This document shows positions 1 through 64,000 of a DNA stretch of 64,000 bases, in pieces. A program made the translations under genes and the position numbers. Each line of letters opens with the position of its first letter. Positions within the stretch are counted from its first letter, which is position 1. The notes beneath the pieces are model-generated. The model worked only from the letters and a program-made list of their open reading frames with translations. It did not search any database and had not been told where the DNA came from. Source of the stretch: Ginglymostoma cirratum (taxonomy: Eukaryota); contig JAHRHZ010000115.1 in assembly GCA_024137785.1 (NCBI GenBank), positions 2,572,478-2,636,477 of the forward strand, read 5' to 3'.

Positions 1-365
1 CCGCAAAGAAGCGATTTCTGGCAAAATCTGCTTTATCCTCATAGCCATTGGCACTTCTCAACAGTATATACTCGGGCTGTGTGCCTGGGTGCTGCCGGTA
101 CCAGTATAATCTATAGGAAGTTAATGTAGTATCATAGGTACAGCTTAGCATCATCGTCTCTCCTTCTGTCCGAACAACTGAGGAGACTGACTGAGTAACA
201 GAATCTCCATGACACAAGTCTGAAAGAGAAAACAGAAATTAATTGCAAAGTGTCAGACTGGGCTCAGTTTAAACTATTATTTGATAAAGAAATACAAATT
301 GGATTTCATCTACATTAACCTGTTAGAATGGCTGCCCACACAATCCAGATACTGAGTTGCTGCAT
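1..365 (-). CDS. TRAV/TRDV: TCR alpha/delta V gene V1 (leader exon 365-320, V exon 219-<1, truncated by window edge)
   Basis: Leader MQQLSIWIVWAAILT(G) with GT donor, then tttcag acceptor. V exon reads LCHGDSVTQSVSSVVRTEGETMMLSCTYDTTLTSYRLYWYRQHPGTQPEYILLRSANGYEDKADFARNRFF, with first Cys and WYRQ. Paralogous to V2-V4. RSS lies outside the window. Confidence 0.93.
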
Positions 366-1774
366 TGCTTCTGTCCTCTGCGTAACAGGGCATTTGGATA
401 CTTGAAGACACTCATTCTAATAACCCGCTGTGAGTTAAATGCTGACGTGTGTCTGGATGTTCCAACCTCACTGCCTAGTATGGGTATGTGGGCGGGAGGA
501 AGACAACAGACTTTCTGTGAATTGATGCATGCCGACCTGGGTTACAGTGACTACATTTTAATTGGAGGTGCGAGAATTCTGGTAGATTAATTTCCATCCG
601 TGATATGCAATTCCCTAGATTCACTGTACCCTTTACTATCCAACTCTCTTCTTTTCTTTTCCTGTCCCATTTCTCCAATTTACGTTTATTCTTGTTCTTA
701 ACCAGTTTAGGGCTGTCTACATATTGCATACACCATCCACACGATTCCACCCTTTATGTAAGCATTGCAGACCCACAAACTGTCTCCTCTAAAATTTCAA
801 TTATATCTTCCATATCACTGGGGTCATTCCCGACCTTATCCAGCAGTAGTCAATAACGAGTGACGGATGATTGGTTACGAACTGATATTTTGACTTTTCT
901 GCTCCTCTGATGCTGTCCGACTTGCTTTGTTCCTCCAGCTCCACACTTTATTGACTTTGACTTGCGGCATCTCCAGCTCTTGCTATCTCCTTATCGAATA
1001 ATATTTCTGATACAATTTTTACCATATTCTCCTTTATTCTGGGCCTCTTTTCCTGTTTATCTATCCTAGGGCCCAATATTATCGCACTCTCTCGCTGTTA
1101 CTTCCTTTCAACATTCATTGTGAAGCTCATTCACCACTTTCATCTTATCCACTGAAGGTAATTTCCTCACTCACTGAACACAGAGAGTTCACAGAACATG
1201 ATCCATGCTACATATGAATCCCGTTAAATTAGAAACCTTTGGTTCTAGCATTATGTGTGTTGTGTGTGTGTGTGTGTGTGTATGCGCGTGCATGCGTGTG
1301 AGGGAGAGAGAGAGAGTATGTGTATCTCTCTGTGCAATGGGTGAAATTTGTTAGGGCTTTCACTGATTGTAAAAGGATCAAATCGTCTCTGCATTACATG
1401 TCAAATTGTTTTTAAAGTGATGCAACGTCTCCCCCTGATGGTAGCCTGAAGCTGTTCAAGTAAATATTGCGAAACGTCCAGGTCATCAGTCAGAGGGAGA
1501 GCAGCAGCAGCAACAGCAGCATTCAATCTGACAGCTGAATCAGCATACACACGCANNNNNNNNNNNNNNNNNNNNNNNNNNNNNNNNNNNNNNNNNNNNN
1601 NNNNNNNNNNNNNNNNNNNNNNNNNNNNNNNNNNNNNNNNNNNNNNNNNNNNNNNNNNNNNNNNNNNNNNNNNNNNNNNNNNNNNNNNNNNNNNNNNNNN
1701 GAGTTGACCAACTCTAATATCAGAGTTGGAATTATAAAGACGATCAGTGAGGATAAAATAAATGTACAAAAAAT

Positions 1775-2390
1775 ACAGCACAGGAACAGGCCCATTGGTC
1801 CTAAAAGTCTGTGCTGACTCAGTTGTCCCTTCCATACGAAAACTGTCTGCACTCTCAGTATTAGTATCTCGCTATTTACTTCCTAATGATTCATTTGTCC
1901 AGGTGCTTCTTGAATGCTGTATTTGTGTCTGTTTCCACCACCTCCTCTGACTGTGCATCCCTTTGTGTGAAAAACCTGCCTCACACATCTCTTTTAAACT
2001 TTCCCCCGACACTCTCCCCTCACACCTTGAACCTGTGTCCCCTATAAACTAACCCCTCCACCCTGGGAAAAAGCCTCTCAATTTCTACCCTATCTATGTC
2101 ATTCACAATCTTATAAAAATCTATCAGGTCGTCCCACAACGTTCTGTGCTCTGGAGAAGACAAACCCACTCTATCCAACCTTTATTCATATCTAAAATCC
2201 ATCTTGCCACGCAACAACCTGAAATTTGTATGCACCCTCCCCAAAACATCCACATCTTTCTGGTAGTGTGGTGACCGGAACTGCACGCAATATTCCAAGT
2301 GTACACTCAATGATCCCCCCAATGAATGCAAGCATGCCATAGGTCTTTTATTGTTACTTTCTCTACCTGGGCTGCCACCTCTGATCTGTG
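1775..2390 (-). mobile_element. CR1-type LINE 3' fragment
   Basis: Degenerate similarity to the C-terminal/3' region of the CR1-type copies at 15.8-18.8 kb and 61.8-63.9 kb. Confidence 0.65.
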
Positions 2391-2974
2391 GACCTGAGCA
2401 CTTAATGTTTAAAATATTAGAGACAATCAGAAACTATGTTCACAGGGGTGACAGAAGTTTGGACCTCCTCCAGCAAACTGTAGTTGATGTTGGCTATTAT
2501 CAATTATCTGCATATCAATCAAGTTCTGTCAGATTTTACATGTTACAATTCAATCACGTCTGACTCTTCCAAATTCAAGAACATGCAAGTTCATGCTATT
2601 TGGACTTTTCGTGTCTACCTCAAACTTGAACATATTTATTACCCACTCACTGTGGTAAATAATTCAACATACTTTTTTCCTCGAGAGAATGAAATGGCTC
2701 CTCATTTCTAACTTGAGTGTGTGTCTCCTTATTCTGAGATTATGCCTTCTGCTCCTGGATTCTCCCATTAAGGGAAATAACATTTTCGCGGCTACCCCAT
2801 CAAGTTTTCATCACACACCTTTAGAGCATATGGAATTTACAGGTGTTTCTCCTGAGTCAAAGGTAGGTACATTACCACATCTTTCAAGATCACTTCACGC
2901 ATCCCCATGATACATTTATATTATCATGATGTGGATAAACAGGATGTACTTTCCTCGCACTCATTTCTCTGCAA

Positions 2975-3322
2975 TTGCTTAGTCTGATTATTGCTGCCTG
3001 TTAATTTAGAGACCCAGGTCATGTGCTGTGTACCAGAGTTCAAATCCCATCCCAGCAGATGGCAGAGTTTGAATTCAATAATTGTCCGGATTTAACAGTT
3101 TATTGATAACCGTGAAACCATAGTCGATTGTCAGAGGAACTCGTCTGGTTCACTAATGTCCTTTAGAGACAGAATCTAACATTCCTACCTGGCCTGGCCT
3201 GCATGTGACTCCAGGCACACAGCCAATGTGGTTGACTCTCAACTGCCCTCTTGGAAACTGTGGAAGGGCAATAAACGCTGGTCAAAACAGAGACGACCTC
3301 ATTCCATGAACGAATGAAAAGA
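2975..3322 (+). mobile_element. tRNA-derived SINE
   Basis: B-box-like gagttcaaatccc; body and tail shared with copies at 23055-23345 (+) and 61083-61440 (-). Confidence 0.75.
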
Positions 3323-5168
3323 AAACTCCAGCCCTGGTGTAACACAAGCTAATTTTATGTTACATTGATAGGGTTCAAATGGGAGCGGATAGCCACCAGC
3401 GACTCCAGGATTGGAGATGAATACTTTGTCTGCTTTTTGTAACAAGCAAATCAAGAATTTCAGCACGTTTTCCAGCATTAGGTTGCCAGTTGAAGCACAA
3501 CCTGCCAATTTAGAATGTCACTTGGAGTCTGTTTTAAGAATCCGCTGCATTACATTGTAACATCTGTGAATTGTGTAGAAACTATCCCCGATCCAGAAAC
3601 TCACACTGAGCAAACACAACCGCTTAACACCAGATTGTTACTCCTGGACGCTAACATGGGAGATGTGGAATGAACTGTTCTGAATGACAAGCAGGTAAAC
3701 AACGAGAAACAAAGGACAAAAAACATATAGGATATCGCCTGTGAATATATGAATGTCAGGTGGAATTGCCATTTGACAGTAGCAAAGGCTGCACACTGTC
3801 CCCATTTGTGAGTTGATGATGCTGTCACTTTGAATGCTGCTATTCTCCTATTGTTGTATCCCCGATGATTTCGACCTTCCACTTGTGCTGTAACAGACAT
3901 CCGCCAGAAGAGGGCGGCATTCATCGGGCTCAACGGAAGGGAATTCGGCAAAGAAAGAGACGACTGTTTTTTTATCGATTCATTCATTATCACCCTAGCA
4001 GTCAATTTATCTCACAAAGCGACAGTCAGCTGTTCCTGGGATCATATTAGATCCGTAAGACAACGCTCCAGGTGAAAGTTTCTACTCTTTTGAATTCGTT
4101 CCCAGTCACACATTCAGACAGACAGAACAATACACAGCAGAACACATCAAACTAAACACGCAAAGATCTCAAAGCAAATATGCAGAACAAAATGTTCTTA
4201 CTCGCGCACACGTACACAATAAAACTAACATCTGCATGCACAGGCGGAAACAAAATTCCAGGTCATTGCATTTTGTTTAGGTTGTGGGTGGAAGTGTAAC
4301 AACTGCACTTCCTGCTGTGGCCTGTTGTGCACTATAGAGAAGAGAGCCATTGTTCATTTCTGTTTTGCACTCCTATCAATAGGACATGAAGTTGGATTTG
4401 CAATTAACGTTATTTATCCTCAAGATGAATGTAATTGTCAGGTGAGTTACACTTTAGATTTTCCCCTTCAACCATCATGTGATGTTTACAGATTTCCGTT
4501 ATGAGACAGCATCATTACTGGGTTTATTAAAGATATCCTTCAGTATTGAGTCGTGTGAGGTAAGCAAAAAAAATTGGCAGCACCTTCCAAACCAATGGCC
4601 ACTTCCATCTGGAACGACAAGGGCAGCTGATAGATGGGAACAACGTTAACGGCAAGTTCTCCTCCAAGTCACTCACCACACTGTCTTGGAAATATATCAC
4701 GGTTCCTTCAGTGTTGCTGGGTCAAAACCCTGTACTCCACTTTGTAATGGCTACTTGTGCCTACCTCCATAGCAAGGGTTATGGCCATTTGAAAAGACAG
4801 CTCACCAACACCATTACCATGGGTAATAGGGATAGGCAACAAGCACTTTGCCAGCTAGCGATGCTCACATCTCCACAGGCGCCAAATCACCCAATAGCTA
4901 ATAACATCATTGGAACATCAAGTCGAGGCATTTTCTCAGAGTGAATGTTGAGAAGCGAAGATTCAGACATATGGTTAGATAACGTGAATGGTGTAAATAT
5001 CTTTTATTACCGACAGACTGAAAAGCCTAGGGGTGAGAAAAGAACATACTTTATTTAAAAATAGTGAAAAGTAACAGGGTGTCTGAACATACACCAGGAT
5101 ATACCTATTTGAATGAATGGCCAATTGCCCCTTTGGGAAATGCAATATGTTTCTCAGGATCTGGATGT

Positions 5169-5535
5169 TTGCACCCTTCTCTCCTCACATCATTTCTTCC
5201 ATGAGGTTTGACTCCATGTTACAGATCTCCTGGCTAAAAAGCCGTTCACACAGTCTCCTCCAGCATTGATGGCTGTGCAAGGTTCCTCAGTGACAATGAA
5301 CTGCAGCACCAGCACTTTGCTCAGCTCCTTGAAGTGGTACCGGTGGTGTGACAGAAGGGAGGCACAGCTTCTGATCATCACCTCGGGCAGCGTAGTCAAA
5401 GCAGTAAGGATTCTATCCAATCTTCACCAGGAACAGGAATACAGCACTTGGACCATCAAAGACAGCAGGAGGAAGAATGCCACCATCTGCCTCTGTGAAG
5501 TGAGCTTCACTGAGACATTGCCCAATACAGAAATA
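5169..5535 (+). pseudogene. Divergent TCR V pseudogene psiV-a (dead leader 5169-5217, V exon 5225-5507, RSS-like 5508-5535)
   Basis: V exon reads LLAKKPFTQSPPALMAVQGSSVTMNCSTSTLLSSLKWYRW...TWTIKDSRRKNATICLCEVS: Cys/Trp/Cys kept, DxxxYYC motif degenerate. Leader has ATG>TTG and TGA at 5202-5204. Heptamer CACTGAG, 12-bp spacer, nonamer ACAGAAATA. Confidence 0.85.
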
Positions 5536-6328
5536 TTGGTGAGATGGGAGTTATACTGACAGCCTCGCCATCGTGGCTATAACAACCTTACAGGGGAGCA
5601 GCAATAGCTGAGTGAGAATGAACTTTGTGCAGCTTCAACGTTCAATTTGGAACTATTACATTGATCAAAACCAGTCAAAATTTGGGATTTTCTAAACAAA
5701 CTGTTCAAGATATCATTCAGAGGTTTCAACCAGGTGAATCTAGAAACCACACCTATTTATCCTCGAGCTAGAGACACTACCATCGCACATCAGTGACCCA
5801 CTAGGAATCTCAAATGTAACTCACCTGGGTGACTATTCAGGATAATGAAGGTAATCAATGTTAATTGCACCTCCATCTGCATGTCCTTTTGACAGGAGTA
5901 CAACTCTGAACTGAACAGCGGATCACCTCTATGTGGTGTTCAGCAAGGCAGAGCGCAAAGTGTAGTTGTTATACATCTACACGCAATAACCGAAATGCAA
6001 AGACCCGGGATCTCTTACACAGTACATTAGTTACCCTAAGAGAACAATAGTGGAATCAGTAACGAGAGTAACCACTGTGAAAATGTAGTTGGAAAGAAAA
6101 CTTCCAAGAAAACTTGAGATTAAAGGCAATGTCATGATTTTTTTTTTGCTTCAACGTCGTGTCTCCAACCAAATTGATTCTGAGTTCACTGATACACAGA
6201 CAAACCAAAAGAGTGAGAGAATGAAGGTGAAACTCAGAGACACGCCTGCAGCAGGTGATAAAGATGGAACTGAGTGCCCATAGAAAAACAAACAGGGCAG
6301 ATCTATACATATGAGACTGTGGTGATAC

Positions 6329-7113
6329 TGAGATGTTAATGGGATAACATCCCGTTGATTTCTATATTCTCTATAAATTAATGTTCTTTATCTGCTTACA
6401 CAGAGGTATGCAGGCACTGCCTTAAAACTTCCTGCCCAACTAGAATTAGGTGTAAAACTTTGTAAATTCTTATCTTTCTATACATAAGTACAAAAGACAC
6501 TGCCTTAAGCTTCCTGCCTGAATAGAATTAGGTGAAAACTTTGTAAATCTTTATTTTCCTGCGCAGGGGTATGTGTAAGCTGTCTCAAATAAGATTAGGT
6601 GGCAACGTTTGTAAAAGTGTGAGACTTCTGAAAACCTGTAAAGAATGTAACTTCTGTTTCTGCTAAAGGGGCCAAGACACTGATCTTTGTTCAAGCCAGA
6701 CACTTCGGAAGCTTGAAATTACATTCTGTCTCTTTGGCAACTTGAAATCGCCTCCTGCCGTTAGCAGTCACTTTGCGAAAGATCGATACTGTATCCTGCT
6801 TTCTTTATGTTTTCGATGTAGTAATTGTCTGTGTATCATGTCATTGTCCGATGTAGTGCTTGCTTCATGTAACATGCCATTGTGAGATGTAAAATTGCTT
6901 TATGTACTATGCACTCGATAAGGTATGAAAAGTGCGGACTGTCCGCTGCTCCGGGAGAATCGCTTACGAGAGTCTGCACTCTGTGCCGGTTTGAGTACAG
7001 TGATCCTCCACAGCTTGTACTTGCTTTGTAATAAGGGATCTATGTTTTTCTAAACTGGTCAGTGTCTTGTTATTGCATCAAGTCCGTGAGGGTCTCCAAA
7101 AACGAACCTAACA
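6329..7113. mobile_element. Solo LTR (785 bp)
   Basis: TG...CA termini, 4-bp target-site duplication ATAC (6325-6328 and 7114-7117), internal ~80-bp tandem repeats; absent from the paralogous blocks at ~21170 and ~26480. Confidence 0.8.
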
Positions 7114-7242
7114 ATACTGGCAGTGATACCGAGAAAAACCAGGAGAGGGAGATTGATACGAAGTACAGTGCAGGTGCAGTGCCTATAATTTCATTGTTAT
7201 GCTGAGCATTCAAGCAATGCAACATGCACACAAACAGTCAAA

Positions 7243-7280
<38 letters not shown>

Positions 7281-7925
7281 CTCTCTCTCCCTCTCTCTCT
7301 CTCTCAAAAGCACACAGCTAAACACGTACATTTACATAAACACTCATAGAACCAGACACATGGACACACATATTCACAAAAACGCTCCCACAAACGTATA
7401 CACATGCATACATACAGACACACACGCACACACACACACACACGCACACACAGGGCCAATTGCCATGCTGCGTTCGAAGCTGATAGGTACAGTTTTGTGT
7501 GATGACAGGATTGATGCAACATCCCTCAAAACAATCAAACCAAAATCATCATCCATTCTAAAACCCCGCCCTCAGCAAACAGCTGTGGTGTGTCTGTATG
7601 GTCTTCTCCCACTACTTTGTGTGGGAGATGAGAATGGGAATCTCTGAGAAGGAGAGCTGCCTCCCACACTACTGTCTACAAATCACAGGACTGCAAATTG
7701 TTGGTTGTGAGAATTAGAATGGGTGTGCTCACATGTCGTTCTGTGTCTGTGTGTAGGCTCAGGGTTTATTGCAGTTTATTTTCTCAGCATCTCAGGGAAA
7801 CAGTTTGGTGACTGTTTGATGCTAGGTTGGTTTGGTTTCCTCACGGTGTTTGATTAGGCTCCTGAAAGCACATAGTAACTTCCCGATAATTTGCAAAAAC
7901 CTCACTAAATCGATCTATCTAAGGC

Positions 7926-7964
7926 AGTTTTTGTACAGGGGAGAGACCATTTATCATCACTGTG
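7926..7964 (-). promoter_or_regulatory. 23-RSS of V2
   Basis: CACAGTG, 23-bp spacer, ACAAAAACT on the minus strand. Confidence 0.97.
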
Positions 7965-8419
7965 CCAGTGAGAGCGCAGTAATACACAGCAGTGTCAGTC
8001 AATTCCAGCCGAGTGATAGTCAAACTGGTAAATTTCTTCCAAGTCTGAAGTTCTGCAGAGAAACGACTTTTAGCGAAATCTGCTTTATCCTCATTGGCAT
8101 TGCTATTTTTCCACAGTATATACTCGGGCTGTGTGTCTGAGTGCCGCCGGTACCAGTATAATACATGGTAGTTCCATGTAGTCTCATAGGTACAGCTTAT
8201 AGTTACCACGTCTCCTTCTGTCCGAACATCTGAGGACAGCGACTGAGTGACAGAATTGCCATGGCTCAGATCTGAAACAGAAAACAGACACCAAATGTAT
8301 TGTGTTAGGCAAGGATAAAATTAAACTACGATTTGATGAAAAAAAAAGTGAAACGCATTTCCTCCACGTCTACCTGTTAGAATTGATGCCCACATAACGC
8401 AAATGTTGAGTAGCTGCAT
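7965..8419 (-). CDS. TRAV/TRDV: TCR alpha/delta V gene V2 (leader 8419-8374, V exon 8271-7965), apparently functional
   Basis: Leader MQLLNICVMWASILT(G) with GT/AG sites. V reads LSHGNSVTQSLSSDVRTEGDVVTISCTYETTWNYHVLYWYRRH...LTDTAVYYCALTG, open frame. Confidence 0.96.
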
Positions 8420-8722
8420 TGTCGCTGTTCTCTGCGTAACAGGGCAGTTCAGGTATTTGTAGACACCCACTCTATAAGCCCCTCTCCCATTTAAAACGTT
8501 TTCTGGAGGTTCCTCCCTCACTTCCTTGAGGGGGTGGTGATGATATGCGTGCGGAAGGATAAGTGCAAACTCCTAACGATTTGACACATCCTGACCTGGA
8601 CTACAGTCACTACACTTAAATGGGAGAAGAGAGAATTCTGCTAGATTGAATTCCATATGGGATAAGCAATTCCCCAGATTCATTGCACCCTTTACTCTCA
8701 AGACACTGTTCTTCTCATTTTT

Positions 8723-11062
8723 TATCTCCCTGTCATTCTTGTCCACTATCGCTAAGGTCCGAGACGATAGCACATGGCAGAGACTGGAATAATTGTTATC
8801 TCTGGATGAGATAACCAAGGCCATTCACTCCTTAGCAAAGAACAAAACTGCCAGAAGCGACAGCTTTCCGGCCGAGTTTTATTCGGCCCTATGGGATTTG
8901 AACGGCCAAGATCTGCTGGATGTCTACAATAGTATGTTTACAGCAGGCACCATGAGCGAATACATGATGAACCATATCATCATGCTCGTCTACAAGCGGA
9001 AGATGGAGCTGGAGGAAATTAGAAATTGTCTGCCAATATCATTGCAGAATGCTTACTACAAAAACCTGTCTAAATTCATTGCCAACTGGGTCAGGTCTGC
9101 TCTGGGATCAGTGATTCAGCCCAAACAAACTTATGCTGTGCCGGACAGGACGATCTCAGAAAAACTCGTATTCTTCAGGGATACAATTGTCTACGCGCAT
9201 GACAGCGGGGTGTACGCCTGCCTCATCAGTCTGGGCCAGGAGACGACCTTGTACAGGATATCACACATGTACATCTGGGACGCGGTCTCCAAAATGGCCT
9301 TTGGGAGGGAATCTGAAATTGGATCTGGCTGCTCTACACCAACATCGTTAATGCAATTCAATCAATGGGTGGGAACCAGAAAGCTTCACGATCAGATCTG
9401 GAGTCAGACAGGGCTGCCCTCACTCTCCTGCCTTGCTTGTGTGTTTTATAGAACTGTTTGCTGAGTCCATCAGGAAGGATGCGAACCTGAGAGGGTGTCT
9501 ATTCCATGCAGCAGAGGCCTACAGTTGAATACCTCACTCCGCATGCATCGACTGTCGGTGTGCAGACTCATGAGCATCTGCGATCAGTTCAAACTGGCCT
9601 CAGGAGCCAAGGTAATTGGTGCAAAAGCGAGGCCAGGTTCTTTGGGAACTGGGATGACCGCTTCTTCATTCCCTTCACCGTCAGAACAGACTACCTGAAT
9701 GTTCTAGCAATATGGTTCTTAGGGGCTGGGGCATGCACAAAATCTTGGGAGGAGCAGGTCGCCAAAGTAAAGCAGAAACTGACCTTTTGGGAGTACTGTT
9801 CCGTCTCCATTGCAGGTAAAAACCTGGTCATCAGGTCTGAGGCAATCTCTCCGTTGTTGTACATAGCACAGGTCTGGCCCATCCTCCAAAACTGTGCTGT
9901 TTCAGTCACCTGAGCCATCTTCCATTTCGTCTGGAAGCCTAAAGTAGATCGGGTCTGCAGGGACTCAATTTACAAAACTCAGGATAAGGGGGTGGTGAAT
10001 GTACCAATGTTGCCCTCATCCTAATAGCCACCTTTGCATATGGCTGCATCAAGCTGTGCAGAGACCATCAGTAAGCAAACACCAAGTGTCACTACATATT
10101 GAGGTCCTCCTTGTCCCCTGTGTTGCAAAGGGTGGGACTGGCCTCGCTGCTGTGGAACTCCCCAGTCAGACTATACTGTATCATCTGACCCCCATGGAGA
10201 AATTTGCAAAGAAAAACACCTTTGACCACAAATCCATCAGGAACTGGTCAGCACATGGTGTCCACGAAACCCTACGGGAAAAGGAGTTTGGACCTGTTGC
10301 TTGGTTCCCTGAGAAGGCTGTCAATGTCACTTGGCACAATGTCTCATCACTAAAACCTTCCAACAAACACCAGGACATTGCTTAGCTGGTGGTCAGAAGG
10401 GCATTACGCATAAGATCCTTTGTGTACACCCAGGCAGTCTGCACCACCACATCCTCTCCTTGAAGCAGATGCGTGAGGTGTTGAGACTGCCACACATCTC
10501 TGGCTGGAGTGTGCCTTTGCAGAGGAAGTCTGCCATGGTTTGTGTCGACACTCTCACCGAGCAGATCCGTGATGTACTAATCTATGCTTTATCGTCTGTT
10601 CCCTGGGACGCCCACCGAGACAAAAAGCGCTTTGAGGACTATCAACTCAGTGACAGACGCTCTTTGGTCTGCTTGAAACTTGTTTGTCTTCCAGAACAAG
10701 GAATTGGCCCAATCGAGGGTTGCAGACTGGCATATTCCAAGGTCCAGGACTACATGCTGAGGGACGCACCAAAACTTGGGGAAACTGCCACCAAAGCACA
10801 GTTGGGAAATACCACCCAGGTCTTCCTGCTGAAGATAAATGGGGGTCTGTTCAGTTATCGGACCAACCTAGTGTGTCAAATATGTGTAATTATTAGTATT
10901 GTTTGAGTAACAGAGGTCTTGGGTTTTGTGGATAGCCAAACCCTAATGTTTTCTGTTTACTTGACATGCAACTGTGCAGGACCAAATTACTTTTGTGTCA
11001 ATGTATATATAAAAAGTGATGTTTTTAATGAATAAGGTATATTTTGATATGAAAGAAAAAAA
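8723..11062 (+). mobile_element. 5'-truncated L1/Tx1-clade LINE with degenerate ORF2 reverse transcriptase
   Basis: Fragmented RT (KTARSDSFPAEFY..., GVRQGCPLSP-like region), A-rich tail, ~20-bp target-site duplication acactgttcttctcattttt (8703-8722) / acgctgttcttttcgttttt (11063-11082). Confidence 0.88.
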
Positions 11063-11542
11063 ACGCTGTTCTTTTCGTTTTTCCTCTGCTGCACTTCTCC
11101 AATTGACGCCAGTTCTTGTTCTTAACTAGTTTAAGGCTGCCTCCAAGTTGTCAACGCTACCCCTGGGAATTCCAACCCACACGTACAGCTGGATGACCCC
11201 ACAAACTGTCCCCTCTCAAATTATAATCACACCTTCCACACCACAGGACTCAACCTCAATCTTATCCAGCAGAATCTTTCGTATCACTCTTACCTCATTC
11301 TCCTTTATTTTAGACCTCCATTGCTGCTTTTCTGTCCTCAGACTCAAGATTATAACACTCTCCGTCTCTTTGTTCCTGTCAGCATTTTTCACTGAGCTCA
11401 GTCTCACCTTCCTTCCTCGCTTCAGTGGGTGTTTTTCTGACTCACCAAATACAGAGGCCCCACAGAACAGGATTCACTCTAAATATGAATAATGTTACAG
11501 TAGCTATCTTCAGTTGAAGCACACTCAGTGTTTGCGTGTGTA

Positions 11543-11588
<46 letters not shown>

Positions 11589-12818
11589 GGTGCTGCTGTG
11601 AGATTCAATGCCGCTGTTTGCTACTGCTCTCCTTCTAACTGATTACCTTTCGATATTCGCTGTGTGCAGTTGTAGTTGCTGTGCCTGCATTTTAAGAAAT
11701 CAAATTCTCTATGGTTGCACTTCAATTGGAGTTTAAAGTGATACAATGCCACCGTCTGCTGGTGTTCTGAAGCTTCTACAAATGCCCACAGTGAAAGTTG
11801 CTAGGGAATCAGTCAGAGGGAGAGCAGCAACAGACATCAGCATCCAATCTTACAGCAGCATCAGTACACATGCACACTGTAAGTGTTGGAATTAGAGGTG
11901 CCCAGTGTAAAGATTACAGATGGGGTAAATGTGGGAATTGCAAAGAGGGTGAGTTTGCAAAAACGGACATGGGCATGGACTAGAGATTCACCAAACCAAG
12001 TCCTCTCAGGATTTGTATGTTTCAATTCAACCATATGTGACCCTTGCAATCTCCAGAGAATACAGGCCCAGACGATCTAGCCTTTCCATGTCTATCTCGC
12101 ATTTGAACATATTTATCACCCAGAATCTGAGGCAAATAATTTCACGGACCTTTCCTCCTCTGAGAGAAGAAATGCCTCCTCATTTCTAACTTCAATGAGT
12201 GACTCTTTATTCTGAGATTCTTCATCTGCTCCCAGCTTCTCCAACGGGGAAAATACTTTTTCAGCCTCTGTTCTGTCACATTTTCATTGGAAACCTCTCG
12301 ATCATATGGGAGTTGAGGTGTCCCACCTGACTCAGGTAGGGACGCTACGACAATGTCACAGGCTGCCTCCACGCAGCTTGCTTACACACTGATGAATTAT
12401 TTTGATGTGGATAAACTCAAAGAATGTTTGCTCACATTCATTTCTCTCCAGACCTCCAGCCCAAGAACAAGACAAACTAATTTTGTATTATATTCATGCA
12501 CATTAATCGGAATGGTTAGAAACTTGAGACTCTAAGATAGGGGATGAATGTCCACGAAAAAAATCAAGAAATTAGGCATTTTTTTCCCTGTATTGGGAAG
12601 ACACCTGAAGTACAACATGAAATTCTGACATCATTATGGTCTGTGTCTGTGCACATGCTCACAGCCGGTTGTTGATTTTCTCAGCAGCTCAGGTGACAGT
12701 TTGATATGAGACTAGTGTGGTTTTCTCTCGGTCTGAATTGGAACTCTTGAAAACACATAGTAACATCTGGAGATTCTGTGAAAGCTCCGGTATGTAGATC
12801 AATCTATGATCCAAATGT

Positions 12819-12857
12819 AGTTTTTGTACAGAAGGGAGGCTGTATTTCATCACTGGG
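12819..12857 (-). promoter_or_regulatory. 23-RSS of V3 with mutated heptamer
   Basis: CCCAGTG (CAC lost), 23-bp spacer, ACAAAAACT. Confidence 0.92.
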
Positions 12858-13314
12858 AGGTTCTGGAAAGCACAGTAATACATGGCAGTGTCAGTCAGCT
12901 GTAGCCATGAGATCGTCAAACTGGTGAATTTCTTCCACTTCCGAAGTTCTACAGAGAATCGATTTTTAACAAAATTTGCTTTATCACCATAGCCAGCAGT
13001 ACTTTTCCACAGTATATACTCGAACTGCTTGTCTGGGTGCTGTCGGTACCAGTATAATATATAGTTGCTCAATGTAGTATCATAGGTACAGCTTAGAGTA
13101 ACTGCTTCTCCTTCTGTGCCAATGTCTGAGGAGAGTGACTGAGTGACAGAATCTCCACGACACAGGTCTGAAAAGGGAAACAGACATCAATTCAAAATTG
13201 TCGAACTGGTCTCAGTTTAAACCTTGACTTGAAAAAGGAAATACAAAATGGATTTCCTCCTCATTTACCTGCTAGAATTGCTCCCCACATGAACCAAATG
13301 CTGAGTAGCTGCAT
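12858..13314 (-). CDS. TRAV/TRDV: TCR alpha/delta V gene V3 (leader 13314-13269, V exon 13167-12858); open frame but defective RSS
   Basis: Leader MQLLSIWFMWGAILA(G). V reads LCRGDSVTQSLSSDIGTEGEAVTLSCTYDTTLSNYILYWYRQH...LTDTAMYYCAFQN. Confidence 0.94.
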
Positions 13315-14047
13315 TGTCGCTGTCCTGTGTAACAGGCCATTCGGATATTTGAAGACTCGCATTCTAATACACCGACCTCAGTAAACTGCTGATGTATATC
13401 TGGAGGCTCCAACCTCGCTGCCTTTTTGGGGGTGGTGATGCTTTGTGTACCAAAGGAAGGTAACACATTCTCAGTGAATTGAAAAATCCTGATCTAGTTT
13501 AGAGTCACTGAACTTACAATGGAGCCCTGAGAATTCTGATGGATTGGCTCCCTTCCATGGTAAGCCATTCACCAGGATCACTGTACCCTTTATTCTCAAG
13601 ATTCTGTTCTTTATCTGCCCAACTTCCTCGACTGATGTCATTTGTTGCTCTTGACCAGTTTTGGGGTGACCCAAAATTGCCCATATGGCCCCCGAGATTT
13701 CTACCCAACACATAATCGTTGCGGTCTCACAAACTGTCCCCTCAAATTACAGTCCCACTTTCTACATCACTGGACTCAATCTCAAATTTATCCACCTGTG
13801 GCTCTGATATCATTTTATCAGATTCTCCTTTATTCTGGTCCTCTGTTGCTGTTTCTCTGTCCTCAGACTCAGGAATATGACTCTCTCTCTCTGTTCCGTC
13901 CTCTCAGCATTCGTCAGTCTCACCTTTCTTCTTCCCATCTGAGGGTATTTGTTGATTCACTGAACACAGCGGCATCATACGGCAAGACCCACTGTACATC
14001 TGAATAATTTTACTGCAGATGTCTTCAGTTTGAACACGCTGTGTGCT

Positions 14048-14079
<32 letters not shown>

Positions 14080-15823
14080 TGTGTGTGTTTGTGTGTGTGT
14101 GTTGGCGCTGCTTTGCGATTGAATGCTACTGTCTGATAATGCTCCCCATCAGACTGGTTGACTGTCGATTTTCGCTGTTGCAGATGTAGTTGCTTCTGGC
14201 TATGCAAAGAGTGAGATTGTATCACACACGTGTCTGACTCTCGCAAACTCAAAAAGATACAGGCCTAGTTTATGTAGCCATTCCGCGTCTATCTCAAACA
14301 TGAAAATTTTTAGCACCCAAACTCTTTCATAAATAATTCCACTGATATTTTTCCCCTCTGAGAGAAGAAATGCCACCTCATCTCTATTTTAAATATATGA
14401 CTCCATATTCTGAGATTATGCTCCTAGACTCTCCCACAAGATGAAACACCTCTTCCTTATCTACACTGCGAAGTTTTCATGACGCATGTTTAGAGCCTAG
14501 TGGACTTGAAGGTGAGCCTATGATTCAAGGGCAGGTGCACTACCGCAATGACATGCGATCCCTCCATGCAGCTCGCTTTTATGCTGGCATTATTCTGATA
14601 TTGATAAATGCAAAGCATGTTTGCTCACATACATTTCTCTGCACACCTCCAGGGCTGGGAAATCGCAAACTAATTTCGTATTAGGTTAGTGGTGTGCTAA
14701 TAAGAACAGTTCCACTCCTTACAGTCCAGGAGTGGAGATGAATGTCTGATCTGTTAATTGTCACGAACAAATCAATACATTAAAGAACATTTCCAGCATT
14801 ATGAAGACAGCTGATGTACACCCGGCCAGTGAAGAGAATCTAACTTTGAGGCTGTTGTAAAGATCAGCTTCACTCCATTGTGAGATCCATCCCTGATCCA
14901 GAAACTCACACCCTCTTAACAAACTGTAGGTTGTTATTCTGGGAAACTGAAGTGGAAGATGTGGAAGTTTGACAGGCGGGCGAACAAATAGAAACAGAGG
15001 ACAAAAGAAACATCAAAATGACCAGTGAAATTATGAATGTTAGCTGGATATGCGGGTTGAGAGTATCACAGACTGCACACTATGTCTGTGTGTGAGTTGA
15101 TCATGCTGCCAGTTTGAATAGCGCTATGTGCTGCTACCCTCCCTCCAACTGAATCCCTGACTCGTCTGGTCTTCATATTGAGTACTAATGGACATCAGCC
15201 AACAGAGGGCGGAACTGCATCATGTTGAACTGAGGCGGGGGCAACAACGAAAGAGGCTGCGGGATTTTTTGATTAATTTATTTATCATCTGCCCTCCAGT
15301 CGATCGATATAAGAAGGTAACAGCTCGCTCCTCCTGAGCTGATATTAGATCCGTTAGACAACGCTCCAGATGAAGTTTTTTAAACTTTTGAACGTTTTCC
15401 ATCAGACACTGAGGCAGACAGAACAAAGCACAGCAGAACACATCGAAACACAAGCACAAACGCTGCAAACCAAATATGTGCAACAAAACAGTCACACAGG
15501 TACACAGGCACATACACACTAGCACTAACACCTGAATGCAGAGATGGAAGCTTTTGGAGACCCATTGCCTTTTGCTTAGTGTGTATGTGTGTATGTATAA
15601 CAACAACAATTGCACTTCCTGCTCTGGCCTACAAAAAGGGCAGCCACTGTTATTTTGGTCTTGTACTCATATCAAAAGGCCATGAAAATGGAGGTGAGAT
15701 TAACGCTGATTATCCTCAAGCTGAATACAATTGCCTCAGCTGAGATACACCGTCATGTGATCTTTTCACATTTCTGTTTTGAGACAACGTTGTGATACCC
15801 TTTATTATTGAGTGTTGGGAGGT

Positions 15824-18800
15824 AACATAAGAACATAAGAACCAGGAGCAGGAGTAGGCCATATGCCCTCTCGAGCCTGCTCCACCATTCAATAAGGTCA
15901 TGGCTAGTCTTTAAGACTCAGCTCCACTTACCCGCCATAACCGTTAATTCCCTTACTTGTCAAAAATTTATCTCGTCTTGACTTAAAAACATTCAGTGAG
16001 GTAGCTTCAACCACTTCACTGGGCAGGGAATTCCACAGATTCACAACCCTTTGAGTGAAGAAGTTCCTCCTGACCTCAGTCCTACACCTGCTTCCCTTTA
16101 TTTTGAGGCAATGCCCTCTTGTCCTAGTTTCACCTGCTAGTGGAAACCACCTCCCTGCCTCCACTTTATCTATTCCCTTCATAATTTTATATGTTTCTAT
16201 AAGATCTCCCCTCATTCTTCTGAATTTCAATGAGTATAAGCCTAGCCTACTCAGTCTCTCCTCATAATCCAACCCTCTCAACTCGAGAATCAAACAAGTG
16301 AATCTCCTCTGCACCCCCTCCAGTGCTAGTATACCTCTTCTCAAGTAAGGAGACCAAAACTGCAGACAGTACTCCAGGTGTGGCCTCACCAGACCCCATA
16401 CAGCTGCAAAATAGCCTCCTTGTTTTTAAATTCCATCCCTCGAGCAATGGCAGACAAAATTCCATTTGCCTTTTTAAAACCTGCTGCACCTGCAATCCCA
16501 CCTTCAGTGATTCATGCACAAGGACACGCAAGTCCCTTTGCACAGCAGCGTGCTGCAATTTTTTGCCATTTAAAACATAGTCCATTTTGGTGTTATTCCT
16601 ACCAAAATGGATGACCTTACACTTATCAACATTGTACTCCATCTGCCAGACCTTTGCCCTCTCAATTAGACTATCTATATCCCTCTGCAGACTTTCAGTG
16701 TCTTCTGCACACTTTCCTCTACCACTCACTTTAGTGTCATCTGCAAATTTTGACACTCCACACTTATCCCCAACTCCAAATCATCCATGTAAATTGTAAA
16801 CAATTGAGGTCCCAACACTGATCACTGAGGCACACCACTAGCCATTGACCAACAACCAGAAAAACATTCATTTACCTCTATTCTTTGCTTTCTACTGGTC
16901 AACCAATCCTCTATCCATGCCAACGCATTACCTGTAATACCATGCAACTTTATCTTATGTAGCAGCTTTTGGTGTGGCACCTTGTCAAATGCCTTCTGAA
17001 ATCCAGATACACCACATCCACAGGTTCCCCATTGTCCACCATGCAAGTAATGTCCTCAAAGAATTCCACCAAATCAGTTAAACATGACCTACCCTTCGTG
17101 AACCCATGCTGGGTGTTCCCAATGGGACAATTTTCATCCAGATGTCTTGCTATTTCTTCCTTAATGATAGATTCAAGCATTTTCCCCACGACTGAAGTTA
17201 AGCTAACTGGCCTATAGCTACCTGCTTTATGCCTACTTCCTTTTTAAAACAGTGGCGTCACATTGGCTGTTTCCCAATCTGTGGAAGAGTGAATTTTGGT
17301 AAATAATTACTGGTGCATTTGCTATTTCCCCCATCACCTGCTTTAGTACCCTGGGATGCATTTCATCAGGGCCAGACGACTTGTTTACCTTTAGCCCCAT
17401 TAGTTGCCCAGCACTGCCTCCTTAGTGATAATGATAGTTTCTAGGTCCTCACCTGCTATAACCTTCTTGCTATTAGTTTTCAGCATGTTATTTGTGTCTT
17501 CCACTGTGAAGACCGACACGAAATAACTGTTTAAAGTCTCGGCTATTTCCTCATTCCCAGTTATTAAATTGACCTTCTCATCCTCTAAAGGACCAATGTT
17601 TACATTCGCCACTCTTTTACAATTTACGCATTTATAGAAACTTTTGCTGCCTGTTTTTATATTCTGAGCTAGTTTACTCTCATAATCTATCTTACCTTTC
17701 TTTATAACGTTTTTAGTGGCTTTCTGTTGGCCTTTGAAGATTTCCCAGTCCACTAGTTTCCCACTACTCTTTGTTTTTTTGTATGTGTGCTTTTTTTTTC
17801 AATCTGATACTTTCCTTTATTTCCTTAAACATCCATGGCTGGCTCTCTCATTTCCTAGAGTTCTTCCTTATCACTGGTATATACTCCTGCTGAGCACTGT
17901 GAAAAGTTGTTTTGAAAGTCCTCCACTGCCCCTCAATTGACCCACCATAAAGTTTTTGCTCCCATTCAACATTATCTAACTCCTTCCTCATTCCTTCATT
18001 GTCTCCTTTGTTTAAAAACAGGACGTATGTATTGGATTTAACCTTCTCAACGCCCCATCTGTATTTTCAATTTGACCGTACTGTGACCCCTCCTTCCGAG
18101 AGGATCCCTAACTGTGAGATCATGAATAATTCCTGTCTCATTACACAGGACGAGATCTAGGATAGCTTGCTCCCTCATAGGTTCCATTACATATTGTTGA
18201 AGGAAATTATCGTGGATGCATTCTGTGAACCCTTCCTCAAGGCTGCCATGACCGACCTGGTTTGACCAATTGATATGTAGATTAAAATCCCCCGTGATAA
18301 TTGCTGTACCATTTTTACATGCATTAGCTATCTCTATGTTTATTGCCCACCCCACCACGATGTCGTTATTTGGTGGCCTCTCGACCATACCTATCAGTGA
18401 CTTCTTCTCCCTCCTATTTCTAATTTCCACTCAAATGGATTCAACGTTTTGTTCAGTAGAACCTATATCATCTCTCACGACTGCCCTGATATCATCCTTA
18501 AAAATCAGAGCAACACCACCTCTCTTACATTCCTGTCTGTCCTTCCAAACAGTTTGATACCCCTGGATATTTAACTCCCATTCATGACCATCCTGTAACC
18601 ATGTCTCTGTAATGGCCACTAAACCATACCCATTTGCCATGATTTGCACCGTCAACTCATCCACCTTATTTCGAATGCTCCGAGCGTTCAGATAAAGAGC
18701 CTTTATACCAGTTTTTGCACCTTCTTTTTGGGCCCTATTACCTCCATTACTAACAGCTCTTGAATTATCCTTCCCTTTAACTTTTTTCCTAATTTTCAAA
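15824..18800 (-). mobile_element. CR1-type LINE, near-complete but disrupted ORF2 (APE endonuclease + RT)
   Basis: APE motifs (LYLNARSIRNK, AITETWL, GDFN), RT motifs (QHGF, DF.KAFDKVPH, SKFADDTK, RPHLEYC), 8-bp tandem 3' tail (taagaaca)n; multiple frameshifts. Confidence 0.93.
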
Positions 18801-19254
18801 AGAACAAAAGAAGAAAATGGCAACACCTTCCAAAGCAATGACCACTTCCATCTAGAATGACAAGGGCGGAAGATACATGGTAACATTATCACTGGTAATC
18901 TTCACCAGCCCCCATCGCCCCAAACACGAGCCATTCACCATCCTGACTTGGAAATGTATCACCCTTCCTTCAGTGACGCTGAATCAATACTCTGGCTTCC
19001 CCGCCATTATGGTTTCCTGTGTGCATCTCCTCGCCAAGTGATGCACCCATTTGAAAAGGCAGCTCATCATCAATTTCTCTAGGGGTATGACGAGTGGGTA
19101 ACAAAAACTATGCTGGCCCACATCTCTTCAGGGAACAAATCATCCAGAAGCCAGTGTCATCATTCCGAATCAAGTTGAGACATTTTCTCGAAGTGAAATG
19201 CTGAGAGCCTCAAACTCTGACACATTGTCAGCTAATGTGATCGGAGTAAATGAG

Positions 19255-19832
19255 ATAACAAGGTGCAGAGCCGGATGAACACATCAGGCCAAGCAACATC
19301 AGAGGAGCAGGAAGGCTGACGTTTCGGGCCTNNNNNNNNNNNNNNNNNNNNNNNNNNNNNNNNNNNNNNNNNNNNNNNNNNNNNNNNNNNNNNNNNNNNN
19401 NNNNNNNNNNNNNNNNNNNNNNNNNNNNNNNNNNNNNNNNNNNNNNNNNNNNNNNNNNNNNNNNNNNNNNNNNNNNNNNNNNNNNNNNNNNNNNNNNNNN
19501 NNNNNNNNNNNNNNNNNNNNNNNNNNNNNNNNNNNNNNNNNNNNNNNNNNNNNNNNNNNNNNNNNNNNNNNNNNNNNNNNNNNNNNNNNNNNNNNNNNNN
19601 NNNNNNNNNNNNNNNNNNNNNNNNNNNNNNNNNNNNNNNNNNNNNNNNNNNNNNNNNNNNNNNNNNNNNNNNNNNNNNNNNNNNNNNNNNNNNNNNNNNN
19701 NNNNNNNNNNNNNNNNNNNNNNNNNNNNNNNTTTCAGCCTTCCTGCTCTTCTGATGCTGCTTGGCCTGCTGTGTTCATCCAGCTCTACACTTTGTTATCT
19801 GAGACTCTACAGCATCTACAGTTTCTACTATG
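19255..19832. mobile_element. Penelope-type non-autonomous repeat, inverted arms flanking an assembly gap
   Basis: 19255-19331 is the reverse complement of the repeat at 25470-25550; a same-family arm resumes at 19732 in the opposite orientation. Confidence 0.6.
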
Positions 19833-20016
19833 TCTGATTGGAGTAATTTTTTTATTAATAGATAGTCAAGCACGGAGGTGTGAAAATATTGTTTTTTTTA
19901 ATTCAATATAGTTTCAGACAAAACGGGGTATGTGAATACCTACTAGGGGTACCAAATGCTTTGAAAAGCCAGTTTCCCGTTTGGGAAATACAATGCGTTT
20001 CCAGGGAGCTGGACGC

Positions 20017-20394
20017 ATGCACCCTTATCTCCTTTCATCATTTCTCCTGTATGTTCTGATTCCAGGTTACAGTGCTCCTGGCTGGAGATCGGAGCACACA
20101 GTCTCTTCTAGCACTGGTGACTGTTGAAGGCTCCTCAGTGACACTGAACTGCAGCACCAGCACCTTGCTCAGCTTCGTCAAGTGGCACCTGTGGGGTAAC
20201 GGGCAGGAGCCGCAGCTTCTGGTCATGGCCTCAGGCAGCGTGGTCGGAACAGGCAAGATTCATGCCGCTCTTCACCGGGAACAGAATTACAGCATTTTGA
20301 CCATCAAAGACACCGAGATGAACGCTGCTGCCATCTGCCTCTGCCATGTGATCTTCACCGTGATGCAACCAAATCAGCACCCAAAACAGGAACG
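20017..20394 (+). pseudogene. Divergent TCR V pseudogene psiV-b (leader 20017-20065, V exon 20073-20355, 23-RSS 20356-20394)
   Basis: Leader-like MHPYLLSSFLLYVLIP, only 7 nt (GTTACAG) before the V exon. V reads LLAGDRSTQSLLALVTVEGSSVTLNCSTSTLLSFVKWHLW...LTIKDTEMNAAAICLCHVI. RSS CACCGTG, 23 bp, ACAGGAACG. Confidence 0.85.
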
Positions 20395-21851
20395 CTGAGG
20401 AGACAGAAACTATACCGACAGTTCACCATCTCAACCACAACAACCTTACAGAGGTGCAGCAATAACGGAGTGAAAATGAACTTTGTGGATCTCCCATGTT
20501 CAATTTGGAAATATTGTATCAATGCTAATCGGTGAGTATTCAGAGTGTATCCATTTTGAAATCATTTCCAGAGATGATATTATATGTCTCTAGATGATGT
20601 TAGCTTAGAAACCGGGTCTATTTGAACCAGAGGGACACACACTGTCAATTCACATCAGTAGCCCCTAAGAATCCCAAGTGTAACTCACCAGGGTCGATTC
20701 TATTCAGGATAATAATAATAATCATGTCCTATTGACAGGAGTACAGCACTGAAATAAACACCGGCTCTGCTCTTTATAATGCACAGCAGGCCAGAGCAGG
20801 AAGTATAGCTGTTATACTTCCATCCACACACTGACCAAAAGTCAAGGACCCGTGACCTCTTACACACTACATTAGTTAAACCAAGACAACGTTATCCGAG
20901 TCAATAACGAGAGTGACCTCTGTGAAAATGCAGGTGAAAAGAAGAGTCAATAAATTGACATTGAAGATACCATCACGTAGTAGTTTTCTTTTTTAACCAT
21001 TATGTTATCTCCAATCAAATTGAGGCTGGGTTGGCTGAGGAGAATCCAAAAGAAGCAGAAAGTGAAGGGGAAACTCAGATTAAAAATAGAGAGACGCCTG
21101 CAGGCGGCAAGAAAGACGGCAATGAGGTTCCACAGAGAAACTGATAGTGGAGATCGATGAATGCGAGATGGTTGGCAGTGATACAAAAAAAAATCAAGAG
21201 GAGGAGTTTGATATAAAATACTGTGCGGTAGTAGTACCAATAAGTCCACATTTACTTTGAACCTTCGCTTGTTCAGACCCACACTATCACACAGATACAC
21301 ACACATACATATAAACAACAATCACACGCACTCATACACGCACGTACACACACACATACAGAAACAGAGAGCTGTTACCCTGTTATGTTCTCAGCAGATA
21401 GAGTTCTATATGATCACCTCGGTTATGAGAGGCTTAATGAACCATTTCCTCAATTCATTCAAATCAGCCGCTTCAGAAACCCCCATTCTAAAGTTGCACC
21501 CTCAGTAAACTGCGGTCGTGTCTCTGGATGCTCCTGTCAGCTGTAAGAAGGTCAAACTTGGAAAAGGGCAGCTTTTTCCCAGTTTACTGCCTGCAAATCA
21601 CACGACCACAGATTGTTGAGGGTGTGGATTTGAACGGGAGGCTTCAAATATGATTCTGTCTTGCGTCTATGGGAGAGCTCAGAGACTGCAGTTTATTTTG
21701 TCAGCAGCTCCGGAAAACAATTTCGTGAGAGTTTGATCGGAGGTTAATTTGGTGTTCTCCCTGTGTGAGTTTGAGCTCCTGACAGCACACTACAGCAGCC
21801 CAGGATTCACGTAAACCCCAGCGGATGCAGAGCCCATCTGTGGTTCAAGGA

Positions 21852-21890
21852 GGTTTTTGTACTGGAATGAGACAGATCCTCATCACCGTG
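21852..21890 (-). promoter_or_regulatory. 23-RSS of V4
   Basis: CACGGTG, 23-bp spacer, ACAAAAACC. Confidence 0.97.
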
Positions 21891-22346
21891 CAGCCACCAA
21901 AACCGCAGTAATACACGGCAGTGTCAGTCAGCTGTAGTCCAGTGATAGTCAAACTCGTCGATTTTTTCGAGGCCTCAAGTTGCATAGAGAAACGATCTTG
22001 CACAAAACTTGCTTTACCATCACTACCACCAGTATCTTGCCACAGAATAAACTCGGGCCGTGCGTCTTGGTGCTGACGGTACCAGTATAATGTGTAATCG
22101 CTCGACGTAGTATCATAGGTGCAGTTTAGAGCCACAGCTTTTCCTTCTTTCTGGACATATGAGGAAGGTGACTGAGTGACAGAATCTCCATGACTCATGT
22201 CTGAAAGGGAAAACAGACATAAATTGTCAAGTGTCAGGCTGTGGTCAGTTTATGCTATGATCTAATAAACAAATGTTAAATGCATCTGCGTCAAGTTTAC
22301 CTGTTAGAATTGTTCCCCACAAAAACCAGATGCTAAGTAGCCGCAT
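21891..22346 (-). CDS. TRAV/TRDV: TCR alpha/delta V gene V4 (leader 22346-22301, V exon 22200-21891), apparently functional and most D-proximal
   Basis: Leader MRLLSIWFLWGTILT(G). V reads MSHGDSVTQSPSSYVQKEGKAVALNCTYDTTSSDYTLYWYRQH...LTDTAVYYCGFGG. Confidence 0.96.
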
Positions 22347-22387
22347 TGCTGCTGTCCTCTGTGCAACCGGATATTTGAAGGCACCCA

Positions 22388-22424
22388 TTCTATAAACCCG
22401 CTGTCAGTAACATGCTGACGTGTC
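22388..22424 (-). promoter_or_regulatory. Putative V promoter: TATA-like plus CRE-like (TGACGT) element
   Basis: TTTATA ~45 bp and TGACGT ~70 bp upstream of the ATG; TGACGT is at an equivalent position for V1 (443-448) and degenerate for V2/V3. Confidence 0.5.
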
Positions 22425-23054
22425 TCTGACGGTTCCAACTTCACTGCCTTGTGGGCGGGAGGAAGAGAGCGGACTCTCAGTGAATTGACACATCCGAGAA
22501 GAGTTACAGTTACTGCACTTAAAAGACATCACTGAGAATTCTGATTGACTGGCCTCCATCCATGATGAGCAATTCCCCAGAATCATTGTACCCTTGACTC
22601 TGAATACCCTTTTTTTAACTGCCCACTTCCCCAGTTGATGTCAATTTTTCTTCTTATTCAGTTCGCGAGTCACCAAAATTGCTGACTGCCCTCGCCGAGA
22701 TTTCCGCCCGGCCCATACTCCTCACAGTCCCACAAACTGCTCCCTTCCTGAATACAACCCCTCAAGCCCCACCTTCTCCATCATTGGAAGCAACCTCAGT
22801 CGTAACCAGCATTATCTCCATTATCACTTTTACCAAACTCTGCATTCTGCTCCTCTACTGTTGTTTCTCTGTCCTCAGGCTCAAGATTACCACTCTCTCC
22901 CTATGTTACTCCCTCTCAGCGTTCTTCACTAACCTCGTTCTCACCTTCCTCCTTCCTTTCTGTGGGTGCTTTCTGACTCACTGAACACAGAGGCCTCACA
23001 CAGAAGAACCCACTGCGCACCTGAACAAATTTTCAGTCCTGATCCTCAGGTCAT

Positions 23055-23345
23055 GGGGATACAATGGCCTAGTGGTATAATCACTGGACTGCTAATCCCG
23101 AGACCCAGGCAATGTTCTGAGGACCCGGGTTCGAGTCTCACAATAAATATTTGCAATTAAGACTCTGATGACCGTGAACCCATTGTCAGTTGTTGGGGAA
23201 AAACCCACCTGGTTCACTAGTGCCCTTAGGGAAGAAAACTGCCATCTTTACCTGGTGACTCCAGACCTGGTTGACTCTTAACCGCCCTCTGGGCAATAAA
23301 TGCTTGTCCAGCCAGCGAGGTCTTCATCCCATGAATGAAAGGAAA
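23055..23345 (+). mobile_element. tRNA-derived SINE
   Basis: A-box-like tggcctagtgg and B-box-like ggttcgagtc; same family as 2975-3322. Confidence 0.8.
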
Positions 23346-23870
23346 AAATCTTCAGTCCGACCACACTGTGTATGGGGGTGTCTCTGAGCGTGCTCGCTCA
23401 TCTTTCTGTGAAATGGAAGATATCTTCGAAAGCCGCGCGACGTTGCTCTTGCCGAAGTGATACAATGCCACCCTCTGCTGGCTGTCTGAAGTTACTGCAA
23501 GCACAATGTGAAAATGGCCTGGGAATCAGTCAGAGAGAGAACAGTAAGGTCAACATACATATAGAGACAAACAGAATCAGTGTGGGTATTAGGGAGGTGG
23601 CCACAGTGAAGATTACAGAGGGGTAAATGTGGAGATTACAAAGAGGGTGAGATGTGGACAGCGTGAGGATTACAGATGTAAGTTCTAATCATGTTCTCTC
23701 AGAATCATATGTTTCAATTCAATTACGTGAGAATTTTGCAACCTCAAGAGGTTACAAGTCTATACAGTCTTTCCATGTCTATCTCAGTCTTGAACATACT
23801 TAGCACACAAGCTCTGTGATAAACAATTCCAGACATTCTTTTCCCTCTGAAAGAAGAGGGTGCCTCTTCA

Positions 23871-24815
23871 ACTCAGTTCTGGCAAGATGGCGGCAGAGTA
23901 GAATGCTCCTGCCAGAGTTCGTCTGCTCCGCCTGTTCTTTTTCTTTGTTTTCCCATTTATTGTCCTCTTTCTTTTTCTCCTTCTCTCCAATCAGCTTCTG
24001 TGGTGGATACTGATGGAGCGGCAGGCGCCAGCAGCAAGTCCCTGGAGCAGCATGGCCTGGAAGAGCGCATGGGCTGTAATCCCGTGAGTAGCACGTGGGC
24101 TGTGATCCCGGGAGCAGCACGTGTGCTGTGAGCCCTGGAGCAGTGCGTGGGCTGTGAGCCCTGGAGCAGTGCGTGTGCTTGGAGCCCTGGTGCAGCACGT
24201 GGGCTGTGAGCCTGGGAGCAACGCGTGGGCTGCGAGTGCGGGAGCAGGGCGTGCGCGGGGAGCCCGGGAGCAGTAGGTGGGCTGTGAGCCCGGGAGCAGC
24301 ACGGGAGTTGTGAGCCTGGGAACAGTGTGTGGGCTGTAAGCCCTGAATCAGTGCGTAGGCTGCAAGCCCCGGAGCCGTGCGAAGAAGCAACCAAGGAGCG
24401 TCGCGAAGGCAGCGAGTCCCGGGCAAACACCAGCCTGGGGGAGGCAGTCCTGGCACTTACCCTGGAGCAGCTGAGTGCCGGTGTAGTGCAGCCTTAGACT
24501 TGGAGCACAGCAGGGATGGCTGTTGGACTGGCCAATCAGAACACGTGTGGATGCCCTACTGTAAGATGTTATACTGCATTGTGTATTTGAAATTTCCTTC
24601 CTTGCAATAATGTCAACCCTTTAATGACGTTCTATTTTTAACTTACTTTTCAACTCTGTAAGTTACACTACTACTTCTGTTCTTCTGCTGTGCCCAAGAA
24701 TTGTATTTAGGTACTTGTAACTAAGATGTCGCTGTGAGAAGGCAGAGGTTGTGAAAGCTTTTCACTGTACTCCTAATATGAAATACACGTGACAATAAAA
24801 GATATTCTATTGTGT
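23871..24815 (+). mobile_element. Non-autonomous retroposon-like insertion containing a 26-bp minisatellite (~24043-24380)
   Basis: Interrupts a block that is contiguous in paralogs (~2700, ~12180, ~14380); 3' end ttttcactgta...gtgacaataa shared with the LINE fragment ending at 36590. Confidence 0.65.
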
Positions 24816-25454
24816 TGTATGTTAAATGTGTGAATCCTTATTCTGATATTATGCCTTCTGCTCCTAGACTCCCCTATGGGGGAAAATAACATTTCTGCGT
24901 CCACTTAGTCAATTTTTCATTACACACGTCCAGATCATGTGGCACTTGAATGTGAACCTCCTGACACAAATAGGGACAGTACCACAATGGCACAAGATCC
25001 CTCCACACAGCTCGCTCATTATCTGACGAATAATGCTGATGATCATAAAACACAAAGCATGTCTACTCGCATCATTTCTCTGCAGACCTCCAATCCTGGA
25101 TTAACACAAACTAATTATGTTCTACTTTCGTGGGGTTTGAATCAGAATGGTTCCACGCTTTAGAGTCCAGGAGTGGAGCTGAATGTCTGGTCTGTTAATG
25201 GTCACGAACAAATCAAGAAATTGAGCAGGTTTTCCAGCATTACGAAGACGGCTGAAGTACATCCCGCCATTTTAAGAGAATCTAACTTTGAGTCCGTTAT
25301 ATGAGTCAGCCTCATTACATTGTGAGATCTGTTTATTGTGTGCAAACCTTCCGTGATCCAGAAACTCGCACTGAGCAAACACTACCTCTTAACAAACCGT
25401 GGATTTTTGTAGATGAGGAGTGAATTGTTCAGAATGAACAGAATGAACGAAAAT

Positions 25455-25552
25455 TTTCTGAAGAAGGGTCTAGGCCCGAAACGTCAGCCTTCATACTCCT
25501 CTGATGCTGCTTAGCCTGCTGTGTTCATCCAGCTCTACACCTTGTTATCTCA
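25455..25552 (+). mobile_element. Penelope-type short repeat with hammerhead-ribozyme-like core
   Basis: CTGAAGA-AGGGTCTAGGCCC-GAAACGTC followed by the family tail; near-identical copy at 31805-31902. Confidence 0.65.
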
Positions 25553-26054
25553 ATTGCAACTCACCTGGGTTGATTACACTCAGGATTAATCACACCTCTT
25601 TCTTCATGTCTTATTGACAGGAGTACAACACTGAAATAAACAGCAGCTCTCCTCTGTGTAGTGCACAACAGGCCAGAGCAGGAAGTGTAGCTGTTATACT
25701 TCCGCCCACAAACTAATAGAAATTCAAGGACTGGAACCTTTTACACACCACGTTAGTGAAACTGAGAGAATAATATTGTCAGTAGCGAAAGTAACTACCG
25801 TGAAGTGTAGCTGAAAGGAAGGCTCAATAACTTTGGATGAAAGGTACCATCATGTAGTTGTTTTATTTTTGGAGGGGTGGCTTTCATTATGGAGTCAGCA
25901 ATCAATTGAGGCTGAGTTCACGGATCCAGAGAGAATCCAAAAGACTGAGACAATGAAAGTGAAACTCAGACTAAAGATAGAGAGACGCCAACAGAGGGCG
26001 ATAAAGACGGCACTGAGTATCCATAGAGAAGCCATGGTGTGGAGGTGCTGGCGT

Positions 26055-26445
26055 TGGACTGGAGGTAGACAAAGTCAGAAGTCCCATGACACCAGTTATA
26101 GTCCAACAGGTTTATTTGAAAACACGAGCTTTTGGCCCCTTATCCCTTCTTCACGTGTTGGTGTGAGAGATGGTATCAGACTCAGAATTTATAAGTAAAA
26201 GAGCAAAGGTTCACACCATTGGTGAGGACCTCCTAAACAAACCTAAGATGCCGTTAAATCTTTAATCGACGAGAAGGTTTTAATTGATTAATATGTATAT
26301 GTAAATCCCCAATTCCTTTCAAGTCACGGTCCTGAGAAAACTAAGGAAAGACTAAATTCTGTGTCTGATCCTAGCTCTCTCACTAATACCAGAAGAAGGA
26401 CAGGGGCTCCGAAAGCTTGTGTTTTTAAATAAACCTGTTGGACCA
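26055..26445. mobile_element. Penelope-type element with inverted terminal arms
   Basis: gtccaacaggtttattt...agcttt (26101-26132) is inverted relative to aaagctt...aaataaacctgttggac (26412-26443); interrupts a paralogous block. Confidence 0.6.
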
Positions 26446-27589
26446 CAGAGAAGCCAACAGCAGAGATCGATAAATGCAATACGATGACAGTGATACCGGG
26501 AAGCACTAGCAGATGGAGCTTGATACAACGTACAGCAGGGGAGTATAGTAAATCTACTCAAGGACCTTTGGGAGTAGTACTGATAATTTCATTCTTACGT
26601 TGAACCTTCACGCATTTGCACTGTGTAGTACAGATACACACACACACAAACTCTTCAAAACACATACACAGACACACCCTCACACACGCATACACGCACA
26701 CACACACACACACACGCATTCACTCACACACTGAAACACACACACACACACACATACACATTCCCACGCACACACGCATACTCACATGTGATATGATATG
26801 CTCAAAGCAGACAGACACAGCTCAACGTGATCAGACCCAGAGGTGGGTTACAGTTACTGCACTTAAAATTCTGTCAGATTTCTTTCCATCCATGATAAGT
26901 GATCCCCCAGACTCACCATGTCTTTTACTCCCAAGATTCTGCTCTCTGTTTCCTGCCCCGATTCCCTAATTGATACCAATTTTTGCTCTTTCCAGTTCAG
27001 AGGTGCCACGAAAATACCTACACGTTCCCACCCACACGTAATACTTGCACCCACACAAACTGTCCCCTTTCAAATTATAGTCCCACCTTCCACATCACTA
27101 CACTCAATTTCAATCTTATCCAGCAATATCTCTGATATCACCTTTATTCCTGTCCTCTTTTTCTCTACCTTCAGGCTCAAGGTTATCGCCCTCCCCCTCT
27201 GTTAGTTCCTCTCAGCATTCTTCGCTGAGATCAGTCTCATCTTCCTTCTTCCCCTCTGTGGGTGTTTTTCTTTGACTCACTGAACAGAGGCCTCACAGAA
27301 CATGATACACGGCACACCTGAATAATGGTACAATAGCTATCTNNNNNNNNNNNNNNNNNNNNNNNNNNNNNNNNNNNNNNNNNNNNNNNNNNNNNNNNNN
27401 NNNNNNNNNNNNNNNNNNNNNNNNNNNNNNNNNNNNNNNNNNNNNNNNNNNNNNNNNNNNNNNNNNNNNNNNNNNATTTCTGTCCGGGTGTGTTTATTTA
27501 GTCTGTGTGTATACTTGTGTACATTTCTATTTGTGTCTGTGTGTGTATTTCAATGCAAATATGTCTATGTTAGAGGACTCGTGTGCAGC

Positions 27590-28200
27590 GAGACGATATG
27601 AGTATTGGAGTAGTTGCTGCCATTATAAAGGGCCTTGGTGAGCCACATCTTGAGTATTGTGTGCAGTTTTTATGTCTCCTAGTCTGAGATAGGACATCCT
27701 TGTTGTTGAGGGAGTTCAGTGAAGGTTCACTGATTCCCAGGATGGCAGGACTGACTCATAAAGAAAGACTTGATCAACTGAGCTTATAGTCACTGGAATT
27801 TAGAAGACATGGTGGTGGTGGGGTGTCTTACAGATACGTATAAAGTCCTGGTGGGACTGGACAGGATTGATGCAGAAAGGAAGTTCCTGATGTTGGGGAA
27901 GCCCAGAACTAGAGGTGAAAGTTAAGACTACGTGGTAAGCCATTCAAGGCTGAGAAGACGAAGCATTTCTTCACTCAGAGGGCTGTGATCCTGTGGAATT
28001 CTCTCCCACAGAAAACCATTGAGACCAGTTCATTTCACATATTCAAGAGGGAGCTGGACGTGGTCCTTGCAGTTAAAGGGGTCGGGGGTGTGGAGACAAA
28101 GCGTGGATAGGATACTGAGACTGCTTGATCTGCTATGATCACATTGAATGGTGGAGCAGTCTCAAAGGGCTGAATGGACTACTCCTGCACCTATTTTCTG
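27590..28200 (+). mobile_element. CR1-type LINE 3' fragment
   Basis: PHLEYCVQF-like and FFTQR..WNSLP-like segments. Confidence 0.8.
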
Positions 28201-28570
28201 TGTCTCTATGTCTGTACCTCTGTGTGTGTGCGTGTTTGTCTGTGCACTCCTGTGTAAGAGCTAGTGAATATGTGTCTGTGTGTATGAATGTTCAGTTATG
28301 CATGTTCACTTTGTGGCCTTTGCCTGTGTGTTTCGGGGTGTGTGTCTGTTCTGCTGTGAGTTGCTCTGGTTGTCAGATCCTGGTCGAAAATGTATTCAAA
28401 AGATAAGAATCGTTCATCTGGGAAGCTGTTTCACGGGTCTAGTGTCAGTTCTAAAGCCACGCGTAGCTGCGTTGGGAGATAAATTGTCTTCAGAGATGAC
28501 AGTGACTGAGTCAATCCATTGAAAAGTCTCGCAGTCTCCTTCTCGGCTGCTCTGGTTTGTGTTGGACATG

Positions 28571-28603
28571 ATCTGCCTCTGTTGGCGGATTTCCGATACT
28601 GCA
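28571..28603 (-). promoter_or_regulatory. CTCF-like site, reverse orientation, core degenerate
   Basis: CCAACAGAGGCAG (one G short of consensus) with TGCAGT starting 18 bp upstream. Confidence 0.45.
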
Positions 28604-28971
28604 CAAGAGGAAGGTGAAACTTCCCAGGGATTCAGGGGAGTGCAAACAGCACCATTCAACGTGACAGCAGCATCGACTCGCACACAAAGGCAGTGTGCTG
28701 TGTTTGTTGCCCTAAACTCGCACGTCAAGTGGCCTTCATAAATTCGCTGTTGACATTTCGGTATTTATTTTGTTTTTGGTTTTCCTACTTCCTTACCATT
28801 CTGAGCACCTTCTTCCACAACTCCATGTCTATTTGTCGTATTTACAGTCCACAGTTTGTTAGGAGGTGTATTTGCTTAGAGTAAGCTTCTGGATCAGGGA
28901 TGCTGTGTGCGCATTTGGACCAGTATTGCAGTGTTAATGGGGCTGATCTTTAGCGTCCTGTTGCTCGGCTG

Positions 28972-29004
28972 TGCAGCGGCGTCTATCTACCAGCAGAGGG
29001 TGGC
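28972..29004 (+). promoter_or_regulatory. CTCF-like site, forward orientation
   Basis: CCAGCAGAGGGTGGC core with TGCAG starting 18 bp upstream. Confidence 0.7.
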
Positions 29005-29171
29005 GTTGTAGCTCTTTAAACGCAAGTTGGAGGAACACGGGAGAGAGAAACTTGCTTTGCAATTCATTCATTGTTGCACTGCACCTACCTCCCAATGCCC
29101 GCACGCACAAGCAGACAATTTCACACACTCGCGTGGATACACACACGCAGACACAGAGGGACACTTGGACA

Positions 29172-29247
<76 letters not shown>

Positions 29248-29329
29248 ACAACCGTTCACTTGTGCCCTCTCCACATTGACTGTATGAGTGTGAGTATGAA
29301 CTGATGCTTCTGTCCATTTGAATGGTGCT

Positions 29330-29655
29330 CCAAGTTCCCTCTCACTGAGTCTACATGCTAAGGGATGCACTAAACCTTAGGACAGCTGCCACCAAGGTGC
29401 GGTGGGCAAAGACCATGGCCTGAGGCCTTTTTGCTGAAGGTAAATGGCGATTCTTTCTGTTATCGGACACTCCTGGCGCCTCAAATATACGTAAATATTA
29501 ATTTTGCGTGAGAGGTCTATGTGTTTTTTTGGGGGCGCGATAGAGTCAAAGGTCAAAGTTTTGTTTGCTTGATATGCAACTGTGTCAAACCGAACTGCTT
29601 TTGTGTCAATATATAGTATATAAAGATTTTAATGAATAAAGTATATTTTTTAAAA
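29330..29655 (+). mobile_element. L1/Tx1-clade LINE 3' end fragment
   Basis: Colinear with 10748-11060 (ctacatgctgagggacgca...aataaagtatattt). Confidence 0.8.
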
Positions 29656-29799
29656 CAAATCCCTGATGGATTTTAAATCTCCTCCGATGCAGTAGCGTGT
29701 GGAGGGTGGCACAAGAGAGAAACAGGGAGTGGTTTCGAGATTTTTAATTAATTAATTCCCCGGAGAAAATATCTCCCACTCATTGGAGGGATGTATATA

Positions 29800-31458
29800 C
29801 ACAGATTCAGGTAAGAACAGACAGATGGCACACACACACGCACACATACACACACACAGATAGATAAACTTGTAAACACAGACCAAAGAGAGACACACGT
29901 ACACTGACTTTGCTACACATAAACACTGACAGAGAGGTATATCTACACAGAGAGATGTATATGCACACATGCGAAAGGTAACATTGCTATAGCCCTTCAA
30001 GACCACAAGTCTACTGTCCCATTAGAGAAGGGTGAATGGTGGTGCTTTCACCTGAGCTTACCATTTCTCAGACGAAGGGGGAAGTTGAGACAAAGAATCC
30101 TTCATGCCGATGCAGCAAATTGAACCCAGGCTGTGAGTGTCACCCAGTATCACAAACCAGCCATCAGATATACACTGTGACTTAGATACACACATAGAGA
30201 TATAGATGTGCACAGTATACACACACACATACACGCACAGAGATACACACAGAGGCACACACTCAGACATAGATATACACAGGGACATGCACACACAGAC
30301 TTAGATACACACACACACTGATATAGATATGCACAGTATACACACACACATGCATACAGAGAAACGCAGAGGCCAACACTCAGATATTGATACACACAGG
30401 TACACGTGGACACAGACTAAGANNNNNNNNNNACACACACACACACACACACACAGACACTCACTCAGATATAGGTACACAGAGGGACACACACAGATGT
30501 AGATACACACAGGGACACACACAATTGGATATAGATGCAGACAGAGACAGACACAAAGATGTACACTCACAGAGACGCACCCTCACATAGATTGAGATAC
30601 ACACAGGGACACATATGCACACACACACAGGCACACAAACTGAGATACACACATAAACGCATACACATACTGAGATACACACAGCGATAAACACACAAAT
30701 TTAGATACACACAGAGACACATACACATACACAGACCGAGATACACACACAGACACATGCACAGACTGAGGTACACACAGGGATAAGCACACGCAGTCTT
30801 AGACACATAGAGATGCGGACACACACAGACTGAGATACACACAGAGATAAACAGACACACAGACAGACATACACCCAGACACGCACAGAAAGTAGATACA
30901 TACTGACATACATACACATCGACTGAAATACACACAGATGCACACGCAGACTTAGATGCACATACAGAAACACACGCAGGCTTAGATAGATGCATTCACA
31001 CAGACAAAGACACACGTAGAGACACATACTCACGCACAGACTGAGATATACATATAGGGAGAAACACACACATGCAGGCACACAGACTGAGATACACAAA
31101 CAAACACACACACAAGCACAAACACAGACTGAGATACACTAACATACACACACTCACACAGACTTAGATAGGCATACGGATTCAGATACAAACAGAGAGT
31201 TATGGTGCACGCAGATATACAGACACAAAGAGAGATACCAGCACATGCAAACTTAGATAAGCAGAGACATAGGCATGCACACACAGACTTAGATACGCAC
31301 ACATACTAATATAGACAAACAGAGATACTTACGCAGACACCCACAGACATAAATACACATACACAGACTTATGTACAGGCACAGAGATGTAGATACACAC
31401 AGATATACATGCACACACATAGAGACATCCACACAGAGACTTAGATAAACACAGAGAC

Positions 31459-31506
<48 letters not shown>
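29800..31506. repeat. CA/GA-rich low-complexity array
   Basis: Degenerate (agatacacac)n and (CA)n tracts. Confidence 0.9.
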
Positions 31507-32794
31507 NNNNNNNNNNNNNNNNNNNNNNNNNNNNNNNNNNNNNNNNNNNNNNNNNNNNNNNNNNNNNNNNNNNNNNNNNNNNNNNNNNNNNNNNNNNNNN
31601 NNNNNNGCATGTCACAAGCTGGGCACTGCATTTATTACCCCGGACCTAGTTACCCCCTTAAGAAGGTGGGGGTGATCTGCCTTCTTGAGCCGATGCAGTC
31701 CATGTGCTGTAGGTAGACCCACAATGCCCCTTGAGGAAGGAAATCCAGGATTCTGACCCAGGCACACTGAAGGAACGGCCAATACATTTCCAGGAAGTAG
31801 ATTTTCTCTGAAGAAGGGTCCAGACCAGAAACGTCAGCTTTCCTGCTCCTCTGATGCTGTCTGGCCTGCTGTGTCCATCCAGCTCTCCACCTTGTTATCT
31901 CAATATATTTCCAAGTTGGGACAGGGAGTGACTCAGACGGGAGCTTGCATGGGGCTGGCCTTCCCACGTACTTACTGCCCCTTGTCCTTCAAGGATGAGG
32001 TGGTCGTGGGTTTGGAAGGTGCTACCTGAGGATCTTTGGTGAATTAAGTCCGGATACCAGAGAGGGAGAAGAATGAGTGATCTAGCTGGGAGTAGATGCC
32101 TCGAAACTACTGCCTTCCTTGATGTCAGTGACCAACATAGATAATGTCACAGGGCACCATCCATCTCCCCAGAGTTTGGGACAGGTCTCCCTAAGGGAAG
32201 AGATCACTGCAGCCAGTCAGCTTCAGTTAACTAGTGACTATGAGAATAAATTCGAGGGCACAGTACGAGTTTACCAATGTCTTGTTCCAATCGATGTTCC
32301 ACTCCTATCCTACGGGTACTGACTGAGCAGATACAGCAGGACACATTGTGGTAGATAGCACTCCATATCAGACAGAGCTGTCTCGTTGCTGAACGAACAC
32401 AGTCAGCCAGAGACAGGGCATGAAGATCTGGCTGGGAAGTTGCGAATGATGGTCTGCTCTCTCCGTCAGAGCAGAGTCTGCCGTAAGATCCTACCCACAG
32501 CAGGAACCCCTCCCCTCTGCCTTTTCTCCCCCGGGTCCAGGCTCACACAGGGAAACTCCACCATGCACATAAGTCAATCTCCGTGTGTAAACAGGGGCTG
32601 TGAATGGACTGAATTAGCACCCTGAAACCAGGTCACATTTACTCTTTACTGTTTGACAGAGAGAGGGAGAGAGAGAGAGAGAATGAGAGAAAAGGAGAGA
32701 GAGAGAAAGAGAAATGCATAGAGAGGGAGAGAGACAGAGAAAGAGAGAGAGAGAGAGAGAAGGCCTTGAAACCTCATTAGCTGCTAACTTATAG

Positions 32795-33410
32795 CGTCAT
32801 GCAGCACTGAAAAAGACCCTTCAGCTCAACTCGTTCATGCCAATCATGTTTCCTGAACTGAACTAGCCCCATTTGCCAGCAATTAGCCCATACCTCTCTA
32901 AAACTTTTCGACTCATGTAACCATCCAGATGCCTTTTAAATGTTGGAATTGGACCAGCCTTCACCACTTCCTCTGGCAGCTTGTTCCATACACCCACACC
33001 CTGTGTGAAAAAGTTACCGCCTGGGTCCCCTTTCCAATCTTTCCCCACTCATCTTAAACCTACAACCTCTAGTTTTGGACTCCCCTACCCTGGGGAAATC
33101 ACCTTGTCTATTCACACTACCTGTGCCCCTCGTGATTTTATAAACCTTTATAAGGTGACCCCTCAGCTGGTCCGGGGAAAATAACCCCAGCCTATTCAGC
33201 CTCTCCATATAACTCAAACCCTCCAACTCTGGCAACTTCCTTGTAAATCTTTTCTGAACCCTTTCCAGTTTCACTACATCTTTCCTATTACCGGGAGACC
33301 ACAAACGTCCACAATATTCCAAAAATGGCTGAACCAATGCCCTGTCTAGCCACAACATGTCCTCGCAACTCCAACACTCAGTGATCTGAGCAATAAAGGC
33401 AAGCGTACCA
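32795..33410 (-). mobile_element. CR1-type LINE 3' fragment
   Basis: LEYC..WSP..RKDVVKLERVQKRFTR and FFTQ..WNKLPEEVV. Confidence 0.85.
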
Positions 33411-33539
33411 CCTTGAATTTTTAATGATCATTTCGATGCTGTGCATTGTTCTAGATTGCATGTGTGTGTATACTGTGTGTGTTTAGAAACCTTTAAATTA
33501 GACTTATATGTAAATATTTTTGTAATTCAGTTGCTTTTT

Positions 33540-34560
33540 TTTATTCACTCATGGGACGAGGAGCATCGCTGGCTGGGCCCAGCATTTATTGCCCCAACTC
33601 TAGTTTCCTCCCTTGAGAAGGTGGGGATGAGCTGCCTTCTTAAACTTCTGCAGTCCCTGTGCTGTAGGCTAGACTCACAATGTCCCTTAGGGAGGAAATT
33701 CTGGGATCCTGACCCAGCAACACTGAAGCAACATCCGATATATTCCCACATCAGGATGGGAAGTGGCTCAGAGTGGAACTTGCAGAAGCTGGTATTCCCA
33801 TTTCTCTGCTGCCCCTTGTCCTTCTCGATGTAAGTGGTCATGTGTTTGGGAGATGCTGCCTGAAAATCTTTGGCGAATTGCTGCAGTGCATCCAGATTTC
33901 AGCCTCTGTTCTGACTTATTTGGAAGTATCTTCTGTTGTGAAAATAAAAGTGGACCGTGCGATGGTTACTGTAACTGATACTGTCATGTACAGGTACATC
34001 TGCAGTCAACACATTGGTAAGGATGAGGTCAAGTATGTTTTTCCCTCTTGTTGGCTCCCTCACCACCTGCCACGGACCCAGTCAGCAGTTATGTCCTTTA
34101 GGACCCGACCAGCCCGATTTGTAGTATTGCAACCAAGCCACTCTTGCTGGTGGACATTGATATCCCCCACCCAGAGTACATTGTGTGTCCTTGTCATCCT
34201 CAGTGCTTCCTCCAAGTGTTGTTCAACATTCAGGAGTACTGATTCATCAGATAGAGGTATGTGATAATCAGCAGGAGGTTTCCTTGCTCACGTTTAACCT
34301 GAAACCATGGAGTCGGAATCAATGTTGAGGACTCCCTCCCAAATGTATACCTCTGTACTGCCACCTCTGCTGGGTCTGTCCTGCCAGTGGGACAGGACAT
34401 ATCCAGGGATGGTGAGGATGGTGTCTGGGACATTGTCTGTAAGGTATGATTCTGTGAGTATGACTATGTCAGGCTGTTTGCTTGACTAGTTTATGAGACA
34501 ACTGTCCCAATCTCGACACTAGTTGCCAGAAGTTTGTGAGGAGGACTTTGCAGAGTCCGG
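33540..34560 (-). mobile_element. Degenerate LINE fragment(s)
   Basis: 3' tail shared with the SINE family; similar to 31610-32045 and 36940-37710. Confidence 0.6.
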
Positions 34561-35749
34561 GGTTTGAGTTGGTAATTTCCTGAGTGCAGGTCGATTACTA
34601 TCTGTCCTGTTTCTGGCCTTGAGCTGAAACTCTGTTCGCCCACGTAACCTCCAGCCTGGTTGAACGGGGAAAATTCCGAGCAACACACACACAAACACTC
34701 ACACTCATACACACATGCACATATGTATACGCACACTCATACACACACNNNNNNNNNNNNNNNNNNNNNNNNNNNNNNNNNNNNNNNNNNNNNNNNNNNN
34801 NNNNNNNNNNNNNNNNNNNNNNNNNNNNNNNNNNNNNNNNNNNNNNNNNNNNNNNNNNNNNNNNNNNNNNNNNNNNNNNNNNNNNNNNNNNNNNNACCAC
34901 ACACTCTCACACAAACACACACAAATATACACACACGTACACAGACACACACGCATATACATGTACACACACATATACACACGCACGCATGCACACACAA
35001 AACACACACCGACACACGCACAGACACACATATTTACACTCTCTCTCACACACACACACTCACACACACGTATACATGCACAAACACTCACCACACTCCC
35101 ACGCACACATGTGTACACACACATACACACTCACACACACACTCATGCACACACCACACTCACATACACTCTCCCTCATACACTCACACACATACACAGA
35201 GAGAGACAGACAGACAGACACAGCAGAGAAATTCCTACCCTGCCTACCAGTGGCATTCTTTGCCCAATGAAAAGTTTGACCACTTGCCTCTGAGTTTCCC
35301 GATGGTCTGTTCCTCAATCTCTCTTGCAGCCCTTTCAGACAGCCCAGGAGGCTTGACCTTACCTCTTTTTGTTTCAGGGATCTGACCAAACAAGCTTTGT
35401 CCTCCCACCTACTCCTCAGGGACTTCCACACGATTTGAGACTCGCAAACAACTTCCTAAATGGTCCTGTCACACACCACCACCGCTCCCCATCTCCCATT
35501 GGTGTGTCCCTAAGCCTTTGTCACGTCCTTTATATCAAGTGCCCAGACGTCCTCACATCGAAGCCCCATTTCTATTATTGTCACTGAGACATACTCGGAA
35601 CTCTGCTATTTGCCTTCAGGCACACAGGGACCTGCTTAAGTCCATTTTCCAGAAGATTGCTAGCTAGCCACGACATTGACATCTACTGGCACGCAATGGA
35701 ATACTTTTGATTCAGCCTCTCTATCCGCTAACCCACATGATGAGGTGAG

Positions 35750-36590
35750 GGGTCGGGATGTCAGAGAGAGGGAGTGACATTCGGATGAAAAGACAGTCAG
35801 TGTTTGAGTTAGTTCTCAACTGGAAATAGAGAGCTTAGTGGCATGATGTGAAGACAGTAATTTCTCCCTCAACGTCTGGAAAATGAAGGGGCTGATCATC
35901 GACTTCCAGCTGGTGCCTGACTGTATCAATGGTGCTGATGTGGAGACGGCCCAGAGGTCCCAAGTAACTGGGGTTGAATATCACCACGGATCTATCTTGG
36001 CCCATCCACATCAACGCTACTGCTCAGAAAGCACACCACCACCAACAACTCCCTCAGGAGGCTATGGGAGTTTGGCCCGTCCACAAAGACTCTTCCCAGT
36101 TTTTACAGATGCACCACTGAAAGCATTTTATCCTGATACATCCAAGCAACTTCTGCTGTAATCATAGACCACAAGAAGTGACAGACAGTTATGAATGCAG
36201 CCCAGTCCAACACGTAAACCAGGCTTCCCACCATTGACTCCATCTACACTTCCCACTGCCTCGGGAAAGCAGCCTACATCTTCAAAAGCCCCTCCCAGCC
36301 TGGTTATACTCTTGTCCAACGGAGAAAAGTTGCAAACGTTTGAATATATATACCAACAGATTCAAGAATAGCGTCTTTCCCCATGTCATCAGACTTCTGA
36401 ATGGGCCTTTCAAATTTTAAATCTAATGTTGATCTCGCTGTCTGTGCACCCTCTCTGCAGCTGTGACATTGTATTCCTCGCTCTGTTTTATCACCCTAAT
36501 GCACTTTGTATGGTATGATCTGCCTGTACTGCACGCAAAACAAAACTTTTCACTGTAGTCAAGTATTTGTGACAATAATGAAACAAATCA
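35750..36590 (+). mobile_element. Rex1/Babar-like LINE 3' fragment
   Basis: K.LIIDF...INGADVE-type C-terminal RT region with frameshifts; tail ttttcactgta...gtgacaataa. Confidence 0.65.
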
Positions 36591-38470
36591 AAGACATACA
36601 GACAGTGTGAGGAACTGCCGGCCCTGTTTCACTTGTGTTCGGGTGAGCTGTTTTGAAATCTCTGCTCCCTGGCCACATCTATCATTCGATAGGCTCTGTG
36701 GGGTGTTAGCCCACAGCTTTGGTGTTAACCACCATAGCCATCATTACACGTAAGGAGTGTTGAGTTCTTTAAACCGTGATCAGCGACTTCCTTTATAAAT
36801 TCTGTAATTGTTAACAATCCAGGGAAGTTCATGTACCTTGTTCAAAACTCAGGAATGTACCAGGGATTTCAAACATTGTCTAATTTAAAGAGAAAAATGT
36901 TTACCCGCCCATAACCATACTGTAAAATGTCTTATGTCTTACTCACTTGTGGGACGTGGGCATCGCTGTCTGGGCCCACCTTTTATCACCACTTCCTTAG
37001 TTGCCCACCCCGCCATTGACAAGGTGGGGGTGAGCTGCCTTCTTGAATCGCTGCAGTCCACGTGTTGTAGGGTAGACCCATGATGTCCCTACTGGATAGA
37101 ATTCCAGGTTATGGGCCCAGCCACACTGAAGGAACGGCCGATATATTTCCAAGTCGGAATGGGGAAAGGGTCAGAGGGGAACTTGCAGGGGGCTGGTGTT
37201 CCCACGAATCTACTGCCCCTTGCCCTTCTAGATAGAAGTGGTCATGGAAGGTGCTGGCTGAGGTTCTTTGTTAAATTTCTGCAGTGCTTCTGTAGATGGT
37301 TCTCACTGCTGTTGCTGAACGTCGGTGGTGGAGGGAGTAGGATGTTAGTGGGTGTGCTGCCAATTGAGAAGGGGCTACTTTGTCCCTGGATGGTGTCGAG
37401 CTTCTCGAGTGTTGTTGGAGCTGCCCACATCTAGGGACAAGTGGGAGTATTCCCTCACCCTCCTGCCTTGTGCCTTGTCGATGGTGGGACAGGGCTTTGG
37501 TGTGGGGGGAGACAGGAGGTGAGTGACTCGCTGCAGGATTCCCAGCGTCTGACCTGCTCTTGTAGACCCTGTGTTTATGTGGCTGGGTCTGGGTCAGATT
37601 ATGGTCGAGGGTCACCCCCAGGATGTCGACGGGAGGAGCATTCAGTGATGGTAACGCCGTTGAATGTCAAAGGATGTAGGTTAGATTCTGACTTGTTGAA
37701 GATGGTCCTTGCTGAGGCGGGGAGGTGTATCAGGCTGTGTCTGGCAATGGGTTTAATTCCATTTAACTGCTAGAGACGGAGAGCTAGTGTTTAAATCATA
37801 GAAGCATACAGAAGCCCTTCAGCCTATCGAATCTATACTGCCAAGGTTACATTAAATCTCCACTGGTCCACCTGCATTCCCTTTGTTAGCCTACATCTTA
37901 TTAGAGCCACCATTTCTCCCAAAACCATAGCTTGTTCCTACTAAGAAGAAAAGGATTACATTTGAGAAATACGGCCAAATGTGTTTTAACAGAAAAACTA
38001 AGAAAGATATTAGTGACATGGGTGAAAATAGAATGCTACCTTCCTCCGTTCTCAGAATCAGGCAAGCAAAGTTAAATAGAGAAAAAGAGAGATAGAAGGA
38101 AATTACAATTTATGACTTTCTTTCCACAACACGAGAGCAAACCTCAAAGATATTTCTCAGAGATAGTGTGAGCTGGACCCTTTCCCCGACACGTCCATCT
38201 GGGATTCTCATCCATTTGCCGGGTCTCGTAGCGGTTGGGACTAGCGATTCAGGAGAGTGACATAGTGGAAGGAATGGCACGATGTTGGTGAGGTCCAGTT
38301 CCGGGTGAGTGAATGGGTCATTCAGCTGGATAAGAGCTCCTGACCTATTCCCTCACTCATTGAGGAAGCTTTCTTTAAGAACTGTTTCTGGAAACAGCCC
38401 AAATGTAAGAGTGGGCGGAGTGAATCAGAGAGGGTGAGATCCTCTAATCTGCAGACAGCAGTCTGTGCAC

Positions 38471-38557
38471 AGTTTTTGTACTGGTTTGTATCACTGTGGG
38501 ATATATACGAAGCTGGGACACGGTAACATAATCTCCTGCAGCGCCCGTACAATAACT
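38471..38557 (+). CDS. TRDD: TCR delta D segment (coding 38499-38518, GGATATATACGAAGCTGGGA) with 5' 12-RSS and 3' 23-RSS
   Basis: AGTTTTTGT-12-CACTGTG, 20-nt D, CACGGTA-23-ACAATAACT. Open in all three frames (GYIRSW, DIYEAG, IYTKLG). Confidence 0.95.
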
Positions 38558-38839
38558 TCTCCGGCCACAAAGGACCCTCTAAATCCTTTCTAACGACCCT
38601 CTGATTTACCCAGAGCTTTACCGTACACCCTTCCAAATCCCACCACCCATTCTCCCTTTCCATTCTGTGCACTTTTCCCACCTTTGAGCCTGTTTCTATT
38701 GATTTCTGCTCCTGGATTTATGGAAAGACCTGTCCAGTTGTTTTCTCTGGTCTGTACCCACCCCAGAGAAGGGATGAGGCATGGTCCCGAAGAGATAAGG
38801 GGGCAACGAGTAGATTTTGTCCAGGGATTGGACTGTGTG

Positions 38840-38902
38840 CAACATATAGAGATAGCGAGAAACTCCTATTCGGAAATGGGACCAGGCTGATCGTGAGACC
38901 CA
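38840..38902 (+). CDS. TRDJ: J1: TYRDSEKLLFGNGTRLIVRP
   Basis: FGxG motif; AGATTTTGT-12-CTGTGTG (atypical heptamer); GTGAGT donor. Confidence 0.9.
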
Positions 38903-39538
38903 GTGAGTACCAGTTTTTTGCATTAATTATGTTTCTCTCTCTCTCTTTGTGTCTCTGTCCATTTGCACAGAAGCTGCCAAAACTCCTGAATTTCTGTAAC
39001 AATTTCTCTTTTGCGTGTGTGGGTTTATTTCGGGATCTGACTGCCCTCTCTTGGGTATTGTATTTCCTCATTTTCGCTGCTCTCCATTCCCAGAACAGTG
39101 GGTGAGAGGGAGTGATTTACCATATTCCATTGGGAATCCAAACTGGAATAATCCAGACAGCTCTGTAGTTTTCCAAAAATCTCAGTTTTAAGTCCCCCTT
39201 AAAGAGCTGGTAAAGCCATCACTTTCTAAGGGGTTCCAATCAATTCAAGCAATTTTCTTTGCTTGACGCATATATGTGTTTATTTTTTAAGGATCTCGTT
39301 GTAAAATGAAGAAGGAAATTCTCCTCATGCTCTTGGCCAGTCTTGGTATTTCCTAGTGGTGTGAGAACGAGTGAGCGGCCATTGAGAGTGTGGACCTTAG
39401 CAGTTGGTGTCTGACCCAGGCAGACTATAAACTTAGGTGGTGGGTTATGGTGAACTGGGCTAAGAGGTGACTCATGCCAGTTCAGGGTTAATTGGCATCC
39501 ACGCTCTTTGAGTTTTGACGTGGATATTTATCATGGTG

Positions 39539-39591
39539 TACCTACAGACCACTAATATTCGGAGCAGGAACCAAATTGACTGTGGAGCCAA
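39539..39591 (+). CDS. TRDJ: J2: TYRPLIFGAGTKLTVEP
   Basis: AGTTTTGAC-12-CATGGTG; FGxG; GTAAGT donor. Confidence 0.92.
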
Positions 39592-40061
39592 GTAAGTACA
39601 AGCTATTGGTATCTTTTTCACTTGATCTCGTATCCTTTACTGCAACAAGACGACGGTTGGGGGGAGGGGGAAATTATGAATTGGTATTGAGGAGACAGTA
39701 ATGCTGCAGTGAGAAAGAGATCCCAGCAAGTTGTTGGAATAAATTTGAACACAACGCATCTTCTTGCATTTCCAACAATTCTGCTCCATGGTGCGGCTCG
39801 GAGACTCCTTTGCAGCTCTTCAAAGATTTTCTTTTCCTGTCTTTCCCAAAGTACTAGACTCTGGCATTGTAAGCTGGCGGCATGGTAAGTCTAAATCAGA
39901 AATGTTTCAGGCCAGAGGTTTATTCCTGGTCTAATCCCATCAAAATATGTCTTCCTGTCGCTAATTCACCAGTCCTTCCCCGACGCTGTCATTCACTGGT
40001 CCTAATGGAGTTGGAATTCTCGGCAAGTCAACAGGTATATGTCAGGCCAGTTATCATTGTG

Positions 40062-40110
40062 TATGAACCACTGATCTTTGGAGCTGGGACCCAACTGACT
40101 GTGGAGCCAG
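40062..40110 (+). CDS. TRDJ: J3: YEPLIFGAGTQLTVEP
   Basis: GGTATATGT-12-CATTGTG; FGxG; GTAAGT donor. Confidence 0.94.
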
Positions 40111-40361
40111 GTAAGTTGAGATGTTGATGCTTAGCACTTGGGAAAATCCGTGTTTCCGAGCCCGGCAATTCTTTACAAGGGCATGGCATGTTAAATCTCT
40201 GGTGTAAATTGTTGAGCCATGGCAGGGTCTGGTCGAGTAGAGACAGGGAATGGAGATGGATTCCAGGTCACTGAGTGAGACAGCTCCCTTGGTGAAGGGG
40301 GTTGGTGGTGTTTTTTCCATATCAATGGAACAAGGTTCCTGTCTGGGTGGTTGTCACTGTG

Positions 40362-40418
40362 CAGCTTATGATGACAAGCTGATTTTTGGCAGTGGCACTA
40401 AGATGGACGTCGTGCCGA
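40362..40418 (+). CDS. TRDJ: J4: AYDDKLIFGSGTKMDVVP
   Basis: GGTTCCTGT-12-CACTGTG; FGxG; GTAAGT donor. Confidence 0.94.
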
Positions 40419-41019
40419 GTAAGTGCAAACGTTTCTTGTGAGTGAATGTCATTTCTTTCCGTTCTGAGCCTTGGGGAATACACGGATGGGGTGGAGCGGG
40501 GAGTGCAAAAAAGTATGTGACAGAGAAGCCAAGCCACCGTCTCGAGCTAACGAACAGCTGTACTGCACTAATTTCAATTTGGCCTCAGGACCGGACTGGA
40601 GGGAGAGTAGGAGAGAATAAAAGCCGCTTCGGCCCATCAAATCTGCCCCTTCCCCAAAAAAATAGAACATGGGCCAAAGTGAACAAAATTCACCTTTCTT
40701 TCCCACCGACACCTCCCCCATTCCTTTCAAATGCTAACAGAAGACAGAGCGTAAAGTTTTGCAATGAGCTTTGGAGTTTGATAAGTAATTATTCTAGCCC
40801 CCCCTCCCCACCTCTTCCAAAAACCCCTATCTTTTCTGATTCTCCCAAATCAATGGCAGATGAGTCAAAGGAAACTCAGCTACAAGGCAATTTAACCGTG
40901 AAATTGGATGCTAATGCGAATTTATGGACTCTGAAATTAATGCAGAGGAGCGGAAAAGATGGTTTAATGAGGGGTGGGAAACGGTAACAATTATCACCAA
41001 GGATATCCTAATTCAGACC

Positions 41020-41575
41020 TCTGAGTACAGGAGTTTGGACTTTATGTTGAGGTTGTTGAAGATGTTGGTGAGGCCTCTTCTGGAGTACCATGTCCAGTTC
41101 AGAAAAGATTTACCAGGATGCTGCCGGTTAGAGAAGGTTTGAGTTATCAAAAAAGGCTGGATAGGCTGCAACTTTTTTCCACTGGAACGTAGGAGGCTGA
41201 GGGGTGACCTTGTAGAGGTTTATAAAATCATGAAAGGCGTTGGTAAGGTGAACGACAAGGGTATTTTTCCCTGAACGGGGGAGTTCAAAACTGGGGGGCA
41301 CATCTTTTAAGGTGAGAGGAGAAAGATCTAAAAGGACAAGGAAGTTTTGTTTACACAAAGTGTGGTTCATGTTGGAAATGAAATGCCAGAAAAACTGATG
41401 GATGTAGTTACAGTTACAATGCTTAAAAGTCATTTAGATAAGTTCATGAACAGGAAACATTTGGAGGGATATGGGCCAGGAGCAGGCAGGTGGGTCCAGT
41501 TTAGTTTGTGAACATGGGCAGCACAGACTGGTTGGACTGAAGGGTTTGTTTCCGAGCTGTATGGTTTTCTGACTT
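41020..41575 (+). mobile_element. CR1-type LINE 3' fragment
   Basis: LVRPLLEY...; similar fragments at ~42960-43230, 44255-44550 and 45390-45965. Confidence 0.75.
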
Positions 41576-41688
41576 GCAAACTGAATCTGAAGTGTACCCC
41601 GCAGCTAAAGCAAAAGGTGAAATGTAAACCTAGGCATTACTGTACATGTGGTTGGAGTCGTATTTTTGTGCCGTCTGTTAGCACTGTG

Positions 41689-41740
41689 TGGACTACAAAG
41701 ATGATCTTTGGCAGTGGGACCCAACTCACCGTGGAACCCA
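41689..41740 (+). CDS. TRDJ: J5: WTTKMIFGSGTQLTVEP
   Basis: TATTTTTGT-12-CACTGTG; FGxG; GTAAGT donor. Confidence 0.95.
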
Positions 41741-42367
41741 GTAAGTCTGATGCCAATTTCGACCTGAATATTGTCCGGTAAATGTCCTGCTTATTTGACT
41801 GATTTTGTTCTTTCTTTGAGTGGGAGCTGGCACTCAGCAGGGACAAGCAAGTGGGGCCCGAATTAAGTTGGTGCTTGAGCTAACCCGCTGAGGTCCTCCC
41901 TCACTCTCTGCCCTAACCTGTGCTATCTGGGGAAGGTTGTTCCCTTGAATTCCCTCCCCACTCCCTGAATCCAAGGGCCCTGCCTAGGGATCTCTCCTCA
42001 GTCACCAAAGACCATCTCTCCACTAATGCATGGAGGGGCTTGTACTGAAGCAGCATTGCAATTAGAGAGGGAGTTGGGGCCTCTGCAATATTTTTCATTG
42101 CTCAAAGCGTGGGTGCAAGGGATGAATGAAAGTCAGGAGTAATTCCTCTACAATATTGTTTAATTTCACTGAAGGGAGTTCCTGTCCGTCTCCTCAGTAT
42201 ACTTTGGGATGGACAGGATTGCAGATTTTTACCTCCAGATTACCAAATATTCCTTCTGATTTTCACGAAATTATATCATTCTTTGCTGATGTTGAAACAA
42301 GTGGGAAACTGGGAAGTCTCACCCCTGGTCCCCATCGAGGGTTTGTGTCTGAGTAATTGTCACTGTG

Positions 42368-42433
42368 CTGGCTATTATAGCAATGCTGACAAACTCATAT
42401 TTGGCAACGGAACACAACTGAATGTTCTGCCAG
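42368..42433 (+). CDS. TRDJ: J6: GYYSNADKLIFGNGTQLNVLP
   Basis: GGTTTGTGT-12-CACTGTG; FGxG; GTAAGT donor. Confidence 0.95.
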
Positions 42434-43432
42434 GTAAGTGGCTGATGTGTGTCTTCTTTGGCATAGAGAAAGTCGAGGTAGCCTCTGTGCTTCAATAGCG
42501 AAGGCACAGCGCCGATAAGATGATATTTAATAGACTGGGTATCAAGCACAGCTCATGTCTTGCCAAGGCATGTGGTAGTCAGACGTGGAATGCGAATGGA
42601 AAGCTGGGCTGGATGCTAATCACTTGAGTGAAGGAGACTTCATTTTTCATGTTCAAGGGGTTGTTCCTGTCAAGTCCAACAGCTTAGAGGTCACCAAGGT
42701 GGTCTCAAGGCGGAAATGTAGAGCCCCNNNNNNNNNNNNNNNNNNNNNNNNNNNNNNNNNNNNNNNNNNNNNNNNNNNNNNNNNNNNNNNNNNNNNNNNN
42801 NNNNNNNNNNNNNNNNNNNNNNNNNNNNNNNNNNNNNNNNNNNNNNNNNNNNNNNNNNNNNNNNNNNNNNGGAAGGCAAGAGAACAAAAACATGGAGCAA
42901 TTTATTCTCCAATTTGCCTGTTTTTATGCCCAGAACACTGGGTCTAGCAGGGAGGAGGGGGCGGGGGGTCACAGTCAAAAATACAGGGGTAGGCCATTTC
43001 AGACTGAGGTGAGGAGAAATGTCTTCACCCAGATACTGAAGAGGTTGGGGGAGCCTGTAGGATTCTCTGTCGCCACAGAAAGCAGTCGGGCCCGAAAGAT
43101 TGAGTGTTTTCGAGGAGGAGATAGATATTGTTCTGTTGGATCAAAGGGCGTTGGGGTACTGAAATATATGGTCAGACACAATTCCGTTGAGTGGTCGAGC
43201 GTACTCGAGGGTCCGAGTGGCCTACTCTCATCGTCGGTAATTTCAAACTGTTGAACAGCAAAGAAAATTAGTGTAGGAGAGAGAGGGGAAATGGTGCCAT
43301 CTGTTTGGGTATGCAGACAGAAAAGGCTCTTGAAGCCAGAAACATGAAGCTACAGTGAGGGAGACTAAAACAGCTTTTCACTGCACTGTTACTGTGGCTG
43401 GGTCTACTTTTGTAACAGCTGGTAGCACTGTG

Positions 43433-43495
43433 ATGGAATATACTACACTAAGAAGCTGGTGTTTGGAGACGGGACCAAACTCACAGTGGAGCCAA
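43433..43495 (+). CDS. TRDJ: J7: GIYYTKKLVFGDGTKLTVEP
   Basis: TACTTTTGT-12-CACTGTG; FGxG; GTAAGC donor. Confidence 0.95.
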
Positions 43496-44168
43496 GTAAG
43501 CCTCGCAGAGTCTCGCCTTGGGAAACGGTATCAGTATCCCAGAGAGGGTTCACTGGGTTTTGGAACTGTGATAGCGGGAAAATACCTTCTCCAGGGTCCA
43601 GTTGGTCCATGCTGCTGGCTTCAAGCGCCTTTTCTGTCTGCACACCCAAACAAATTTCTCCTCTCTCTCCGACTCTAATTTTCTTTGCCGTTCAACAGTT
43701 TGAAAAGACAGACGATGAGAGTAGGCCATTCGGCCCCTTGAGCTTGGTCCACCGTTCAACGGGATTGTGTCTGATCATCCATTTCAGTCCACCAACACCC
43801 TCTGAGTTGGGGGAGTTGGGACGGGGTGTGTTTGATCTCATTTGAAAACTGCAAGAGCTGTGAAGGGTCAGGCAGAGGATCGATAATGTATCACGTTTGT
43901 TTCTCCATGAGTGTTGGTCTCGGACTGTAGGTTGCAATGGGAAATTAGCGAGATGGAGGGAAGGCTGTACGGCTATTGAGCTCCCATCCCTCCCTGACGC
44001 TTTTGAAATGTCGCAGATCGAAGAGAATTAAGTTTAATGAGGTCCGGGGAGGCAGGGGAAACAATTTGGAGCCTGTCCCGACTGTTCTTTTTGCAATTGG
44101 GATCTTAAGACTCAAACCAAGACAAGTAAATCCTCCCATGACTTGTCCATTTCACTCAGCACATTGGG

Positions 44169-44230
44169 GCAACTACAGAAGCAGGAAAATTCTATCTTCG
44201 GCAGTGAGATCAAACTCACTGTCGAACGCT
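44169..44230 (+). pseudogene. TRDJ: J8 pseudogene: ...IFGSEIKLTVER
   Basis: FGxG changed to FGSE, donor CTAAGT instead of GTAAGT, heptamer degenerate (CATTGGG). Confidence 0.75.
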
Positions 44231-44919
44231 CTAAGTCTCATTGTAGCTTACGGGACACTGAAAGACCTGGATAGAGTGGACAAGCAGAATAGCCTCACGG
44301 TGTAGGGCCGACCCCTCGGAATTGAAATGAGGAGGGATTTCTTCAGCCGATGCTTGGGGGGAGCCTCATTACTGCAGAGGGCTGTGGAGGCCAAGACACT
44401 GAGTATATTTAACACAGAGATAGGTTCTTGATTGGGGAGGGGAATCAGGGCTACGGGGAGAACGGTGTTTAGGGACATGGCAGCTATGATTGAATGATGA
44501 AACAGACTCGACGGGCCGAGAGGCCTCATTCTGCTCCTATCCTTTATGGCCTAAGCCATTCCAGCATCTCAAAACTTGGCTTGTAGACAAGTAATCGACA
44601 GGGCCCTCTTGCCAGTACCCATACAGGGGCAATATAGGTTAAACTCTGCCCTGTAGCTCCAGCCTGCCAAAAATTTGGGAACTTCAACTAGTGCGAACGG
44701 TGCCTCTAGAGACCTACCCCACCACTAGCAACCATCGCTTCCCCCCACCCCCCACCCATTCCAGCCCCCACCCTGCGCCTTAGATTCCTTGGGAAACAGG
44801 GAAATGCCCTGACAACCAGAAGTCAGTACAAGTACGGTCTTTTCTTCAAAATAAAGAACGCCCCTCCATTTCTCGTTCTGTGGTCGAATGCTGTTTCTGC
44901 ATCACCTGGCAACACTGTG

Positions 44920-44979
44920 GCAGCTACGTATATGAAAAGCTGATCTTCGGCAGTGGAACCAGGCTGACGGTGAAACCCA
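44920..44979 (+). CDS. TRDJ: J9: SYVYEKLIFGSGTRLTVKP
   Basis: TGTTTCTGC-12-CACTGTG; FGxG; GTAAGT donor. Confidence 0.95.
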
Positions 44980-46085
44980 GTAAGTCTTTGGGTCTGACTG
45001 TCGTAAAACCCAACAGAGGAGGGGGAATAAAAAGCCCTCAAACCTCGAATCTGACTGACCCTCGATCTGTTCCACACACAGTGGTGGTAGAGGACTGTGG
45101 TTTGGCGGAGGTGGTGACGGTCAGAGAAATACCACCTTGACTGACAGATCGAAATTCCACTCAGCCCCACGTCTCGGCTCTGGGAGAATTTCTCTCACTC
45201 TGAATGCATCGGTTCATTACGTTAGAACTGCGGGGCGGGGGTGGGGGAAAGTAGGTACAGGTGTGGGCTATTCAGAACTCCCCATCCTGACCTGCTCCAT
45301 TATTCATGGCTGACTTATGGCCTAAATCCACGTACCTCCCTTTCATCCATATCCCTTAACAGTCTTTGCTGAATAAAAACGGATCTGTCTCAGATGTCTC
45401 TACAAGTAGACAGGGTGGGTAAGGCAGCTTTTGGCACACTTGCCTTCATTACGCAGTCCTTTGAGTATAGGAGTTGGGACGTTATGTTGACCTTGTACAG
45501 GATGTTGGAGAGGCGTCTTCTGGAAAACTGTGACCAGTTCTGGTCATCCAGTTATAGGGAGGATATTATTAAATTGGAGAGGGTTCAGAAGAGATTTACC
45601 AGAATGTTGCCGGGAATGAAGTGTTTGAGTTAGAAAGAAAGGCTGGGACTTTTATTTTCCCACTGGAGGTTGAAGGGGCAAATTTATAGATGTTTATAAA
45701 ATCATGAGGGGCATAAGGTAAGGTTAATAGCGAAGATCTTTTTCCCTAGGGTGGAGGAGACCAAGACCAGACGGGCTGAGGTTTAAGGTGAGAGGAGAAA
45801 GATTTAAAAAGGGCTTGAGGGGCAACGGTTTGACACAGAGAGTGGTTCGTGTGTGGAATACGCTTCCAGAGGAAGTGGTGGATGCGGGTACAGTTACAAC
45901 GTTTAAAAGGCATTTGAACAAGTACATGAATAGGAAAGGTTTGGAGGGATATGGGCCAAGCCCCGATGATTCTAAGAATTAATCTCTGACATACCAATTC
46001 AGACCCAGGAAGAGACCACGCACAAGGACTTGTGTTCATGTCTGTTGTGGTGAAAGTGAATTTTTTAACACCTGGCACAATCGTG

Positions 46086-46139
46086 CTAACTACTGGAAAT
46101 TAATCTTTGGCACAGGCACCAGACTCACTGTGCAAGCCA
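46086..46139 (+). pseudogene. TRDJ: J10, probably defective: NYWKLIFGTGTRLTVQA
   Basis: Intact FGxG but donor GGAAGT (GT lost) and weak RSS GAATTTTTT-12-AATCGTG. Confidence 0.82.
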
Positions 46140-47185
46140 GGAAGTGGTTGGCAGTTACTACCTCAAATCTAATTAGAAGAATCTCTGGCAGACTGCAATA
46201 GAACCGCCAAATAATCAAGCGCAGTATTTTTTTTTAAATTGAGGGGAATACAGGGAGAATTTAATGGTCAATGCCGATCTGGGGGTTAAAAGTTCTGCAG
46301 AAGGGGTTAATTATCTCTATTTAAGGGCTAAATCAAGGGCTGTGGGGGATGTGCATATCAGAGACCACTGTGAACTATCCCAGGGTAGGGGATTGGCAAT
46401 GGGAAGGCAGTGTTGTATGGTATTCGGACTAGACCTGTCACCCTGAGCCCCAGATTACCTTCCAGGAACATTAGTTCGAGTGCTTGTAGAATTTTACAGG
46501 AGAGACAGGTGCTTGGCTCATCATGTCTGTACTGGCTCCCCAGTTCATCCCCATTCTCCAGCCTTATCTCCATAGCCCTCTAACGTCATCCTTTTCAAAT
46601 ATACATCCAGCTTCCTTTCTAACCCCCCGTCGCTCTTCCAGGCAGCTCATCCCAAACTCCAACAGCTATCTCCGAGTAAATAAGTCTCTCCTCATCTGCC
46701 TCTGAGCTCTATCGCTGACAATCATGGAATTGTGACCCCACATTACCGACTAGTGGAAACAGAATACCGTTCTTTACCCTGTCGAAGACGTTCTCAAATT
46801 TGATCATTTCAATAAAGGTTACCCCTTCGTCTTCTCTGCATCGTGCCCAACCTCCCTCTCTAATCTCTCCTCGTGCCTAAAATCTCTCACGCCTGAAGAA
46901 ATCCTCCATCTCTCCCAAAAATTTGGAATGATTCACACAAAATTCTGGGCTTGTGTTTCTCGCCAAAACTCAGACCCATGTGATCAGTGTCCGTTCTAAT
47001 GGCCTGCTTTACTGAGTGGTCCACTGGGAAAGGACCTGATCTGACTTACATGTGACTCCAGGCCCCAAAGCCCCATTGATAGAGATGGGAAATGAATGTT
47101 CGTGTCAATCCAGCAATGCCTATACCCCATGAACGAACTTGAAAGCTAAGTTTGGAAGGTTTCTGTCTTAGATATGGTTACTGTG

Positions 47186-47251
47186 TGGATTACTATGATA
47201 GCACAACAAAACTCACATTTGGCAGCGGCACCCGACTGACAGTTATACCAG
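47186..47251 (+). CDS. TRDJ: J11: DYYDSTTKLTFGSGTRLTVIP
   Basis: GGTTTCTGT-12-TACTGTG; FGxG; GTAAGT donor. Confidence 0.95.
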
Positions 47252-48609
47252 GTAAGTTAGAGCTGAGGCTTTTTTTTTTTTAAATTTCATTCAGCTAGCA
47301 TGCCGTTTATTTTGTTTTGTTCTGTGGAGCGGAGTGTCTGGGCAGAGAGCCAGATAGTGCTGCAAAGAGAGAGAGAGAGAGAGAGAGTGGCAGAATAAAG
47401 GAACTATCGCAGGCATTTTAGCTGTGAGAGGAATTTTTGGGAAGGTGCATGTTCCAAAAGACCCTGAGGCCAAGAAACGATTCTCCTGGTGTCAGAACGG
47501 TGATGGGCACTGAAGGGTTGAATCACTGTATGGTAAAGATATTAGACTCCATCTTGAAACCGTCCCATCCGAAAAACAGTTCGTTGAGGAGAAGTTGTAC
47601 ACATTTGTCAGTAGTGCTGACAGGTCGTTTTTATTGTGTCGTTTCTGTCTAACATAACCTTGTGAAAAAGGTTCCACTTTAGCTAAAACGAGGGTGGCAA
47701 AGCTTAAATTGGTCACTTTCAAACATGCCTCCAGTTCTCTTTTGAAACCTCCTGTCGAATCCACCTCCATTGCTCTCCCAGGCAGCACATTCCAAATCCT
47801 AACGACTCCCCAAGACTACAGGGCATAGGTTTAAGGTGAGAGGGGAAAGATTTAAAAGGGACCGGAGGAGTAACCATTTCACACACAGGGTGATGCGTGT
47901 ATGTAACATGCTGGTGGAGGCTGGCACAATTACAACATTTAAAAGGCATCTGTAGGGCATGTGAATAGGAAGGGTTTAGAGGGATATGGGCCAAATCTGG
48001 TAAATGGGACTAGATTAATAAAGGATATCTTGTCAGCATGGACAAGTTGGACAGAAGGGTCTGTTTCTATGCTGTATATCTCTATGACTCTGAGTAAAGA
48101 GGTTTCTCCTTATCTCACTCCGAGATCTGTCGTTGACCATCTTGATGTTTGACCCCTAGTTACTGACTGGTGGAAACATAGTGTCATTCTTTACCCTATT
48201 GAAATTGCTCACAAATCTGTTCACCTCAATAAAGGTCACCCCTTAATCTTCTCTGCCCTGAGCCCGATCTCTCTCTCGCTCTCTCTAATCTTCCCTCCTC
48301 TCGGAAATCCCTCAGGCCCAAAGAAATGCTTCATTTCTCAAAGGAATTTGGATTGATTCAAGCAAAATTCAGGCCAGAGTAGCTGGGCCAGACTCAGATC
48401 CTTGTGATCAGTGTCCATTGTAATGGCCTGCTTTACTGAATGGTCCATTGGGAAAGAACCTGGTCTGTCTTGCACGTGAATCCAGACCCGACAGACCCAC
48501 AGCTAGATATGGGCAATAAATGCCTGTGCCATTCCAGTGATGCCCATGCCCTGTGAAGAAATTTGAAAGCCAAGTTTGGAAGGTTTCTGTCTTAAATATG
48601 ATTACCAAG

Positions 48610-48675
48610 TGTGTTACTATGATCGCACAACAAAACTCACACTTGGTAGCGGCTCCCAACTGACAGTTATACCAG
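48610..48675 (+). pseudogene. TRDJ: J12, probably defective: CYYDRTTKLTLGSGSQLTVIP
   Basis: Heptamer position reads TACCAAG; FGxGT changed to LGSGS; donor intact. Confidence 0.85.
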
Positions 48676-50025
48676 GTAAGTTAGAGCTGAGGCTTTTTAA
48701 TTTCATTCTCTTATGTGCAGTTTATTTTGTTTTGTTCTGTGGAATGAAGTGTCTAGGCAGAGAGCCAAGGTAGTACCACAAAGAGAGAGAGAGAGACAGA
48801 GAGAGGGAAAGTTAGAAATGATTGAAGGCATTTTGACCATGAGAGTTACATGTTCAAATCTTTCTTCAAATAAATACACTAAGGCCAGGAAATGAATCTC
48901 CTTTTGTCATAAATGTGCCAGGCACTGAAGGGCTGAATTGTTGTATGGCCAAGATATTAAACTCCATCTTGGAAATGACCCCTCTCAGAAACTGTTGATG
49001 GAAGAGAAATTGTATGGATTTGCCAGTGCTGACAGGTCTTTTCTTATCATATTATTTAAGTCTAACAGGACCGTGTGAGAAAAGTTCCATTTCAGCTAGA
49101 ATGAGGCAGAAAAAACTTAAATTGGTCACTTTCAAATATATGTCCAGCTCTCCTTTGAAAACTCATGTTGAATCCACCTCCCCTATTCCCCTAGGCAGCT
49201 CATTCTAAATCCTAACAAGTTCTCAAAAGTAGAGGGCATAGGTTTAAGTTGAGAGGGGAAAGATCTAAAAGGGACCCCAGGGGCAGCCTTTTCACGCAGA
49301 GTCGGGTGTGTGTATGGAATGAGCTGTGAGAGGAAGTGGTGGAGGCTGGTACAATTACAACATTTAAAAGGCATCTGGATGAGTTTATAAATAGGAAGGG
49401 TTTAGAGTGATATGTGCCAAATGCTGGCAAACGGGGCTATATTTCTTTAAGATATCTGGTTGGCATGGATGAGTTGGACCAAGGAGTCTATTTCCGTCCT
49501 TTAGATCTCTATGACTCTATGACTCTGAGTAAAGAGGTTTCTCCTCATCTCACTCCAAGGTCTGTCGTTGGCCATCTTGAAGTTGTGACCTCTAGTTCCC
49601 AACTGTTGGAAACAAAATATCCTCCTCTACCTTGTCGAAATTGTTCTCAAATTTGATCAACAAATTACAGCAAGGTCACCTCTTAACCTGCTCTCCTCTG
49701 AGCCCTATCTCTCTCTCTAACCCTGCCTTGTGTCTGAAATACCTTATGCCTGAAGAAATCCATCATTTCCCAAAGTTTCCATCAAAACTTGGACTTGAGC
49801 TTCTGGCCAAAATTCAGGCCCAAAACCCAGTGTCCATGGTAATGTCTGCTTTACCAAGCGGTCCCCTGGGAAAGAACCTGGTCTGACCTACATGACTCCA
49901 GACCCCACAGTCCCACAACTAGAGCTGGGCAATGATTACCCATGCCAATCTAGCAATGCCCACGCGCTGTGAATGAACTTGAAAGCTAAGTTTGGAAGGT
50001 TCCCGCCTTAGACCTGTTAACTGTG

Positions 50026-50091
50026 AGGATGACATTGACAAAAGAAGGAAACTCACATTTGGCAGTGGTACCCAACTGACGGTTATACCGA
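50026..50091 (+). CDS. TRDJ: J13: DDIDKRRKLTFGSGTQLTVIP
   Basis: GGTTCCCGC-12-AACTGTG (weak nonamer); FGxG; GTAAGT donor. Confidence 0.9.
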
Positions 50092-52519
50092 GTAAGTTAG
50101 AGCTGAGGCTTTTAAATTTCATTCTGTTCATGTGCTGTTTATTCGGTTTTGTTCTGTGGAATGGAGTATCTGGGCAGCAAGCCAAGGTAGTGCTGTAGAG
50201 TGGGAGAGAGAGAGAGAAACCGTAGAAACGATTGCAGGCATTTTAGCCGTGAGAGTTGCATGTTCAAATCCTGCTTCAATTAAAGACACTGAGGCCAGGA
50301 ATTGAATTTCCTGATGTCAGAAATGTGGCGGGCACTGTAGGGCTGAATTGTTGTATGGCCAAGATATTAAACGCCATCTTGAACCGTCCCCTCTGAAAAA
50401 TTGTCGGTTGAAGAGAAATTGTGTGTGTGTGTGTCTGTCAGTGCCAATAAGTCTTTTTATTGTTGTGTCATTTCAGCCTACCCGAACCGTGCGAGAAAGG
50501 TTCCATTTCAGCTCGAATGAGATGAGGAGGGGAGCTAAACTTGAATTGGTCACTTGCAAATATATAGACAGTTGTCCTTTGAAACCTCCTGTCGAATCCA
50601 CCTCCACTATTCTCCTAGGCAGCTCATTCTGAACCCAAACAGGTCCCCCCAAAACTAGAGAGCATAGGTTTTAGGTGAGAGGGGGAAGACTTAAAAGGAA
50701 TCTGCAGGGCCTTTTTCACCCAAAGGTTGGTACGCATATGGATTAAGTGGTGAAGTCTGGTAAAATTACTACATTTAAAAGGCATCTGTGTGGGTTTATG
50801 TATAGGAAGGGTTTAGAAGAATATGGGCCAAATTCTGGCAAGTGTGACAGGATTAAATTAAGATATCTGGCGAGCATGGACTGGTTGGGCTGAAGGGTCT
50901 GTTTCCGTACTGGACATGTCTATGGTTCTGAGTAAAGACCTTTCTCTTCATCTCATTCTGAGTTCTCCCGCTGACAGCTTTGAAATTCAGACCCTGGCCC
51001 AGCTACTGAAGATGAAATGTTTCTCTTGGACCCATTTCGCTGTGACATGACTGAGCCAGACAGGTTTCACGTCACATACAGCGAGGAGGGTGATCAAGAA
51101 AATCAACTGTCACCAACACACCATCCACAATTTGGCGCGTTCTTTCCTTCTTGATTGAAACTGGGGTATCTCAAAGGCATTAGACTTCCTCCAGGGAGAG
51201 AGGGCGGTCACATTATCCGTGAGCTGACTGTGCTGAGGAAATTCTGTCTCGTGTGGGTTTTTTTTTTAAATCTCGTGACATCTGGTCTCACTGTAACAGT
51301 CGGGAAATGAGTAATGCTGGCTCTCAGACGACTGTGAGACCCAAAGAGCCTTTCCAACGCTGTCGTTTCATTCTGAGACCTGTCTGAAAGAAACATTTTA
51401 ACGTGGCGTGCCCTGGCACATGTGGGAAAAGAAATGTAACCGTGGCTTGAGTTTGCAGGGTGGAAGTAGGGAGGATGTTGGGAGGGCGGTGGGGTTTAGT
51501 TCAGCCACTTAAAAAACGTGGGACTCAAAAATTCTGCAAGCTGCCCACACTCTATAGAGGGTAGTTACGCTCTTTCTTGGCTGTGTTCGGGGGTTGTGGG
51601 GTTGGTTGGGGAATGGGGGGATAGATACGTCAGTGACTTGTAAATGCAGCAGAAAAATAGACGCACAGAGTTTAACCGCAGCTTCTCTCCACACTGCACT
51701 GGCCGATCGGTTTTGTCCCAGATCTTCTTCCCCAGTCCCAAAACAAGGCCTCAGTCCCTTTCCCCGCAGGAGGGTTCCTACCCTGGGGCCCGTCGCGTTT
51801 GAATCCAGAGCAAAACCTTCAGAACAAAATCAGTCAGTCATTTTAGGTTCGCTCACTGCAGCCGTTTCACATCAGCACGGAGCTGACATTGACTTTGTGA
51901 ACAGGATGCTGGGGGGTGATGTTAGGAAAGAGGGAGTCCCTGTGTATTCTGTCTAACAGATCAGTGAGAGAAAGGTCTCACCGCGACTGGAATGGGGAGG
52001 TGGGTTGGGGGAGATGGTGTGGAAGTAAAACTTAAGTTGGTCACTTTCAAAGACATATCCACTCCCTTTGGTGACCTCCGAATGGGATCCAGCTCCCAAG
52101 CCCGGCTCATTCCAAATCCAAACGACTCTGTCTCTCTCTCTCTCTGAGTAAAGATGTTTCTCCTCATCCCGGGCCATGCTCTCTCGCTGACCACCTCGAA
52201 ATTTTGACCATGTTTCCCCCGCACCCCCACTCACCCACCACCCCCCACCCCACCCTCCCCCCAACCCCGGTTAACTGACGACAAAATGTCTTTCGCCGTC
52301 CCACTTTGGTGTGACAATTCCGAGCCAGACAGGTATTGCATCATGTGATAAGAGAAATTAACTGCCACCAGCCCACTGTCCACTTTCTTGGGGGTCCTCT
52401 TCTTTCTCAATTGAAATCAGAGAAACTCGGACGCATTAGGTTGTCCCCAAGGAGGGGCAACAGTTACGTTTTCAGTGACCCGACTGTATGAGCGTGATCC
52501 CTCTCAAAGGACATTAGAA

Positions 52520-53060
52520 AGTCATAGAGATGTACAGCGCGGGAAACAGACCCTTTCGCCAAACGCGTCTGTGCCGACCAGATGCCCGAAATCATTCTAG
52601 TCCCACTTGCCAGTATTTGGCCCATGTCCCTCTAAACTCTTGCTATCCATGTACACATCCAGATGCCTTTTAAATATTGTAACTGTACCAGCCCCCACCC
52701 ACATCCTCTGGCAGCGCATTCCACACACGCGCCACCCTCTCCATGAAAAAAGTTACCCCTTAGGTTCCTCTTAAGTCTCTCACCTTCAACCTATTCCCCT
52801 ATAGTTTTGGACTCCCCTACCCTGGGGAAAAGACCTTGGATATTTACCTTATCCAAGTCCCTCATGATTTTATAAACCCTCTGTAAAGTCATTCGCCCCC
52901 CCCCCCACCTCAACCTCCGACGCTCCAAGGGAAAATAGCCCCCAGCCTGTTCAACCTCTCCCTACAGCTCAGACCCTTCCAGTCTGTTTAACATCCTGGT
53001 CAATCTTCCTTCTCCATTTTAATCTCATCCATCCTGCAGCATGGCGACCATAATTGTCTG
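52520..53060 (-). mobile_element. CR1-type LINE 3' fragment
   Basis: Same family as 32795-33410 and 58900-59250. Confidence 0.75.
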
Positions 53061-53323
53061 AGGGTATCTCAGGGGATGGATTGAAAAGGCAGGACTTGTG
53101 AGTTAGCTGCTGGGGATGGGTGGGAGAGAAAGCAGCCTTTGACACGAGGCTAGTGTTGGCGAGGTATGGCTACAGAGGGGCATTGGTCTGAGATGGGTGG
53201 CTGTGTCCCTCAGCGATCAGTGCAGGGAACCCCTGTGGCTCGGAATAACGCACAAGGCGGGGGAGTGGGGGGTGGTAGAGAGGTGTGACCGCTCTCTCAC
53301 TTCTGCCTTTCTTTGTATTTCAG

Positions 53324-53626
53324 GGCAGAAAAGTATTGTTAAGCCGAAATTGTCGGCTTTTTATCCACCAAAATCCTCAAGCAAAGATGCTGTCCAAGCT
53401 GCAGTCTGTCTGGCCAGCGACTTCTTTCCAAAGGACATCAGCCTGCGGCTGGCGTTTGGAGACAAGCCGAAGGCTGATGTTACCAGGCCCTCTTTTCTCA
53501 AACCCGATGGCAGCTATGTGGCGTTCAGCTTCCTATTCAATCCAGAAAATGAGGCAAATTTCGTCTGTGAAGCCGTGCATAAAAACCAAAGTTCACATGC
53601 CAACATCACCCTGGGGACCAAGAGTG
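53324..53626 (+). CDS. TRDC: TCR delta constant exon 1 (Ig C1 domain)
   Basis: Polypyrimidine/CAG acceptor, GTAAG donor, phase 1-1. Reads QKSIVKPKLSAFYPP...AVCLASDFFPKDI...DGSY...FVCEAVHKN with two domain cysteines. Lies downstream of a D and J array. Confidence 0.94.
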
Positions 53627-53639
53627 GTAAGAAGCACGC

Positions 53640-54390
53640 TCCCAGATCTCCCCCTCCCCCTCACCTTGTTCCCCTCTCCTCTCGCCACCCCGCTCCCAAC
53701 TCCCTTTGTTCCCCCATCCCCTCATCCCTATTCTGCCCCTCTTGTACCTCAATTTCCCCTCCTTCCCCCAGCCCCCCTTTCCCCCATTCCCTCCTTGTTC
53801 CCCCAACTCCCCTTGTTCACCCATCCCCTCACCCCTATTCTGCCTCTCCTTGTTGCCCATCCCTCCTTGTTCCTCCATCCCGCCTTGTTCTCCCCATCCC
53901 CACTTGTTCCCTCATCCCCCCTTTGTTCCCTGATGCCCCCCTTGTTCCCGCATCCCCACCTGTTCCTTCATCCTCCCTTGTTCCCTCATCCCCCCTTGTT
54001 CCCCCATCCCCCCTTGTTCCCTCATCCCTCCTTGTTCCTCCATCCCCCTTGCCGCCCCCACTCCACTTGGTCCTCATCCCCTCACCCCCCATCCCCATTC
54101 CCTCTTGTTCACCCCTCCCCTCAACCCCCATTCCTCATCCCCCCTTGTTCCCCCATCACCTATTCCCCCAACCCCCAACCCCCTTGCCCCATCTCCCCCA
54201 TTCCCCCCTTCCCCAGCTCCCCTTTCTCCCCCTCCCCTCGCCCCCATCCCCAGGCCCCTTGTTCCCCCATTCCTTCACCCCTATCCCCCCACTCTTTGTT
54301 CCCCATTCCCTCGCCCCCTATCCCCCTCCCCTTGCTCCCCCAGCCCATTCCCCCTTGTTCCCCCAACCCCTCACCCCATCCCCCCTCAGC
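53640..54390. repeat. C-rich minisatellite, degenerate (ccccttgttcccccat)n
   Basis: Direct inspection; explains the Pro-rich spurious ORFs. Confidence 0.9.
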
Positions 54391-54476
54391 GGGGCAGATA
54401 TGCCCATGTTGGCACCTTGTCCCCCTGAGCTGAGGAACACATTCTCCAGACTGACGTCTCCACCTTCTGTCCACAG

Positions 54477-54551
54477 GAACAGGTCCCACCCAGTCCAGCT
54501 GCGCAGAGTCTTCGAAAGACATGATGGAAGCAGGAAATGACCCCTTTCAAG
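54477..54551 (+). CDS. TRDC: TCR delta constant exon 2 (connecting peptide)
   Basis: ccacag acceptor and GTCAGA donor; 75 nt, in phase; GTGPTQSSCAESSKDMMEAGNDPFQ with interchain Cys. Confidence 0.85.
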
Positions 54552-55164
54552 GTCAGAGTCTCCGTGGGTGGGGAAGGGCTGTTGGGGGAGATGAATAAAC
54601 AGGCAGAGGAATTGGGAGATTGACGGAAGAAGAGAGCTCGGGTGGGGATGAGGTGGAGAGAGAGTGAGAGAGAGAGAGAGAAAGAGCAAGTGAAAGAGAG
54701 AGAATGAGAGAGAGAAAGAACCTGAGAGATAGGGTGATAGAGACTGACAGTCAGAGAGATGGACGGATGGAGCGGGATGGACAGACAGAAAGAGAGAAGG
54801 AAAGAGGGAAGGAGAGAGGGATGTGGAGAGGGAGAGATAGATTTGAAGAGTAGGAGGGAGGGATGTGTGAATGGAGAGAGGGAAGGAGAGAAGGATGGGG
54901 GAGGTGTGGATAGAGAGCGGGAGGGAAAGAAAGATGAATGAAGGTGTGGACAGAGTGATTGGGTGAGAGAAGGATGGAGGGAAGTGTGGATGGAGAGAAG
55001 GAGGGAGAGAAGAATGGAGGGAGGTGTGACTGAGGGTGGTTGATGGTCTGATGGGGGTTTGTACGATTCCTGGCATGTTTCAGCACTGTCGGATCTGAGC
55101 TGGGGGGAAAGGACACATTTCGGTCTCACCATGTTGATCTTGTGTCTGATTTTAACCATCACAG

Positions 55165-55274
55165 AGAGACCGCAGGCGAACTTGTTGTCTCTGACCTTGA
55201 TGGGCCTCCGATTTCTCCTGTTCAAAAGCATCGCTGTCAATCTGCTGATGACTGCCCGAGTCTGGATTTCTTAA
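55165..55274 (+). CDS. TRDC: TCR delta constant exon 3 (transmembrane/cytoplasmic)
   Basis: ERPQANLLSLTLMGLRFLLFKSIAVNLLMTARVWIS*, with the alpha/delta-type TM Arg and Lys; GTGAGT donor 1 nt after the stop. Confidence 0.95.
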
Positions 55275-55279
55275 TGTGA

Positions 55280-56165
55280 GTCCCATCTCCCTTATTTCCA
55301 CCCATCTCTCCCCGTCTCTCCCCCATCTCCACCCATCTCTCCCCATCTCTCACCCATCTCCACCCATCTCTCCCCATCTCTCCCCACAGTTCCCCCATCT
55401 CTCCCCATCTCCCTCCATATTCCTCATCTCCCCCATCTCCACCCATCTCTCCTCCATCTCCACCCATCTCACTCACATCTCCCCATCTCCTCCCTCCCCT
55501 TCCCATCTCCCTTCATCTCCCTCCATCTTCCTTAATCTCCCCCTATTCCCTCCATCTCTTCCCATCACACCATCTCCTTCCATCTTGCCCATCTCCACCT
55601 TCCTTTTCCATCTCCCACCATCTCCCTTAATCTGCTCCATCTCCCACATTTCCTTCTTCACCCCCATCTCCTCATCTCTTCTTATTTCCCCCATTGCCCC
55701 CCATCTCCCCCATCTCTTCCATCTGTCCCCATCTCTCTCCATCTAGCCCCATCTCCCCATTTCCTCCATCCCTTCCCACCTTCACCCATCTCTCCTCCAT
55801 CTCCACCCGTCTCCGTCACATCTCCCCATCTCCCCCTCTCCCTTCCCATCTCCCTTCATCTCCCTCCATCTCCCCCATCTCCCCCATTTCCAATATATCT
55901 TCCTATCGTCCCCATCTCTGTCCATCGCCCCATATGTCCTCCGATCTCTCCCCCAATCTCCCCCAGTCTCCTCCCATTTTCCCCATGTCCCCTCATTTAC
56001 CAACCTTTCCCTGTCTGTACCCATCACCCCAGCTCCAACAATCTCCCCCACCTCCCCAACCCCATCTCTTCCCATTTCCTTCCCATATCCCCACGTTCCC
56101 TCACCTTCCCCCATCTACGCCATCTCTCTCCCTATCTCAAAGTCTCCCCTCAGTTCTCCCCCATC
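55280..56165. repeat. (ccccatct)n-type pyrimidine-rich array
   Basis: Direct inspection. Confidence 0.9.
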
Positions 56166-56516
56166 TTAACCACAATGAGTGGTGGAAGGGGGCACATGGT
56201 TATGGAAGGGTGGGTCACACCAAAGGACACATATTATTGTCCTGTTCCCCCTACTCACTCTCCACCAGAGAGAGAATGAGGCCATTTAGTCCCTCAAAAC
56301 TCAGGCAGTTCTGGCCCCTTGTGTCTGAGGAGCAAATATTTTCAGCCTGTACCTCAGAACATGGGAGGACGGTACATTGGCCTGAGTTTCTCTCCCTGTC
56401 CCACCTCCAGAGCACACTGCACCCCTCACCACACCGCCCTCCCTCCCCAGAGTGCACAGCCATCCATCCTCGGCCTCACTCACTCTCTCTCTCTCTCTCT
56501 CTCTGGTTTCCCACAG

Positions 56517-57770
56517 GAATTGGAGTAGGCTCCATTTGCCAATGGGAGAGAACCAGGAAACAGAAGACAAGATTCCGGATTCATTCCCGGTCAACGCTTC
56601 AACTGGGCCTGGCTCCAGAGTTTGATTCCCTCTGGATCAGAACGGCCTTCTCTCTGTTTTAACTTTTAAATACTCTCTCTGTCCCTCTCTGTCTCTCTCT
56701 TGCTGACTCTCTGTGCCTCTCGCTCTCTGTCCATCTCACTCTCTCTGTTGTTTGTGTCTCTCTCTCTGTCTGTCTGCCTCAATTTCTCTCTCTCTATCGC
56801 CATCTCCATCTCTCTGTCTCACTGTCTCCCCCCTCTCTCTCTCTCCTCTCTCTCTCTGTCTTACTCTCTACAAATCTATCTCTCTCTCTCTCCCTTTCCC
56901 TCTCTGTCTCACTGTCTCCCTTCTCTCTCTTTCTCTATCTCCCAATTTCTCTCTCTCCCTCTTCCTCTCTTTCTCTTTGCATATCTATCATGCTGTCTCT
57001 TTCTCCACCTCTCCCTCTCGCTGTCTCACTCTGTCCCCTCTCTTTCCCCCTCTCTCTCTCTGTCTCTGTCTCCGTCTCTTTCTCCTGTCTCTCGTTCCCT
57101 CCTCTCTTTCTACAAATCTATCTCTCGCTCTCTCTCTCCCTCCCCATCTCCCTCTCTCTGTCTCAGTCTCTCCCTCTACCTCTCTCTCTGTCTGTNNNNN
57201 NNNNNNNNNNNNNNNNNNNNNNNNNNNNNNNNNNNNNNNNNNNNNNNNNNNNNNNNNNNNNNNNNNNNNNNNNNNNNNNNNNNNNNNNNNNNNNNNNNNN
57301 NNNNNNNNNNNNNNNNNNNNNNNNNNNNNNNNNNNNNNNNNNAATTCAGGGGGTTTTTGCAAATGTATTTTTAGGGACTGTGGGGCTTTGGGATGGGAGT
57401 TGGGGGGGTAAAGATGTTGCGTCAAGCCGTAGACCAGCTCTCCCTGTGGGTGAGCCACCGCCCGGGTCTATATTTCACGGCCAGGCCACAAGCTGCTGGT
57501 TACTGTTGCTCAAGACCCAGGTGTGTAAAGATAAGGCAGTGCTATACGCCATCTGCTTCTTCTTCTCTTTTACGAACACGAAGCTACAGCAGGGAAAATG
57601 GGAGGGGTGGGCGGTGGGGTGGGTGTACATTCGTGCCATCATGTGCTGTTCTAGCCCTTCACTCAGGAGACTGTGCAACCGGACAGAGGCTCTACTTTTC
57701 GGTACCGTGTTTCTCTGTCTGATATCTCAGTGTGAACAGTCAATAAAACTCGGTCTGTGCCAGAGCTCGC
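56517..57770 (+). other. TRDC: Probable untranslated exon 4 (3' UTR) of TRDC
   Basis: Polypyrimidine tract plus ccacag acceptor at 56515-56516; first visible AATAAA at 57742-57747. A separate 3' UTR exon is typical of TRAC/TRDC. The end is uncertain because of a gap. Confidence 0.55.
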
Positions 57771-58899
57771 AGTCTCCAGGCTGTTTGTTCTCAATTACAT
57801 TGCATCAGGCTGAACCGCATCAGTCTATTTCAATGAGGGACGGTCCATGAGGGGCTCAGGAAGATGCCATTCGAGCCATTGTGGGGCTGAGGGAGTAGCC
57901 GAGAGGAGAGAGATGGGGGAAGAGGGGGGAGAGAGAGGGAGGGAGGGAGATAGAGGGGAGAGTGAGGAGGGAGAGAGAGATGGAGAGGGACGGGGAGGGA
58001 GAGCAAGAGCGAGGAGGGGAGAGAGAGAAATTGAGAGGGAGGAGAGGCGAGAGGGAAAGGGAGATGGATAGAGAGCAAGAGAAAGACGGGGGAGAGACAG
58101 GTGGAGAGGGAGGAGGGGAGAGAGAGGGAGGGGCAGAAAGACGAATGAGGGAGAGAGAGGAGTGAGAATGGGAGAGAGAGAGATCAAGGGAAAGAGTGGG
58201 AGAGAGAAAGAGGGGAAGAGAGAGGACGGGAGAGAGAAAGATGGAGAAGGAGGAGGGGTGAGAAAGGGGGACAAGAGAAAGGGGGGGAGGAGGGAAGAAA
58301 GAGTGAAGATGGGGGGAGCTGGTAATTTTCCACTGAGCTGTTTCTGCGTGAGATTTTTATCGCAAACAGTAATAAAAGCTGCGGGTTGTGGGCTGGAGGC
58401 AGGAAGAGAAGAGGGTTTTTAATGTCATGCTCTCTCAGCTCGGTTTGCGGTTTTTTGTTTCTCAAGACGGAGAAGAGGCAGACGTGAAGTTAGTGTCAGG
58501 CAGCCTTCGGCTCTGGGTGGGGGGAGAAAGGGTAAATGTGTCAAAAACTGCGGTCTCTCAACTGAGGGAGAAGCAGAGAGAATGCAGTCTGTAGACAGTG
58601 AGAAAGTGTGGGCTGCAGAGGGCGTGGGGGGGAAGGGAGGCAGGGGAAGAGAGAGAGAGAGGGAGGGAGAGGGAGAGTGGGAGAGAGAGAGATAGAACGG
58701 TAGGTAGAGAGAGACGGGGGCAAGGGGGTGAGTGAGAGACAAAGAGAGAGAGAGAAAAGGAGGGAGGTGGGGGGAGAGTGAGAGAGAGAGAGCAAGAGAG
58801 AATGAGAAAGACAGGGAGAGACAGAATGGATAGACAGAGGGTGAGAGATGATGGGAGAAGGGTTCTGGGTCTCTCTCCTAATTAGTCCCTTGTCACGAA

Positions 58900-59250
58900 C
58901 TCATACAGCATCAAAACAGACCCTTCTGTTCCAACCTGTCCGTGCTGACCCAGATATCCCTAAATTAATCTAGTCCCATTTGCGAGCATTAGGCCCATGT
59001 CCCTCTGAATCCTTCCTATTCATGTCCCCATCCAGATGCCTTTTAAAAGCTATAATTGTACCAGCCCCCACCACTTCCTCTGGCAGCTCATTCCACACAC
59101 GCACCACCCTCTGTGTGAAAAAGTTACCCCTCAGGTCCCTTTTAAGTCTTTCCCCTGTCACCTTAAACCTAAGCTCCTCTCGTGTTGGATTCCCTTACTC
59201 TGGGGAAAAAAGACCTTGGCTATTCACCCTAGCCATACACCTCATGATTT
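58900..59250 (-). mobile_element. CR1-type LINE 3' fragment
   Basis: RGNFFTQRVVRVWNELPEEVV. Confidence 0.8.
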
Positions 59251-59774
59251 TAAGGGGCAGCAGGTACATTGGAACATCACCCCCGCAAAGTCCCCCACTC
59301 CGAGCCACTCCCCATCCCAACTTAGAGATATATCGGCTGTTCCTTCAGTGCGGCTGGGTCCGAATCCCTAGAATTCCCTCCCCAATGGACCACACTTACT
59401 GCAGTAACTGAAGGAGGTGATTGAAGATAGATAATAAATGATGGTCTCGGCCCATGACATTCACATGCTGAGAAAGTGAATAAAAAGAAAGAACGCTTTG
59501 CAGGAATATTTTGTTTTTGTTATTTCTGAGCCGATCTGAAAAAAAATTAAGATGTTATTCCTATCAATCTGCATGTACAAGCCAATCTCAAAACTGGGAG
59601 TTACACGTCTAGGGCAGAAATGGGGAGAAATTTCATCTCTGCAGTGGGACCGAAGTCTTTACCACAGAGGGTTATCATTGGACCATTGAGTGCAGTGATG
59701 GATCTTTAATCAGTAACAGGGTGGGGGGAGTTGGGAATTGAGGAGAAAAGACAGGAAAATGGAATTCAGGGTTA

Positions 59775-59956
59775 ACAAAAACAGAAGTTGCTGGAAAAGC
59801 TCAGCAGGTCTGACAGCGTCTCTGGAGAGAAATGAGGGTTAACATTTCGAGGCCGGTGGTTCTGAGGAAGTGGCACTGGACCCGAAACGGTAACTCTGAT
59901 TTCTCTCCACAGATGTTGCCAGACCTGCTGAGCTTTTCCAGCATCTGCAGTTCTTT
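59775..59956. mobile_element. Palindromic Penelope-type/MITE-like repeat
   Basis: gctggaaaagctcagcaggtctg ... cagacctgctgagcttttccagc inverted arms; central CTGAGGA...GAAAC. Confidence 0.7.
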
Positions 59957-60217
59957 CGGAATTCAGGGTGAATGGATCTCATTGACTGGCAGAGTAGTTT
60001 GATGGGCTGAATGCCCCCACGCCGCTCTCCCGCGTTTTGTGTTACCTTCAGGTTCTGGCTTGGGCCCATGTGAATGCGCATTAACGTAAAAACACTTACT
60101 TCCTGTTTGGCTGCTACCACTGTGGCATGAGAGATACAAATATGATGTTCTATTAGATTTGAACAAAATCAAAAGCATAGGTCAGGCATTAAACGGAAGT
60201 GTTTGAAGTGATATAGT

Positions 60218-60250
60218 GTCACCCTCTTCTGGTCTCCTCCCGCCACTGCA
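60218..60250 (-). promoter_or_regulatory. CTCF-like site, reverse orientation, 3' of TRDC
   Basis: CCAGAAGAGGGTGAC core with TGCAGT starting 18 bp upstream; surrounding block homologous to 23455-23550. Confidence 0.6.
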
Positions 60251-61082
60251 GAGGGGGAGGGTGGAGACTGAAAACCATCAGGGACTCAGTCAGAGAGAGG
60301 GAGGGAGAGAAAACAACTCAGAACAGCATCAGCAGACCATCACACACACATACACAGAAAGGCACAGACACAAATACAGACATGCACACACAGAGACACC
60401 CACACGCAGTCACACGCTCACAGCCCCACACACACACTCGCACACAGACGCACACACAGACGCGCACGCACGCGCACGCACGCACAGAAACGTGCGCGTG
60501 CACACACACATAGGTACAGACGCACACTCAGACACACACACAGACACATGCAGAGAAAAGCGCTCACACATATACAGGCTCACACACACATTTTAAATCT
60601 ACGCAGACATGAAGCTGCAGTTTCAGACCAGCTACAACACAAATTTATTTTAAAAAAGGAACACAGGTTTCTGCAACAAATAACAGAAATATGTCTCACA
60701 GGGGAACACAGGGCTTTCGCACAGACTAACACACAGTGTGAGTGGGACTGAGATCAACCAGGAAAGTCAGCAAGTTCACTTTTTTAATGTGTTTCTGAGA
60801 ACGAGCATCGATCCGTTTCACAGAAGGACATTAAGCGATTACACGGATCTGTGGTACGTGTGCTAAATGTACCAATTGTCGTGGGGTTTATTCAACACGT
60901 TCGCCTCCTCCTTGACAGTAGGCCAAGGGACATCGCACGGCTGTTTCACTTCCTCATCGACATTTCATCAGTAAAATCTGCTGATGAGCTGAACGACGCA
61001 AACTGGGTTAAGGACGGTTAGACTCAGGGCAGTGTCTGTTACTGCACAGAGTCTGTCTGTGATGTGTTTCTGTGTGAGTTTT

Positions 61083-61440
61083 TTATTCATTCACGGGATG
61101 AGGGCACCTCAGGCTAGACAGCATTTATTGCCCATCCCTAATTGCCCAGAGGGTAGTTAAGAGCCAACCATATCGCTGTGGGTCTGGAGTCACATGTAGG
61201 TTAGACCAGGCAAGGATGGCAGTTTCCTTCCCTGAAAGTCATTACTGAACCAGATGGGTATTTCCGTCGACAATCAGCAATGGATTCACGGTCGTCGTTA
61301 GATTCTTGATTCCACATATTTATTGAATTCAAATTCCACCATCTGCCATGGTGGGATTTGTACCCGGGTCCCCAGAACATTACCTGGGTCTCTGGATTAA
61401 CAGCCCCGTGATAATACCACTAGGCCATCACCGCCCCACG
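61083..61440 (-). mobile_element. tRNA-derived SINE
   Basis: Reverse complement of the family at 2975 and 23055. Confidence 0.8.
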
Positions 61441-61448
61441 GGAATGTA

Positions 61449-61482
<34 letters not shown>

Positions 61483-61784
61483 TATCTGTCTATCCGTGTC
61501 TGTGTGTGTCAGTATCTGTGTGCGTCAGTGTCTGTGAGTTTGCATTACCACGTGTGCTTGTGACTTTGTGTGCGAGTGTGTGTGTATGTGTGTGAATGTG
61601 AGTGTCTGTGTGTGTGTGTGTGTGTGTGTGCGCGTGTCTGTAGTGTGTGTATGTATGTCTATCTGTCATTCAGTGTGTGTGTCAGTGTCTGTGCATATGA
61701 GTGTGTCTGTGTGTCTGTGTGTGTATGAGAGAGCTTGTGTGTCAGTGTCTGTGTGAGTTTGTAACTGTGTGTATGCGCCAATAG

Positions 61785-63930
61785 ACAATAGATAATAGGT
61801 GCAGGAGTAGGCCATTTGGCCCTTTGAGCCAGCACCACCATTCATTATGATCATGGCTGATCATCCACAATCAGTATCCTGTTCCTGCCTTATCCCCATA
61901 ACCCTTGATTCCATTATCTATAAGAGCTCTATCCATCTCTTTCTTGAAAGTATCCAGAGACTTGGCCTCCACTGCCTTCTGGGGCAGAGCATTCCATGTA
62001 TCCGCCACTCTCTGGGTGAAGAAGTTTTTCCTCAACTCTGTTCTAAATGGCTTACCCCTTATTTTTAAACTGTGTCCTCTGGTTCTTGGCTCACCCATCA
62101 GCGGAAACATGCTCCCTGCCTCCCAAGTATCCAATCCCTTAATAATCTTATACGTCTCAATCAGATCCCCTCTCATCCTTCTAAACTCAAGTGTATACAA
62201 GCCCAGTCGCTCCAATCTTTCAACATTTGATAGTCCCGACATTCCAGGAATTAACCTCGTGAACCTAAGCTGCACTCCCTCAATAGCAAGAATGTCCTTC
62301 CTCAAATTTGGAGACCAAAACTGCACACAATACTCCAGGTGTGGTCTCGCCAGGGCCCTGTACAGCTGCAGAAGGACCCCTTTTCTCCTATACTCAATTC
62401 CTCTTGTTATGAAGGCCAGCATGCCATTAGCCTTCTTCACTGCCTGCTGTACTTGCATGCTTGCTTTCATTGACTGATGTGCAAGAACACCTAGATCTCG
62501 TTGTACTTCCCCTTTACCCTAACTTGACTCCATTTAGATAGTAATCTGCCTTCCTGTTCTTGCCACCAAAGTGGATAACCTCACATTTGTCCACATTAAT
62601 CTGCATCTGCCGTGCATCCGTCCACTCACCTAGCCTGTCCAAGTCACCCCTGTATTCTCATAACATCCTCTTCACATTTCACACTGCCACCCAGCTTTGT
62701 GTCATCAGCAAATTTGCTATTATTACTTTTAATGCCTTCATCTATATCATTAATGTATATTGTAAACAGCTGCTGTCCCAGCAACAAACCTTGCGGTACC
62801 CCACTGGTCACCACCTGCCATTCTGAAAGGGACTCGTTTATCACTACTCTTTGCTTCCTGTCAGCCAGCCAATTTTCAATCCAAGTCAGTATTTTGCCCC
62901 AAACACCGTGTGCCCTAATTTTGCTCACTAATCTCCTATGTGGGACTTTATCAAAGGCTTTCGGAAAGTCCAGATACACTACATCCACTAGCTCTCCCTT
63001 GTCCGTCTTTGTAGTTACATCCTCAAAAAATTCCAGAAGATTAGTCAAGTACGATTTCCCCTTCGTAAATCCATGCTGACTCTGACCTATCCTATTACTG
63101 CTTTCCAAATGAGTCGTAATTTCATCTTTTATAATTGACTCCAGCATCTTTCCCACCACTGAAGTCAGGCTAACCAGTCTATAGTTCCCTGTTTTCTCTC
63201 TACCTCCTTTCTTGAAAATTGGGACAACATTAGTCACCCTCCAATCCGCAGGATCTGATCCTGAACCTATAGAACATTGGAAAATGATTACCAATGCGCC
63301 CACGATTTCTAGAGCCACCTCCTTAAGTACCCTGGGATGCAGACCATCAGGTCCCGGGGACTTATCAGCCTTCAGACCTAACAGTCTGTTCAACACCATT
63401 TCCTGCCTAATATAAATTTCCTTCAGTTCATCCATTACCCTTGGTCCTTCAGCCACTATTACATCTGCAAGATTGTTTGTGTCTTCCTTAGTGAAGACAG
63501 ATCCAAAGTACCTATTCAACTCTTCTGCCATTTCCTTGTTCCCCATAATAAATTCACCCGTTTCTGTCTTCAAGGGCCCAATTTTAGTCTTAACCATTTT
63601 ATTTCTTTTCACATACCTAAAAAAGCTTTTACAATCCTCCTTTATATTTTTGGCTAGGTTGCCTTCGTACCTCATTTTTTCTCCATGTATTGCCTTTTTA
63701 GTTATCTTCTGTTTGCTCTTTAAAAGTTTCCCAGTCCTCCGGCTTCCTGCTCATCTTTGCTATGTTATACTTCTCTTTTATCTTTATACAGTCCTTAACT
63801 TCCCTCGTCAGCCACGGCCGCCCCTGCCTCCCCTTAGGATCTTTCTTCCTCTTTGGATTGAACTGATCCTGCACCTTCTGCATGATATCCAGAAATACCT
63901 GCCATTGTTGTTCCACTGCCATCCCTGCCT
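61785..63930 (-). mobile_element. CR1-type LINE, 5'-truncated, relatively young (long RT ORF pieces 62644-63675 and 61871-62470)
   Basis: KSPGPDGLHPRVLKE, NYR.VSLTSVVGK, QHGF, DF.KAFDKVPH, SGVPQG, SKFADDTK, RPHLEYC; (caataga)n tail. Confidence 0.95.
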
Positions 63931-64000
63931 GTCTGTTTGTGTATATGTGTGTCTTTCTGTCTGCCTGTATCTGTTTCTATGTGTGTCAGTGTCTGTGTAA

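Follow-up and report, generated by a model that had tools for sequence, protein, structure and literature searches.

A divergent pair of CTCF-like motifs between the V and D segments of a shark TCR alpha/delta locus, a probable transposon relic with one intact end

Introduction

A stretch of the Ginglymostoma cirratum genome in which two divergently oriented CTCF-like motifs lie between V and D segments raises the question of whether cartilaginous fish partition a TCR locus with CTCF. The obvious comparison is with the mouse, where IGCR1 is itself a divergent CTCF pair between V and D and where, at Tcra/Tcrd, INT2 forms a loop with a TEA site convergent to it and sets a limit to RAG tracking (PMC4995090). 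The initial annotation accordingly took the shark pair for an IGCR1-like boundary element insulating D-J from proximal V genes. Searches by title or abstract, with subscription journals mostly outside their coverage, returned no work on CTCF at shark TCR loci and none on Kolobok elements with CTCF or on CTCF in transposon termini. CTCF is also absent from the main text of PMC12227049, whose Table S1 shows TCR V genes of both orientations in great white, epaulette and stingray. The analysis below covers the whole stretch of 64,000 nucleotides (the window), together with flanking sequence and the remainder of the assembly.

Organization of the locus

The locus appears to be TCR alpha/delta, as initially proposed: D, J, C, a Jalpha array and a second C follow in that order. 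V, D and J segments of the window were found by RSS and motif scans. V exons lie on the reverse strand at 1-190, 7964-8257, 12866-13153 (V3, with a decayed RSS) and 21890-22186; the last carries a 23-RSS and is the nearest one that looks intact. All four proximal V exons (window 1-22186) are opposite in strand to D-J-C and would join by inversion. The final V remnant is a leader or promoter-side relic lacking a V exon (26830-27342, reverse). It is followed by a single D segment with 12- and 23-spacer RSS (38499-38518, forward), and no second D was found in 27.4-56 kb even with relaxed RSS rules. Ten FGxG motifs from the motif scan mark the delta-cluster J segments (38830-50100, forward), so that one D accompanies at least ten delta J segments in 38499-50100; the J RSS at 41688 has nonamer-like sequence at 12 as well as 23 spacing. 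A C1-set exon and a transmembrane exon (53302-55330, forward) are read as Cdelta because a D lies upstream and a Jalpha array and second C lie downstream. In window coordinates continued to the right, the long J array occupies 72-144 kb and the second C exon stands at 147.5 kb. Within the J duplication units of this array, a reverse CTCF-like motif of score 13.7 without an upstream module occurs in four copies (93872, 107823, 111764 and 129519, window coordinates continued; L023-L027).

The 170 kb directly to the left of the window read N, and V genes were therefore examined on scaffold C116 and at 1.2-1.4 Mb of C115. C116 holds the V families of the window on both strands, plus IgH-like V genes. 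Its end (C116:756159-756789, L040) is 91% identical to window 3-634, the first V, which suggests that C116 may continue the V array to the left. A dozen IgH-like V exons sit among TCR V genes, on both strands, at C116 586-722 kb (L035-L037, L121-L131), and many have a decayed end of the repeat family described below 1.2-2 kb upstream. In the window, decayed plus-strand V-like exons occur at 5248-5517 (V-set E 5e-4) and 20087-20344 (E 9e-3, with a 23-RSS at 20356), both below the curated cut-off; each V unit is a head-to-head pair flanking a transposon-like element.

The motif pair and the inverted block

A two-part CTCF site consists of an upstream module and a core joined by a 5-6 bp linker, and its footprint is described as module, spacer and core for fingers 9-11, 8 and 3-7, respectively (PMC12885311). 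This binding mode is conserved to lamprey (PMC5504073), and shark CTCF has 11 fingers (PMC7471279). The pair was correctly placed between V and D, in the interval from the V relic to the D segment, and both of its motifs are CTCF-like, with upstream modules at 28595-28603 (reverse) and 28972-28981 (forward) and TGCAG at canonical spacing. The D-facing motif (28972-29005, forward) is intact, with a TGCAG module, a free spacer and a core, and a 6-bp linker in the scheme of PMC12885311; 36 of 40 footprint letters equal the family consensus, as do 3 of 8 in the spacer. It scores 18.6 at 28987 on the CTCF matrix used here, for which p=1e-4 corresponds to 7.6 and p=1e-5 to 12.2. At the V-facing end (28567-28603, reverse) the upstream module is intact. 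Its core was described as one G short; alignment with four paralogues reveals instead a 7-column deletion through which the core has lost its 3' portion, and the site scores 7.7 on the same matrix versus 12.6-21.2 in three paralogues. The V-facing end is thus likely non-binding or weak, judging by its motif, and its loss of about 7 bp leaves an IGCR1-type pair unsupported.

The block around the V-facing motif is inverted relative to the V cluster. The region 28290-28740 is, as reported, a reverse-complement paralogue of 3750-4200 (63.7%, score 237 vs a shuffled maximum of 45) and of 15050-15560 (62.5%, 224 vs 48). The block extends beyond these limits, spanning 28253-28952 with 63-64% identity to its counterpart in the V duplication units; additional paralogues lie on C116. 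The companion claim, that 28960-29060 copies a module at 1400-1550, 11730-11870 and 23450-23550, stands over 33-49 columns only (scores 43-50, shuffled maxima 31-34). Sites without a V gene, at 69565 and 163441 in window coordinates continued beyond the window, match equally or better (54 and 52), and the right-hand match overall covers 33-55 columns. The upstream flank of the D-facing end matches 0 of 11 other ends (z<=2.0), the reference being the cB730 end, with z of 4.8-13.8 against 6 of 7 other V-side B ends. Its outer flank rises above all shuffles for 1 of 11 ends, chiefly via CA-rich sequence. In trees of 119-bp ends, FastTree and IQ-TREE alike group the D-facing end with V-side ends, and the whole TCR-side clade plus one C117 end is supported at 87%; the sister of the D-facing end differs between the two programs.

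The pair was rightly described as having no V gene attached, with no V exon in 27.5-30.4 kb by tblastn at E<=1. A V gene belonging to 28987, 60217 or 69565 was likewise sought by tblastn and rejected. A further candidate, 29351-29654 (forward), is 63-71% identical to upstream regions of three VH-like genes on C116 and was considered as the promoter relic of an IgH-like V. It was rejected as a dispersed genome-wide repeat, with 1517 candidates and 39 other scored copies at 74-80%.

A transposon-like element with a CTCF-like motif in each end

The two motifs bound a 449-bp element (28567-29015) that lies inverted relative to its V-unit copies. Within the element, positions 8-392 correspond to the A end of a V-unit copy 1561 bp long (67%) and positions 402-450 to the other end of that copy; since these two parts align to opposite ends, the element is internally deleted, with about 1.1 kb missing. 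Its interior (28604-28952, reverse) is 64-68% identical to the V-unit paralogues. On the D-facing side, the terminal 10 bp and an intact TTAA (29016-29019) occupy 29006-29019 (forward), a terminus of the type listed in PMC6004289 Table 5. Outside the V-facing end, a degenerate target-site duplication (28563-28566, reverse) is off TTAA at 2 of 4 letters. Beyond it, about 310 bp of host flank (28253-28562, reverse) are 62-64% identical to the V-unit flanks. Because the host flank was copied as well, this copy goes back to a segmental duplication with inversion and not to a new transposition event.

The termini point to a particular group of DNA transposons. Kolobok elements have a TTAA target and RR termini (PMC6004289). 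Read from outside, a family end is TTAA followed by AG, and its first 8 letters are the start of the XKol-A1 right TIR (PMC6004289 Table 5). The D-facing end and most family ends start with AG; at the V-facing end the AG has decayed. Exact TTAA stands outside 14 of 47 family ends and at most one mismatch in 41 of 47, ends that are not independent because many are segmental duplicates. As a control, TTAA-type letters occur at 2 of 15 non-family canonical CTCF-like sites (17 were found and two family members dropped). When TCR ends are compared with two groups of ends from GPCR gene arrays elsewhere in the genome, homology runs inward for medians of 49 and 58 bp and for up to 398, reaching 381-383 bp for 60217 and 69565. 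Outward it stops at a median of 6-9 bp, with the outer letters shared and no empty site seen. Terminal inverted repeats measure 44-46 bp in the GPCR-array copies and about 130 bp (63%) in the V-unit copies; two-ended copies are 684-995 and 1354-2514 bp long, respectively.

The element is therefore likely an internally deleted relic of a Kolobok/T2-MITE-like non-autonomous DNA transposon, and the divergent pair is likely its two terminal inverted repeats. With a two-part CTCF-like motif at each end, every element of this kind yields a divergent pair. Taking the sequence evidence as a whole, we consider a transposon origin of the pair probable, with some features on the other side. About 6 letters outside the TTAA (e.g. 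29016-29026) are common to unrelated insertions at both ends and are kept at 0.58 in V-side ends, implying a palindromic target preference, which the transposon reading requires, or a longer true end. Terminal-motif matches fall on scaffolds below 9 Mb in 46 of 52 cases; of the others, 4 lie on large scaffolds and 2 share a scaffold of unseen length, a distribution that does not resemble the free spread of a transposon. Nor was a Kolobok transposase (DDE, THAP, H2CH) with matching ends found: a search with PF20700 gave no match anywhere, controls included, and a THAP search gave 10 hits, none on a scaffold where family ends were found.

Family members in V units, around Cdelta and Calpha, and in GPCR arrays

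The same geometry recurs in ordinary V units. A full-length paralogous element (1416-3929) lies between V1 (reverse) and a decayed V-like exon (forward), and its ends at 1426 (reverse) and 3901 (forward) form a divergent pair. Other V-side ends lie at 11737-11783 (reverse), 15178-15224 (forward) and, upstream of V4, 23456-23502 (reverse). Further family ends stand alone in the constant-region part of the locus: a reverse end 3' of Cdelta (60207-60253) convergent with 28972-29005, a second reverse end between Cdelta and the first Jalpha (69565, L021:5565) and an outward-facing forward end 15 kb 3' of Calpha (163441, L030:9441).

Across the genome, a 23-letter pattern from the D-facing site occurs in at least 17 places on 9 scaffolds and an upstream-plus-core pattern gives at least 26 matches, with 0 in the controls of both. 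Several matches are divergent pairs 650-960 bp apart, and complete two-ended copies of the GPCR-array length form divergent pairs on C151, C239, C241 and C255. Downstream of the family end by 2.2-3.1 kb, 12 of 18 loci have a same-strand ORF of the rhodopsin-type GPCR class, as judged by eye; PF00001 was confirmed on two of the ORFs, and GPCR tblastn matches lie near 6 of 16 further end-bearing loci. These neighbours may be GPR139-like. GPCR-linked ends occur on C101, C102, C109, C110, C134, C151, C201, C202, C220, C239, C241, C255 and C283 (L078-L095, L047-L057).

These copies bear on two other explanations. The first, a dedicated IGCR1-type pair with both sites bound by CTCF and D-J insulated from proximal V genes, could draw on the V-D position, the divergent geometry shared with mouse IGCR1 and the canonically spaced TGCAG of both sites. 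The divergence, however, likely follows from the two ends of one element, and the same geometry occurs inside V units and in unrelated GPCR arrays; with a 7-column deletion in one core besides, we regard such a pair as highly improbable.

The second holds that there was no transposon and that a CTCF module of V promoters was duplicated with V genes and remained after the loss of a D-facing V unit. Many family ends do precede a same-strand V exon by 1.2-1.9 kb, as many mouse Tcra/d sites lie upstream of V promoters (PMC5859386 Table 2), and in stingray and catshark the V genes closest to Cdelta are same-sense (PMC12227049 Table S1). Unexplained under this account are the roughly 380 bp of one-sided homology with GPCR-array ends, the TTAA/AG terminus and the V-less ends, which largely refute it; we rate it very unlikely.

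Assembly and orientation

An inverted block next to gaps calls for a look at the assembly. An artefact of scaffolding at 27.3 kb, once a concern, does not apply: the N run there is no assembly gap, and the one N run in the genome copy is 10 long. The real gaps are 10 N at 30423 and 100 N at 31507. No assembly gap separates the V cluster from the pair, and the relative inversion therefore lies within one contig. What a scaffolding error could still have done is flip the whole left part, V genes and pair together, at the 100-N gap, in which case the V genes would really face D and the pair would sit at the far end. Both gaps do stand between the pair and D, the 170 kb beyond the left edge of the window are N, and among the listed public pieces, which reach 638 bp, none bridges the stretch. 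The stretch is contained in two public runs from a single study, which may come from the source sample. Against a flip, the V cluster runs ungapped to the pair, and a CA-rich repeat stays on one strand across the 10-N gap. Inverted V genes also occur elsewhere: in the epaulette shark a series of TRAV38-like V genes lies opposite in strand to Calpha (PMC12227049 Table S1), and on C116 both strands carry V genes. We consider a flip very improbable.

Is the CTCF-like motif under selection?

The transposon family offers a way to ask whether its ends have been kept for CTCF. The 26 V-side ends (21 in C116 500-757 kb and 5 in the window) have decayed, with scores of -9.3 to 21.2 on the same CTCF matrix. 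Conservation of their core (0.78) does not exceed that of the terminal 10 bp (0.75; p=0.59), and in two A blocks the core is lost entirely. No family end was found in the V genes of C115 1.2-1.4 Mb (200 kb). Since V-side ends decay and the C115 V genes have none, a one-site-per-V function is unlikely.

Some evidence points the other way. Across lineages, the upstream module and the core stay near consensus (0.78 and 0.78) while the spacer varies (0.25), a pattern that selection for CTCF predicts, although transposase binding during active life could give a similar one. In the D-J-C region, our scan found five V-less ends, the fifth being the broken V-facing end; the other four (28987 forward, 60217 reverse, 69565 reverse and 163441 forward) retain both TGCAG and a score of at least 12.2 on this matrix. 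This compares with 1 of 26 V-side ends, the one upstream of V4 (p=0.0008, the broken end being included and the criterion being post hoc). When a consensus end was mutated at 15-25% in simulation, both parts survived in 17-3% of runs, and one intact end is consequently modest evidence.

The D-facing end as a candidate loop anchor

A weaker version of the original proposal survives, in which the single intact D-facing site has INT2-like geometry with the reverse sites before the Jalpha array, as far as motifs can tell. In the mouse, INT1 and INT2 share an orientation toward TEA, which itself points to the V genes (PMC5859386), and a site by Ealpha points away (PMC5859386, PMC7515734). INT1 and INT2 are thus in tandem (PMC5859386) and offer no parallel to a divergent pair. 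On the matrix used here, 28987 faces the convergent reverse sites 60217 and 69565 upstream of Jalpha and is the only forward site with TGCAG and a score of at least 12.2 between 27.4 and 163 kb. The same interval has 13 other matches, 12 of them reverse (7 of these in two duplicated sets), with about 3 expected by chance. The four intact V-less ends are forward at V-D, reverse and reverse at Cdelta-Jalpha and forward 3' of Calpha. This echoes the orientations of INT1-2, TEA and the Ealpha site, a comparison of motifs only and a match of 1 in 16 at best. Just inside the outward-facing end 3' of Calpha lie three tandem reverse copies of a different strong CTCF-like motif (L030:4972, 6060 and 7142; score 18.4), giving a second divergent arrangement.

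Exaptation may have turned the D-facing transposon end into a lone INT2-like anchor. Once bound at this end, CTCF would stop cohesin extrusion and loop to the TEA-like 60217 and 69565, and, by analogy with the mouse, RAG scanning would be confined to D-Jdelta-Cdelta. Besides its orientation and its status as the sole strong forward site, this end is better preserved than V-side ends and keeps the upstream module, which has been tied to insulator activity (PMC12885311). In skate, moreover, TADs follow the CTCF orientation code, with oriented motifs at their boundaries (PMC10115646). On the other hand, four sites would agree in orientation at random about once in 16, one intact end in a decaying family is a modest observation, and good preservation extends to the terminal 10 bp, the TTAA and the outer letters, as in a less decayed fossil. 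A block to scanning would also probably matter less than in the mouse, the proximal V genes being inverted. Exaptation is in our view a tentative reading, more doubtful than not. A broader version, in which one transposon family seeded anchors at V-D (28972-29005), before Jalpha (60217, 69565) and after Calpha (163441), is a motif-based scenario that we think unlikely. If true, the INT2/TEA/EACBE topology of the mouse would have arisen independently in sharks out of pieces of a transposon, and V and GPCR arrays would owe one site per gene to this family.

Implications

We lean, without great confidence, towards the pair being an incidental fossil of a transposon copy, with probably no dedicated V-D insulator and with only the D-facing end predicted to bind CTCF. 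A non-autonomous Kolobok/T2-MITE-like element with a CTCF-like motif in both ends would have inserted between head-to-head V genes and been amplified with the gene units; inversion, internal deletion and loss of the V gene would then have followed, in an order that we infer. One end would have been left broken and the other, 28972-29005, presumably still able to bind CTCF. The retention of module and core over a varying spacer and the post hoc contrast between V-less and V-side ends sit less easily with an incidental relic.

As a fossil the element is ordinary, and it serves as a warning that, in the gene arrays of sharks, a divergent CTCF-like pair can simply reflect the geometry of a transposon. 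Should the intact ends be bound and looping, they would be the first sequence-level candidates for V(D)J loop control in cartilaginous fish. Four sites would then be named, together with a way in which transposons can lead to an architecture that mouse genetics has revealed.

Comparison with known systems

Among transposons, the closest likeness is with Xenopus T2-MITE/XKol (PMC6004289), which shares TTAA outside, an AG terminus, inverted ends and a non-coding interior. The shark family differs in being old and decayed (about 62-75% between copies) and spread mostly by host gene duplications, and in carrying a two-part CTCF-like motif in its ends; no matching transposase was found for it. Repeat families that distribute canonical CTCF motifs are known from lamprey hAT-Tip100 elements and from mammalian retrotransposons (as cited in PMC5504073). 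In lamprey, CTCF binds a two-part motif spread by hAT elements, with binding shown by ChIP-seq (PMC5504073), whereas the shark family is known from sequence only and has the motif in both termini, making each copy a divergent pair.

Among antigen receptor loci, the shark pair resembles IGCR1 in that both are divergent and lie between V and D. The two sites of IGCR1 are functional, in contrast to the broken V-facing site of the shark, where the geometry is repeated in many ordinary units. The likeness to mouse INT1-INT2/TEA lies in a forward site upstream of D converging on reverse sites before Jalpha, and that to Tcra/Tcrd as a whole in an outward-facing site 3' of Calpha. In the mouse, the tandem sites INT1 and INT2 are both bound, have been tested by deletion and delimit a larger loop (PMC5859386, PMC4995090); the shark has one intact forward motif 9.5 kb from D, a likeness of motif and orientation that implies no sequence homology.
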